From Rhina ancylostomus (lineage: Eukaryota): a stretch of DNA of 64,000 nucleotides. Position numbers and translations under genes: made by a program. The notes beneath the pieces were generated by a model. The model was not told the DNA's origin. It was given only the letters and a program-made list of their open reading frames with translations, and made no database searches. The stretch spans positions 43,286,235 through 43,350,234 of the forward strand of contig JARFYF010000063.1 of NCBI GenBank assembly GCA_030265395.1, in the 5' to 3' direction. Positions 1 through 64,000 of the stretch are shown piece after piece (the first letter of the stretch is position 1; each line of letters starts with the position of its first letter).

Positions 1-126
1 ATTGCTAAAGAGCAAGTTGCAACAAATGCACAGGTGCGGCAGAAATTGGAAGACGCTTCTCAAAAGGCTGAGGCACAGATGCTGGAGTGCAAGGCGGCCA
101 AGGATGAAATAGAAAGAATATTGAAG
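1..126 (+). CDS. TPR: TPR exon (5' end cut by window edge)
   Basis: [42 protein letters not shown]; donor AAG|gtaagt. Confidence 0.93.
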
Positions 127-3100
127 GTAAGTAGGTTTTGAAATCGTTTGCTCAGTTGCAGGGTGTATATTTATCATTCAACAAGATTACATGACTAATC
201 TTTTTGTTTCTGAATGGAAATATCGAAACAGTCCCTGTTGATTAAATGTAGTTTGTGTCTATTCTGAATCCTGTGCCGATGACTCAATCTATTGTCGTTT
301 TTGCTTATCCTCTCCTTTGGCACTATTTAAATTAAGGTAGCATCGCCCATATTGTAATTTTTGTTCACAATACTATGCAGCCTAAGTCTGGGAAGAACAA
401 TCCATTCAGTTTCCTGCCCTGTCATCTGCAAATTATTTTCCCTTTTGAGTCTTGCCCAAATTGTTCGACTTGATGTGGTTTCTTCTTAATCTACGGGGCA
501 TTGGAAATAAGAGACCTAGAAAAGGCAATGGCCTTTGAAAATTTTGCATTAAGGCAGCTGTAGATAATACTTCAGAACACATCCTCAGCTTGTCTCATCT
601 TCTACAGTGACTGTCCTGTCTGACGGCTATTTAACAATGTGGAATTTGCTGAGTTGTATGCAGTTTGAAAAGCAGCATAAATATAAAGTAGCCCATTACT
701 GATGCATCAACAACTTGCCCAACAATGCTTTAAAGTTCTTTTGGAACTTGTGAAATAACCTAATTATGGCTTTAGATCAAATGTGGGCCCAGGTTGAATT
801 CAAGTGGAAGTGCAAGTGATGGTCCTTGACCTCAAAACTACACCTGGCTTTCTGACAGAGGAAACTTGCCATCATTTGTAAATGGAGATTGGCACAGAAG
901 CTGCTGCAGCTGCATTTATGCTCGCATAAAGAAAGATGATTGATTCATTGGTGGCCAATTATCTCCGCTCAAGGAGACATCTTTTAGGCCAGTTTTTAAA
1001 AATATTTTATTTACAGCATGGTAACAGGCCCTTCCGGCCCAACGAGTCCACACCGCCCATTTTAAACCCCAAATTAACCTNNNNNNNNNNNNNNNNNNNN
1101 NNNNNNNNNNNNNNNNNNNNNNNNNNNNNNNNNNNNNNNNNNNNNNNNNNNNNNNNNNNNNNNNNNNNNNNNNNNNNNNNTACCCGTATGTCTTTGGAAT
1201 GTGGGAGGAAACCGGAGCACCCAGAGGAAACCCATGCAGACACGGGAGAACGTACAATCTCCTTACAGGCAGCGGCTGGAATCGACCCCGGGTTGCTGGC
1301 ACTGTAATGGCGTCGTGCTAACCACTACGCTACCGTGCTGCCCCAATTTGTCAAAGAATTCCCTTCTACCTTCAGATTAATCAGTTTCTCCCTAACAGTT
1401 ACTGGAAGACTGGATATTTTGTGAGTGGCACAACCACCTCCCCAAAATCATTCATTCACATGCTTTGTGTACCATCTGCAACAATTCAGCAAGGATTGTT
1501 TGTCAGACCAAGCACTGAAAGTTGATGACCACCTGAATGTCAAGGATAACTAGTACCATGGGATCATGATGACTACCAGGTTTTGATCTGTTTTCATTTG
1601 TTCCATTTTAGGGTCTGCTAGAACCCCCATCCAGTCATTCTTCAGACTGATTACAGTTGTTTTGGAAGCTTGTTCATCACTTTCTAAAGGTCATTGAGGG
1701 ATGGACAAAAGGTGGCAATGATGTCCACATTCTGAGTTTTGTTTGCTTATGCAGACATACTTGTTAAGGTCTTGTTGGTTCAGAATTGTCCCTTTAAATA
1801 ACCATTACTGAATTTGCCAAAAATCTAATATATTTTTATCTCTCAACTTGTTCTGGATATAGTGGAAATGGAGCCATTGAATCTGTGAATTTATGAACTG
1901 CGCAGTATTTCATTAGAGTAAATTGAAAAAAGGCCAGATAAATCTCTAACATTTCAATGGAAATATTTTGTGTAGGATGAAGTTTCTAAATTGACTGCAC
2001 GCTGTGAAGATCTGCAGAAACAGAACAAACTGTTGCTTGAGCAAGTGGAGAGCCTTAGCAATAGGATGGTGACCACAGTGCAAGAAACAACTCAAAGCTC
2101 CTTCAATACATCTTTCAATGAAGAAGGAAAGTCCCAGGAACAGTTACTTGAAATTCTCAGGTAAATATAGAAAAAGTGTTGGCATTTTCATTGATATGAT
2201 AGAACTCAGTAATGTGTAGAAACTATATTTATTTCACTTTGTTAAAGTTGCCTGCATCCTATTTTTGATCAAAATTAATTTCTGTTGTCCTTGTAGGAAG
2301 TTTCATTTGTAGCATAATAAATTAGAATGTGAGAATGAATTGTTTGCATTAAGTGACATCTTTGTAACTTTTTTGATTTTCATTTTTGATTTTTTTGTTA
2401 AGATGTCTTGATTCTTAAGCCACTTCAAAGATTTTGTTCTTAGTGGGTGAAATGAAGCAAGTTTGACACTAAATATTTGTCTGATTCATCATTATCTGTT
2501 TTATTTAATATGCACATCACCCTTCTGAATCAGTGTAGTAATCATCTGAAGGCAGCTGCTTTTGCAGGTTACCCAAGAATCTCCCATCCTCTGCCTCCAC
2601 ACTACCTCCTTTTTATGCTGCTTGCAGCCATGGCATCAAGCTCCACCTGTAAGCTAATGTTGCCCTGCTGTGTTTTCTGTCATTCTTTAGCTGTTATTGT
2701 TATTTGAAGTTCATATTTGGAAAAGCTACAACTCCCTTTAGTTGAACATTATTGGGAAGAAGGAATCCATTTTCTTGAGCTAAATACCCTTATTGCTGAT
2801 TCCATTCCCATCTCCAGCAATGCCTCGGGCTGTACCAGATTGTGCAAACTATAAGCATCTTATTCTACCCAAAGCCCAATTCTGTTAAATTTCTGTACAG
2901 TCTGTTACAAAGATCCACTCCTTACATGGTATGCCACAACCCATCTGCCACTGAAGCCCATTTTTAGAAAGGGCCTCCACTGTCCAGATTCCATTCTGAA
3001 GTTCGTAATACCCTGCACCAACTCCCATTCTTCCATTGCCTCTGACTTGCTAATCCATAACCTACTCCGCTAAAATCTCTGATGTTAAAATTTTCAGCTT

Positions 3101-6100
3101 GCTGTTTAACTCTCCACCTCCACCATACACACCTATGCCTGCCATAAATTTCACCTCTTGGTCTGGCTTTTACACCGACCTTCACCATTTGTTACCTTCA
3201 GCTTTCTGCCCTTCCACCCTCTTTAGCTGATTTGTTTCTGTGAAATATCTTGAAAAATATTTTCAATATTTTTATTAATTTCAAATAAGAAGTACAAAAT
3301 GCATGAAACGAAAAAAATTGCAAAATAGATTATATTGAATCAAACTAAAAATCACAATACTTCATATCGATAAACAAAAAAAAATCAATTTTGATATTGA
3401 TAAGTTGGAATAATTTTATTACTAAAGAAAATCTAACCCCACTACCAAAGCCAAAGCTGTTTAATAACATCATGAAAACATAATAGTATTGGCCAATGTC
3501 TGTATAGTGAGCACCAAATCAGTGATTTTGAAAGTAGTTCAGAAAAGGTCCCCATAATATTTGAAAGCTCAAAATAGATCCAGAAATAGAGCAACGGATC
3601 TTCTTTAAATTTAGATATGACATAACATTCCCATAACCATTGAGTATGAGTGGGAGGAATAGTTTCCTTCCATTTAAGCAATACAGTTCTCCTGGCTATC
3701 AGAGCAATGAAGGCCAATATGTGCAAGTCGGAAGTCTCCAAAATTATATCCTTTTCTCCAACGATCCTAAATAATGCAGTTAAAGGATTTGGCTTAAAAT
3801 TTATTTTAAAAAAAAAGTACGGAAAAGGTTTGAAATACTTCTATCCAGAATTTTTCCAAACTCGGACATGACCAAAACATGGATTAAAGAGGCCTCTCCA
3901 TTATTGCATTTGTCACAATAAGGAGATATATCTGAATNNNNNNNNNNNNNNNNNNNNNNNNNNNNNNNNNNNNNNNNNNNNNNNNNNNNNNNNNNNNNNN
4001 NNNNNNNNNNNNNNNNNNNNNNNNNNNNNNNNNNNNNCCTCTCCAAATGTTCATAAATCCTGCCTCTCAGGATCTTCTCCATCAGCTTACCAACCACTGA
4101 GGTAAGACTCACCGATCTATAATTCCTTGGGCTATCCCTACTCCCCTTCTTGAATAAGGGAACAATATCCACAAACCTCCAACCATCCGGAACCACTTCT
4201 GTCTCCATCAATGACACAAAGATCATCGTCAGAGGCTCCGCAATCTCTTCCCTTGCATCCCACAGCAACCTGGGGTACACCTCATCCAGTCCCGGCGACT
4301 TATCCAACCTGATGCTTTCCAAAAGTTTCAGCCCCTCCCCTTTCCTAATATCTACATGCTCAAGCTTTTCAGCCCGTTGCAAGTCCCCACTACAATCCCC
4401 CAGATCTTTTTCCACAGTGAATACTGATGTAAAGTATTTATTAAACACCTCCATTATTTCTTCTGGGTCAATACACACTTTCCCACCGCTGCACTTGACA
4501 GGCTCTATTCTTTCGCATCTCATCCTCTTGCTCTTCACATATTTATAGAACACCTTGGGGTTTTCCTTAATCCTGCCCGCCAAGGCCTTCTCATGTCCCC
4601 TTCTGGCTCTCCTAATCTCCTTCTTAAACTCCTTCCGTTTAGCCTTATACTCTTCCAGATCTCTAGCATTACCCAGCTCTCTGTACCCTTTGTAAGCTTT
4701 TCTTTTCCTTTTGACTAGATCTATTATAACCTTCATACACCATTGTTCCTGTACCCTCTCATGACTCCCCCGTCTCATCAGAACATGTTTATGCAGAACT
4801 CCACACAAATATCCCCTGAATATTCGCCACATGTCTTCCATACTTTTCCCAGAGAACGTCTGTTCCCAATTTAAACTTTCAATTTCCTGCCTGAGAGTCT
4901 CATAATTCCCTTTACTCAAAGTTAACGCTTTTCTAGTCTGTCTGTTCCTATCTCTCTCCAGTGCTAATGTAAAGGAGATAGAATTATGATCACTATCACC
5001 AAAATGTTCACCCACTGAGAGATCTGACACCTGACCAGGTTCAGTTTCCAATACCAAATCAAGCACAGCCTCTCCTCTTGTAGGCCTATCTACATATTGT
5101 GTCTTTCTTTTTCTTTTTCAATATTTTTATTAATTTCAAATAAGAAGTACAAAGTGCATGAAACAGGAAAATATATTACAAAATAGATTATATTGAATCA
5201 CACTAGAAATCACAATGCTTCATATTGATAAACATCAATTGATATTGATAAATTGTAATAATTTGATTATATAAAAAATCTAACTCCACTACCAAAACCA
5301 AAGCTGTTTAATAACATCATAAAAACATAGTGGTATTGGCCAATGTCTGTACAGTGAGCACCAAATCAGTGATTTTGAAGGTAGTTCAGAAAAGGTCCCC
5401 ATAATATTTAGAAGTTCAAAATAGATCCAGAAATAGAGCAACTGATCTTCTCTAAATTTAGATATGACATAACATCTCGTAACCATTGAGTATGAGTGGG
5501 AGGAATAATTTCCTTCCATTTAAGCAATACAGCTCTCCTAGCTATAAGAGAAATGAAGGCCAATATGTGTAAGTTGGAAGTCTCCAAAATTATATCTTTC
5601 TCCAATGATCCCAAACAATGCAGTTAAAGGATTTGGCTTAAAATTTATTTTAAAACATATGGAAAAAGTTTGAAATACTCCTATCCAGAATTTTTCTAAA
5701 CTCGGACATGACCAAAACATATGGATTAAAGAGACCTCTCCATTATTGCATTTGTCACAATAAGGAGATATATCTGAATAGAAACGCGATAACTTGTCTT
5801 TGGAAAGGTGGACTCTGTGGACCACTTTGTTGAAGGAGGGAGTGACGCGCACATAATGATGAAGTATTAACCAGTTTAAAAATTTGATTCCAGGTTTCCT
5901 TTTCCAGGAACTTTTTGAAAGTGGGGAATTACCATAAATTGTCAGCAAAAATTACTGTTTTATATCTTTAATGTTTTGTATCACAACAAGCTGTGTAAAC
6001 CAGGTGCTTTATTTGGATAAAGCCTACTGTACTACATCTCAGAGTAATTTGATGCCCAGACTTTCCATTAGTGTAAAAGATCAATCTCTTCTTCCCAGTT

Positions 6101-9100
6101 GTTATTCTTCAGAACACCCACTTTTGCTCATTCACAGTTTAATCAGGTCTACTGGATGCCTTCAATTTATAGTCAAGTTATGCTATTTAGGGATTTGCCA
6201 CAAGTTTATCTTAACATTCCTGAATGTACACATTGACCCATCAGCTTTTGTAGAATTTATTGTTGGGGACCACCTTATTTTTGCCAACAATTCTGCCTTC
6301 AGCCTTCACCTGAAGAGAGAATGAAGGTGCAAAAGAAAAAAGCACATGTTTTTAAGAAGAAAAAATCATGATGTTAAACATTTTATCCAAATCTGCATTC
6401 CACAGGTTTGTGCGACGAGAAAGAGAAATTGCAGAAACAAGGTTTGAAGTTGCCCAGGTTGAGGCTCTACGCTATCGTCAGCGAGTGGAGAATTTGGAGA
6501 GAGAACTGAAGGAGGTGCAGGACAGTCTCAACTCTGAAAGGGAAAAGGTCCAGGTAAATGTACTAGCTTTAATTCAGAATATCTTCAGGGATATAAACTT
6601 GGGCAAATGATGTGCTTTTGAACAATGGAGGTTATAGTTATGACTGCAAATTACACGTTCCAATTATTGCTTCCTTATGGCTCTCTTTGTTTAAGTGTTT
6701 TTAACAAATGACTTTTTGACTGGACAATTTGCTTTACGACTTAAATATTTTTGAACAGGTAACTGCCAAAACACTGGCACAACATGATGAGTTGATGAAG
6801 AAGACAGAGACTATGAATGTTCTAATTGAGACTAATAAGATGCTGAGAGATGAGAAAGAAAGGTTGGAGCAAGAACTCCAACAATCACGGGCAAAGGTCA
6901 GTATATCTTCCAAGATAAATGTTTTGTGATGTGAGGGAATTAGTTGGGTTATAAGATTGATGATGGTTATTATGATATTTAAGTAAAACGATCAAGTCAT
7001 TTCAATCTGCCATTCAGGTAGGGTTTGCAGATTGTAAGAGCTGATTGGCATACAGTATGTTGCCCGGTATTCTAAAGCCATTACCTGCCTAAACTTGGCT
7101 AGAAATAGCGAAGGTTAAGCAGGTAATAGTTGTAGAATACCAGGCAGTGCATTGCCATTATCAGGTTTGCTCTTTGAAATTGTGCTGAGATCTTTTGCGT
7201 GAAGACAAGGCCTTAATATAACTCGTTGGAAAGAGCACAGTCGGGGTATCAAATCAGATCTAGGCCTTTAACGTTTGTTTCTATGTATAACCTTTAAATG
7301 AATCAAGAAAAAGAATATTTTTAGGCAGCACTAACGAAATGGAAGTAGAATGATGTTTGTTACATAATTCTTAGATTCGTAAGCTAGAGTCTGACATCCT
7401 ACCCCTTCAAGAATCCAACACTGAGCTCAGTGAGAAAAGTGGTATGTTGCAAGCAGAGAAGAAATTGTTGGATGAAGATCTCAAACGCTGGAAGGCCCGT
7501 GCCCAGGTATGGCTAATTTCCTTAAATTTTGCTTGGTGAGCTCATTACATTTCAAGGTTCAGTAGCTCATTGCCATTTGTGTTACTTTTGGCCGAGGAGC
7601 CCAAATTAGCTACAAGTGCGGCTGAGCTACAAGCTACATTTGCATTCTCATCCAAGTTATTAATATAACAGGGAACCCAGCAGTGATCCCTGCAGTACAA
7701 CACAATTTGGATTTTTTTTCCTGTAAATATAATCTAATTTGTAATTATTTGCTTGAAGGTTTTGGGAAATAATAATTAAAGCTTGCTCATGTCACTCACT
7801 GCACATTTGAAACTTGGACCAATAAATATTACCAAATTACCTTTGTATTTTAGCAATTAATCAGTCAGCAGAAGGAGACTGACCCTGATGAGTACAAGAA
7901 ACTGATATCAGAGAAAGATACAAATACCAAACGTATTCAACAACTAACTGAAGAAACTGGCAAACTGAAAACTGAAGTTGCTAGGTAAGCAAATTTGCCA
8001 TGTACATGTGATGTTGAAGCAATACCAGTTGAAATTCTTTGAAGTGCTTTGGGTGAGGGATTTTGATGAATTATGGTGGTCCAATTATTTAAGCAAAGGA
8101 GAATAAATAAATACCTGGAGTCTGAGTAAGTGTAGTGATGCAACCAGAAAATGAAATGGATTGGTGGAAGTCTGTAAACATAAGCAGAAAGTTGGAAATG
8201 CCAAGCACCCCTTGTGCGTCAGCCAAGCAACAGTCAGTTTTCTGCCTTCTGGTTTTCTTTCCTTCCAGCACAGATCTTCCAGTTAGGTTCTCTTCTTGGG
8301 CACAATTTCTCTGGCTCTTCTGTTCTTCCAGATTGGCTTATCTGTTTTTCCCACACTCTCCTACCCTAATTGGCATATAATAAAACTTCTGTGCTAATGA
8401 CTAATGGGCTAGCTGCAGTGCCTGTGCTTCAGACTTGTGCCTGTACACTGCAGCATTAAAATAAGGTGGTTGTGCATTTCATCCCTCATTATGCTTCTGA
8501 GCCCCCATTTAGTCTAGGAACTGTCTGCAAGTTGCTGATCCAGAGCCAAGGACACTTATCTTACCCCTCAGCTTAATGCCAGCCATTATTGATGGATATT
8601 TATTTGAAGGGTTTGCTAAATTTTGTTAGCTCTTAAGGTAACTTTTCTTTGGTTTTTGCTGTTTCATGTTTTTTGAGGTTCAATTTTTTTTCAACTGTTG
8701 AACAGTTTGAGACATGTTTACGACATGTGGAAACAGTGAAGAGGTCTACTGGCAGCACAAGATGTCACAAGGCTATCACACTGGTCTGAGGGCCTAGTCG
8801 CTGCTTGCACTCCTTGTGGAATGACAATAGAATAACTGACAGTTGTTGGAACCTGCAAGAAAGAGAGATGCTAAATATAAAATTTATAATCAGCGTTAAT
8901 TTACAGGAATCCACATTTGCTTAGTGTTGATTTTCCTTAACAACTTGTTAAAGCATTTGGGTAAACAATTGGTGCACTTCTTTCCCCTTCCTATTTTTTT
9001 AAAAACTCACATTAAATAGAGGAAATTTAAATCAAAATTGTGTTACAAGACCAACTTGACACAGTATTGTAATTTTAAAATGGTTGACTATTGAATGCTG

Positions 9101-12100
9101 CTTTGTTTATAGACTGAATGCGTCGTCCTCTGTATCACAACGTGATGTACAGACATTGAAGACTGAACTCACCAGAGTGTCTGTTGATCGGGATAAACTA
9201 AAACAGGAAATGATGGCAAGGGTGGCAGATATCCAAGAAAAGAACAAAACTATCACCCAGGTTAAAAAGATTGGTCGTAGATACAAGACTCAGTATGAGG
9301 AGCTGAAAGCGCAGTATGATAAGGTAAATTGTGAAGAATTATTAAATAGAAATATTTATGCAATCTGCGATTGTTCCATCAATCAAATACTAATTTTCTG
9401 ATCTTTCAAGATATTTCATTTCAATCCCTTTTTACACATTACTTGTAAATTGTGACTACCCCAATTTAGTTCATTACATATTTTCCCCCTCCACAGTAAG
9501 AGTTGATCTCCTTGACATAACACTTCCTGCTCTCATAGATCATTGTGGGGGACAAAAAGGCCTTTTTAACAGTGGAGGGAAGGTAGTCTTGTTCCATAAT
9601 GACAGGAAAACTGTAATTTGAATTGAGCTCTCCCTTTTTATTTCCAAATTAATGTTTTGATTTTGCTATTTTCCTACTGGCATATTAAGTTGAAGACCAA
9701 AGATTCCAACATCAAACTTCTTTAGTCCCAGTTCACTGTTTAACTTCTATTATCTGTTTCTGAAACATTCTTGCAGTTTTAGCCCACTGTTCAAGTTGAA
9801 AACATGAATAGAATGAAAACTGTAGTGATAACTGTTGTTAATAATATATATAAATATTAAAAGTTAAACTGGTTGGCAATAGGTATTTTAACACTTGGAT
9901 CCATAACTCTTGCAAATGCTTGTCCAGAGTTAAATGTGGATGATTCAAAACTTCAATGCAAACAAGTAAAATTAAAGACATTCTTTTCCACCAGAATCTC
10001 CAAACTAGTGCAGTTCCATTATCCATGGTGCTTATTGTAGCAGAACCTCCAAACCCAGCATTTGTACAATCTAGTATATCAGTTTGATCACAAGGCAAGT
10101 TTAAAACCCAAATCCGATCTACCACCAAAACAGCCAATTTTCAACTGGTCTGCATTGTCCACTTCCACCTTTTTTATCTTGCATAACCACGCCCCACCCA
10201 AAAAAAACATGCAGCTAGTGGAGCTGATGCCTCATGGCTCCAAGTGACCTGGATTCATTCCTAATCTCTGGTGCTGTCTGCGTGGAGTTTTACATGTTTT
10301 CCCTGTGTCAGCATGGGTTTCCTCCATTTGCTCCAGTTTCTTCCCACATCCCAAAGACTCAGGAGTTGGTAGATTAATTGGCCCCTATGAATTGCCCCTC
10401 GTGTAGGTGACTGGTAGAATCTGAAGGTAGTCGATGGAAATGTCATAGAATCATTGTCATGCAGCAGAGAAACAGGTCCTTCAGGCTACCATGTCCATGC
10501 CGACCTTTTTGGAATAAAATGGGTTAGGGTAGCTTTGTGTAAAAAGTGCTTTGTAACTGGTGTGGGCTGAAGGGCCTTTCTCCATGCTGTATCTCTGACT
10601 GACGTGCCTTAATCCTTGAGACCAATCACCTCCTGGCTTGGCTTCTTCATATCTTCAGTACTGGTCCAAGTCCTGAATTTGGAGTCATAAATTTGTACAG
10701 CATAGAAATGGGCCCTTTGGCCTATCACCATCATTGCTTATCCATACTAATCCCATTTGCCTGGTCAGGCCCTGGGGATTTAACCACCTTTTAAGCACAT
10801 CAGGACCTCCAACAACACCTTCATAACATTGAAATGCTCCAGAATATCCCTGTTCCCTCCCCTGAACTCACGAGCTTCCATGTCCTTCTCCATGGTAAGA
10901 CCACCCAATTCCCATGGCTCCACACACAGATTACGATATTAATCCTTAAAGGGACCTGCTCTCTTCCTAGCTACCTTTTACTCTGAACATAGAACCTTTT
11001 AGGATTCTTTATCTTGGCTGCCAGGGATATCTCATTCCTTCTCCCCTCCTCTCCCCCTCATTTGGTATTAGTTTATTAAAGTCACTTGTACTGAGAAACA
11101 GTGAAAAATATGCAGATGCTATAGTTTGTTTCTTGCATAACGTTCACACTGATCAATTCATTACACAGTGCATTGAGAATACAGAATAAAGTGTCACAGC
11201 TACAGGGAAGTGCATTGCAGGTAATTAATAAGGTGCAAGGCCATAATAAGGTAGATTGTGAGCTCAAGAGTCCTTCTCATCTCTCAGACCCCTCATCTGG
11301 ATCCACCTATCACCTGCCAGCTCTTGCTCCACCTCTTCCCTCCACCTTTTTATANNNNNNNNNNNNNNNNNNNNNNNNNNNNNNNNNNNNNNNNNNNNNN
11401 NNNNNNNNNNNNNNNNNNNNNNNNNNNNNNNNNNNNNNNNNNNNNNNNNNNNNNCATCTCTCAGACCCCTCATCTGGATCCACCTATCACCTGCCAGCTC
11501 TTGCTCCACCTCTTCCCTCCACCTTTTTATACTAGCTGTCTCCCCTCTTTCAGTCCAGATGAAGGGTCTTGATCCAAAACATTAATTGGCTGTTTCTCTC
11601 AAAAGATGTTGCTTGACCCACTGAGTTCCTCCAGCATTTTGTGTGTTATTCCAGATTCCAGCATCTGCAGTCTCTTGTGTCTCAGGAATATCTCATGGCC
11701 CGGTTCTGCCCTCCTAATTTCCTCAAGTGTAATTCTACACCCCTTGTACTCCACGGGATTTGCTTGTTCCCAGCTGCCTATACCTGACATATGCTCCTTT
11801 TTTCATGACCATTTCCTCATAATCCCTTGTCAACCAAGGTTGCCTAATCTTACCAGATCTTACCTAATCTTGCCCTTCACTCTACCAGGAACATGCTGGC
11901 CCTGAACATTTGCTCATTCACTTTTAAAATTTACTAGTCCTTCACACCTCCTTTTGTCAAAGCAAAACACTATGGATGTTGGACTGTTTACTCTGCTCAT
12001 TCACTTTTAAAATTTACTAGTCCTTCGCACCTCTTTTTGTCAAAGCAAAACACTATGGATGTTGGACTGTTTACTCTACCTGTGCTCCATGTCCCCAACT

Positions 12101-15100
12101 CAAGCTTGATCACTCTTCCTAAGTTATCTGCTGGTTGGTGTCAGGTTTCATCATTGAAGTACTTCAGTGAATGTTATTATGTTAAAAGCATAAGTGATAG
12201 CTTTAAGAGGGCTATGTACATTGTTTTATTAAATCTTTTTTTGACAAAACTTTTGCCCTGCCTTCCAGATGGTTGCAGAGACTTCTTCTCAACGTTCAGC
12301 AGATCAACAAGCAGAACAATCCTCTGCTCAAGCCACACAGGATTTGCAAGAAGCCTTGGCTCAGTCTGAATCTAGAGCTAAGGCATTGGAGTCTCAGGCT
12401 GAAGCTCTGCAGAAGGTAAGGTCACAGTGTAATTACTAGCCATCTTGGTAAGATTGTCTTGAAATTATGGACTTTATCTGAACATGAGATCAAAATTTTA
12501 TCAGGATACATAGTTTGCGGTGCAAATGTATAAGTTGGTAGTATTGAACATAATAAGAAGGAAGCCAAATGTCTCTTCTAGTCTGAGGCACCCACTACCA
12601 CCTGCTACCAGTGAAGCTGCTTGTCAGTTTTCTTGAGTAAGCATTGGGTTGTGTCTCCCATCCCAGCAAGCAACAGAAGCTGCGGCTAATTTTGTGACAA
12701 AATCGGAGACAGGAATACCTGCCTTGCTGCATGGTGGTGATTATTACCAACACGTTGTGTCAGTTTCGGGTACACTGGATATGCATGAGACTGGCATCAA
12801 GCAAAGGCTGCCTTTTAGTTTTTGTCTCCAGATGAAGGCAAGATGTAATTTGGTGTTTCAGAGGTTGAAATTTGCCAGTGATACTGATGTTTCAGTGCAT
12901 CTGGAAGTTGCAGAATTAAAAGCTGGCAAACCATATATGGCATCCAGAAGTTAGTAAAGATTTAGGATAAGCTTATAGTTAATGCAATAGGGGATCTACT
13001 AAATGACCTGTTAAACTTCTTCCACTCACATGATAATTGAATCATTTGTCTTTCACTGCCACTTGGTCTGTCTGTTTTAAGGCTCTTGACTTGCTCAGGT
13101 CTTACTTGCACTGGGCATTATGGGTTCATAGAGCCCCTCCCTCTCGCCACTATTCCACGCTATGAATTTGGATGGATTTTTCAGTGAGTCAAGGAAATAG
13201 GTGAGGGGGAGGTGGGGGTGGAATTGCTCTGAGAGCTGGCATAGACTGGATGGACTGAATGCTCTCTTCTCCACTGAGTTGAGGAGAAAAACATAATACA
13301 ATTCTATTGAAATCTTCTAAGCTACCCTGAAATGGGGCCTTCATTCTGAAAATGAACATTTTTAAGTTATTAGTTTAAGATTCAGAGATGTCTAATTAAA
13401 GTCTATTCTGTGCCAAATAAAGAATATTTGTATGTTAGTGCAGCAGCACTTGAGGATCTCACTGTCGATGGCCTGAATAAATTTAGTTGTCGTAAATATT
13501 TGGGAAAAATCTGACAGGATCGTCAGTGTACGTATATTAAGAAAAACAAAGGAAATCGTATTTGACTAGACTGATCCAGTGAATGTTACGTACATGACAT
13601 GGGATGTCATAAACACAAAATCAGGTTAGCTAGGAGCTTTTCTACATGAACATCATTTGTACATTTGAATTCCAAAACCAAATATAATGAGCTACAGGAA
13701 GATTTTTAAAAAGGCACTTGCAAAGGAGCCAAACAATGGCAAAAATTTCAAGTGCTCTGCATGCAGATAATAACCCCCAAAAAGGGACTGTCATATAAAT
13801 TGGGGAAAATATTGTGCATGGAAAGCAACAGATCCAGGAATGACACTCGTATACTACGGTTGTTGGAAATTTAAATAAAAACAGTTCCAAATTAATGCCT
13901 GGAGATAATGCCGCCTTTTTCTCTAAGAAATATCAACATTCTGATTGACATGATTTGAGACTGTCACAATTGTGTTTGGTAGCAATTAAGCAAATCAGTT
14001 GATGGAATAGATTAAGAGGCCACTACTGGAATGAAAGATTGGACCAATCATTGATGCTTCTGTGCTTGTCTCTTTTTTTTATTTGGACTGACAGATGAAA
14101 ATCACTTGCTGCGTTGGGTAAAGAACTCCATTGTTATTGACCCAATAAGTTTGCATATGCTTAATCAATATATGCTAACATTTCATTGGGGGGGGGGTAA
14201 TCTTGTACATGCAGCCTGTTGAACAATTACAACTTCTGTTTTCTGTAATTTTTTCAGTCTGTTAGTGAGAAGGAATCTGAAGTTAAAAAACTACAGGATG
14301 AAGTAACCCAGTTGCAAGGTGAACTTTCCCGCCTGCGTCAGGAACTGCAGGAGAAAGCAAACCTCGAAGAACAGCTTCGGCAGCAGATTCTAGAGAAAGA
14401 GGAGAAGACCAAAAAAGCAATATTGGTTGCCAAACAGAAGATAACACAGTTAGCTGGTCAGTCATTTTTTTTAAACAAATGCATTACATAATGAATGGAA
14501 AAATTAACTGTAGAAAAGAACAGATTACTAGAATTTGAGTTTGTACCTATGATTGTTTAGTGTATATTTCTGTGCAGCTCATCAGTACAAGAGTTGTTCA
14601 TGCACTCCTGGAAATATTGCTTATATCTCAGCTTATTATTTGAGCTTTTTTCTTTAGACAGAAATGAATGCAGAGTAATGATATTTTACTTATGGTTCAA
14701 GTATTTAGTAGGATTTGAAATTAGGCTGGTTGGATTGTTTTAGGTTTGAAGGAGCAATTGGCAAAAGAGAATGAAGAGTTAAAGCAGCACAATGAAGAGT
14801 TTAAGCAGCGTGTCACTAGCTTAGATCAACAAAGAGAGGAGCTGGAGGTACGCATGAGTGCGCTCAAATCACAGTATGATGGTCACATTACTCGACTTAA
14901 ACGAGAGCTGAAAGAACACCAGGAACGACAGCATGAACAACGTGAGGAACCACAAGAACTAACTATTAAGGTACGTGGAGAAAGAATTGGGGGACTAGAA
15001 AAATTCAATGTAATTTGCAAAATTGGAAAGGGAATCTTGATGCTCTATGCCTTTTTATAATAGGATAAAAGAATATGTCTGCTTTTTTTGAGGTACTCAT

Positions 15101-18100
15101 CATATGACCAAATATTTGGAGAATTTTATTGCACCACTTTGAATTTGATGCAGTGACATCCACAAAAATACACATGCTGTTTTATTCTCTGGATTGTTTT
15201 TGTATCAGGTTATTCAGAGCAACATTAACTGTAACCTAACCTGGAAGTTCAAATTGTTTTGTGTTGTCGATTATTTTCATCAGTGCATTATGCACATCAT
15301 TGGTTGCAACTGTCTCAGCAGAGTTTGTTGAGAATTGAGGGCTGTTGCTCCATTTTCCAATTATGTAATAAAAATCCAGTGATTTAGGTCATAAAGGTAT
15401 ATAATGGGGAAATGATTTTATTAATGCTTTAGAATGGCCTTTGTAAATACAGCATATCCTTTTTTACATTTGTAATACACAAAAATAAAGTGACACAATT
15501 TGAGCTTAATGGTATATTTCTGTTATGCATTAGACTTCTGAACCACAGAGACAACTGGATCCACAGAGACAGATCACCTTGAAACAAACTCCAGTATCTA
15601 CAGACAGAGGAAGGTAAGAATAAGCATTATTTGTAGCTATCTCAGTTTTTTAAAAACTAATCCAATATTGATATAAAGCAATATGTTGCATATGCCTTTA
15701 ATAAATTCTAATGCAACTTAGTGAAGACCCTGTCTCTTTAAACACAAGAATTAGCCATTGTATTTAACTGCATTCAATGGACGGAATCTTATTTTACTTT
15801 AAAAAGAAACAAAATCCTCTTCTTGACCTGGCAGCTTTAATAGTTGCAATGCACTTCTGCGGTATGTTTACAGTCTGTTATTTTTTCGGTAAATGTTAAA
15901 TTTATTATATTTTCATTATGAAAGGCAATGTTTCATATACAATTGATTTAATTCTGAATGGGAAATATTAACTAAACGTTCTTCAAAATTCCATGCAGTT
16001 CGAGCTCATCAGATCCACCAACAGCCAATATCAAGCCGACCCCTCTTGTGGCAACACCAAGTAAAGTAGCTGCTGGGCCAGTCCCTGGTAGCAAGTCCAC
16101 ACCAAGAGCCAGTATTCGTCCAATGGTTACTCCAGCGACTGTCACTGGACCGGCCACAACACCAACTGCAACGGTGATGCCAACAACACAGGTTGAAACT
16201 CAAGAAGGTATCTAGTTTAAATATTGAACCAAGGAACAAGCAAGCACTTTGAAACTAGCAGCTGTGTAATATTCACATTGGTTTGTCACGGTGGAGAAAT
16301 ATGATTTTCAAATCCTATTAATATTTTGTTTAATGGAAAACAATGTTGGTTGCTAGTTATGTCCTTGTATTCAATTTCACCCTCTCCCTTTAATCAGCAG
16401 CTATACAGTCAGAAGGACCAGTGGAGCACGTAACTGTTTTTGGTAGCACAAGTGGAACAGTGCGTTCAACGAGTCCAAATATCCCAAACTTGTCACAGCC
16501 TATTTTAACAGTGCAGCAGCAACAGACACAAGCAACAGCATTTGTACAGCCCACTCAACAAACTCTTCAGCAGGTAGAACCAGCAAATCAGGAGCTTTCA
16601 ACAAACCTAGCAGATGTTGTGCAGAGCTCCCCATTGGAACGACCATCCACTTCTACTGCTGTATTTGGGACAGGTTAGTTTGTTATGATCTGAAAGTTGC
16701 TTTAAGTTGTTCCTGAAAATAAAAAAAAGTGCATCGGCTAGAAATCTAAAAGAAAACATAAAATGATGGAAGTAACCAGGTCAGGCCACATCTGTGGGAA
16801 AAGAAACAGAGTCAGTGTTTCAGGTCGGAGTTTCAATGCTTCGTACCCAATCTGAAACATTGACTCTATTTCTCTCACAATGCAGCCTAACTAACCTGCT
16901 GAGTATTTCCAGCATTTTCTGTTTTTGTTTTAGACAACTTGATCTTAATAATCCTGAATTGAAAGTTTTCAAATATTGACATTCAGAAATGAGAGCAAGT
17001 CATTCAGCTCTTGTCTGTTTGGCCAATTCTATAAGGCAGTGGCTGATCTTCATTCCTTAATCTTTCACAACACATTTCTTTATGTCCTTGAATAACAAAA
17101 ATCGTATTTCCATCATTCTTGGAAGTATCAATTGACTTAATGTTAAAAGATTTTTGGCAGGGAGTGGTGATTGTAGAGGGGGTTTGTGGTTGGGGAAGAA
17201 TTCTGTACCATGCTCTTTATTCCTGACTACCTCTAGATTTAAGATTGCATAGCCAAACCCTTCATTCTAATACTCAAGCACCTAATTTAGCTTCCCTGGA
17301 TAAGATAAAATTCTCCCATGGATGCATTTAATCCCAGAAACTGATGCATTGAATCTTTGATTCCTCTATGAAAGGTCTTTTATTCGGATTAGGGGTTGGA
17401 AACTGGGACATGATACTGTGGATGTGGTCTCTCAGAAGCCTTACCTGAGTGCAATAGGGCTTTTTTGTTACTCTTGTGGTACAGTTCCTTTGTAATAAAG
17501 ACTACTGCAAGATTTCTGAATTCTTACTGTAACCGGTTTGTGTGCAAAGATACCCTGGTCCTGCAAAATACCAATATTTCCTCATCTCTCAATGTACTTT
17601 TAAAAAGTCTCTATGCTCCAATTGGCACGGTCCTAACTTGATCACAGAGCCTTTCCCTAAACCTTTTCAGTCTCGTTACCTTCCTCGAAGCTGCCTTTTT
17701 GTTTTGTATTTTGAATATTTGGATTCATTGACCAGTATGAATGTAAAGTTGCTGAGGTCTAGATATTGATTCTTTGATTATCACATTCTGTGGTGCTAAC
17801 CTGAAATTGACTTCTATATTTGTATTATTTTCTCCCTATTAACCAAGCTCGAATCTTGCTAATTTCTGCAACATGCGATCCTGCTACTTTCTTAGCCCGG
17901 TGCTTTATAGCCAGTGAACATTTGTATGCCCTGAAAGGGACATGACAGATCTTGCATAATGTGATGTTTTTTTCATTTATGAACAATGAAGTTGGTATCC
18001 AAACTTAAATGACTTTTATTTGCCTCTACTTGTTTATTGTAGTAAAAGGAAGCCAGGTAAGCTATTTTCCAACATACAAACATGGTGAAAAGTTGATTGT

Positions 18101-21100
18101 AAATTGCATGCACTTGTTTTTTTTCTTTTTGTGGGGACTGCCTGATCTTCATCTTGATGATGTGCAAAATCATTGAAACTGGAGTGAAACAAGTGTCATA
18201 CAGGAAATTTAAGTTGAAGACCTGTACTTCTGTCAATACATAGTGCTACTTGTAACAATTTTGAAAGTTGATACTGGGACCCTGAACAATCCTAAACTTT
18301 TGCTAAGAAAAGTAAATAATGCCGCTCTAATCCACAGAGCTCTCAATTCACCAGTTTTTGGTCAGTTAATGAGTAACCAATTAGACAACTCCTCTGAAAT
18401 CTATTTCTTTTATTGGGCAGTTCTCATGCAGTGATTGAACTTGTAGGTTTTGGGGCCATTAGGTCTTAGAAAAAACTTTTGGAATTTGAAATAATGATTT
18501 GAAAAAGTGTCACCTTTCAGTTTCAGGTTCGACTACTATGTCTAAGCGTCAACGTGAAGATGATGAGGAGACCAGTGCAGATAACACAGCTCATGGTCAG
18601 GACGAGTCTTTGGAACATCAATCAAAGAAACTGAAACTTGCCCAGCGAGCGGTATGTGAGGTGCTTGATGTATTGCTGATGTAATTGCAAAACCAGCCAC
18701 CAAGTAGGGATAAGGGAAGCTTCTCTGATTTGAGAGAGTATTTAAAATGAGAAAGAATTCAATCTTGTAGACAGGAAATTTATTTTCATGTTTTTGAAAA
18801 TCCAGAAGAAAGGAGCAAAATAAAATTAGAGACAAGCCATAAAGGAACAGTTCAAGGGTATTTGTTCCTACAAAGGGTAATCATAATCTGGAAACGTCTC
18901 CCATTAAATGCTTGTGATCGGTGAAACAAGTGGAATGTTCTACCAATCATTTAGGGGAAGGGTATCAAGATAAAAGAGTGCACTATTGAATAGCAATAAT
19001 CTTAATTAAGTGGCAGGATATGTTGAATGGTGTTTGTGAATGGCAAATAGCTTGGAAATGTTCATGAAATCTATGGAGAATGTAGTAAAACTCAGATAAT
19101 CTGACACTTGGGACCTTCGTGGTGCTGGACTGGAAGATTTTCCAGACTATTGGATATCATGCGTGTTTAATTCATTTATTTAACGTGTTACATGATGTTA
19201 TAATGAATTTCCCTGTGAACCAAATACATTTGAGAGGAGCACAGGAACTGGGACTTCGGTGAGTGGGAAGGAAGTGTGGCAAATATTACTCAGTGAGCTA
19301 AATGCCGAACCTTTGAGGTTTCCCAGTAGTTGGATGGTGGGTTATCTGAGTTTTACTGGAGTTGGAAAAGGACAGTTTGGGCGGGGAGGGGGGGGGCAGT
19401 GGAGGTGGAAATTATAACTTTCTCACAAAAAAAAGAGAGAGAGAGAAGTCTCTGCTCCATGGCACGTTCTCGGATAATATTTTTGTAGAATTAATGTTAA
19501 ATTGAACATAATGCCACTAAGTGTTTCAACTTCAGGAAGAGCACATGCAAGAAGTGGAAGAAAGTGCAGAAACAGATACTGAAATGCAGATGCAGTCAGA
19601 GAACCTGGATTCACAGGACTCTATCACCCAGGTCAGTTAATTAGCACCAGTCAATCTTGGACTGTAAAGATATGGATTCAGTCCTGTGTGTTCTTTACCC
19701 AAAAGCAAATGCCTTTTTACATTGCTTTTTAAGCACATTGTTTCTCTGTGCTTTACATTGCCTAATTAGGGATGTGTGTGCAAGGGCTTTTGTGAAAACT
19801 ATCTCATTTATGGCAGGGGTTTTGTTGTATCCTTCAAATTATCCTTGGATAATGAAGTCTGTTCCCATATATGTAATATATATTCCAGTTGATGTGTAGC
19901 ACCCACATTTCATTGCCCAGGAAGTCTTGAATAATGGAGTCTGCTACCTCTCCTTGACATTCTGGCCACTGGTTGGCATGGATGTGGTGGGGTGAATGAC
20001 CATTTATAGTACTGTATGACTATTCCACAGCATTGTCAAATTCTCCTTCCGCTGTAACATGAGGATCCCCATTGATCAGAAACTTGATGTGCCACCCACA
20101 AAAATTCTGAAAACAATAATAACACATCAGAGCTTGGTATTTCTGTTCAGAGAAACCCACCTCTTGATTGTCCAATCCACTTTCATCATAGTCTACAAAA
20201 TGTATCTGAATTTTTCATAATTAATTTATTAACGGCTAGACTTAACATTTATTGCTCTTGAAAGAAAAAAAGTTTCCTCCTCTAGCCTGAAGTGTGAAGT
20301 TTGATAAACATACAAGAAACTCTATAACATCAAGGACAAAACAAGCTTTTTTAACACACCATACCTTAAATATCTAGTTCCCTCCACAACAACCACACCT
20401 TGCCTGCTCTGTGCATGTGACTTGCAACACGCCCTGGTTCCCCTGCACAAGGCCTCTTCCACAAATCAAAGAGTGAGGGCGATAGAGGTCACAGGTGCCA
20501 CTTTGACTTGCAAATAAATCATCCCTCCTTTTATTTTTACTGGGCCATAAACCTGGAGCTCCTGATCTAAAAGCACGATAAGAGTATGTTCACCACACTA
20601 ACTGCAGTGCTTCAAGAAAGAAGTTTACTGTCAATACCTCTAGGCCAGTCTGTTTTTTTAATTAGATTCAATTGTCTCAGGCTTTCTGCGGCAAAATAGG
20701 GATCAAGTGTAAAGGTCTAAAGGGAGATTCTGAGATGGTCAGTCAAGAAAAGTAACCTCTTTGTTGACATAGAACAGAATGAAACGTTGCATGATGGAAT
20801 GTAGCAACCCACCAAGATTTTTCCGGTGGCACTTCCAAACCTGTGTTCTCTGCACCATTACCTTCTCTTTGTGGGGGAAAAAAATGATTGGCAGGAAGGA
20901 TACCTGTGTGAGGGGATATGTTAATGGACAAAATAATAAATCTATAAAATAAAGTACACTTAAGTAAAACTGCTTTCACAAGCTAATTGATAAGATGACA
21001 TCTGGACAAAACATTTCAAAAGGTTTGGCATTGACAATTTGCCACAATATAAAGAACTTGGCTATAAGACTATATAACAGCAGAAGCAGGTAACACATGT

Positions 21101-24100
21101 AACCAAATATATTTAAAAAAATCAATAAGATTTTGTAAATTGAGTGTACTTTTATATATTTTTAATAATGAAGTTGCTTGTTCCCATCAATGCAGCCTTA
21201 GTAATTTGCCAAATGAAAATCATTTCTATTCTGACTTTTTTTTGCAGGTGGTTATTGAAGAGTACCCACCTTCTCAACTGATGGAAGATAATGAAGAGAC
21301 TTCTCATCCTTTGGATTTGGTCCCCCAACCACCGGAACACCAGCAAAATACTCAATCATCACAAAATTCTCAGACACAAACTGAATACATTATTATTGAG
21401 AGCGATGAAGATCCAGACAATGAAGAGGACCAAGAGCAGGTAAACATGAAGCTGGATGGGATTGAATTCAAATAGTGCTTGGCAGATCCATCAACCTGCT
21501 TCACATTTTGAGCAGCATGTTATTATGAATAGTGGACATTTTGAAGTGAGAATACATGATAAAAATGAATTATATATTAACTTTAATGGATTTGTGAATT
21601 ACCTGTCTTTGAAAACCAATCATGGCCTTCCCAAATTTTGGTCAGGTTTTTCTTCTGGATCTAGGTTAATTATTATTGTTTGTTTCTTGCACCAAAGAAA
21701 TTTTATGTGAATCCTATTTTGGATTCATTGGTATTTTAACAGCTGGGTGTGTTTGTGTCTCTATTCTGATGTTGAGAAATTGCAGTCCATTTTCAGCCCT
21801 ATGAATTAGGAGCAACAGTAAGCCCCTTGGCTCTTTGAGGGTAGTCTGCCATTATCTGATTTAACCTTGACATTCCCATTTTACCCCAGTTATCTTGTAA
21901 CCTCCTGACATGTCAGGAATCTATCTACCTTTTACCTTAAACATATTCAAGGACTTTGCATCTGTTGAGGAACAGAGTTGCAGAGATACTTGACCATCTG
22001 AATGGGGGCGGGGGGAATATTACCTGCTGTATTTTAAGTGGGCAATATTTATAAACTGTGACCCCCTGGTTCTGTGTGCTCCCAGAACAGGAAATGTCCT
22101 CTCCACCTCCAGGCCCCTTGGGATCTTCCGTTTCAATCAAGTCACCTCTCACTCTTCTAAATTCCAGTAATACATGCCTAAGAAATGGGGGCCAATACCG
22201 CACACCACACTCCACAGGTGGTCTTATTAGTGCCCTATATAACTGCATCAAACCCTCCCTCCTTTTGCATCCCTTCAGTGGTGTTGTTAGTGTTCCTAAT
22301 TACTTATTGTACTTGCATTCTGGCCTTTTATGAATCATGTACTAGGACAGCCAAATGATCCTGTATCTCACCACTGTGTAATCTCTCACTATTTAGATAA
22401 TGTGCTTTATTTTTATAAATGAGCAATTTCACATTTCTCCAAGTTATGATCCATTGAGCAATTTCACATTTCTCCAAGTTATGATCCATTTGCCAGATCT
22501 TCGCCGGCTCGCTCTGTTTCCCTTTGTAGCTGCCTTGTATCATATTCACAACTTAACTTCCTAACTCTCTTTGTGTTATATGCATATTTATTGACTACAA
22601 ATCCTTTATATCCAGGTCATAACTAATAGAAAGTTGTGGCCCCAGCACTGATCCCTATGACACTACTCATTACAGTAAAACTGTGATAATCTGCCACCCT
22701 GAGATCTTTGATGTAGGACTAACAGATTTTCTGGACTATTGGATGTTATTCATTACCAAAACACACATTTGTTTTACATGTTTCCCAGTGGTATAATTTT
22801 CCGATGAATCTTGTAAGTTAAAAGGGAATACAGTAAAAAGAACCAGGTGAGTTTCAGTTCTTAAACATGCAAGAATAGCAAAACCCAGCTCTGGCTGCAT
22901 ACTTGCCACACTCTGGGGCCCAGCTCTAGCCACAACCCCACCCATATTCCTGACCCCTGGTATTCTTGAGCTGATCCAGGTTCCGGCCCCACATTCAGTA
23001 AAACACAGCTGACCTCACAGGTTCTGATGAATGAGCCAGATGCTGTGCCATTAGGATTTCCAAACAATCAGATGTTGGATTATCAGAATTTTGCTGTGTG
23101 TCTTCCAACCTGGAAAGGATTCATTTTATGCCCATTGTTAGCCAGCCAGTCTTCTGTCAATGCAGAACCCATTGACTCTGTTATTCTTCTATTTACGTAA
23201 AGATCCCACCAACATGTTTTATAACCCTTTTACAGTTTCCCGAGAGTTGAATGTTGGGCACCCTAGTTGGTGCAATGCCTTGCTTAAAGCCCTGTGAGAT
23301 CTTTAAATTCTGCACAAGAAGGTGAATATAGTAAGATTTTATAAATCATAAATAATAATTTGCAAGGATAAGCTTTGTACACAATTGGATAATCTTTCCA
23401 TAATAGTGGAATTAGAATGCAATCCAGCATCCTGTCTTCAACTAGTTCTTATGGAGAAAATTTGTAGGTTTTTCTTGCAAAATAGCTGACTTCAAGTTGT
23501 ACATGTAGGAAGTCAACTAATTATTGAAAGATGTTGGCTTTGAGATGTAACTTTCAATGGTGAGAGCTGAAGAGTTTGACTCAACTATTCTCAATCATTT
23601 TAGGAGGAATATGAAGAGGACGAGGAGGAAGAGGAGGATGATGATGATACTGGTATTGAGGATGGTGATGGTGAAGACAGCAATGAGGGTAGTCCTGAGG
23701 GAGAAGATAATTATGATGATGGCAACGTTGAGGTATGCAAGGTTTTTGAGATCTACACATGTTAGATTGAAGCTGGCTAAAGTGTCATGATGAGAATTTT
23801 TCACAGAAGATTTGGCTCAATATACTTAATTTCCTAAGTGCTTCTCCACTCTTCTCTGTCCCACCTTTACTGAATTAACTGATCATTTTAAATGTTCATT
23901 TTGGGTCACCCCTCAAGCATCTCAACTTGAGAGAAAGCTAGGCAAATTTGTGCAACTTGTTACTATTAGAAACTTGATTCCTGTGTGTGAACCTGAGCCA
24001 CTTCACCAAAGGCAAAGCTTTTTCCTGGAGTCTTGTGATTATAATTGAGTGCTATACTCCATGTATGATGTACCCAAGGCTCCATACAAAAAAAAGTCAC

Positions 24101-27100
24101 TTTTTCAATTACAGCTTCTTTGAAATAACAGTCAACATTCCATTAACCTCTACTTTTTTTCTTCTATTTATCTTTGCACTAATCTGTGACAGCCTTTTGT
24201 TTTTCTTGAAACAGTGCACTTCATAATCTTGTCACAGAAATATAAATTATGTAAATCTGTGGTGGATGACCCTATAAAGCTTAACGTTGAATTCTTATGT
24301 GCCAAAGGCTTTCACACTTGCTATGTCTTTGATCTTTCACAACTCTCTTGTGTTCCATCTGAACATCCAAATAATCTTTAAAAGAGGGCTAGGTTCCTGT
24401 TGATTATGGAGTTAAGAGCTTAAACCTGTCATAGACCAGGTAATAACTATTCTCTTTGTGGGGTGGCTATGTGGGAACTATTTGGAATTGGGGTGAAATT
24501 GGAATATTTTAACCACTCAGGGTGAGAGGGCTTGGTGTGGGAGCCAGTAACTCGGAGCTGTTGCATGATGTCCTGTTGATAACATTTTATTAAGGCTTTG
24601 GCTTGCAAGAGTTAGAATGGCTAAAATGGTCCTATTGGTAGAGTAGTAGTAGAGGCAGATGTGATATGATTGTATTTGGCAACTTGCGTTTAGGGTCTTG
24701 AAGGTGAACAACACCTGTGAAAGACAAAGAAGTGTGTCCTCATGGAATGAATGTGAATTAAAAAAATACATGCAATCTATAAAGGATGCAACATCTCCTT
24801 GAGTGCAGTTTACTTCAGTGTTTTGCTGGAAAAAGTATCTGCTTTCAGCTAGTGTCTTTTTTTGAAGCGCTTTCTAAATTGGTATGATCTGCGAATTTAC
24901 CTTTGATTTTTAGCCTTTTTTTTAGGTCATTCTAATATTTGGTGATGTTTTCCTGCTGCTGAAGTTAAGTTTTCACAGCTTGCCTGTTGGATGATGTTTG
25001 TTGAAACGTCTACATTCTTAACCACACCTCTACCACACCTAGAGTACTGTGTTCAGTTCTGGTCACCGCATTATAGGAAGGACATGGAGGCATTAGAGAG
25101 GGTGCAGAGGAGATTTACCAGGATGTTGCCTGGATTAGAGTGTATGGAATATGAGGAGAGGNNNNNNNNNNNNNNNNNNNNNNNNNNNNNNNNNNNNNNN
25201 NNNNNNNNNNNNNNNNNNNNNNNNNNNNNNNNNNNNNNNNNNNNNNNNNNNNNNNNNNNNNTGGAGGCAGATACGTTGGACAGGTTCAAGAGGTTGTTGG
25301 ATAGGCATATGGAGGAGTGTGGGATAGAGGGATATGCAAGAGGAAAGGGTTAGATGGTGTGAGGTGTGGTTTGATGGGCTGCACAACACGGTGGGCCGAA
25401 GGGCCTGTATTGTGCTGTATTGTTCTATGGTTAATCGAGACTGCTTTTCACACAGGTTGCTGATGGGACAGATCCCAGTACAGACGAGCAAACTACAAGA
25501 GAAAGTACTCAAATTTCAGAGGATAATTGTAAGTCTTAGTAAATTCCTGGCATTTAAAACTGAAATTGATTGGTAAAATGTAAAGTACAGATAAAATGAG
25601 TTTGAATTTAAATATTTTACTTAGTGATTTTTGTGACATGTCTTGTGTAAAATTTCTTTCTTGCCTCTTAAATTAACTCATTATCAATTTCTTGGTTTTG
25701 TTAAGATATCCAACAGTACCAATGAAGCGTTAACTTTTGCTGTAAAAGGCCAGAGTTTCATAGCAGTGATATGATGTACACTGCTCATTACCCACTAAGC
25801 CCACACATAAAATGAAGCTAGCTCCACCTTCATTAAAGAGGATCTCTAGGGCCTTGTGGATATAAGTGAAATCATGTAATGAGGTCTTAACAAGTCCTGC
25901 CATCATGAATGCTGAAAATAAGCTCTTCAGCAGTTGGCTAGGCCATGCTCCTGGCCTTAACTACTGTTAGCTGGTTTGAATGACATTCTTAATGACTAGT
26001 TAGTCTGACATTCAACAATTTTCAACATTCCTATCTATTAAAAGTTAATCAAGTAATTAAAATAATTCCAAAAAATTAAAATGCTTTAATTAGTAACATA
26101 CAAGTTAATTCAATTATTTTAAAAACACAGCTGGAAATGACCTGAAACTTTGTCATTTGCAGCTGTTTCATTCCTTTGAAATGAGTGGAGTCACTGAACC
26201 TGCATCAAGTACAACTTCTCTCTGGTGCAGGTTCAGCAGGCAGATTCCCCAGTGAAAGCAAATAGTCAGCTGAACTCCAGCAATCACCTTTCAGGAATTT
26301 CCTGTTATTTATGTCAGGGAATGCCAACAGTTCAACCATTTCAGTCCTTTGTCCTTGTGTAATTTAGAGTAGAATTATATCCTTCACAATCTTTTAAGGT
26401 TGTGCACACAGCAATGTTGGTCACTAATGTTGGAATATATAGATTTAGCGTATTAGGCAATGTTATGTAATTATTTGTGTTCTTTCCAGAGAAGAAAGAA
26501 TGTGGTTAGTTTTGTGTAGCTTCAGATCGTGTATCAAGTGAGCATTTTTTAATTTCACTTGTGCAAGTATTTTTAGCATAGAAATTTCAACCATGAAATA
26601 ATTTTAATTTTGCAAAATGTGTGATTTAGAAAATCTAATTATAATACAGTACAATGCTTAAAATTTCCCAGCAACTAGTATAATATTTACATTTTGTCAA
26701 TAGCTGTAGGTGAGGGTTGTGTCACTACTACCGAGTCATACACTCCAGACGCTCCCAGAGAGCAACAGACAGTTGCTGAAAGACAAGCTTCACGAGCTCG
26801 ACGATCACCAAGGAGACCACCGCATCATCTTCCTCCAAGACTGACCATTCAACCTCCAGCTCCAGAACTGGGACCACCTGCACAGGTGCTGAAAGCTAAG
26901 CTGGCATATTTTTTTATATTTTGATATCCACATGAAACTTTGTGGGCCAATGGTTTCTTACAATTGTTCAAAAAACTGAAATCAATCATGTAATTTTCTT
27001 TAAAATTACATAGTTTATTGCATGTTGACCTGTAACTAGAAAATTGCAAATGTTTTTGATTCAGGGGATTAGCAATACAGCAATTTGTTTATACATTGTC

Positions 27101-29731
27101 GTATGTTCACCAGACCAATCTATGTGTAAATTACAAAATGCCCCTCAATTTTGTGGCATCTCTTCCAGCTGTGTAGTTCATTCATCCAATCTGTTAAGTT
27201 TTTGTTGTGTGGTGTACTCAAATTTGCATATATGAGTTTGCAATTCCCATCTACTTTCCTTGCTGAGTTTCTTCCTGTTCTTGAATTATTTGCTAATTTA
27301 TACCATGCACTTACAGACCTTTAGACTGAATTCAGTGAGTTGGGGATATGTTCACAAAGTATCTTGATTATTGAAATCAATGGTTCTCTGAATCTGGTTG
27401 ATTCCTTCTGCTCAAAAGGAAATATCTTTGAAAACATCCTGTCATGAAATTGATTATGTCCATGAGTTGGCATTTTTATTTGGAACGTTGCCTGTCCTAA
27501 TGCACGTGAACACTACTTTACAGCTGCTCGGGTTATGAAAATCTGCCCTTACAAGAAAGTAAAAATAATATTTGCTCCACACTTTTGGATGACTGCACAG
27601 GCGATTTGGCTTCACGTTTCAGAAAATCACGGTACAGGCTGTTTTCTAGGAACACAAACCCTCCCCCTGTAATGCAGGGATTGCATGTACCTGTCTTGAC
27701 TCTGTTACTAAATTCTCTCTATTAATTAAAATTTATCCTAGAATCCAGCAAGTAACAGTCTTGTCTCCACATTACAGAAATGATGTGGAGGCTTTGGAGA
27801 GGGTACAGAAGAGGTACACCAGGATGTTGCCTGGATTAGAGAGTATTAGCTCTAAGGAGAGGTTGAGTAAGCATCAGAGGCTAAGGGGCAACCTCGTTTT
27901 ATAAATTATGAGGCATAAATAAGGTAGAGTTTTTTTTTCAAGGTGGAAATGTCAAATACTAGAGGGCATAGATTCAAGCTAAGGGTGACATTTTGACGGA
28001 GATTTACGTGTATTTTNNNNNNNNNNNNNNNNNNNNNNNNNNNNNNNNNNNNNNNNNNNNNNNNNNNNNNNNNNNNNNNNNNNNNNNNNNNNNNNNNNNN
28101 NNNNNNNNNNNNNNNNATACTAGAGGGCATAGATTCAAGCTAAGGGTGAAATTTTGAAGGAGATTTACGTTTATTTTACACAAAGTGGTAGGTGCCGGGA
28201 ATGCCCTGCCAGGGGAGGTGGTGGAAGCAGATACAATAGCAACATTTAAGAGGCATGTACGCATAGGTGCATAAACAGGCAGGGAATTGAGGGATATAAA
28301 CCACATGCAGGCAGATGTGCAGTTTTATGTACTACTATGTAGTTATGACATAATGTTGTCCTATGTTCCATTTCTGTGTTGTTGCCCTTTTACTACCAAT
28401 CTGGAACATGTTTAAATACTAAAATTATGGAATCATACTGTCATTGCTTCCTCTTGGAAATGCCATATGTTTTCCATCATCAGTTACTGTTTTGACAGAA
28501 ACTGCTCAGGTTTTCTCTTTATATCTCATAGGTTTAGTATTTTGTTTTTCTCTGCTCGCTTTTTCCACTGCCTTCCCTTGAATACTCTGAGGGTGGGCTG
28601 ATGCAAGGGATGGATGGAAGGGAGAATAGGCTGGGTAGCAGGAGCCCCTGGTAAGAGTAAAGAAAAGGAGAAGGCGACAGAAAGAAAATGCCCCAGTATT
28701 TCCCCGACCAGCTAGCTGCCCATTGTCTGGGAGCGCAATCCTCTGACAGTTCTCTGTGGTAGCCATTGCTAAGGTCAATACAGGTGGTAGCTGGTTGTGA
28801 GCTTGGCTACATCCAGATTTCACCGTGCATGTTCTTAGTTTTACCTCTGAGTCAGAGAGCAATGGATTTGGGTTCCACTCCAGATACTTCAGCACAAAAG
28901 TGCAAGTTGAAATTCCAGTGCCATATCTCCTTGGAGGTGCCACCTTTTAATTTGGACAGATGTAAAATTCTAGGACACAATATGAATATCTGGATGTTTC
29001 TTTTTATGTCTAGGCTGATGTTTATTCTTTAAGCAACACCACTTTTTAATTATCTGGTCATCAAAATATTAGTATATGTCAGATTTTGTTGGGTGACAGT
29101 TGTTATTTGGCTCTTTTGGTTGGTTTCTGAGTTTGTATTAAAATGAGGTTGTACAGGAAAATATTTTGCAAGATCCTCAGTACAAGAATTATTACTCAAA
29201 TGGACCTTCCAAAATCAGATTTAAAATGTGGCCTGTTTCATAAGCTTTGAATGATGTATAGGTCTCTCTATTTTAATAATTGAACACCTTTTGAAGAATG
29301 GAGTTTTTCATAATATTTGTTAGAATAATGATCCTTCCTATTATTCAGAGATTTCCACCAGCGAGGCGGCCTTCGTCAAGTCGAGGAGGGATCCAGCTTA
29401 CTCCAGGCATTGGAGGTGTGGTAAGTAACTGAATTCTTCATGCATTATGTAGGAATTATATACTGCTGTGTTGAGGCTACTTTCGTCCAAGCTGCTAAGG
29501 ATTGTCTTTTATGGTTACTTGCTGACCATCTTAGAAAGTACAAATCAACCAGTTTGTGAATTGCATGCACGTTGTCTATTTTCTGGTGGTTTTATCCAGA
29601 GCACAAATATGATTTGTGGCAAAAGGTCTTTTGTCTGCATTAACATCAATTAACAAGGCCCACCATTAATGTCTCATCTCCATGATATTCTGATACAGCA
29701 TGCTCTCAGTCTTGCAAAAAAATTGTACGCA

Positions 29732-29784
<53 letters not shown>

Positions 29785-32700
29785 TAATTTTGAGTTTTGA
29801 AATACTATTACCTTATTTAAAATCCTATGTTCGTGGTCAGAGAATGTAGTATTGGTACTATTTGTCTTGTTTTCTAAACGTAATGTTTTTCTTTGACTGG
29901 TCCTTACCATTGTCTTTCAGCAGCAACATTTCTTTGATGAAGATGACAGAATGGTGCCCAGTACACCAACACTTGTTGTGCCCCACCGATCAGATGGGTT
30001 TGCAGAAGCCATTCAGTAAGGGGATTTCTCTTTTATTGCCCTCAAAGTCCAAAATAAAGCATCTTTTTTCAAAATGTCTTGAGTAAACAGGAGGCATGCT
30101 TTTGTACAATAATATAACAAGTAAAATTCTGAGTGGTGAAGATTTGTGACTGACTGGCTTTTTATTCTGATTGGTTATGATCTTTTCAATGTATTGTGAA
30201 GATGGGGGAGTCAAGAACAAGTTTGTAGAGTTTTGAAAGTTGGTGAGCTTCAAATAAATATAAGAGAAACTGACTTTTTCCATGACATTGATATGTTTAT
30301 TTTAAAGAGTGGTTGGCTATTCAAAATTAGGAAATCCATGCCTTGCTAGGTGTTTTGAATCTGTTTGGTTTATGTACTTCTGTGCAATTCTGAATTTAAA
30401 AACTCATGTTAGAAACTCTGGTTAGTTCTCCCCAGGTTACAGGAGTCCCTCGCTTTAGGTTTGGACCACCTGAAGATATGAATCAGACTAGTTCAAGTCA
30501 GTCTGATCTTGGACAATTGGCATCCCAAGGAGGTAATATTTTGACAAAAAATTCTAAATCCCTTCAACATAAATGCAACATATTATGGAGGACCTTGAAA
30601 ATCAATCTCATAAACCATGCTTCCAACACTGGACCAAACTGTGGCCGATGATCTCCTTAAGAGAACCAGCATTCTGCTGGTCAGAGTGAAATAGGTTGTG
30701 GATTTGGTCAAGTACATTGTGAAAGTGGAAGTCTGAGACGTACTTGTGTAATGGGGGCAGGGGGTGGGTTTGATGGCACCACAGAGCGCTGTCTNNNNNN
30801 NNNNNNNNNNNNNNNNNNNNNNNNNNNNNNNNNNNNNNNNNNNNNNNNNNNNNNNNNNNNNNNNNNNNNNNNNNNNNNNNNNNNNNNNNNNNNNCTGAGA
30901 CGTACTTGTGTAATGGGGGCAGGGGGTGGGTTTGATGGCACCACATAGCGCTGTCTTACTGGGACTCTCCAGCATTACTTGGGAGAAGCACCACTCTGAT
31001 CCTGCACAGGATCAGAAACCTTGTTGATTTTAGGAGGTAATAAGTTACTTCTATAAATTTGCTTTACTTCAATATTTTTAATTATTATTCTTTAGTCAAT
31101 TAATTCAATTTTGGTAAAATTTAATTGTCTCTGAATGTCAGAGATGGTTAAGCACTCAAAATTATAAGTTTTGACAGAAGATAACACTCCACCCCCAGCT
31201 TTTTCTTCTGTCAGGGACTTCAGGGAACTTCATGGGTGGAGCCTCTACACTGTGCTGCCTTTGGCCCAGTTGCCAACCAGAACACACTGCTGGAATTAGA
31301 TGGAGAAGGCCAGTGAAAGGGGCATTCTGCGTTTGGCAATGAAAAAGAGTAGGTGGACCACAAGTGGCCATTCTGAGTGGGTGAGCCAGGGCAACATTAT
31401 TCAGTCCATTCAGCACTTTGGTGGTAATGATTTAGATGCTTTTTGCAGAGTAATACTTCTGGTACTTCAGATTTTTATTTTGCTTAATACTTCCATTACC
31501 TTGATTTTATTTTTCATAATGGAGGGAACAACTCTGAAAGTTTAGAAGGGTCTTTTTCATTGACAAATGATTTTCATTTTGATTCTTTCACCGTTTTGCT
31601 GAATGGAACTGAATTATTTTCATGTCACAAAATTGACCCTGTGGTCGATTACCAGTTGAATCAATGGTAACAATCTGTACTGGAGCAGAGGTGGAATTTG
31701 ATGTGGAGTAGCTCCAGCTACCTCATTTCAATTTGAAGAGAGCACCTAAGTAGTCTAAATTTAGTCTAAATAAAATACTGTAAGAAGTTTTTCCAAAAGA
31801 TAAAGTTATGTTCTGAAGTGTTGCTATAGAGTAAACAATGCAGCTGCCACAACACAGAAATGGGCCCATCGGTCCACCACATTCTTGCGGACCTTTCTGC
31901 CCATCTGTATCTACACCGATCCTATTTGCCAGCACCAGGTTGTATCCTCCTCTGCCTTGCTTATTTAAGTGCCTGTCTGAATGTCTTAAATGTAGTGATT
32001 GTATCTGACCCCACCACTTCCTCTGGCAGTGAGTTCCATCTATCAACCACTCTCTGTTTAAAACTCCTTCCTTTCATCTTAAACCGATGCNNNNNNNNNN
32101 NNNNNNNNNNNNNNNNNNNNNNNNNNNNNNNNNNNNNNNNNNNNNNNNNNNNNNNNNNNNNNNNNNNNNNNNNNNNNNNNNNNNNNNNNNACCGATGCCC
32201 TCTTGTTTTTGATTCTCCTACCACAGGAAGAAGATTCTGACCATCTCCCCTATTTATGCCTTTTTAATTTTATATACCTCTATCAGGTCATCCCTTGGTC
32301 TCCTTTACTGAAAACAAGCCCAGCCTGTCCAATCTCTCCCATAACTCAAGTCCTCCAATTCAGGCAACGTCTTGGTGAATCTCTGCAACACAACCATATC
32401 CTTCCCATAGTATGGAGACCAGAACAGCACATAATGCTCCAAGTCTCTCCTAACAAGTGTTTCATAAAATTGCAATATGCTGTCCCAGTTTTTGTATACT
32501 TATGCCCTGACCTATCAAGACAAGCATGCTGTATATGTTGTCACTTCCAGGGAACTATGGGCTTGAACCCCAAGGTCCCTCTGTTCATCAACATGCCTTA
32601 GCACCTTTCACTGAAATTTCCTACCCATATTTGACTTCCCAAAATGCATCACCTCGCACTTGTTGGGATTAAATTCCATCTGATCCTTCTTTTCCTCAGA

Positions 32701-35700
32701 CAACCATCCCCACTGTCAGCATCACCAACATGAGATAACTGGGATCATTTACTGCTTGTTGTTTGATCAGATCACTGGCAGGTTTTTTTTGCTTATTATA
32801 ATTTCTTTAAGAGTTGCTTTTGTGCTAATAAGTACCTTCACCCTGACTCTACAGGGTTAGGAATGTACGAGACTCCCATTTACCTTGCTGCTGTTCATGA
32901 AGATGAATCTGGAGGCCGCAGTGTACCTACTACACCATTGCAAGTTCATGCACCAGGTATGAATTTGTTGAAACTGTCCTAGTTGGAGGAAGAGCAACTG
33001 CACTGGGGATGGTGACTATACTATCCTGGTACTTTTCTGTTGAAACTTAAAACAATGAATTCCTCTTTGGTGTTTTTGACATTATAGAACAAATTTGGGC
33101 ATTTGGTTTTTGCAGTAACACTTCTGAGTCTTATAAATTGCCAGCTTTAAGTTACCTCATTTAGCGTTCTAACTTTCCCTATTTAACCTCCACAAGATCG
33201 AGCTGCATAATAAAAACAACTTTATTGCTGAGGCTGCTGTATGTAGTAACTCTTACTGAAGTTGGTCTGTTATAATGCTGGATCATTCCTTGTGACCCCT
33301 CCGCTTCTTTCTGAACAACATGCTTCTCCAGCGCCAGCATTTGAAACACAATGGGCCAGATTTTGCACCCAGCAAATGATTGACGCATTTCATGACCATG
33401 GCACTTTCCTTCAGACTTCGTGATATTTGCACTGGAGCTTCTGTAATAGGACGAAGCATTTCAATGCATAGCAAAGTTTGAACTATGAAGTTAAGTTAGG
33501 ATATTGGAAGTAACTGCCAATTCCAGCGGAGGCATCAAAATTGAAAGGGAAAGATGAGTTTATATATTTTTTTAAAAATCTGAAATAAAGAGTAGAATGT
33601 CACATCTGCCATGATATTGAATGGCTTGAGGGACTACTCAAGAGATTATTCATCCCATTCCCTGAGTTGCTATTGTGTTGGGAGTGTTTTTTTCAAAATT
33701 GAATAGTTTGCTTTCTCTTTTACTTTATTCTTAAGTTATTGTACTTTCATAAGACAGAACCACGTGTGGACTGTAATGATAGCTGAGGTTTTGTGATGGT
33801 GAACTCAGTGATTACATAATCAGTATTATGATTCCTTCAGTTATTTATTGATTTATTGATTCTGAAGGTAGCTCGAGTCTTTGCGTGTGTAATCACTGAG
33901 TTGGTAATGCATGGAATATGCATTGTTAAAAGCCAATGGTCGAGCTGGAAATATTGGCTTACTTATAGGATGCAATATCGTCACTGGACATGTTCTCATT
34001 TTGTGAACAGGTTGCTGGGAGTTTAATTCTTTAATGCAAATGGAATCATGCCTGCTTAATCCTCAGAACATTTTTAGCAGACGTTATTATCTTAAAACAA
34101 GCGTACTGTCACATATGAGCATGCGTATGAATTAGGAGCTAGGAGTAGACTTGGCCCCTTGAGTCTTCTGAACTGATTGTATGTTCTTGCAAATTGGTAA
34201 CTTTTCATTCCCTTTGATTTACAAGAGTCTGTCAATCTCTGCCTTAAAATATTCAAAGACTCTGCTTCCACTGTACTTAGATGAAAAATTCCAAAGACGC
34301 AAGACCTTCAGAAATACTTTCCCTTCCCTGTCTTAAAATGATGTCCCCTTATTAAAGAGTGTCCGCAACCTTTAGATTCTCTCTCAAAATAAAACATAAA
34401 TTTTTTTCCCAAGACCCCTGAGGACCTTGAATGTTTCAATCAAGTCATCTCACACTTTTACAAACTCCTGCAATGCAAGCCTAGACTGTCCCAACTTTTC
34501 CTCGTAAGATATCCTGTGTATTCCAGGTATTAGTTTGGTAAACCTTTCTTGCAAACTGCTTTCAATGTACTTGCATCCTTCCTTAATTAAGATTAATATT
34601 GTATATTTGTTGCCTCCTCATATGATTTTTTTTTAATGTTGTAGCCCCATGCAGATACATAACAACTTTATATTCTTCCAGTGACTGTTTTCAATGAGGG
34701 ACCACAAACAGATATAACTGAGCACGCCTCCCAGTCTGTTCCTATGGTTGCAACATCCACGAGCAATCTATCCAGCACTGTTGAATCTGGAGGTGGTGAT
34801 GATGGTGATGAAGTGTTTATCGAAGGAGCAGACCAAGAAGGGTAAGAAGAAAGACTAATGCTGTTCACTATCAACACTTATTTTAAGGACCACTTAAATT
34901 ATTGACTTACAATTGATTACATATTGTTACAGTTTTCTAAAAAAATTAACTATTGCTTTAAAAAAGCCTTCAGCAATTTAATTTGGCCTAGAATGCTGAC
35001 TAAATTCTCAGTGGACTCTACATCAAAGATGAATTGACTAACTGTGTATGGAGCAAGAAGGAATAGATACTGTAAGATCCTAAATAATACTTTTCATTGG
35101 CACTCACAAAGAAAATGGACTTTGTAGTAGGAGGAATAAATAAGGAGGAAGTACTTGATGTCTTGGTGACTATAAAGATGGATAAATCCCAAGAACTAGA
35201 TGAGATGTATCTCAGGCTGTTACAGGAGGCAAGGGAAGAGATTGTTGTGGCTTTGTCTGAGATGTTCAATGGCCACATGTGAGGTTCCAGATGACTGGTG
35301 GATGGTAAACACAGATCCCCCTCTTCANNNNNNNNNNNNNNNNNNNNNNNNNNNNNNNNNNNNNNNNNNNNNNNNNNNNNNNNNNNNNNNNNNNNNNNNN
35401 NNNNNNNNNNNNNNNNNNNNNNNNNNNNNNNNNNNNNNNNNNNNNNNNNNNNNNNNNNNNNNNNNNNNNNNNNNNNNNNNNNNNNNNNNNNNNNNCAGTT
35501 ATTTTGAACAGTTAACAAAGTTTACAAATGAGGACAGTAGGTGTAATTTACATGGACTTCAGTTGGGCCTTTCACAAGGTCCCACATAGAGACCGATCCA
35601 AAAGGCTAGGGTCCATAGGATCCAGGGCAAGCTGGTAGATTGGCTTGTCAATAGGAGACAGAGGGTGATGGTAGAGTGTTTTTATGACTCAGGTGCTGGT

Positions 35701-38700
35701 GACCAGTGGGTTCCACAGGTTTCGGTGCTGGCAACCTTGCTATTTATAATACAAGTGAATGATGCAGGTGCATGATCAATATGTGACACAGGTGATGCGT
35801 GCCAAAAGTCTCTGATGTACCCTTTATTGAGACATGTTGTTGCTCAGTGTACTGATTACCCCACTAGCCATGTTAATTCCTTGGACAGCAAAATGTTGAA
35901 GAATGCACAAGGCATGGTTAACAAATTTGCAGATGACACTAAAATGGTGGTGGTGTAGACAGTGAGGAAGGTCATCAAGAATTGCAGCGGGATTTTGATC
36001 AGCAGGGTAAGTTGGCCAAGGAATAGCAAATGAAGCTTAATTTAGATGAGTGTGTGGTGTTGCGTTTTGGAAAGTCAAATCTAGGTAGAACTTTCACAAT
36101 GCATGGTAGGACCCTGGGGAATGTTGTCAAGCAGAGGGACCTTGGAGTTCAGGTACATGGTTCCCTGAAAGTGGAGTCGCAGGTAGACAGAGTGGTGGTA
36201 AAAGCTTTTGACATGCTGGCCTTTATCATTCAAGACATTGAATAGAGAAGTTAGGATGTTATGTTGCAGTTGTGCAAGATATTGGTGAGGCTGCATTTGA
36301 AATATTGTGTTCAGTTTTGGTCACCCTACTATAGGAAAGATGTTATTAAACTGGAAAGAGTGCATAAGGTTTTACAAGGGTGTTGCCAGAACTCAAAGGA
36401 CTGAGGTATTAGAGGGAAGTTCGACAGGCTAGGACTTTATTCATTGCAGCATAGGAGACTGATGGATGATATGTTATAGAGGTGTATCAATTCTTGAGGG
36501 GCATAGGTAGGGTGAATGCACTCAGTCTTTTTCCCAGGGTTGAGAAATCAAGAACAAGAGGGCACAAGATTACAGTGAGAGGGAAAGATTTAATAGGAAC
36601 TTGAGGGCCAAATTTCTTTTTAAACAAAGTGTGGTACCTATATGGAATGAGCTGCCAGAAGAAGTGGTTTAGGCAGGTACAATAACAACTTTTAAAAGAC
36701 AGTTGGACAAGTACATGGATATAAAAGGATAAGAAAAAGATGGATGAAACACAGAGAAATGGGATTAACTTGGATGGGTATCTTGGAAATGGACGAGTTG
36801 GGCTAAAGGGCTCCATACTATATGACTCTATGACTACAAAAAACAAGTGAGAAATGTTGTTGCCCAAGGAAGTAAGTCTTGGGGAGACTGAAAATTCTTC
36901 CAGTTGGCCATTATATAGGAATTTGTCTATTGTTGTGTTTTTACTCTTCTGTGTAAAAACAAATTGATTTTCCATAACGATCAGCCTGTTGAATGGTGCC
37001 ATGAATGTAACAAAGACTTATCCTCATATTTTCACTCGATCATAAGATAAGCTGTCAAACAGAGCAGAATCTTGTCTTTATTACTTTGATGTCCAAAAAA
37101 TCTCCCTCTCTACCTGTACATCTCAAATGAAAGAAGCATCAAATCCTGATTTTTATCCCGTTAAAGAAGCCAAGCCCTGTTATCACTTCTATTATCTGTA
37201 TAATGCAAATCATGCCCATCAGTGCAGTACAGCAATTTATGTATTAAATAATGTAAATTAAGTGCGGCATACAGTTAGTAGCCAGTGTCTGAGCACTTTT
37301 GCTGAGCAACGGTTTGGTTCCATTTGAGAATTACAGAGCCAAAGGTATAGAGCAGTTCTGAGTGCTCAGTGCAGGATCTTGAGATGAAAATTTGCTCAAG
37401 CAGTTGCTAACTGTGCCACCTCGGGTCTCCTTTCTATGGTTTTATTTTTATGTACATTTAATTTACATTTAAACAAGCATTTTCTTAATTCTGGCTGAGG
37501 GAGAGAGTTGTATTCATCAGATCAGTAACTTCTACTGTTGTGCATTTGATAGTCTGGTTTAACATCTCTCTTCGTTTTCGATTCCGTTTTCTTCAAAGGC
37601 TTAGGAATAGCTCAAACCAATCATCTATCCAAGTGGCAGATTGGAAATCATAAATACTTATCTTTGGAAGTTCATTGACATGGAGTTTTGATGCTCTAGG
37701 GTAGTGTTTATTTTATTTTTTATTTGTTTTAGTGTGATATTTATGTTAATATTTCATTTATAACTTTTATAATGAGTTATTCTTATGAGAAGGGTTTCAC
37801 CCAATGCAGTGGTTAGTAGATAAACTAAAGATGCCTTCCTTCTTCCCCCCCCCCCACCCCCCCCCAGTCTCAGTTCAGATGTTATGTTGGAAATTGAAGG
37901 ACACCAGGAGGAAGAATCTGCCCAGCCTTCTGAAGAAGCAGATATCCCATCCACTAGTCAGGATCCTCCTTCCAGTTCAGCTGGTATGTAATTTCAAAGG
38001 GCCGTGGTGGATTTGTGCACATTCTTATTAAATTGCTGGTTGACTGCATGTGGTGCCCTTGTGCGAAAAGGGTGCATCAGTCAAGGGAATTACACAGAAT
38101 TCTTTAACAAATCGGGGAGTGGCTAATATTGTTAGTTCCATGAAGTATAATGAAAAGTGTATGTAAAATTTGTTTAAATTGTTATTTTTTTTGTAAAGGT
38201 ACATGCATTTTATGGAAGGCCTTTTCACACTATCACACATCTTAAATCTTTGAGACAATGTGCTTTGCATCTCATGAAATACAAAACTGGACAGTTGGCA
38301 GCAAGCTCCCACAAGTATGATAATCAACTTTTTTCACATGGTGTTCATTGAAGGATAAGTTACCCAGGACACCAGTTCTTGGAACCAGTGTCATATTGTG
38401 TCTTGATTCTTGAATCACTTGAGAAAAAGACAAGTGTCGTGATTTAACATCTCTAAGACTACACCTTAACAATTCTGCACTCCTTCCATTACCACATTGG
38501 AATATCAGCTTAAGTTTTCATATCGGGCTCTTCAGTGAGGTTTAAACCCCTAGCCTTCTGCTTAAGAGATACCTCAGTTGTTGGTGTGTTACAGGACAAA
38601 TTATTTAGGGTCACCTTGAAAGGCTGTTCATTTAAAAAGGACCTACCCTATTGTTTGTCATGAAGCCACCAGTGTCTGTGCTTTAACTTTGGTTTATTGT

Positions 38701-39887
38701 CTTTACTTATCCCCTCCTGTGCACTTCAGTTTTTTATTGACATATTTTGATAGATGCTGCCATCACACAGCCTAAACCTTTGAGAAGAGTACGACTTTAT
38801 CCACAGATGGGGAGAACTGCTGCTCGAGGGCGACAGTTCCTTAGCCGGAGAGGTAAGAACTATTTAATCTTATATAGTGACATTGTAATGGGATGCTTTA
38901 CAAGGGAGAAGTAAACACCAAGCAGGAAAAGGAAGAATGTGACTAGAGTCTTTGGGCAACAGTTTTGAGATGTGATTTCATGCTATTTAAGAGTATGTGT
39001 AAAGTGGTGAAAGGGAACTCCTCCCTGAGGGAAAGGCCAGGTACTTGAGGGGTGAAGTGATTTAAACAAGCCCAAGATTGGCTGGAAAGCTGCAAGTGTA
39101 TGTTCAGACCAGAGAAAATTTTACATTAGGCAGGAGATGGGGTGGAGGGGATAGAAATCTAAGATTAGAGTCAGCATCTTGAAGGGGCCAACAGACCTAG
39201 CAAAAATCTTTTAGGTAGAATATGGCTTCAGTTCTGGGTGAACTAATTGATTGACCCTTGCAAAGGTGTTTGCAAGGAACCCCATTTGAGAAACTTGTGC
39301 TTGACATAATGAACAGTACTTGCCTATTATGATAGACGAATACATTCTACCAATGGAGTCCCTTTTTTTTGTATTCCTACAACTCATTTTCCCTCACATA
39401 TCCGTCAACTCCCCTTTGACTCTTGTGCCACCTACCTACACTAAGGGATAATTACAATAGCCAGTTAACCTACCAGCTCATCTTTAGGACGTGGGAAGAA
39501 ACTAGAGGAAACCCATGGGGTCATTGAGAGAAGGTGCAAACTCCACACAGATGGTGCCAAGGGTAGTTTTGAACCTGAAGCTGTGAAGAAGCAGTACTAA
39601 CTGTTGCACCACCAAGCTGCACAGATCAGGGTTTCAGGAGCTGTAAGTTTACCAGTAAATATTGCATTTTAAAGTGTTCAAACTGCAGTACATAAAAAGC
39701 AGGCATCATTTGGTTATGCTTCAGTTTTAATTATACATTGTTATATTGCAGTAACAGAGCAAGAAGACAATTCACTTATAAAACAATTGTTCTCTCTCAT
39801 AACTCCAGGTTATTATGTTTCCCATTTACAGGTATGAACCTTTCAATGGGAGGAAGAAGAGGCATAAACAGAGGAAATCATAGTTGA
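1..39887 (+). CDS. TPR: TPR (translocated promoter region, nuclear basket protein), 3' part, 27 coding exons; 5' exons lie outside the window
   Basis: Spliced translation follows human TPR co-linearly ([39 protein letters not shown], bipartite NLS KRQRE...[42 protein letters not shown]-terminal RGINRGN). All introns are GT-AG with consistent phase. Confidence 0.98.
1005..1344 (-). mobile_element. tRNA-derived V-SINE (HE1-like)
   Basis: 5' GGGGCAGCACGGTAGCGTAGTGGTTAGC (A box), GGTCGATTCC (B box), core TCCGGTTTCCTCCCACATTCCAAAGAC, CR1-like tail; spans an N gap. Confidence 0.8.
1976..2160 (+). CDS. TPR: TPR exon
   Basis: tgtag|[17 protein letters not shown]...[14 protein letters not shown]|gtaaat. 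Confidence 0.95.
3258..3937 (-). mobile_element. L1/Tx1-like LINE 3' fragment (ORF2 C-terminal zinc-finger region plus 3' UTR), copy 1
   Basis: [31 protein letters not shown]...PPTHTQWL; AATAAA and A-rich end on -. Confidence 0.8.
4039..5103 (-). mobile_element. CR1-clade LINE ORF2 fragment (end of endonuclease to start of RT)
   Basis: LDLVL...[54 protein letters not shown]; open for ~340 codons. Confidence 0.92.
5112..5950 (-). mobile_element. L1/Tx1-like LINE 3' fragment, copy 2
   Basis: [48 protein letters not shown]; highly similar to 3258-3937. Confidence 0.82.
6406..6553 (+). CDS. TPR: TPR exon
   Basis: cacag|[28 protein letters not shown]...EREKVQ|gtaaat. Confidence 0.96.
6759..6896 (+). 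CDS. TPR: TPR exon
   Basis: aacag|[46 protein letters not shown]|gtcagt. Confidence 0.96.
7375..7506 (+). CDS. TPR: TPR exon
   Basis: cttag|[44 protein letters not shown]|gtatgg. Confidence 0.96.
7854..7984 (+). CDS. TPR: TPR exon
   Basis: tttag|[44 protein letters not shown]|gtaagc. Confidence 0.95.
9113..9323 (+). CDS. TPR: TPR exon
   Basis: tatag|[11 protein letters not shown]...[25 protein letters not shown]|gtaaat. Confidence 0.96.
10210..10600 (+). mobile_element. Degenerate V-SINE with a nested opposite-strand CR1-type tail (~10445-10510)
   Basis: gcatgggtttcctcc...ccagtttcttcccacatcccaaagac core; tail gggctgaagggcctttctccatgctgtatc. Confidence 0.65.
11270..11683 (+). mobile_element. 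Interspersed repeat end, probably Penelope-like
   Basis: gatgaagggtcttgatccaaaac...gatgttgcttgacccactgagttcctccagca...ccagcatctgcagtc motif; family assignment from recall. Confidence 0.5.
11911..12076. repeat. 83-bp tandem duplication (2 copies, 2 mismatches)
   Basis: tgctcattcacttttaaaatttactagtcc...ggactgtttactc at 11911 and 11994. Confidence 0.9.
12269..12415 (+). CDS. TPR: TPR exon
   Basis: tccag|[17 protein letters not shown]...[16 protein letters not shown]|gtaagg. Confidence 0.92.
14258..14456 (+). CDS. TPR: TPR exon
   Basis: ttcag|[33 protein letters not shown]...[21 protein letters not shown]|gtcagt. Confidence 0.95.
14744..14970 (+). CDS. TPR: TPR exon (end of coiled coil)
   Basis: tttag|[23 protein letters not shown]...[22 protein letters not shown]...TIK|gtacgt. 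Confidence 0.95.
15534..15613 (+). CDS. TPR: TPR exon
   Basis: attag|[27 protein letters not shown]|gtaaga. Confidence 0.9.
15999..16207 (+). CDS. TPR: TPR exon
   Basis: tgcag|[22 protein letters not shown]...[15 protein letters not shown]...PTTQVETQE|gtatct. Confidence 0.95.
16401..16673 (+). CDS. TPR: TPR exon (NAGNAG acceptor; alternative start 16398)
   Basis: cagcag|[27 protein letters not shown]...[12 protein letters not shown]|gttagt. Confidence 0.93.
16740..16932. mobile_element. Short fold-back (inverted-repeat) element
   Basis: Left arm gaaacagagtcagtgtttcagg pairs with right arm ctgaaacattgactctatttc; related copy at ~40660-40826. Confidence 0.6.
18521..18660 (+). CDS. TPR: TPR exon carrying the bipartite NLS (alternative start 18527, alternative end 18651)
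   Basis: ttcag|[17 protein letters not shown]...[16 protein letters not shown]|gtgctt; matches human KRTREEE...PKKLK. Confidence 0.88.
19083..19358. mobile_element. Non-autonomous DNA transposon (MITE, Tc1/mariner-Tigger-like), copy 1
   Basis: TIRs tagtaaaactcagataa / ttatctgagttttactg. Confidence 0.7.
19536..19631 (+). CDS. TPR: TPR exon
   Basis: ttcag|[32 protein letters not shown]|gtcagt. Confidence 0.9.
21248..21439 (+). CDS. TPR: TPR exon
   Basis: tgcag|[24 protein letters not shown]...[18 protein letters not shown]|gtaaac. Confidence 0.9.
21800..22670 (-). mobile_element. Degenerate CR1 LINE 3' fragment
   Basis: [37 protein letters not shown]; contains a 35-bp tandem duplication at ~22420-22490. 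Confidence 0.75.
22673..23096. mobile_element. MITE copy 2, same family as 19083-19358, inserted in a CR1 fragment
   Basis: TA + cagtaaaactgtgataatc ... gattatcagaattttgctg; shared internal gatttt..ggactattggat. Confidence 0.65.
23604..23732 (+). CDS. TPR: TPR exon, acidic D/E tract
   Basis: tttag|[43 protein letters not shown]|gtatgc. Confidence 0.92.
25031..25430 (+). mobile_element. CR1 LINE 3' end
   Basis: [35 protein letters not shown]; tail gggccgaagggcctgtattgtgctgtattgttctatg. Confidence 0.9.
25456..25528 (+). CDS. TPR: TPR exon
   Basis: cacag|[24 protein letters not shown]|gtaagt (human GGDGTDPGTE). Confidence 0.88.
26704..26885 (+). CDS. TPR: TPR exon (alternative in-frame start 26710)
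   Basis: aatag|SVGEGCV...[27 protein letters not shown]|gtgctg. Confidence 0.9.
27755..28370 (+). mobile_element. CR1 LINE 3' fragment
   Basis: [23 protein letters not shown]; aatgccctgccaggggaggtggtggaagcagatacaatag. Confidence 0.85.
29349..29420 (+). CDS. TPR: TPR exon
   Basis: ttcag|[24 protein letters not shown]|gtaagt. Confidence 0.92.
29737..29782. repeat. (GT)23 microsatellite
   Basis: Perfect GT run in the TPR intron. Confidence 0.97.
29921..30015 (+). CDS. TPR: TPR exon (NAGNAG acceptor)
   Basis: ttcag|[32 protein letters not shown]|gtaagg. Confidence 0.96.
30426..30532 (+). CDS. TPR: TPR exon
   Basis: gttag|[35 protein letters not shown]|gtaata. Confidence 0.95.
31835..32690 (-). 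mobile_element. CR1 LINE 3' fragment
   Basis: [24 protein letters not shown]; RT-end remnants (RDLGVQ..SLEV). Confidence 0.82.
32855..32956 (+). CDS. TPR: TPR exon
   Basis: tacag|[34 protein letters not shown]|gtatga. Confidence 0.96.
34120..34600 (-). mobile_element. Degenerate CR1 3' fragment
   Basis: aatctctgccttaaaatattcaaagactctgcttccact; tttcaatcaagtcatctcacac (GDLIET on -). Confidence 0.55.
34682..34841 (+). CDS. TPR: TPR exon
   Basis: tccag|[27 protein letters not shown]...[16 protein letters not shown]|gtaaga. Confidence 0.95.
35040..36835 (+). mobile_element. Fragmented CR1 LINE ORF2 and 3' end
   Basis: [63 protein letters not shown]; tail ctatatgactctatgact. Confidence 0.9.
37868..37983 (+). 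CDS. TPR: TPR exon
   Basis: cccag|[38 protein letters not shown]|gtatgt. Confidence 0.94.
38270..38580 (-). mobile_element. Degenerate Deu-domain SINE-like repeat (related remnants ~28840-28960 +, ~42900-43160 -)
   Basis: gatttaacatctc...acaattctgcactccttccattaccacattggaatatcagc...tttaaacccctagccttctg; family from recall. Confidence 0.45.
38754..38852 (+). CDS. TPR: TPR exon
   Basis: gatag|[33 protein letters not shown]|gtaaga. Confidence 0.93.
39385..39620 (-). mobile_element. Degenerate V-SINE
   Basis: tctttaggacgtgggaagaaac...gaggaaacccatgggg...gcaaactccacacaga. Confidence 0.7.
39832..39887 (+). CDS. TPR: TPR terminal coding exon
   Basis: tacag|[18 protein letters not shown] (human ...MGGRGGINRGNIN*); TGA at 39885-39887. 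Confidence 0.93.
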
Positions 39888-39946
39888 AGTGCATGTACCC
39901 ATGTGAAGCGTATTGATCCCTAGTCATTGGTTTGGCTCCTTGCTAC

Positions 39947-39952
39947 AATAAA
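39947..39952 (+). terminator. Candidate TPR polyadenylation signal AATAAA (proximal)
   Basis: AATAAA ~60 nt after the stop, followed by T/GT-rich sequence. Confidence 0.6.
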
Positions 39953-40015
39953 ACAAATTTTTGAACTTCAAACATTTGTGGGTTCTTGTTCCATTACAAT
40001 TTTTTTCCATGGAAA

Positions 40016-40021
40016 AATAAA
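40016..40021 (+). terminator. Candidate TPR polyadenylation signal AATAAA (distal)
   Basis: AATAAA followed by T-rich tracts. Confidence 0.5.
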
Positions 40022-40032
40022 ATGATTTCCTT

Positions 40033-40038
40033 TTTAAT
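40033..40038 (-). terminator. Candidate PRG4 polyadenylation signal ATTAAA
   Basis: Only canonical-type hexamer seen on - between the two stop codons, ~40 nt after the PRG4 TAG. Confidence 0.4.
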
Positions 40039-40077
40039 CGGTGTGGAAGCTTGTTATTTTTTCCTTTCAAATGTTTG

Positions 40078-40163
40078 CTAATGGCATTCATACAAGTCCT
40101 TTGTTATGCTTCTTTTCATATAAGTAGCTTTCTGGTTCACTGGATCAACCTTGTAGGATTTAG
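40078..40163 (-). CDS. PRG4: PRG4 terminal coding exon
   Basis: Strong pyrimidine tract ttttag|AKSYKVDPVNQKATYMKRSITKDLYECH*; phase 1 fits; ends Y-x-C-x-stop like human WYNCP*. Confidence 0.85.
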
Positions 40164-43100
40164 CTAAAATGGAGAGAAGTGAAGGAAAGATCAAACATGT
40201 GCAATATTTAGGTTTAAAACAGAACTGAGGAGTTGCTTCCTTCTACCGTATGGATTGGAAAGGAAATTAAAACAATGTTGTAACATTGAAATTTGAAGCA
40301 CTTACCATGTTAGTTTGTACAGCAGTTCCTTTGATTATACTATAAATGAGATTGTTATAGTTAAATTATTTTTCAGTGGTTAACCATGGGGAGGTGGTGG
40401 GGAGATATTTAGCTCCGTCATAGAATTTTAATGCTAATGAGTTCACTGTTCATAAGCAAACTGCTTTTACATAGGGTTATTTCTCTTTTCCATTTGTTGT
40501 TTTTATCTCAATATGATTCTAGTATAACAACAGGATTCTTTTTCACCTGCCATCACTACTGATGGGATTATGGAATCTATAGCAATTCCAAAATTTTAAG
40601 ATTAAGTAAATTAAACACCATTTTCAGCTGAAATCAAAAGGCAACATTCCCCAGGTTCTGGAAATTTAAAATGAAAAAGAAAATGCTGGAAATACTCTGC
40701 AGGTCAGTCAGCATATGTGGAGAGAGAAATGGAACTATCATTTCAGGTTCTGGTGAAAGACCTTGAATATTAACTGTTTCTCTGGATGCTGTCTGATTTG
40801 GATATTTACATCTTTTTCCATTTTGAGTATTGTATGAGGTGCTGTGAGCTGTTTCCTTTGAAATACTGGATGATGCAATGCTTGCAACAACGTTACGACA
40901 ATTTTTAATGAACTGCTGCAGGAACAGAAGACAATATAATTCTTTGTACCCAAACTACTGGCCTTAAGCTTGTATCCATGCATCTTGCTATCCTTGTCAA
41001 AAAAAAATTATTCCTTTTGGTCTTAAGGACAAGAATATGAAGTCTAATTTGATTCTGCTCTCTGATTTGCATTCCATACCATTTCAAGCTTTAAGCCCCT
41101 TAATTGTGTTTAGAATTTTCAAAGTGACACGTACAAAGTCAGGTTTGTACAACTCTGCTTCATAATTTAGTGCTGTAAATTCTGCTATCCCAGTAAATTA
41201 ATGGTATTATCTTCCAAGGCCACTAGATCTTTACTGAGGTAAGGTGCCAAGTACTGCTTCTGAGGTTTGACCAAACTTGTGTCATTAAAACATCCCTCAT
41301 ATGAACCACAAATTACTTGCCATATTAGTGTTTTATGATCACTTAAATTGTGGAACCCAAGTGAAATTGCTTTTGGAGTAATATGTACAGGTCTGGTCTC
41401 CATACCTAAAGGAGGAGATATCTGTGGTAGAAGGAATGCAACAAAGATTCATCAGATTAATTCCTGTGCTGAAGAGTTTGTCGTACAAGGAAAGACTGGG
41501 CCTTTTCTCTCAAATCCGAAAGACTTGAGAAATTACGTCAGTGTAACATACACAGGTGAGACGGGTTAGGTGCAATGTTTCTCTGACTGGGGTGTGTAAT
41601 ACCAGTGTCTCTTGGGGGTTAGCCATTTAGAGCTGAGGAGAAAAATTTCCACCCAAATTGTAGTGAATCTTTGGAATTCCCTACCCAAGGGGACTGTGGA
41701 AACTGAGTATACTCAACGCATGTCCTTGGATGTTAAGGATTTGAGGGATATGGGCTTAGTGCAAGCAAGTACTGAAGTGAAAGAACAACTGATCTTTTTG
41801 AAAGGTGCAGCAGGTATATGGAGTGGAAGACTCCTGCTTTTGTTCTTTTTGCACCTACCCATTGGCTTGTAGTATTTTGTATATTAAGATGCCTAATTCC
41901 TTTTACTCGATCAGTTCCCAGTTTTGCCATTAAGCAAATGTTTTGATTTGTCTTCCACCTTTCCCAGGAGGACGACATCACAACTCTCCCAAGAGAACTA
42001 TTTTAGTAAGTTTTCTTCCATCAATATTTTTAGTAAATTTCCTGCTCTCATTTTTGCAACTAATTGAGCTTCTTAATGTTTTTCTGCAAACTTGGATATA
42101 AATCTTTATTAAAGTATGATGAAATGCTATTGTCCCAGTGTAACAGTCTACGTTCTGGGATACAGCCAGTCTATGTTCTGGGATACAGCTTGCTAATTAG
42201 AAAATTCCCTTTATCCCATCTTCTAAATAAACATATATTTTGCTAAATAAACAGTAAATGCCCTCGAAGTATGAAAGGACAACGTGAGTAGGCAATCTAT
42301 TGACTTCATGATTTAACAAAATTTAAACATCCATCAGACACAATCTGCCATTCACATATGTCTGCTAAATTGCTGTTCAGCTCATGTTTGTCTAAATACT
42401 CCACTTGAAATAAACTGACATGTCTAATATCTGCTTTCTAACTTGTTTAAATAATTAAGTAACATTTACTAATTCCATCTGCACTTTCCTCATCCTTTTC
42501 AAATGCCCTGTTGATTGCCAAGTGCACAGAAACAAATCAGTCTGAAACTTACCATGAGAGAGGACATAATATTCATATTTTTCTGCAAGTCTAGGATTTG
42601 GAAGTGAAATGGCTGATGTGACTCTTATAGGAAAACCAAGCCAGTTTTTTCTTATTGACATTTCAATGGAAAGTTGAGCTGAAAGAAAGTTAATTAGTAG
42701 TGGAAAGTAAATGTATTTTAATATGTAACATAAAATAAGTAATTGATGTATTTTCCTTTCTTTTTGGCTGACACACAACTCATTGCCCAGTTCAGTGACC
42801 CATTTTGGGAAAAACTCATTCTGTTTCTGGAACATCAGAGGGTGCTCTCCTATCATACAAGTGCTTTGAAGCATTGGTAGCGCAGTGGCTAATCTCCACA
42901 CTTCTAGCTCTCATTAGCTCCAGCCTGTTGATGAAAATTTGTTTTTCAGTGAAAGTCCAAATATTGGCAAGGGAATAATCAGGTTCGTGCAAGAGCAACA
43001 GGACTTGAGTTTCAATGGTCTCATCTGACAAGCAGCCCTTTCATGTAACAGTCAGCAATGCCATGGATAGTCAGCCTTGGATTTTTATCCTCTGGAATAG

Positions 43101-46100
43101 GATGAACTCCATACCCTCTGACTTTAGATTTGGATGATACCAACTAAAACTCAGCTAATTTGCCTTGATGGTGTGCAATTATGAAGTTGCAGGTCATCAA
43201 TCTTCCAGCAACCCCATGTGCATATGGGGAAAAAGAAGAAATTTACTTGGGTAATCACTACTAAAAGTAGATCTTGTAGAAATAGCTTTCAACCAATGTT
43301 CCTCATGCTCACTTCAAATAAATGCACTTAGGTTGAGAGGGATCATTGAACATTATCCAGGCTTTAATGATGCAGTTAAGATTTGTGACAATTTGCAGGA
43401 ATTTTGATTACACCATAACAGCCAGCTTCTAATTGCTGCCCATTATCAAAAAGGGTTGCTGTCATTTTGCTCTCAACTGTTGCACTATTTGCACATTCTA
43501 CCCCAAAAGTTTGACACATCTGTGTTTTTAAAGAAAATATGACCAAAAAGCTGCTGATGGAGAATGAGCAGTTTGTGGTTTTTCAAGTTGTTTTTGACCT
43601 GTTCCAGTGCAAGTTTTTTTGGATTAAAAACCAAAATTTAAAAAAGCTCCACACAGTTCAATTCACCAATGGGTTGAATCAGTTGCATCATTTTAGATCA
43701 TACCATTAAATGATTTGCAACTGAAAAAATTAAGACATCTTAAAAGAAACAGTTGCCCTAAATGCTACACAATTATAACTAGATCAGTCCCATTCAACAT
43801 TTGCAAAACTATCGTTAAATAACCACATAAATTAAGTAGCAAGAGTGATGGTTATTTTCATGTGGGTTCTGCAAAATTGTTCATTGTGTCATATGTTGAA
43901 GACGTACAAGATCTGATTTGCTATTGCATAACTATCATAATTTTCAAATGGTTGTACATAATGCCATACTTCAAACTGAGTTCAGAACAAAGTTTAAATT
44001 TTATATTTGCCCAATAAATTTGGTTAATTGAGGCAGATAAAATTACTGTTAATTGGGTAAAATTGTTTATTGGTATCTCAATTTTTCTTAATGCTCAAAC
44101 CCCATGAATCTTAACCTAGCCAATGATAGAAAATATCGCTGAACCATTAATTCATTGGACATTCAAATATAAAATTTTAATTTTTAGGAAGTTGACTAAC
44201 TTTAAACTCCACAAACTGGCTTCAAAACCACTAGCTTTAGCTACTGAATCTGAGCACACAAGAATTTTGTACCTGTTTTCTGCAGTTCCATGTTTTTTTG
44301 TATGGCCACCATTGCTTGCCTCCTGTAACGTTGCCTTACCACTTGATAAGTGTAGCTATGAGCACGTTCTTGTGGGCAAGATGTGACTAAATGAGAGTCC
44401 ACCCCCTCGATTCTGATTGACTTCAATTTTACAAGGCTTCGTGATGCCTCAATTTTCAAATGTTNNNNNNNNNNNNNNNNNNNNNNNNNNNNNNNNNNNN
44501 NNNNNNNNNNNNNNNNNNNNNNNNNNNNNNNNNNNNNNNNNNNNNNNNNNNNNNNNNNNNNNNNTGGAATATAGAACGTATTTTGATTAATGATGAAACT
44601 TTAGTCGCTGAATGACCATTTGTGTATTTGCAGTGTAGTTGTCGTTGCAAAAACGGTGTTCAAGGAGGAGTTACTTACGATGACAAGTAGCTAATTGGCC
44701 CATCAGGTCCACGCTAGCTGCAGCAGAGCAATCTGATCAGTCCTAATCCACCTCTTATTTCCCTTGCATGCCTTTCAACTCCCCTTCAATCCTAGTTCCA
44801 TTTGCCTACACTGGGGTTAATTTCCAGTGGCCAATTCACCTACCAGCACACCTTTGGTATGGGAAACCCACAGTTATAGGGGAAGCATGTAAATTTCACC
44901 CAGAACAGCAGTGGCGGTCAGGATCAAACTCAGGTTGCTGGAGCTGTGAGGTTGCCCTTGCTTGTTAACAATGTCTGATGCTTAATAATCAAATTGTGTA
45001 CATTGGGTGACATATGGAAAAATTCTATATGATAGATTGCATGTGTAAACTTCCATTAAGCAGAAAAAATAAATAGGAAAGGTATGTTTACAAGGGAACT
45101 GAAAAAGACCTCACCTCTTTTGAAGAAGTACACTGTTTCAGGTCTGTTACGGTATGCAGCCACTGAAAGAGCAGCTGTTATTTCCCCACTCAATCCTGAA
45201 AAGCCGTCTGCAATTTTTCGAGGATAGCCACTGTCCATGGCCCCATTCTGAAATCGCCAGTACTGTTCCCCCTATAAATTCAACAAGAACAAGTGCTATC
45301 GGAGAAGTTTCTATTGAAATGCAACGAGTATATTGACACACTTAGTCAAGCAGGTGGAAATTCAAATTAAACTTCTGTTGCATTGATAACATATTTCACT
45401 TGGTTCCTTTTAAATTCATCCTGCTGTACAATGGACAATTTGCAGGAAGATCGAGAAATGGAACTTAATGTTCATCACACTGCTTAGTTTTTACAGTATC
45501 TGAATTTGAATATACTGGCACACTTACCAAGTGGTATTTCCAAGTTAAGTTCTGCTGCTACTTTCCAAATAGTTTTTGCAATGCACTGCATTTTGGTGGA
45601 GCTGCTATATGCTTCCAAGCCCATGGCTAATACTCATGTTAAATAGATAACTCTGCAGGAGAATTAAACACAATGTACCTCTAGTTATGGCAGTTGCATT
45701 TTTGACTTCTGTTGAATTGTGGGCATGTCTAATCCAAATTTACCACCATTATCAGCAGTCTTGTTGACAAAAAAAGACCAGCTCATTGTTTGGTGGTATC
45801 ATTCAGGGAGAGAAACCTTTTTTGCATTTTACCCATACTCTTTCACCACCTCCTTTCTCAATGGCAGCTTGTGCTAGCCTCAATGGTCAGTGCAGAGATA
45901 AATGGAAAATAGATTGCAAATGCAGGAGTCCAGTTTCCTACACCGACTGATGTGGTCTTAATTCAAAGGTGTAATTGTAGACCCATATTTTCATGAGTTT
46001 AGGATGCTACTGCATCAGTTTGGTTGCCCTGCAATTCAGAATTTTGTAGTTCTTGTGAGCAACAACTTTGTAACTGATTGCACAGATGAAATTAAGCAGA

Positions 46101-49100
46101 AGACCAGAAGCCTTTGGTAATCTAATCTGGACTGAACAACCTGAAGGATGTTGGAGGCAGAACCTACAGTAACTATAATTGGATAAATAATTTGCAGGGT
46201 CACAAGGAAATGATGGTGCGTGGGACAAATTGATTTTCTTTTTCAAAGATCCAAGGCTGGACTAACTTTTTGCGTTCTGCTTCATTTAGAATATAAACAG
46301 GAAGAGAGGATGTACAAAATCTTGGTTTGGTTTCTTGAGAAAATTCATGAGAAAGTGTTAAGTCCGCAGCCATTCTGCTTTACAGCAATTCCAAACGTAA
46401 TGATGTTATTTTGTTATTAAATTTATTACTTCATTGGGCAAGCAATGGGACAAAGAACCTTACCTTAAAAAAATACGTATTTCCATTGCAGTTGCACCTT
46501 GTGAAGACTGTGTCTATTGGGGATGGAATGCCCCACACATCAGTGATCCTGCGAGGGTGCCCTAATGTTTGTCCTTTCTGGCTTATTGTCCAAAACAAAT
46601 GACCTGAAAACATACAAGCAAACCATTTGGTGAAAAGCTTTGTCAAATACAAAGGATGACTGGTATATAGGAATATTTTAAATTCTGGTAACTAGCTATT
46701 AATTATTACCAGGCAAACGATCAACAGCGTGATCAGCAGTGACTATTTAATGCCATTATATTATTGCCAAAGACGGTTGGATTTAAATTCCAATTGACTT
46801 AATCCTGTAATCCACCGGAAAACATTGTGCAGCACCACCCAGTCCCCTTGGTCAATGTGTTGGTTTCATTTGGGCAAGAGGTGAGCTGCAACATTTCCAC
46901 TTCAACAGACTTGCCCATTCTGACTGCCATTCACTCACTTTGGATTTGAAAAATATGACCTGCACCTAAAATTTAAAACATTTCAACGTGTTAAGTTAGC
47001 TTGTGATCAGTCCATATATTTTTAATCATGAGTAATTAATGATATTTGTCTAGAGTTGAGGCTCTGACACTTTCCCAGGGGTGGCGCCAAACTGTAAATT
47101 AATGTAACTTTATGGATCTGATTGCTGAGTGGCACGGGTTGTAATATGGCACCTTATGTCAGAATGTAAAAATAAATATTCAAAGATTGACATTGAGATA
47201 TTTTGTAAACCTCCAAAGTTTCCTTCATATCTTACCTCTAAAAATATATGTGGTTCCATTTTGTAGAGTTGTCAGAGCATCTGAAGGCTTCTTATTACAC
47301 AAATTGGAATCATTAAGACTGTCTAAAATGATAATTTTAATAATTATTGGACTTTAAAATCAAGAAATCATCCACATTTCATAACAGTTAACATTGATTG
47401 AAATTTGTCATTTCACATTTAGTTATATAATTCACTGACAACTTCAGGCTTGTGATATTCAACATCATGCGTCATAGAGGTGCAGTGAATTTATAGCATT
47501 ATTATGTTATGCCACATTAATGAAGTGGCTGTGTTTCCACAAAAGTTTAATTATTTTTCTCTGATGCTATCCCACAAATTATTATATTTACTGAATTCAG
47601 TTTCATAACTTTTCAAATTGAAATCAAGATAATATAGGTTACATGTCCATGACATTTTTTACTCTTCCTTTGCCTCATTTTACTTGTGCATATTTGGAGC
47701 CCTTTAGTTAGTTTTGTTTTCTGTTCAGAGTTCCCACATAGATACCCTCAGCGTTAATTACAATCAACAGCACGTAAATTGTATGCCCTACCTTCGTATG
47801 ACTGGGTTTTCCCAGTTGCCTGATCTCCCAGTTCTTGAGTTGGTTCCCTTACCATGTTATCACTCTCACCAGAGCTGGTGACCTATGAAATGAAAGACAT
47901 TTTAGTGCTTTTCTTTTAATCTAATGGAGGAGGCAGCTCTTCTTTTGGTGACAACATTTTGGTGTCAGTCTCAGGGTTTGCTGTATCTGGATAGCCAGTG
48001 GTGATATTCACTTCTTGTTTAATTGTTTACTGGCAGCCTTGGTGGCTTTGCCAGAAGTTTCTTTCTTAACAACTGACTTGATCACACCAACAACCACTGT
48101 CTGTCTCATTTAGCTTATTTGATTTTTCACTCAAATGGATGATCTTTTCCTGAGCTGAAACATTCTGTAGGAAAATGCTACAATTATGCTATTTGTCCCA
48201 ACAATTGATTAGACCAATATGATGTTTTTCAACTGGGCATAATTATGATACTGGAATATCTCAAACCTACATGGATCTTTTAAAAGCTGCATCATGCAAG
48301 TCAAGTGAACCTATTTCCAACAGAACAGTGAATTATGTAGCACACACCGTCAAAGAAAAGCATTCTGCTTCCAAAAAAAATTTCTGCCAGAAATAGTTGG
48401 AGGTGGAAGAAATATTCTACATCTCTTCTGCTGAAACCACATTAGGCTGACACACTCCTCTCACTGCTGCTTTCTTGCATTTAGGGCTTGCAAGGTCATG
48501 AATTGCTGAAGGGGTCCTCTCTGGAGATAGTGGGGTGGGGAGTGCCAGCTTGTGTAATTCTACTGAGAGAGCCTAAAGCACTAACCAACTTATTTCTGAT
48601 TTGAGTGACAGCTTCTGTCTCAAATATTTGAGAGATTAATGGCACAAGGAGTTTGGTGCCGGAAGCAGGAGGTATCACTTTTAAAATATTTGTCGTATGG
48701 AATTTTCTGGACAATATGCAATTGGAAAATGAGCTGAATTCAACGTTCAAGGTGGACATTTGAGTTACAAGGTTCACTTCTTTTGAAATAGCTGTTTTGT
48801 TAACAAACACACTGATTCTGGATAAGCAATGATTCTGCATTATTAGATTTTGAGATCTTTAAAATTTGAAAATTTCATTGATTTAACTATATGAATTCTT
48901 AGAATTGACAAGCTATCTTTATTTATCTTTGTTTATATTTGTCTTTATTTATGTTAAGATCTGTTGCCTTGTGTTTAACAGGAACATTGGGCTTTACATT
49001 TTCTCTTTTTAAGTTTGAATCTGTGGCAATTGATTCTTCTGTACTGGTCTTTACTTCTATATCTAAGTTAATAGGTTCCACAGTTACTAGTTTTTGCAAG

Positions 49101-52100
49101 ATATTTACCCGTACAACTTCCACTTTTTCCAATATTGGATTTGTGGCTACAGGTCTCACAAGTACAGTGGGTTGCGATATTCTCTCTTTGTTTAAGTTTG
49201 AACCAATGAAAGGAGTTTCCTGAGGAATAGTANNNNNNNNNNATGGAAGCTGTTAAGATGAAGATTACTTTGTTTTAAAGTGGTGATTGTCATTTTTTCT
49301 TTATCCAAGAACTTAGAGTTATTGGGGCCATCTTCTGGAATAGTGCGTCCTTCTTTGTTTACCTTTGGGAACATTGTTACTGCTTTTGCAGGAAGAAAGG
49401 ACCGTATGGTTATTTTGTTATCTAAATTCCCTGTATCCAAAGTAATAGCTTGATTTTGAGGAAGGTATGATTTTTTTAGATCAATGATTGCAGGCTTTTT
49501 TGAAAATATGGGTTTCATGGTTTTAGATTCCATGGTCTCACTTTCAGCCACAGTGGAAGCTGGTCTTCCTTTATTCGGATTTTCCAAATACATGGTGCCA
49601 TGATCAGGAGGAATGCGTATTTTTTTGTTCATGGAGTATAAACCAACGGAGCCACCTTTTTGAATGGTGGACATTGACATTCCTTCATTTTCAATTTTAG
49701 AATGTATAGTCCCATCTCTAGGAACTGCAGGATTTGTTATTCTTTCCTTGTCCATGTTTGGGAGCGCAGTTACAGCTTTTTTAGGATGAATGGTTTGTAT
49801 TGATTCTGCATAATCTGGGTTGTCAGGAATGAGAGTACTGTTTGGAGCAAAGGAATGCAAAATTTTAGAATTTGTGTTTTTCGATCCTTCAGGATTAATT
49901 GTTTTTGTCGTTTCTTCTTTCTCCAAATATTTAGAATATGAGGAACCATTTTCATGAACTGTGAACATTCCTCCTTTGGTGCCATCTTCAGTAACGGAGG
50001 CTGTAGTTAACTCTTTGTTATCATGATCCGTGAATCTAAATACAGGAATGGNNNNNNNNNNNNNNNNNNNNNNNNNNNNNNNNNNNNNNNNNNNNNNNNN
50101 NNNNNNNGAATATGCTGCTGTTCCTTTACCCAAGATTTTAGAATTTGTGGAGCTATCCCTGTTACTAGAAGAAGCTGTCACCCCATTGTCCAAGACTTTA
50201 GACTCGATGGTTGTATACTCAGTGACAGGATACACTACGGATCCTTTATCCAAGAGTTTAGTATTTGAAAAACCATTGGTAGGAATAGAGTGCGCTGTCA
50301 CTCCTCTATTCAAGGATATAGAATCTGTGGGGCTACCTTTGTTACTGGAGGATGCTGTCACTCCTTTGCCCAAGGTTTTAGATTCTGTGGGAACGGAGAT
50401 AGGAATGGAGGCTGTTGTCATTAATTTATGCAGTATTTTGGAATTTGTGATGCTACCTGCAAGGACAAAGGGTGTTGTTATTCCTTCATCCAAGATTTTA
50501 GAATGTATAACCTTATCCACAGGAATAGCAGGCACTGTCATCCTGTTAACCATTTTGGAATCTCTGGTCCCATCTTCAGAAATAGGAGGTGTTGCCATTC
50601 TATTAGGCAAGACTTTGTGAAAAGATGTTGTCATTCCTTTATCCAGGGTTTTATAATTGATGGATGCAAGTTCAGGAACAGAGGGAGTTGTCATTCTGTT
50701 ATCCAAGGTTTTGGAAAATGTGGAAATATCCTCAGTAACATTTGTAACAATAGAAACATCTTCAGGACCAGTGGTCAATGTTCCTTTATTCAGTACATCA
50801 GGATATATGGAAGACTCTTTTGGGATAATGTATGTTGTTATTCCTGTGTCGAGGATTTTAGTTGCAATGGAAACATCTTCATGGACAGAATGAATGGTCC
50901 CATCTTCAGAAACAAAAGATGTTATTATTTCTGTATCCAAGGATGTAGAATCTATGAAACTATCTTCATGACTGAGGGGTGCTGTCAATCCATCATCTAA
51001 TACTTGAGAATCTGTAATCCTATCATCAGGAAATAGAATGTAGGGTGGTGGTGTTTTATTATTCAAGGTTTCTGAATCTATGGAAGCATTTTCAAGAACA
51101 GAGGGAGTTGTTATTCCTTTATACAAGATTTTAAAATCGGTGGAATCACCTTCAGGAACTGAGGACATTGTTGTTTCTTTGTCCAAGAGTTCTGAACCTG
51201 TGGGATCATTTTCAGAAACAGAGAGTCTGGTGCTTTTATCCACTATATTAGAATCTGAGGAAGTCTCTTTTGGGATGATGTATGTTGTATCCAGGATTTG
51301 CAAATCCGAAATTCCATCTTGAGGAACAACTTTAAGCAAGCCTGTAGAATCTCTTGTCACCTCTTTGGTAACAAGAGGAGATCTTGACATCTCTTTGTCC
51401 AAGATTTTAGAATCTGCAGTCTGCTTTTCAGGAACTAGGGGCATTGTTATTCCTGTATGCATGATTTTAGGATCTGTGGATTCGTGTACAGGAACAATGG
51501 TTGATATTTTACCTTTATCCAAGATTGTAGAGTCTGTGGAAGCGTCTTTATGAACTAAGGGAACTATCGGTTGTTTGTTCAAGATTTTTGGATCAGTGGA
51601 ATTATCTTGAGGAACTGTGGTTGTTATTCCTTCATCTAAGATTTTGGAATCCATGGTCCCACCTTCAGGAACAGATAAAGTTATCCTTGCATTATCCAAG
51701 ATTTCTGAACCTGTGGAAGCATCTCCAGCAATAGTGGAAGTTCTCAGTTTATTACCCAAGACATTAGAATCTGTAATCCCAATTTCAGGAAAAGGGGCAG
51801 TTGTTACTCCTTTATTCATGGTCCCATTAGCAAGAACAGAAGATGTTGTTAATCCTTTATCCAAGATTTTGGAATCCATGAATCCATTTTCAGGATCAGT
51901 GGGAGTTGCTGTTCTGTTATCCATGTTTGCATCTTCGGGAAATGAGGATAATATTATTTGATGAAAAGTTTTAGAGTCTGTGGTTTCACCTTCTGGAACA
52001 GAGGATGTGAGGATTCCATCATCCAAGGTTTTTGAATCTGTTGAAGCAACTACAGGAACAAAGGGAGTTGCTCTTTGATTAATTAAGTTTCTAGAACCCA

Positions 52101-55100
52101 TGGAAGCCTTTTCAAGGAAAGTGGGTGCTGTCATTTCCGACTCCAAGGTATTTGTTTCTCTGGGAGTACCTTGTGGGATAAATGTTGTTTTATCAAAGAT
52201 TTTGAAATCCGAGTTCACATCTACAAGACCAGAGGAAGTAGTCATTCTGTTATCTAAGATTTTAGAAACATCCTCAGCAGCAGAGGGACTTGTTATGCCA
52301 TTGTTTAGAATTTTAGAATCATTGGTCCGATCTTCAGGAATGGAGATTGTCATTTGTGCGTCAAATATATTTGGAACTGTTGCAGCTGAGCCTGTTGTCA
52401 TTCTTGTGTCAGAGGTTTTAGGTTCTATGGAAGCAGCTATTGCAACAGGTGATAATGACATTTCTTTTTCAATGATGCCACTTTCAGGAATAGTGTTTGT
52501 TGACATTATTTTATTCAGGATTTTAGAATATGTTGTCCTGTCTTGAGGTACAGGTGGTGTTGTTATTCCTTTCGCCAAGATTTTTGGATCAGTGGAATCA
52601 TCTTTGGAAACAGTTGTTGCCATTGTTTTATCCAAGATTTTAAAATTGGTGTTCACATCTGCAGGAATAGAAGAAGTTGACATTTTGTTATCCAAGATTT
52701 GAAAATTCGTGGAAACATCCTCAGTAACTAAAGGCATTGTCACACCATTGTTCTGGATTTCTGAATCCATGGAATCATCTTCAGGAGTATCAGTTGTTGG
52801 TACTTCATACTGGATTTTAGAACCATTAGTAGTATCTTCAGGAGTGGAGAGATTTTCCATTCCTTTTTCCAATTTACTAGGATTTAAGGAAGCTTCTTCC
52901 GGGATAATCTGTGTTGTCCTTCCTCTATCCAACAGTTTAACTTCTATGGAAGCATCTTCTGTCATAAAGGCTGTAGTCATTCCCTTATCCAAGAATATGG
53001 AATCCATGGTACCATTTTCAGGAACAGTGTCCGTTGACATTATTTTATATGGGATTTTAGAAGACATTATTGTATCTTGAAGAATAGGTGATGTTGTTAT
53101 TACTTTGACCACTACTTTAGAATTAGTGGAATCATCTTCAGGAACTGTGGTTATTATTCCTCTATCCAAGATGGTCCCATTGTCAGAAACAGAAGGAGTA
53201 GTCCATGCATTATCTAAGGCTTCAGAATCATTGGAAGCATCCCTAGCAATAATGGGCGTTGACAATATTTTACCCAAGGTATGTGTACCCAAGGTACCTG
53301 TGATATCATCTTCAGTAAAAGGGTCTTTCGTTATTCCTTTATTCACAGTCCCATTATCAGGAACAGAAGTTGTTGTTATTTCTTTATCTACAATTTTAGA
53401 ATCTAGGAATCCATCTTCAGGATCAGTAGGAGATGCTGTTCTATTAGTCAAAAATGTAGATGCCGTATTTACATCTTCGGGAAATGATGTCATTGTTGGA
53501 TGAAATGTTTTGGAATCTGTGGTTTCACCTTCTGGAACAGAGGATGCGATAATTCTATTATCTAAGGCCTGTGAATATGTAGAAGCATCTGCAGGAACAG
53601 AGGAAGTTATCATTCCATTAATAAGTGTATTAGAACTTCCAGAAGCCTTATCAGAGATGGTGTGTGTTGTCAATCTTGTCTCAAAGATTTTAGATTCCAT
53701 GGAAGCATCTTGTCTGGTAAAGGCTGAAGTCATTGTTTTACCCAAGATTTTAGATTCTGTGGTCACCGCTACAGGAACAGAGGAAGCTGTCATTTTGTTA
53801 TCCAAGATTTTAGAACCGGTGGAAATGTCCTCATTAACTGAGGGCATCGTATTCCCATTATTCCAGATTTTTGAATCTGCAGAATTGCCTTCAGGAACAT
53901 TTGTTGTTACTAGTTTAACTGACATTTTGGAATCATCGGTCCTGTGTTCAGGAACAGAAAATGCTGTCGTTCCTTTGTCCAATGTAGTAGAAACTGGGGA
54001 AGCCTCTTCTGGGACAGTGGGTGTTGTTATTCCCCTGTCTGAGTGTTTGGCTTCTATGGAAGCAACTTCTGTGGTAAAGGCTGCAGTCATTCCTTTATCC
54101 AAGAATAAGGAATCCATAGTGTCATTTTCAGGAGTTATGTCTGTTGATGTTATATTATCCAAGATTTTAGAATATGTTATCCTTTCTTGAGGAACAAGTG
54201 ACATTGTTATTCCTTTAATTTTTGGATCAGTGGAATTTTCAGGAACTGTGGTTGTTATTTCTTTATCCAAAACTTTGACATCTATGGTCCCATCTTCGGG
54301 AACAGACAGAGTTGTGTTTGCAATATCCAAGATCTCTGAGTCTGTGGAAGCAACTGCAATAATAGTGGGGGTTGCCAGTTCATTAGCAAGAATATTAGAA
54401 TCTGTTATCCCACTTTCAGGAAAAGGTGCAGTTGTTATTCCTTCACTCACGGTCCCATTATCAGGAATAGAAGATGCAGTTATTCCTTTGTCCAAGACTT
54501 TATAATCTTTAGGATCAGTGGGAGTTGCTGTTCTATTATCCATGCCTGCATGTTCAGGAAACGAGGACAACATCATGATTTGATTAAATGTTTTGGAATC
54601 TGTGGTTTCACCTTCTGGAACAGAGGATGTGATAATTCTATTATCTAAGGCCTGTGAATGTGTAGAAGCATCTTCAGGAACAGAGGAAGTTGTCATTCCA
54701 TTAATCAGTGTATTAGAACTTCCAGAAGCCTTATCAGAGATGGTGTGTGTTGTCAATCCTGTCTCAAAGATTTTAGATTCCATGGAAGCATCTTGTCTGG
54801 TAAAGGCTGAAGTCATTGTTTTACCCAAGATTTTAGATTCTGTGGACACCGCTACAGGAACAGAGGAAGCTGTCATTTTGTTATCCAAGATTTTAGAACT
54901 GGTGGAAATGTCCTCAGTAACTGAGGGCATCATTTTCCCATTATTCCAGATTTTTGAATCCACAGAATTGTCTTCAGGAACATTTGTTGTTACTAGTTTA
55001 ACTGGCATTTTGGAATCATCAGTCCTGTGTTCAGAAACAGAAAATGCTGTCGTTCCTTTGTCCAATGTAGTAGGAACTGGGGAAGCCTCTTCTGGGACAG

Positions 55101-58100
55101 TGGGTGTTGTTATTCCCCTGTCTGAGAGTTTGGCTTCTATGGAAGCAACTTCTGTGGTAAAGGATGCAGTCATTCCTTTATCCAAGAATAAAGAACGTGT
55201 AGTGTTGTCTTCAGGAATTGTGTCAGTTGATATATTGTTCAAGATTTTAGAAAATGTTATCCTTTCTTGAGGAACAAGTGACATTGTTATTTCTTTAATC
55301 AAGATTTTTGGATCAGTTGCTCCATCTTCAGGAACTGTGGCTGTTATTCCTTTATCTAACATTTTAGAATCCATGGTCTCACCTTCAGGGACAGACAGAG
55401 TTGTCTTGACTTCATCCAAGATTTCTGAATCTGTGGCAGCATCAGCAATAATAGTGGAAGTTGCTGTTTTATTATCCACGTTTGCATTTTTGGGAAATAA
55501 GGACAGTGACATTATTTGCTGAAACGTTTTCCGATCTGTTGTTTCATCTTCTGGAACAGAGGATGTGATGATTTGGTTATGCAAAGTTTTTGAATCTGTA
55601 GAAGTAAGTACAAGAACAGAGGGAGTTGTTCTTCCATCAGCTAATTTGCTAGAAACCATGGAAACCTCTTCAAGGAAACTGTGTGTTATCATTTCTGCCT
55701 CCAAGACTTTTGTTTCCCTGGGAGTATCTTGTGGGATAAAGGTTGCTGTCATAATATTATCCAAGATATTAGGTTCTGTGGTCATATCAAACGGAATAGA
55801 GGAATTTACCATTTTGCCATCCAAGATTTTAGAACTTGTAGAAATGTCCTCAGTAACTGAGGGCATGGTCACCCCATTGTTTTGGATTTTTGAATGCATG
55901 GAATCATCTGCAGGAATACTGATTGCTATTTCTTTATCCAGGATTTTAGAATCATTGATCCTATCTTCAGGAACAGAGAAAGTTGTCATTTCTTTGTCAA
56001 ATATACTTGGAACTGAGGATGTTTCATCTGGGGCAATGTATGTTGTTATTCCTGTGTTTGAAGTTTTAGGTTCAAAGGAAACAACTTCAGTGTTTGAGGC
56101 TGTTGGCATTCCTTTATCCAAAAATATAAAGCCAGTGGTGCCATCTTCAGGAACAACATCTGTTGATGTTATTTTGGAACTTGAGGATATATGTCTGGTG
56201 ATCGACAGCATTGTTGCCCCGTTGCTCATGATTTCTGAATCCATGAAATCATTTTCAGGAACAGTGGTCATTTTCATTCCTTCATCCAAGATTTTGGGAT
56301 CCGTGGACCCACTTTCAAAAACACTGGATGTTGTCATTAAGTTATCTAAGATTTTAGAATCCATCTTCCCATCTTGAAGAACAGAAGATGTAGTCATTCC
56401 TGTTTGCAAGAGTTTCGAATCTATGGAATTAACTTCATTAGCAAAGGGTGTTGTGAATCCTTCAGTTAAGACTTCAGAATCCCTTGTCTCATCCTCAGGA
56501 ACAGATAATGTTGTCAATACAGTATCCAGGATTTTAGAATCAGTGGTTCCATCTTTGGGAATAGATGACGGTCTGATCACAATGTTGGTAATTTTAGAGT
56601 CTGCCATTCTATCAACAGTAACAGCAGACATTGTCATTATTTTCATCAACATTTTTGAATCCATGGTAGTAGCTTGAGGAACAGAAGGAATTGTTATTCT
56701 ATTATCCATAATTTTAGAATCTTTAGAATAATCTGTAGGAACAGAGGGAGTTGTAATTTTGTTAGAACTAATGGAAGGATCTTCAGCAACTGATTGCATC
56801 GTTATTCCATTGTTCAGGATTTTTGAATCCATGGAATTATTTTCAGAAACAATGGTGGTTGCTTTTTCCAGGATTTTAGAATGATTGACCCTATCTTCAG
56901 GAGCAGAAAGTGTTGTCATTCCTTTATCCAATATACTAGGAACTGAGGAAGCCTCTTTTAAAGCAGTGTGTGCTATTCGTGTATCTGTGGGTTTGGTTTC
57001 TCGGGAAGCAACGTCTGCAATAGGGGCTGTTGTCATCCCTTTATCCAAAAATACAGAATCCGAGGTGTTATCTAAAGGAAAAGGTGACGTTATTTCTTTA
57101 ATCAAGATTTTTGAATTTGTGGAAGCCACTTCAGGAAGAGTGGTTGTTTTTATTCCTTTATCCGTGACTATAGGATATGTATACCTACCTTCAGGATCAC
57201 TGTATGTTGATGTCCTGTTATCCAAGATTTTAGAATCACCTTCAGGAATAGAATGAGTTGTCATTTCAGTATCCAAAATTTTTAAATTGATGGAAGCATT
57301 TTCAGAAAATTGTGTTGGAAATTTCTGATCCAAGATTTTGGAATATGTGATCCTATCTTCAGGAAAAGGGGAAGTTGTTATCATTTGATACGGGATTTCA
57401 GAATTAGTCGCCTCACCTGTCATAACAGGGAATGATGTCATTCCATTATTTGACATTCTTGAATTTGTAGAAGCATCTACAGGAACAAAGGAAGTTGTCA
57501 TTCTATTATCCAATATTTTAGAACCCATGGAAGGCTCTTCAGGGACAGTGTGTGTTGGCATTCCTGTGTCCAGGATGTTATAATCCACTAACTCACCTTT
57601 AGGAACACTATAGGTTGTGACTTTGCTAACCAAATACATATTCCCACCATCAAGAACAGAAGATGTGGCCATTCTTGTATTGAAGATTTTAGCATCTGTG
57701 AAACTATCTTTATCAGCATAATGTGTTGTCAATCCTTCATCTAAACTTTTCACATCCCTGGTCCCATCCTCAGGAACAGAGGGTGTCATCACTACCTTAT
57801 CCAAGGTTTCAGGATCGCTTGTCCTATCCTCAGGAAGTGGGGAAGATGTCATTATTTTATGCAAGATTTTAGATGCTGTGGTCTGACCTTCTGGAACAGG
57901 GAGTGATGTCATTCCCTTATCTGAGATTCTAGCGTGTGTGGAAACAGCTGCAGGAAGAGCAGAAGTTGCCATTCCACTCTCCAGTATTCTCGGACCAGCA
58001 GTAACCTCCTCAGGGTCAGTGTTTGTTGTCATTCCCCTGTCCAAGATTTCAGAATGTGGGGAAGCATCTTGTGGGATGAAGGATGTTGTCATTCCTTTAT

Positions 58101-61100
58101 CCATGATTTTAGAATTAGTGGAATAATCTGCAGGAACAGAGGGAGTTGTCATTCTATTATCTAGGGGCTTAGAACTCTTGGAAACATCTTCACTAACTGA
58201 GGGCACCGTCATGCCATGGTTTGGGATTTTTGAATTGAGGGAATCACTTTCAGGAACAGTCATTGTTTCTTTATCTGAGGTTTTAGAACCATTAGACCTG
58301 TCTTCAGGAGTGGAAAATGTTGTCATGCCTCTTTCCAAGAACTCAAGAACTGAGGAAGCCTTTTCTGGGGCAGCGTGTGTTGTTATTTGTGTGTCTGAGA
58401 TTTTAGGTTTTGTGGAAGTAACATCTGCACTAGAGGGTGTGGTCATTCCTTTATGCAAAGATACAGAATCTGAGGTTCCATCTTCAGGAATAGCTGTTGT
58501 TGTCATTTCTTTATATAGAATTTTTGAATTTGTGGCAGCATCCTCAGGAACAGTAGTTGTTTTCATTCCTTTATCCAGGATTTTGGGATTTGTGGACCTA
58601 TCTTCAGGAACATCATACATTGTCATTCTGTTATCCAAGGTTTTAGAATCCATGGTCCTGTCTTCTGAAACAGAAGGTGTTGTCATTCCATTTATCATGA
58701 TCGATCCTTTAATTGCTTTAGCACTTCCATTTTCTGTAAAAGTAAGTTGTGATAGATCAGAAAAAAATGATAATTCACTAACATGTCATCTTTATTTACT
58801 TGGCACGTACTCCCATTCAGCTACTAATTAATTACTTTGTAGTGGAAACATCATTTATGGACAATAATCTTAGAAATGACAATATTCTGTCTTCCTCCAC
58901 AGGTGATTTTCCTTTTGTCCCTATTTATTCACTCATTAACTTAAGGCACAGGCAAATCACTTCAGAACCTTACAACTCCATGTTTTAGCTGATATTGCCT
59001 TTTGCTAATATCTTATTCCTAGAAAAGTGTTGAGACACACTGTCTCCTGGTTATTCAAAATATTCATTTGATACTTCAACAGATCTTATTCTTGTTGGAT
59101 GTATCTGTGGTGCCTCAATAGTCCCTACCTTTCTGGCTGGATTTCCTATGCCTCTACCCCCAAAGGATTCCTGTATTTAGTGAGATCCATGTGTTTGTAC
59201 GTCCCTAATGTTGCCAATGGACCACTGTCTGCTCCACTAAGGTTTCTGGCTCGAGAGATTCCATTTCTAGTCTGTCTGGCAAAGCCGTTCTTCCTCAAAC
59301 AAGTTTCTTTCAGCTATTGTTAAAAGTCATTCATTACCTCTGTGTCCCCTTAGCCTTTTCCAGACCTTTAGTTAAGAGAACATTACCAATCATTTCTCCA
59401 TCTACTATCCTTCCTCTAATTAGATTTCATTAGTTTCAATAAATATCTTGAGAATTTCTGCCCAGTCTAATAGTCCCCGGCCTTTTGCCTTCCATAACAT
59501 GATCTTCTTGTCCTACAAGTTAAGCAGCCCATCCACACTGGAAAATATCCTGCATTATTACTATGAAGCACTTCCATAGAATAAATCCTTTACATTTTAA
59601 AGTCTGGAATCTGCAAACAAAATCTGACTGCACTTGCTGCAGAAATAAATATAGTCTTTGACGATAGTACTCATTTATGAAGGTTTAGACACATGGCTGA
59701 ACTCCCTGTCACTCATTTTGTTATATAAAAAAACTTCTTCATACTTAGCGTCATAGGTTCTTTCTTGATTTTCACTTCATCATCCAAATGGCTGGCAGAA
59801 TCTTGTTGGTACAATGTATCACTGATTATCTTGGGTTGCTCTGTTGTTGGTTTTCTTGTGGAGCTAGTGAACAGTAAACTTGATCTTGTTGTTGGTATGA
59901 ACGTGGGACTTTTCCAAATATCTGTGATCAAAGTAGTAGCAGGTTGTGAACCATGATAATTTATTTTTGTTGTTTTAATTTAACGTTTTCATAATCAAAA
60001 TGCAATTTATGCCTGCAATAGAATAAAGGGAAACAGTGTGGCTTAGAAGTTGATCCTGGGCATTCGAAGTGTGCTAAAAGATTTTTGTATGGCATGTCAA
60101 CAGATACTTTGTTCATGGGTCTTCTACAGCAGAATTTAGTGTCACCTGAAACCCAGAGCAAGGCTGGATTAGGGGCAGGAAGGGCTGGTGGTGGGGAACC
60201 TGATTGGAGCCGAGGATGGGGATGGCTGTCGATCGAAGCCCGAGAGTGGGATGGTTAGAGACTAGAACCTGGCGAGAAGTTTGGACAGAGATCAGTGCCA
60301 GAACATTGGGGAAGAGGTAGGTGGGATGGGGGAAGACTGATAGAAGATCAGGCCAGATGGTAGCCAGAGGCTCTGGAGAGATCGTCGCAATCATATTCCA
60401 CATGGGCAAAAGCAATTTCAGATGTGTAACTTCAACAAAAACAAAGAACCACATCCAGTTTTCTAGGTTGTTGCACTATTGCACATGGCAACATCAGTGA
60501 GAGATGAGGAATAGAGGTATGGTGGTTGATATCTATAAATCTGTTCAACCAGGAGCAATATTTCTGAATTCAGGGTCAGGAAGCAGAAAGAATGCTATAA
60601 TGGGAAACTTGATGGTCTTTTGTTATCCGTCTTTAAAATTGCAGTAAAAAGAGTGAGGCTTTCTGAATTTTTAAAGATTTACTATGTGATTGAAGACAAA
60701 TTACACCTCTGCACAAGTTACTAGTCATTTATTATTCAATTGACATCAACAAGGAGAGTAAACAGCATTTTGTATAACTATTCTGTGCCTCATAATGAAG
60801 AAAGAACCTCATTGGGTTCAAAAGTGCAAGGTACCTGTGCTGGCGGAAGTACCAACACAAAACAAACTAGATTTTGCCCAGATAATTTTTAAGATAGTAT
60901 AGTTGGATTCATCTAATCTTGTAATTATTGACTTTGGCTAAAATATATTTTCTTTTATAAAGCACAGAGAAAAATGGAAAAAGCAAAAGACATGTAGCCA
61001 CACATTAGCGCCAGGATAGTCGATCCTACCTCTTCCACAGCTTGCAACATAATCAGAGCAGCAGTCACCGTATTTCTTGCAGTCAGGATCACACTGACAT

Positions 61101-61894
61101 GGCCGCCCGCGTTCGTGTTGCTCAAAGCAGCGTCCAGAACAGGAGGTTTCTGTCCAGAGTCAGAAGCGATTTGGTATACAATACAATGCAAAAGGACTGT
61201 ACAAAGTGCATCGTCACATCGAGTAGACTGGGGAGACTGGTATAGTACTGAGTCAGGCATTTCAGTAGCATCGCTTCTGGAACAGTATTGGAAGTTTAGG
61301 AATGAGCACAACTATTGAACCCCTATCTTGGGTGTGGGCACAATTAAACTTGATAGTGAAACTTTCCCATTCACAAATACCTTGTTGACAATATGCAGAG
61401 ACATAATGAATAACCAATTGGCTGAGATACACGCGTGTGTCTGAGCCTCTTGGGGTTGTTCACCAACATAAGCCACTGCATTCTGCGGAGAACTGGAGAG
61501 GATTGCCAGTTGATCAATTCATTTTATTCACCAGATCATGAAATAAAAACGATATTATCATGACAGTACTAAATAAAATCCATTACTATCAAAGAACAAA
61601 TGTAGCCACTCTTACGTACTTGGTTCCTATATCATATTCAGGTTTAAAGATAGTTTGAAATCAGAGTACAGGATCTTATCTTTGAAGAAGCAAAGACGTG
61701 CTTTTTACTTGGTAGATATTCCTCAGAATATTTTAACAGAATTGTTTAAAGACCTACTCGGTCGCTTTAGGCTGCTGGTTANNNNNNNNNNNNNNNNNNN
61801 NNNNNNNNNNNNNNNNNNNNNNNNNNNNNNNCATCGTCACAGTTGCAATTGTGGCTTCGATCGTACTTAGAACCACATCTTCCTCTACAGCTGT
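40078..61894 (-). CDS. PRG4: Proteoglycan 4 / lubricin: 2 SMB domains, giant mucin domain, hemopexin repeats; signal-peptide exon not located
   Basis: SMB Cys patterns, S/T/P-rich repeat exon, PRG4-diagnostic hemopexin peptides (RRITDVWGIPSPIDTVFTRCNC, YWRF..GYP, PETVYFFKR, VTSAISLPN), and tail-to-tail adjacency to TPR as in human. Confidence 0.95.
41350..41850 (+). mobile_element. Degenerate CR1 3' fragment
   Basis: TQIVVNLWNSLPKGTVE and WSPYLK-like remnant. Confidence 0.6.
42553..42678 (-). CDS. PRG4: PRG4 hemopexin-region exon
   Basis: ttcag|AQLSIEMSIRKNWLGFPIRVTSAISLPNPRLAEKYEYYVLSH|gtaagt. Confidence 0.93.
44273..44464 (-). CDS. PRG4: PRG4 hemopexin insert exon (5' end probably inside the N gap 44465-44564)
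   Basis: ...SCPQERAHSYTYQVVRQRYRRQAMVAIQKNMELQKT|gtacaa resembles human CPGRRPALNY...VRRRRFERA; phase-1 donor; the far side of the gap ends in acceptor-like ttctatattcca. Confidence 0.6.
44690..44955 (-). mobile_element. Degenerate V-SINE
   Basis: gccaattcacctaccagcacacctttgg...aggatcaaactcaggttgctggagctgtgagg. Confidence 0.6.
45115..45271 (-). CDS. PRG4: PRG4 hemopexin exon
   Basis: tatag|GEQYWRFQNGAMDSGYPRKIADGFSGLSGEITAALSVAAYRNRPETVYFFKR|gtgagg. Confidence 0.96.
46464..46603 (-). CDS. PRG4: PRG4 hemopexin exon
   Basis: ttcag|GHLFWTISQKGQTLGHPRRITDVWGIPSPIDTVFTRCNCNGNTYFFK|gtaagg. Confidence 0.97.
47236..47322 (-). CDS. PRG4: PRG4 first hemopexin-region exon
   Basis: tttag|DSLNDSNLCNKKPSDALTTLQNGTTYIFR|gtaaga (human DETNICNGKPVDGLTTLRNGTLVAFRG). 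Confidence 0.94.
47792..47882 (-). CDS. PRG4: Putative PRG4 bridging exon between mucin and hemopexin regions
   Basis: tctttcatttcatag|VTSSGESDNMVREPTQELGDQATGKTQSYE G|gtaggg; phase 0 in, phase 1 out, matching the next exon. Confidence 0.6.
48008..48109 (-). pseudogene. 5'-truncated EEF1A (EF-1 alpha) retrocopy fragment, C-terminal 33 codons plus stop
   Basis: MRQTVVVGVIKSVVKKETSGKATKAASKQLNKK* matches the eEF1A C-terminus (D)MRQTVAVGVIK.V.KK...GK.TK.A.K; no eEF1A-like sequence seen upstream. Confidence 0.8.
49109..58733 (-). CDS. PRG4: PRG4 mucin exon (~9.6 kb, ~3200 aa); 3' boundary inferred
   Basis: Acceptor cttacttttacag| at 58733 is in frame with the 3168-aa ORF. The ORF's stop at 49192 follows a 10-N gap, and another frame continues TIPQETPF...EKVEVVR to a phase-0 donor CGG|gtaaat at 49109. 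Confidence 0.85.
49980..58700 (-). repeat. Coding tandem repeat, 60 bp / 20 aa unit (consensus ~SKILDKGMTTSSVPEDGTxD), roughly 140 degenerate copies
   Basis: Units align down the 60-nt lines (e.g. 58501-58700; + strand motif gtcattcctttatccaagattttagaatc...tcttcaggaacag); copy number estimated as length/60. Confidence 0.92.
59745..59921 (-). CDS. PRG4: PRG4 linker exon between SMB2 and mucin
   Basis: cacag|DIWKSPTFIPTTRSSLLFTSSTRKPTTEQPK...KIKKEPMTL|gtatga; 177 nt, phase 1-1, S/T/P/K-rich. Confidence 0.7.
61030..61149 (-). CDS. PRG4: PRG4 somatomedin-B domain 2 exon
   Basis: gacag|TSCSGRCFEQHERGRPCQCDPDCKKYGDCCSDYVASCGR|gtagga; 8-Cys SMB pattern, 120 nt, phase 1-1. Confidence 0.95.
61758..61894 (-). 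CDS. PRG4: PRG4 somatomedin-B domain 1 exon (interrupted by 50-N gap)
   Basis: SCRGRCGSKYDRSHNCNCDD[gap]...TSSLKRP|gtaggt; first four SMB cysteines visible; frame across the gap not verifiable. Confidence 0.75.
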
Positions 61895-62139
61895 CTTCAT
61901 TTCACCAAAAGGAAAAAAAATACACAAAATGACATAAAACATCCAGATATTGATCCAATTTACTGAGACGCGCTGCCCGAGATCAATCACAGTATTGCTT
62001 ATTACTAATTTCTACTCCGATTAAAAAAATCGTTTTCCAGATATAGCTTTATTGATAAGGAACTGGTGAATATTGTCCGTTTCATGTTTAGTGTGTCCCT
62101 GCACTGGAAGACATCAGATTATTTTAAAATCTGTGTCAT

Positions 62140-62740
62140 GGTGGTGGGGCTAAAAGTGCCACCCAACTGGCCAGGCGGAGAGAGACGGGGCTTGCAGCGG
62201 CTGTGGGGCTCCGACATGCAGAGGGGGTGATACCGGGGCTCCGAGATGGGGAAGGGGTGTTACTGGGGCTCCGAGCGGAGGCCGGGGCGGGCAGTGAGGC
62301 TCCCAGGGTGGAAGGGTCGCTGCATGAACTGGCAACACCGGCCCAATTGTGAAGCTGATCGCTGCACCTGTGTCTCATTGGCAGCCAGAAAGGTCACTGG
62401 TGATGATCTACACCCGCGGGGTTGCATTTCAGGCTTGTTGGTTTAGATTGTCACCGAATGGTGCGACGGAAAGTTGACCGGAGAGGTATCGGTTCTCCTG
62501 TAATGTCATTCGAACACTCAGTTTTGGAAGTAAGCAAAGGCTTGAAGTGAGACGTGGGGAAAGGATTGAGGGGAGCGGGGTCGAGCTCTGCATCTGTCCT
62601 GCAGGAAGTGGGGGCGGGTTAGGGATGAGTGACAGATGAGCGAGGGAGCGGGAGGACAGGACGGGGCAGGTGACCCGAAGACGCGGTGGCGTTTGAAGTG
62701 AGTTTGCGGAATGTATAGTGAGGGAATGAGTCTGGGTCAA
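62140..62740. promoter_or_regulatory. GC/CpG-rich island-like segment with ETS and GC-box motifs and a 30-bp minisatellite
   Basis: CAGGAAGTGGGGGCGGG at ~62602-62618; ggggctccga at 62205, 62235, 62265 and degenerate at 62296; visibly more CpG than the flanks. Confidence 0.4.
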
Positions 62741-63469
62741 GGATGAAGGACTGAAATAGAGGAGACCAATGTATTTGGCTGCTCAGAGTCATCCCTGCAC
62801 CTCTCTTCCACACGAAGGCTTTTAGAGCCAAGTATGGATTTCTCCAGTCCCATGTTGTGTGCCAGTGAAAAGGGAATGGGAAGCATGAGCAGGGAGGAGA
62901 AAGGAAGTTGGAGAAGCAAAGGGGAAAGGTAAACGAAGCCCCAACGTGAAGATTGTTTTGTTGATTTTTGTGTCGGTGATCTATTAATCCACAGAGACTA
63001 CTGAGTGTACAGTAGTCGTGCACACATGAGAATTCATGTCATGGCCTTGTCCTACTCGTGTGTTGTAAATGTGTAGGTTACCTAGCTTGGTTTATTGCTT
63101 GTTTGACCCTGAAATATTGGAATGCACTTGAATGCTTAAGAAACTGCATAGGCCTGTGGAGGGTGAAGGCTTGATTTAGCATGAGACAAAGGGTCACTTC
63201 TTGAGCTTTGTTGGGAATCTGCCACTGAAGTTGGTGATGAAATCTCCAATGGATCAGATATGTGTGTGTGGATTTTATTAATATTTACAGACTGCCTAGT
63301 GCCCCTGCTCTTCCCCCTCCCCCCAATGCTCATGAATGTCTATCTCTTCTATCACAATGTCCATATGACACAAAAGGCTGAAACAGCCTCCTATCTCTTT
63401 CCTACTGATTCCCCACTGTTTCCTCCCCTCCCCACCCCATATGCATGCATCTCACACACACACACCAGG

Positions 63470-64000
63470 ATATGGAAAGTTGAGCAGATGCAATTTAATC
63501 CTGACAAGTGCACGGTGACCTTTTTGGGGAAGTCAAGTAGGGGTAGGACAAAGGAATATTGATGAATGGAGAGATCAAGCGGTTCAAGTCCATTGCTCCC
63601 TGAAAACGACAGTGCAGGTTGATGGGTGGTGAAAAGGCAGATGACCTGCTTGTGTTCATAGGTCAGGGTGTGAAATATAAGTTGTGAAGTTATGTTGCAA
63701 CTTTACAAAACACTAGTTAGGTCTTGCTTGGAGTAATGTGTACGGTTCTGGTTGTCACACTGTAAGAAGGATGCGATTTGTGCAGGAGAGAAAGCAGAGG
63801 AGAATTCACCAGGATGTTGCCTGGAGTGGAGGACTTCAGTCATGGGGATAGACTGGCTTGTTTTCCTGGATTGAAGGAGGCTGAGGGGGTGACCTGATAG
63901 AAGTATAAGTTAAGGTGTGAGGAAGGAGTTTTAAAGGGGATCTGAGGGTTAAGTATTTTACAGAGTGGTTGACACCCGGGCTGTGTTGTGGAGAGTGGTT
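63470..64000 (+). mobile_element. Degenerate CR1 RT 3' fragment
   Basis: QMQFNPDKCTV, LYKTLVRSCLE, FTRMLPG, RRLRG.DLIEV. Confidence 0.8.

Follow-up and report, generated by a model that had tools for sequence, protein, structure and literature searches.

The window, meaning the whole 64,000-nucleotide stretch of the Rhina ancylostomus genome analysed here, holds what its domains and exon order identify as a single, intact-looking batoid orthologue of prg4, the gene encoding lubricin (PRG4), together with the 3' half of the nucleoprotein gene tpr (Table 1). In genomic order across the 64-kb window, two somatomedin-B exons lie upstream of a mucin exon and hemopexin exons lie downstream, and the features of the family are present: N-terminal somatomedin-B domains, a PRG4 hemopexin-like C-terminus and, between them, a single large exon that codes for an S/T-rich mucin region. 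The sequence-only reading had taken the giant exon for that of a lubricin, and the domains, the exon order and the hemopexin tree agree with it. The hemopexin region matches that of Hypanus at 92%, falls among the batoids (99/99) beside Hypanus and Mobula (80/84), and all 11 matches of the exon at 45115 are named proteoglycan 4, 4b or 4-like. The last two coding exons match orthologues at 65-87%, and the linker exon at 59745 is missing in the Narcine and Rhinoraja records. The remainder of somatomedin-B exon 1 lies inside a 50-N gap (61782-61831), and the ~12 codons that precede the basic linker piece in orthologues were not found, with a 100-N gap (44465-44564) close by. Four orthologue N-termini set against 61900-64000 gave no significant match for a signal peptide exon (28-90% of shuffles score equally well), and this exon probably lies outside the window. 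The end of tpr is 190 nt from the prg4 stop, tail-to-tail, as are PRG4 and TPR in mammals, the two being neighbours in human. The Pfam scores of tpr are under the curated cut-offs because single exons were scanned, and Rfam gave 0 matches.

Table 1. Features of the prg4 locus and its neighbour (window coordinates)
Feature	Position	Strand	Evidence or remark
Somatomedin-B exon 1, 5' half	61832..61894	-	Pfam PF01033 E 9.6e-5; tblastn from orthologues
Somatomedin-B exon 2, 120 nt, phase 1-1	61030..61149	-	PF01033 E 4e-13
Linker exon, 177 nt	59745..59921	-	51-66% identity to orthologues
Giant mucin exon, main stop-free part	49243..58733	-	3,163 codons with 128 clear 20-aa units; 56-N gap inside at 50052-50107
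Module 1 (aa 28-282)	57886..58650	-	part encoded by batoid RefSeq records
Conserved batoid internal junction site	57888..57892	-	no GT at 57892; phase-1 GT donor 57888, 4 nt on, score 9.0
Modules 2-7	51988..57237	-	core ~200-270 aa each; landmark-unit spacing 149-469 aa
Shark-type tail of exon, ~last 270-300 aa before 10-N gap	49243..50050	-	spacer element as in shark arrays
Candidate phase-0 donors for long isoform	49109..49363	-	49363 score 8.3 (before 10-N gap); 49109 score 5.5; window-trained donor matrix
93 codons after 10-N gap	48953..49232	-	homologous to shark exon 3' end; no GT at matching end
First in-frame stop on read-through	48923..48925	-	9 codons beyond 48953; AATAAA at 48949 and 48923
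Short exon after mucin exon, 91 nt, phase 0-1	47792..47882	-	63% to Hypanus
First exon of C-terminal hemopexin-like region	47236..47322	-	78-88% to orthologues
Hemopexin exon	46464..46603	-	PF00045 E 3e-5
Hemopexin exon	45115..45271	-	PF00045 E 3e-10; 78-90% to 11 elasmobranch PRG4s
Basic linker exon piece	44273..44386	-	orthologue comparison
Penultimate coding exon	42553..42678	-	orthologue comparison
Last coding exon, terminal Cys and stop	40078..40163	-	orthologue comparison
3' half of tpr	1..39887	+	coiled-coil exons; PF07926 E 2e-6 and PF25785 E 0.007 on one exon

The minus-strand stop-free frame of the mucin exon runs from 58785 to 49195 (3,197 codons, 23 of them X), with a splice acceptor at 58733 and two gaps inside it, of 56 N (50052-50107) and 10 N (49233-49242). 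It had been described as a single frame of ~9.6 kb and ~3200 aa, which stands for the 3,163 stop-free codons up to the 10-N gap, but both gaps have to be crossed and, if the 10-N gap is taken at its stated size, the part that ends at 49109 is shifted by one base. In three shark proteins this gap corresponds to 7 residues, from which its true length is predicted to be 20 nt; this would make the frame continuous.

Human PRG4 is described as having two somatomedin-B domains, one large mucin exon and a hemopexin-like C-terminus (PMC11940178; bioRxiv 2025.09.15.676417), and within its 1,404 aa the mucin domain (aa 232-1085) is Pro/Thr-rich, of polyproline II character and made of an 8-aa KEPAPTTP repeat (PMC13067954, PMC11925169). 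The domain plan in the window is alike, but the mucin region is 3,124-3,264 aa long, made of a 20-aa unit and poorer in Pro (T 14.0, S 11.9, D 8.1, E 5.8, K 6.8, P 6.4-6.5 and M 3.8-3.9%). It was rightly said to be much longer than the mammalian region, the frame being 3.7-3.8 times the human mucin domain (PMC11925169), to lack Cys and to use a repeat other than KEPAPTT, of which there are 0 matches in the mucin exon; KEPAPTT is a mammalian trait and is not required for orthology. S+T amount to 26% (822 Ser/Thr), P+T+S to 33% and Ile/Leu/Val/Phe/Met to 25.7%, with a net charge of -4.9 per 100. Two further claims on composition do not hold, as the supposedly many N-x-S/T sequons are at chance level (35 against 38 +/- 5 in 500 shuffles), and the supposed richness in Asp/Glu and Met (D+E 14.1%, M 3.9%) is ordinary among orthologues (D+E 13.2-17.0%, M 2.0-4.7%; 10 usable rows of 11, with Heptranchias left out, its cut having included the C-terminal domain). 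Internal mucin exons near or above 10 kb are reported in human for MUC5B (10.9 kb), MUC17, MUC4, MUC12 and MUC16 (PMC3467050); these likewise have a single internal repeat exon, although the gene families differ and the likeness drawn here is one of exon layout.

The repeat has a period of 20 (lag-20 identity 0.218, against at most 0.090 for the best lag from 15 to 44 in 20 shuffles), and a profile built from the exon itself recovers 128 units (20 shuffles: mean 0.2, maximum 2), spaced by exactly 20 in 88 of 127 cases and with a mean identity of 48% to the consensus DSKILDKGMTTSSVPEDAST. The earlier count of roughly 140 copies is fair, with truncated units visible between the clear ones, and unit positions 3-9 have a raised helical hydrophobic moment, in line with the amphipathic segment proposed (0.526 against 0.397 +/- 0.016 for within-segment shuffles, 0 of 200 reaching 0.526). 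The units are grouped into at least seven larger modules, with self-alignment offsets of 930, 1089 and 1869 nt in the array; divergence is lowest between modules 4 and 5 (dS 0.145), the youngest pair, and dS is 0.32-0.55 for the remaining pairs. There is no Pfam match for the repeat and no PDB match at E 1. AlphaFold2 gave module 1 a pLDDT of 39 and a pTM of 0.10, which with a shallow alignment of 15 sequences is weak evidence of disorder. A folded solenoid repeat protein was considered and rejected (pLDDT 39, no PDB match, best Atlas score 0.75, a lead-level score).

A related unit, of 20 aa in rays and 21 aa in sharks, is common to the PRG4 records of both groups. The batoid RefSeq 'proteoglycan 4b' records (Hypanus XP_059840485.1, Mobula XP_062920099.1, Narcine XP_069794287.1, Rhinoraja XP_078263972.1, Amblyraja XP_032884076.1 and others) likewise have the 20-aa unit, collinear with module 1, and matching flanking exons, but the proteins are of 523-855 aa and their exit junctions are without GT in the window. 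All 11 batoid records examined leave the exon at internal donors after 79-470 aa, which makes transcripts that skip the long exon a live risk, and the annotation of related rays covers only the first tenth of the long frame. The exon ends of Mobula X2 and X3 are 8 codons apart, Hypanus X2 enters the exon 256 residues late, and Narcine codes for 67 aa past the batoid junction, which fit window aa 281-350 best (score 190, next non-overlapping 130). In mouse a mucin-less Prg4 isoform is reported (bioRxiv 2025.09.15.676417).

Giant acidic S/T-rich arrays before PRG4 hemopexin sequence are found in two carpet sharks, Chiloscyllium punctatum, the brownbanded bamboo shark (chiPu_0008213, GCC29771.1, 'hypothetical protein', 3,222 aa), and Rhincodon typus, the whale shark (EukProt g48537.t1, 3,021 aa). 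Both are unnamed ab initio gene models with arrays of ~2,900-3,100 aa and a related unit, but the unit is of 21 aa, overall identity to the window is 24-25%, and the ~337-338-aa modules carry a spacer element that in the window is confined to the last 300 aa. In whale shark the RefSeq record departs from the frame at aa 1091, whereas the ab initio model reads on for another ~2,070 aa. PRG4 of Heptranchias and Carcharodon has a matching exon start and end and a 21-aa unit, but a mucin exon of merely 597 and 1,079 aa. Shark units are under-counted by the profile trained on the window (0-8 per protein), and the case for shark homology is therefore made from the periodicity, the alignments and a reading of the sequences. 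No batoid protein with modules 2-7 was found in a search near the full length (7,997 candidates scored, returning the 2 shark models), at shorter length (8,000 candidates scored, 4 known batoid records) or in an exhaustive search with aa 300-1449. The last gave 48 matches, 4 already known and 44 unnamed; the unit is absent in 40 of the latter, found once in 3 and four times in 1, and none has the hemopexin or SMB motif tested.

That the modules arose in this lineage, after its split from other rays whose exons are truly short, is the independent expansion of the sequence-only reading, and on present evidence it is possible, if somewhat unlikely. The AU test does not reject a tree in which the seven window modules are constrained to one group (p 0.254 and 0.146 under two models), the branch of module 1 is short, the protein searches found no long batoid record, and the shark arrays have other periods (337-338-aa modules, 21-aa unit). 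However, module 1 is nearer to six batoid records (54-64% identity) than to its sister modules (44-50%), which are at 29-45% to those records; the best trees group it with other batoids (bootstrap 80-91), dS between modules reaches 0.32-0.55, and the Narcine extension and the shark-type 3' end show an ancestral exon that ran beyond the batoid junction. An origin of the modules before the batoid radiation is thus favoured by the identities, though the AU test does not establish it. Independent expansion may hold at most for the module structure, since the unit is common to elasmobranch PRG4s and two carpet-shark models are of similar length. A like repeat and size in annotated fish PRG4, which that reading had weighed against itself, is therefore found in part, but in unnamed ab initio models and not in named orthologues. 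This is a question of history, and a lineage-specific origin is compatible with the mechanism preferred below.

Both ends of the exon are homologous to shark records. The tail before the 10-N gap scores higher against shark than against batoid mucin parts (Carcharodon alignment 255), and 48953..49232 scores 180, 160 and 105 against three sharks (shuffle maxima 80, 67 and 70), its alignment to the truncated whale shark record not being significant. The exon had been ended at 49109, which is doubtful, as the donor is weak (5.5, above just 3 of 25 known window donors) and homology to sharks extends for another 52 codons, to 48953, where the window has AT in place of GT at the counterpart of the shark exon end, with the stop coming after. 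Among intronic GTs, 9 of 174 reach a score of 5.5 and 3 of 174 reach 8.3; stronger donors lie inside the first 520 codons (57417, 57597, 57189 and 57888), that at 57888 having a reading frame that fits only the first hemopexin exon. Both conserved internal batoid donors are without GT in the window, therefore the standard short form could not be made as in relatives. Long-form donors that are middling or weak, with scores also seen in introns, the stronger early donors, the AT at the counterpart of the shark exon end, the two assembly gaps in the frame and the three protein searches that yielded no batoid protein with modules 2-7 count against the explanation preferred below.

Neutral drift is expected to bring 189-257 stops into the frame per unit of divergence, therefore a stop-free frame is unlikely past 0.012-0.016 substitutions/site. 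No stop and no visible frameshift occur across 3,236 codons, the offset is a multiple of 3 in 10 of 10 long self-alignments, and dN/dS is 0.64-0.92 in all 14 module pairs, at dS 0.145-0.55. By these measures the mucin frame is under coding constraint; dN/dS is only slightly under 1, and the individual gap lengths between modules are uninformative (multiples of 3 in 37 of 83). A mutation rate of 7e-10 per bp per generation is given for the epaulette shark (PMC10587355), and as sharks mutate slowly 0.012-0.016 substitutions/site can span a long time. Such slow mutation would suit a fossil exon, in which only short isoforms (the first 280-520 codons) are now made and modules 2-7 with the shark-type tail are recently intronic and undecayed, as would the 11 of 11 batoid records that end within 470 aa, the terminal donor matching sharks that has no GT, and the early position of the strongest donors. 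It is nevertheless decidedly unlikely, with 3,236 codons clear of stops and visible frameshifts, 0 profile matches to decayed units in the remaining window (best intronic E 0.045, non-significant), and a standard short form that the loss of both conserved internal donors would prevent.

Very unlikely is a terminal exon, in which translation would run to the stop at 48925-48923 and polyadenylation would follow, giving a secreted SMB-mucin of ~3,400 aa without hemopexin whilst short spliced forms keep the hemopexin end. Homology and openness do run 52 codons past 49109 to 48953, with the stop 9 codons later and AATAAA at hand, but AATAAA is frequent in AT-rich intron and both copies lie before or on the stop, not downstream; moreover there is a usable phase-0 donor at 49363, and in a draft assembly an error of the consensus, or an allele, could account for the AT. 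Over-expanded or misjoined repeats are hardly credible even in a draft with 12 N runs, two of them within the frame, as the closest modules are only ~80% identical at the DNA level and Tandem Repeats Finder gives just two short 60-nt arrays in the exon (71% match), leaving nothing near-identical to over-expand, and both ends are collinear with orthologues.

The explanation that we prefer, and consider on balance probable, is that this batoid prg4 orthologue has a mucin exon made from an old elasmobranch unit, which reached 9.4-9.8 kb as multi-unit modules were duplicated in tandem, with the long frame still translated in some tissue. Alternative splicing between nested donors and acceptors would let one gene give short and long lubricins. 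The constraint on the frame, the nested exon ends of Mobula and Hypanus, the long whale shark model and the Narcine extension speak for it. The long form would be ~3,600-3,700 aa and, with a chain length per residue of 0.3-0.36 nm, up to roughly 1 micrometre. By analogy with mammalian lubricin the product would be secreted, its Cys-rich ends binding surfaces and partners and its disordered middle, with 822 Ser/Thr, carrying O-glycans that make it a hydrated brush or loop for boundary lubrication; dense O-glycosylation and lubrication are here carried over from work on mammals and zebrafish (PMC11925169, PMC4951194). The brush would be sparser and Pro-poor compared with that of human, and the four conserved hydrophobic positions per unit could be weak stickers.

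The giant exon is no one-off invention and no new gene family or mechanism, as similar sizes lie unnamed in public protein sets, and the comparison suggests that the mucin exon is annotated too short in the RefSeq models of shark and ray PRG4. In the literature searched no description of an elasmobranch PRG4 repeat was found. Elasmobranchs are reported to have cavitated synovial joints, those of skate being shown with aggrecan and CD44, not lubricin (PMC11856278), and Prg4 function has been shown in bony fish (PMC4951194). A wider reading, speculative and itself unlikely, is that elasmobranch lubricin is length-tunable, nested splice sites giving a mucin of ~80 to ~3,200 aa that annotations mostly record as short, with giant forms having evolved separately in carpet sharks and in rays through the amplification of different modules. 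Within this reading, as the conserved internal and ancestral terminal donors have lost their GT, the exon would have been rewired here to a micrometre-scale, sticker-bearing lubricin or to a hemopexin-less gel-forming mucin. A lubricin brush differing from that of human in length, Pro content and hydrophobic pattern would offer a natural test of what boundary lubrication needs.

The gene is, close to certainly, the PRG4 (lubricin) orthologue. Two somatomedin-B exons (SMB1 and SMB2) and a linker exon lie upstream of the giant mucin exon, and downstream a 91-nt exon is followed by six pieces of the hemopexin-like region, which has 92% identity to Hypanus sabinus and is placed by its tree within batoids (99/99), beside stingray and manta (80/84). 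One hemopexin exon used as query returned 11 shark and ray proteins from 27 candidates, every one named proteoglycan 4, 4b or 4-like. The 3' half of tpr lies on the plus strand with its stop 190 nt from that of prg4, an arrangement that is the same in mammals; polyadenylation hexamers are so placed on both strands that the two 3' UTRs may overlap. With four orthologue N-termini as queries, no signal-peptide exon was found in 61900-64000. A segment between SMB1 and SMB2 resembles a decayed SMB2 copy, with protein scores above 98-100% of 500 shuffles for three orthologues and no significant similarity to SMB2 at the DNA level. About 12 codons that orthologues have before the exon piece at 44386 are absent from the assembled sequence, and a 100-N gap may hide a small exon containing them. 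Fragments in the tpr introns are presumably LINE-like, from their likeness to fish repeats, and gave no informative match in Pfam.

Features of the window (donor scores come from a small matrix built on 25 donors of the window)
Feature	Position	Strand	Remark
SMB2-like segment	61381-61482	-	102 nt, AG/GT ends, in-frame stop
Long open frame	58785-49195	-	3,197 codons, 23 unknown
Giant exon acceptor	58733	-	exon start
Phase-1 candidate donors	57888, 57597, 57417, 57189	-	scores 9.0-11.1
56-N gap	50052-50107		crossed in frame
In-frame candidate long-form donors	49363, 49109, 49055	-	scores 8.3, 5.5, 4.8
10-N gap	49233-49242
Match to shark exon end	48953	-	AT next, then stop 48925-48923
Open stretches in intron	47883-48952	-	one of 120 codons, 48499-48858
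Missing ~12 codons	44387-45114	-
prg4 end	40078	-	Cys-His-stop
tpr stop	39887	+
Polyadenylation hexamers	39947, 40016	+
Polyadenylation hexamers	40038, 39731	-
LINE-like fragment	3804-5117	-	tpr intron
LINE-like fragments	near 25000, 27700, 36500		tpr introns

The exon lies in the one long open frame of the window and runs for 3,163 codons from its acceptor to the 10-N gap, with neither Cys nor KEPAPTT in its translation, as the sequence-only reading had suggested. Its period of 20 is strong (lag-20 identity 0.218, against at most 0.090 in 20 shuffles), and 128 units are recognised by a profile trained on it, where shuffles give 0.2 and the six frames of the window outside the exon give none; spacings are exactly 20 in 88 of 127 cases and mean identity to the consensus is 48%. 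The amphipathic pattern also described in that reading does exceed shuffles, with hydrophobic residues at unit positions 4, 5, 9 and 14 (71-82% of copies), Ser/Thr at 2, 10, 11, 13 and 19 (59-73%), acidic residues at 1, 6, 16 and 17 and Lys/Arg at 3 and 7, whereas the supposed richness in sequons disappears (35 found, 38 +/- 5 in shuffles) and the acid and Met content, thought special, is inside the range of orthologues.

The unit occurs across the whole clade, and public gene models of two sharks match the exon in size. Over its first ~280 codons the exon is collinear with six batoid records, which are 48-65% identical to it in local alignments and contain the 20-aa unit, and shark PRG4 records have a visibly related unit of period 21. 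The mucin-exon part is 597 aa in Heptranchias and 1,079 aa in Carcharodon; the mucin part reaches 2,916 aa in a 'hypothetical protein' of Chiloscyllium punctatum and ~3,100 aa in whale shark when the RefSeq record is combined with an ab initio model, both being model-level lengths in which exon make-up is not visible. An unnamed 521-aa protein (P0042) has four repeat-profile matches without the tested SMB or hemopexin motifs. The giant exon is real and, as far as searched, undescribed: in searches of the open literature no paper was seen to describe a PRG4 repeat from sharks or rays, and in excerpts of PMC11856278 and PMC7217701 Prg4 appears only as background or in references.

Self-alignment resolves modules of ~15-18 units (offsets 930, 1089 and 1869 nt), with dS of 0.145 in the youngest pair and 0.32-0.55 in the other 13 alignments, and dN/dS of 0.64-0.92 in all 14. 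Module 1, the first part of the exon, is 54-64% identical to other batoids against 44-50% to its six sister modules, and the best trees place it with other batoids; as AU tests do not reject a tree uniting all window modules (p 0.254, 0.146), an old origin of the modules is likely rather than established. Narcine has 67 residues past the usual batoid junction that best fit window aa 281-350, and the last 300 aa, together with the 93 codons that follow the 10-N gap, correspond to the array and the exon end of sharks; both favour an ancestral exon longer than batoid annotations. In the record of Narcine, an electric ray (P0006), part of module 1 has been duplicated separately (aa 402-579), and the record ends at the second copy of the conserved junction. 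Because three sharks have 7 residues across the place of the 10-N gap, the true sequence there is predicted to be 20 nt long and to keep the frame open. Carpet-shark giants are built from other modules, which measure ~337 aa and include a spacer element, so that giant size has probably arisen more than once; the 'independent expansion' proposed earlier thus fits the separate routes to giant size and not the 20-aa unit, which is shared with relatives.

Only 79-470 aa of the exon are encoded in all 11 batoid records examined, and nested sites occur in relatives: each of the two Mobula species uses a pair of donors separated by 8 codons, and Hypanus X2 has an internal acceptor. Isoforms X2 and X3 represent the two Mobula species in these records and X2 represents Leucoraja (protein clusters P0007, P0009); their X1 isoforms could be longer forms or simply missing from the protein collection. 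In whale shark the RefSeq record exits the frame at aa 1091 and the ab initio model reads on. The window has no GT at either batoid donor position; its phase-1 candidate donors could splice straight to the first hemopexin exon. The score of 5.5 given to 49109 is also reached by 9 of 174 GTs in introns. Short open stretches rich in Ser/Thr/Pro/Glu in the intron after the exon look like decayed coding sequence, with no significant match to orthologues (best E 0.16).

It is possible that the frame of the modules recently went out of use. Protein searches found no batoid protein with modules 2-7. Under neutral drift, 0.012-0.016 substitutions per site would suffice for a 95% chance of a stop, and the divergence between modules is far above this, yet sharks mutate slowly (PMC10587355, in excerpt), which leaves room for recent disuse despite the open frame.

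The gene product would most likely be a secreted boundary lubricant, by analogy with excerpted work on mammals (PMC11940178, PMC11925169, PMC13067954) and zebrafish (PMC4951194), in which Cys-rich ends would attach to the surface and partners and the middle would be a hydrated chain bearing O-glycans. For module 1 AlphaFold2 predicted no fold (pLDDT 39; 15 sequences in the alignment), and searches of Pfam, PDB and ESM Atlas with the repeat gave nothing usable. As the long form has 822 Ser/Thr on a stretch 3.7-3.8 times as long as the human mucin domain, and is poor in Pro and rich in hydrophobic residues, a longer, sparser and more flexible brush than the human one is expected, perhaps with weak self-association. 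Exon size and isoform switching both have precedent, since human mucins also have giant internal repeat exons (PMC3467050, in excerpt) and mouse Prg4 a mucin-less isoform (bioRxiv 10.1101/2025.09.15.676417, in excerpt). Elasmobranch lubricin might be tunable in length through nested splice sites, with the exon rewired in Rhina ancylostomus, a proposal that we consider rather unlikely.
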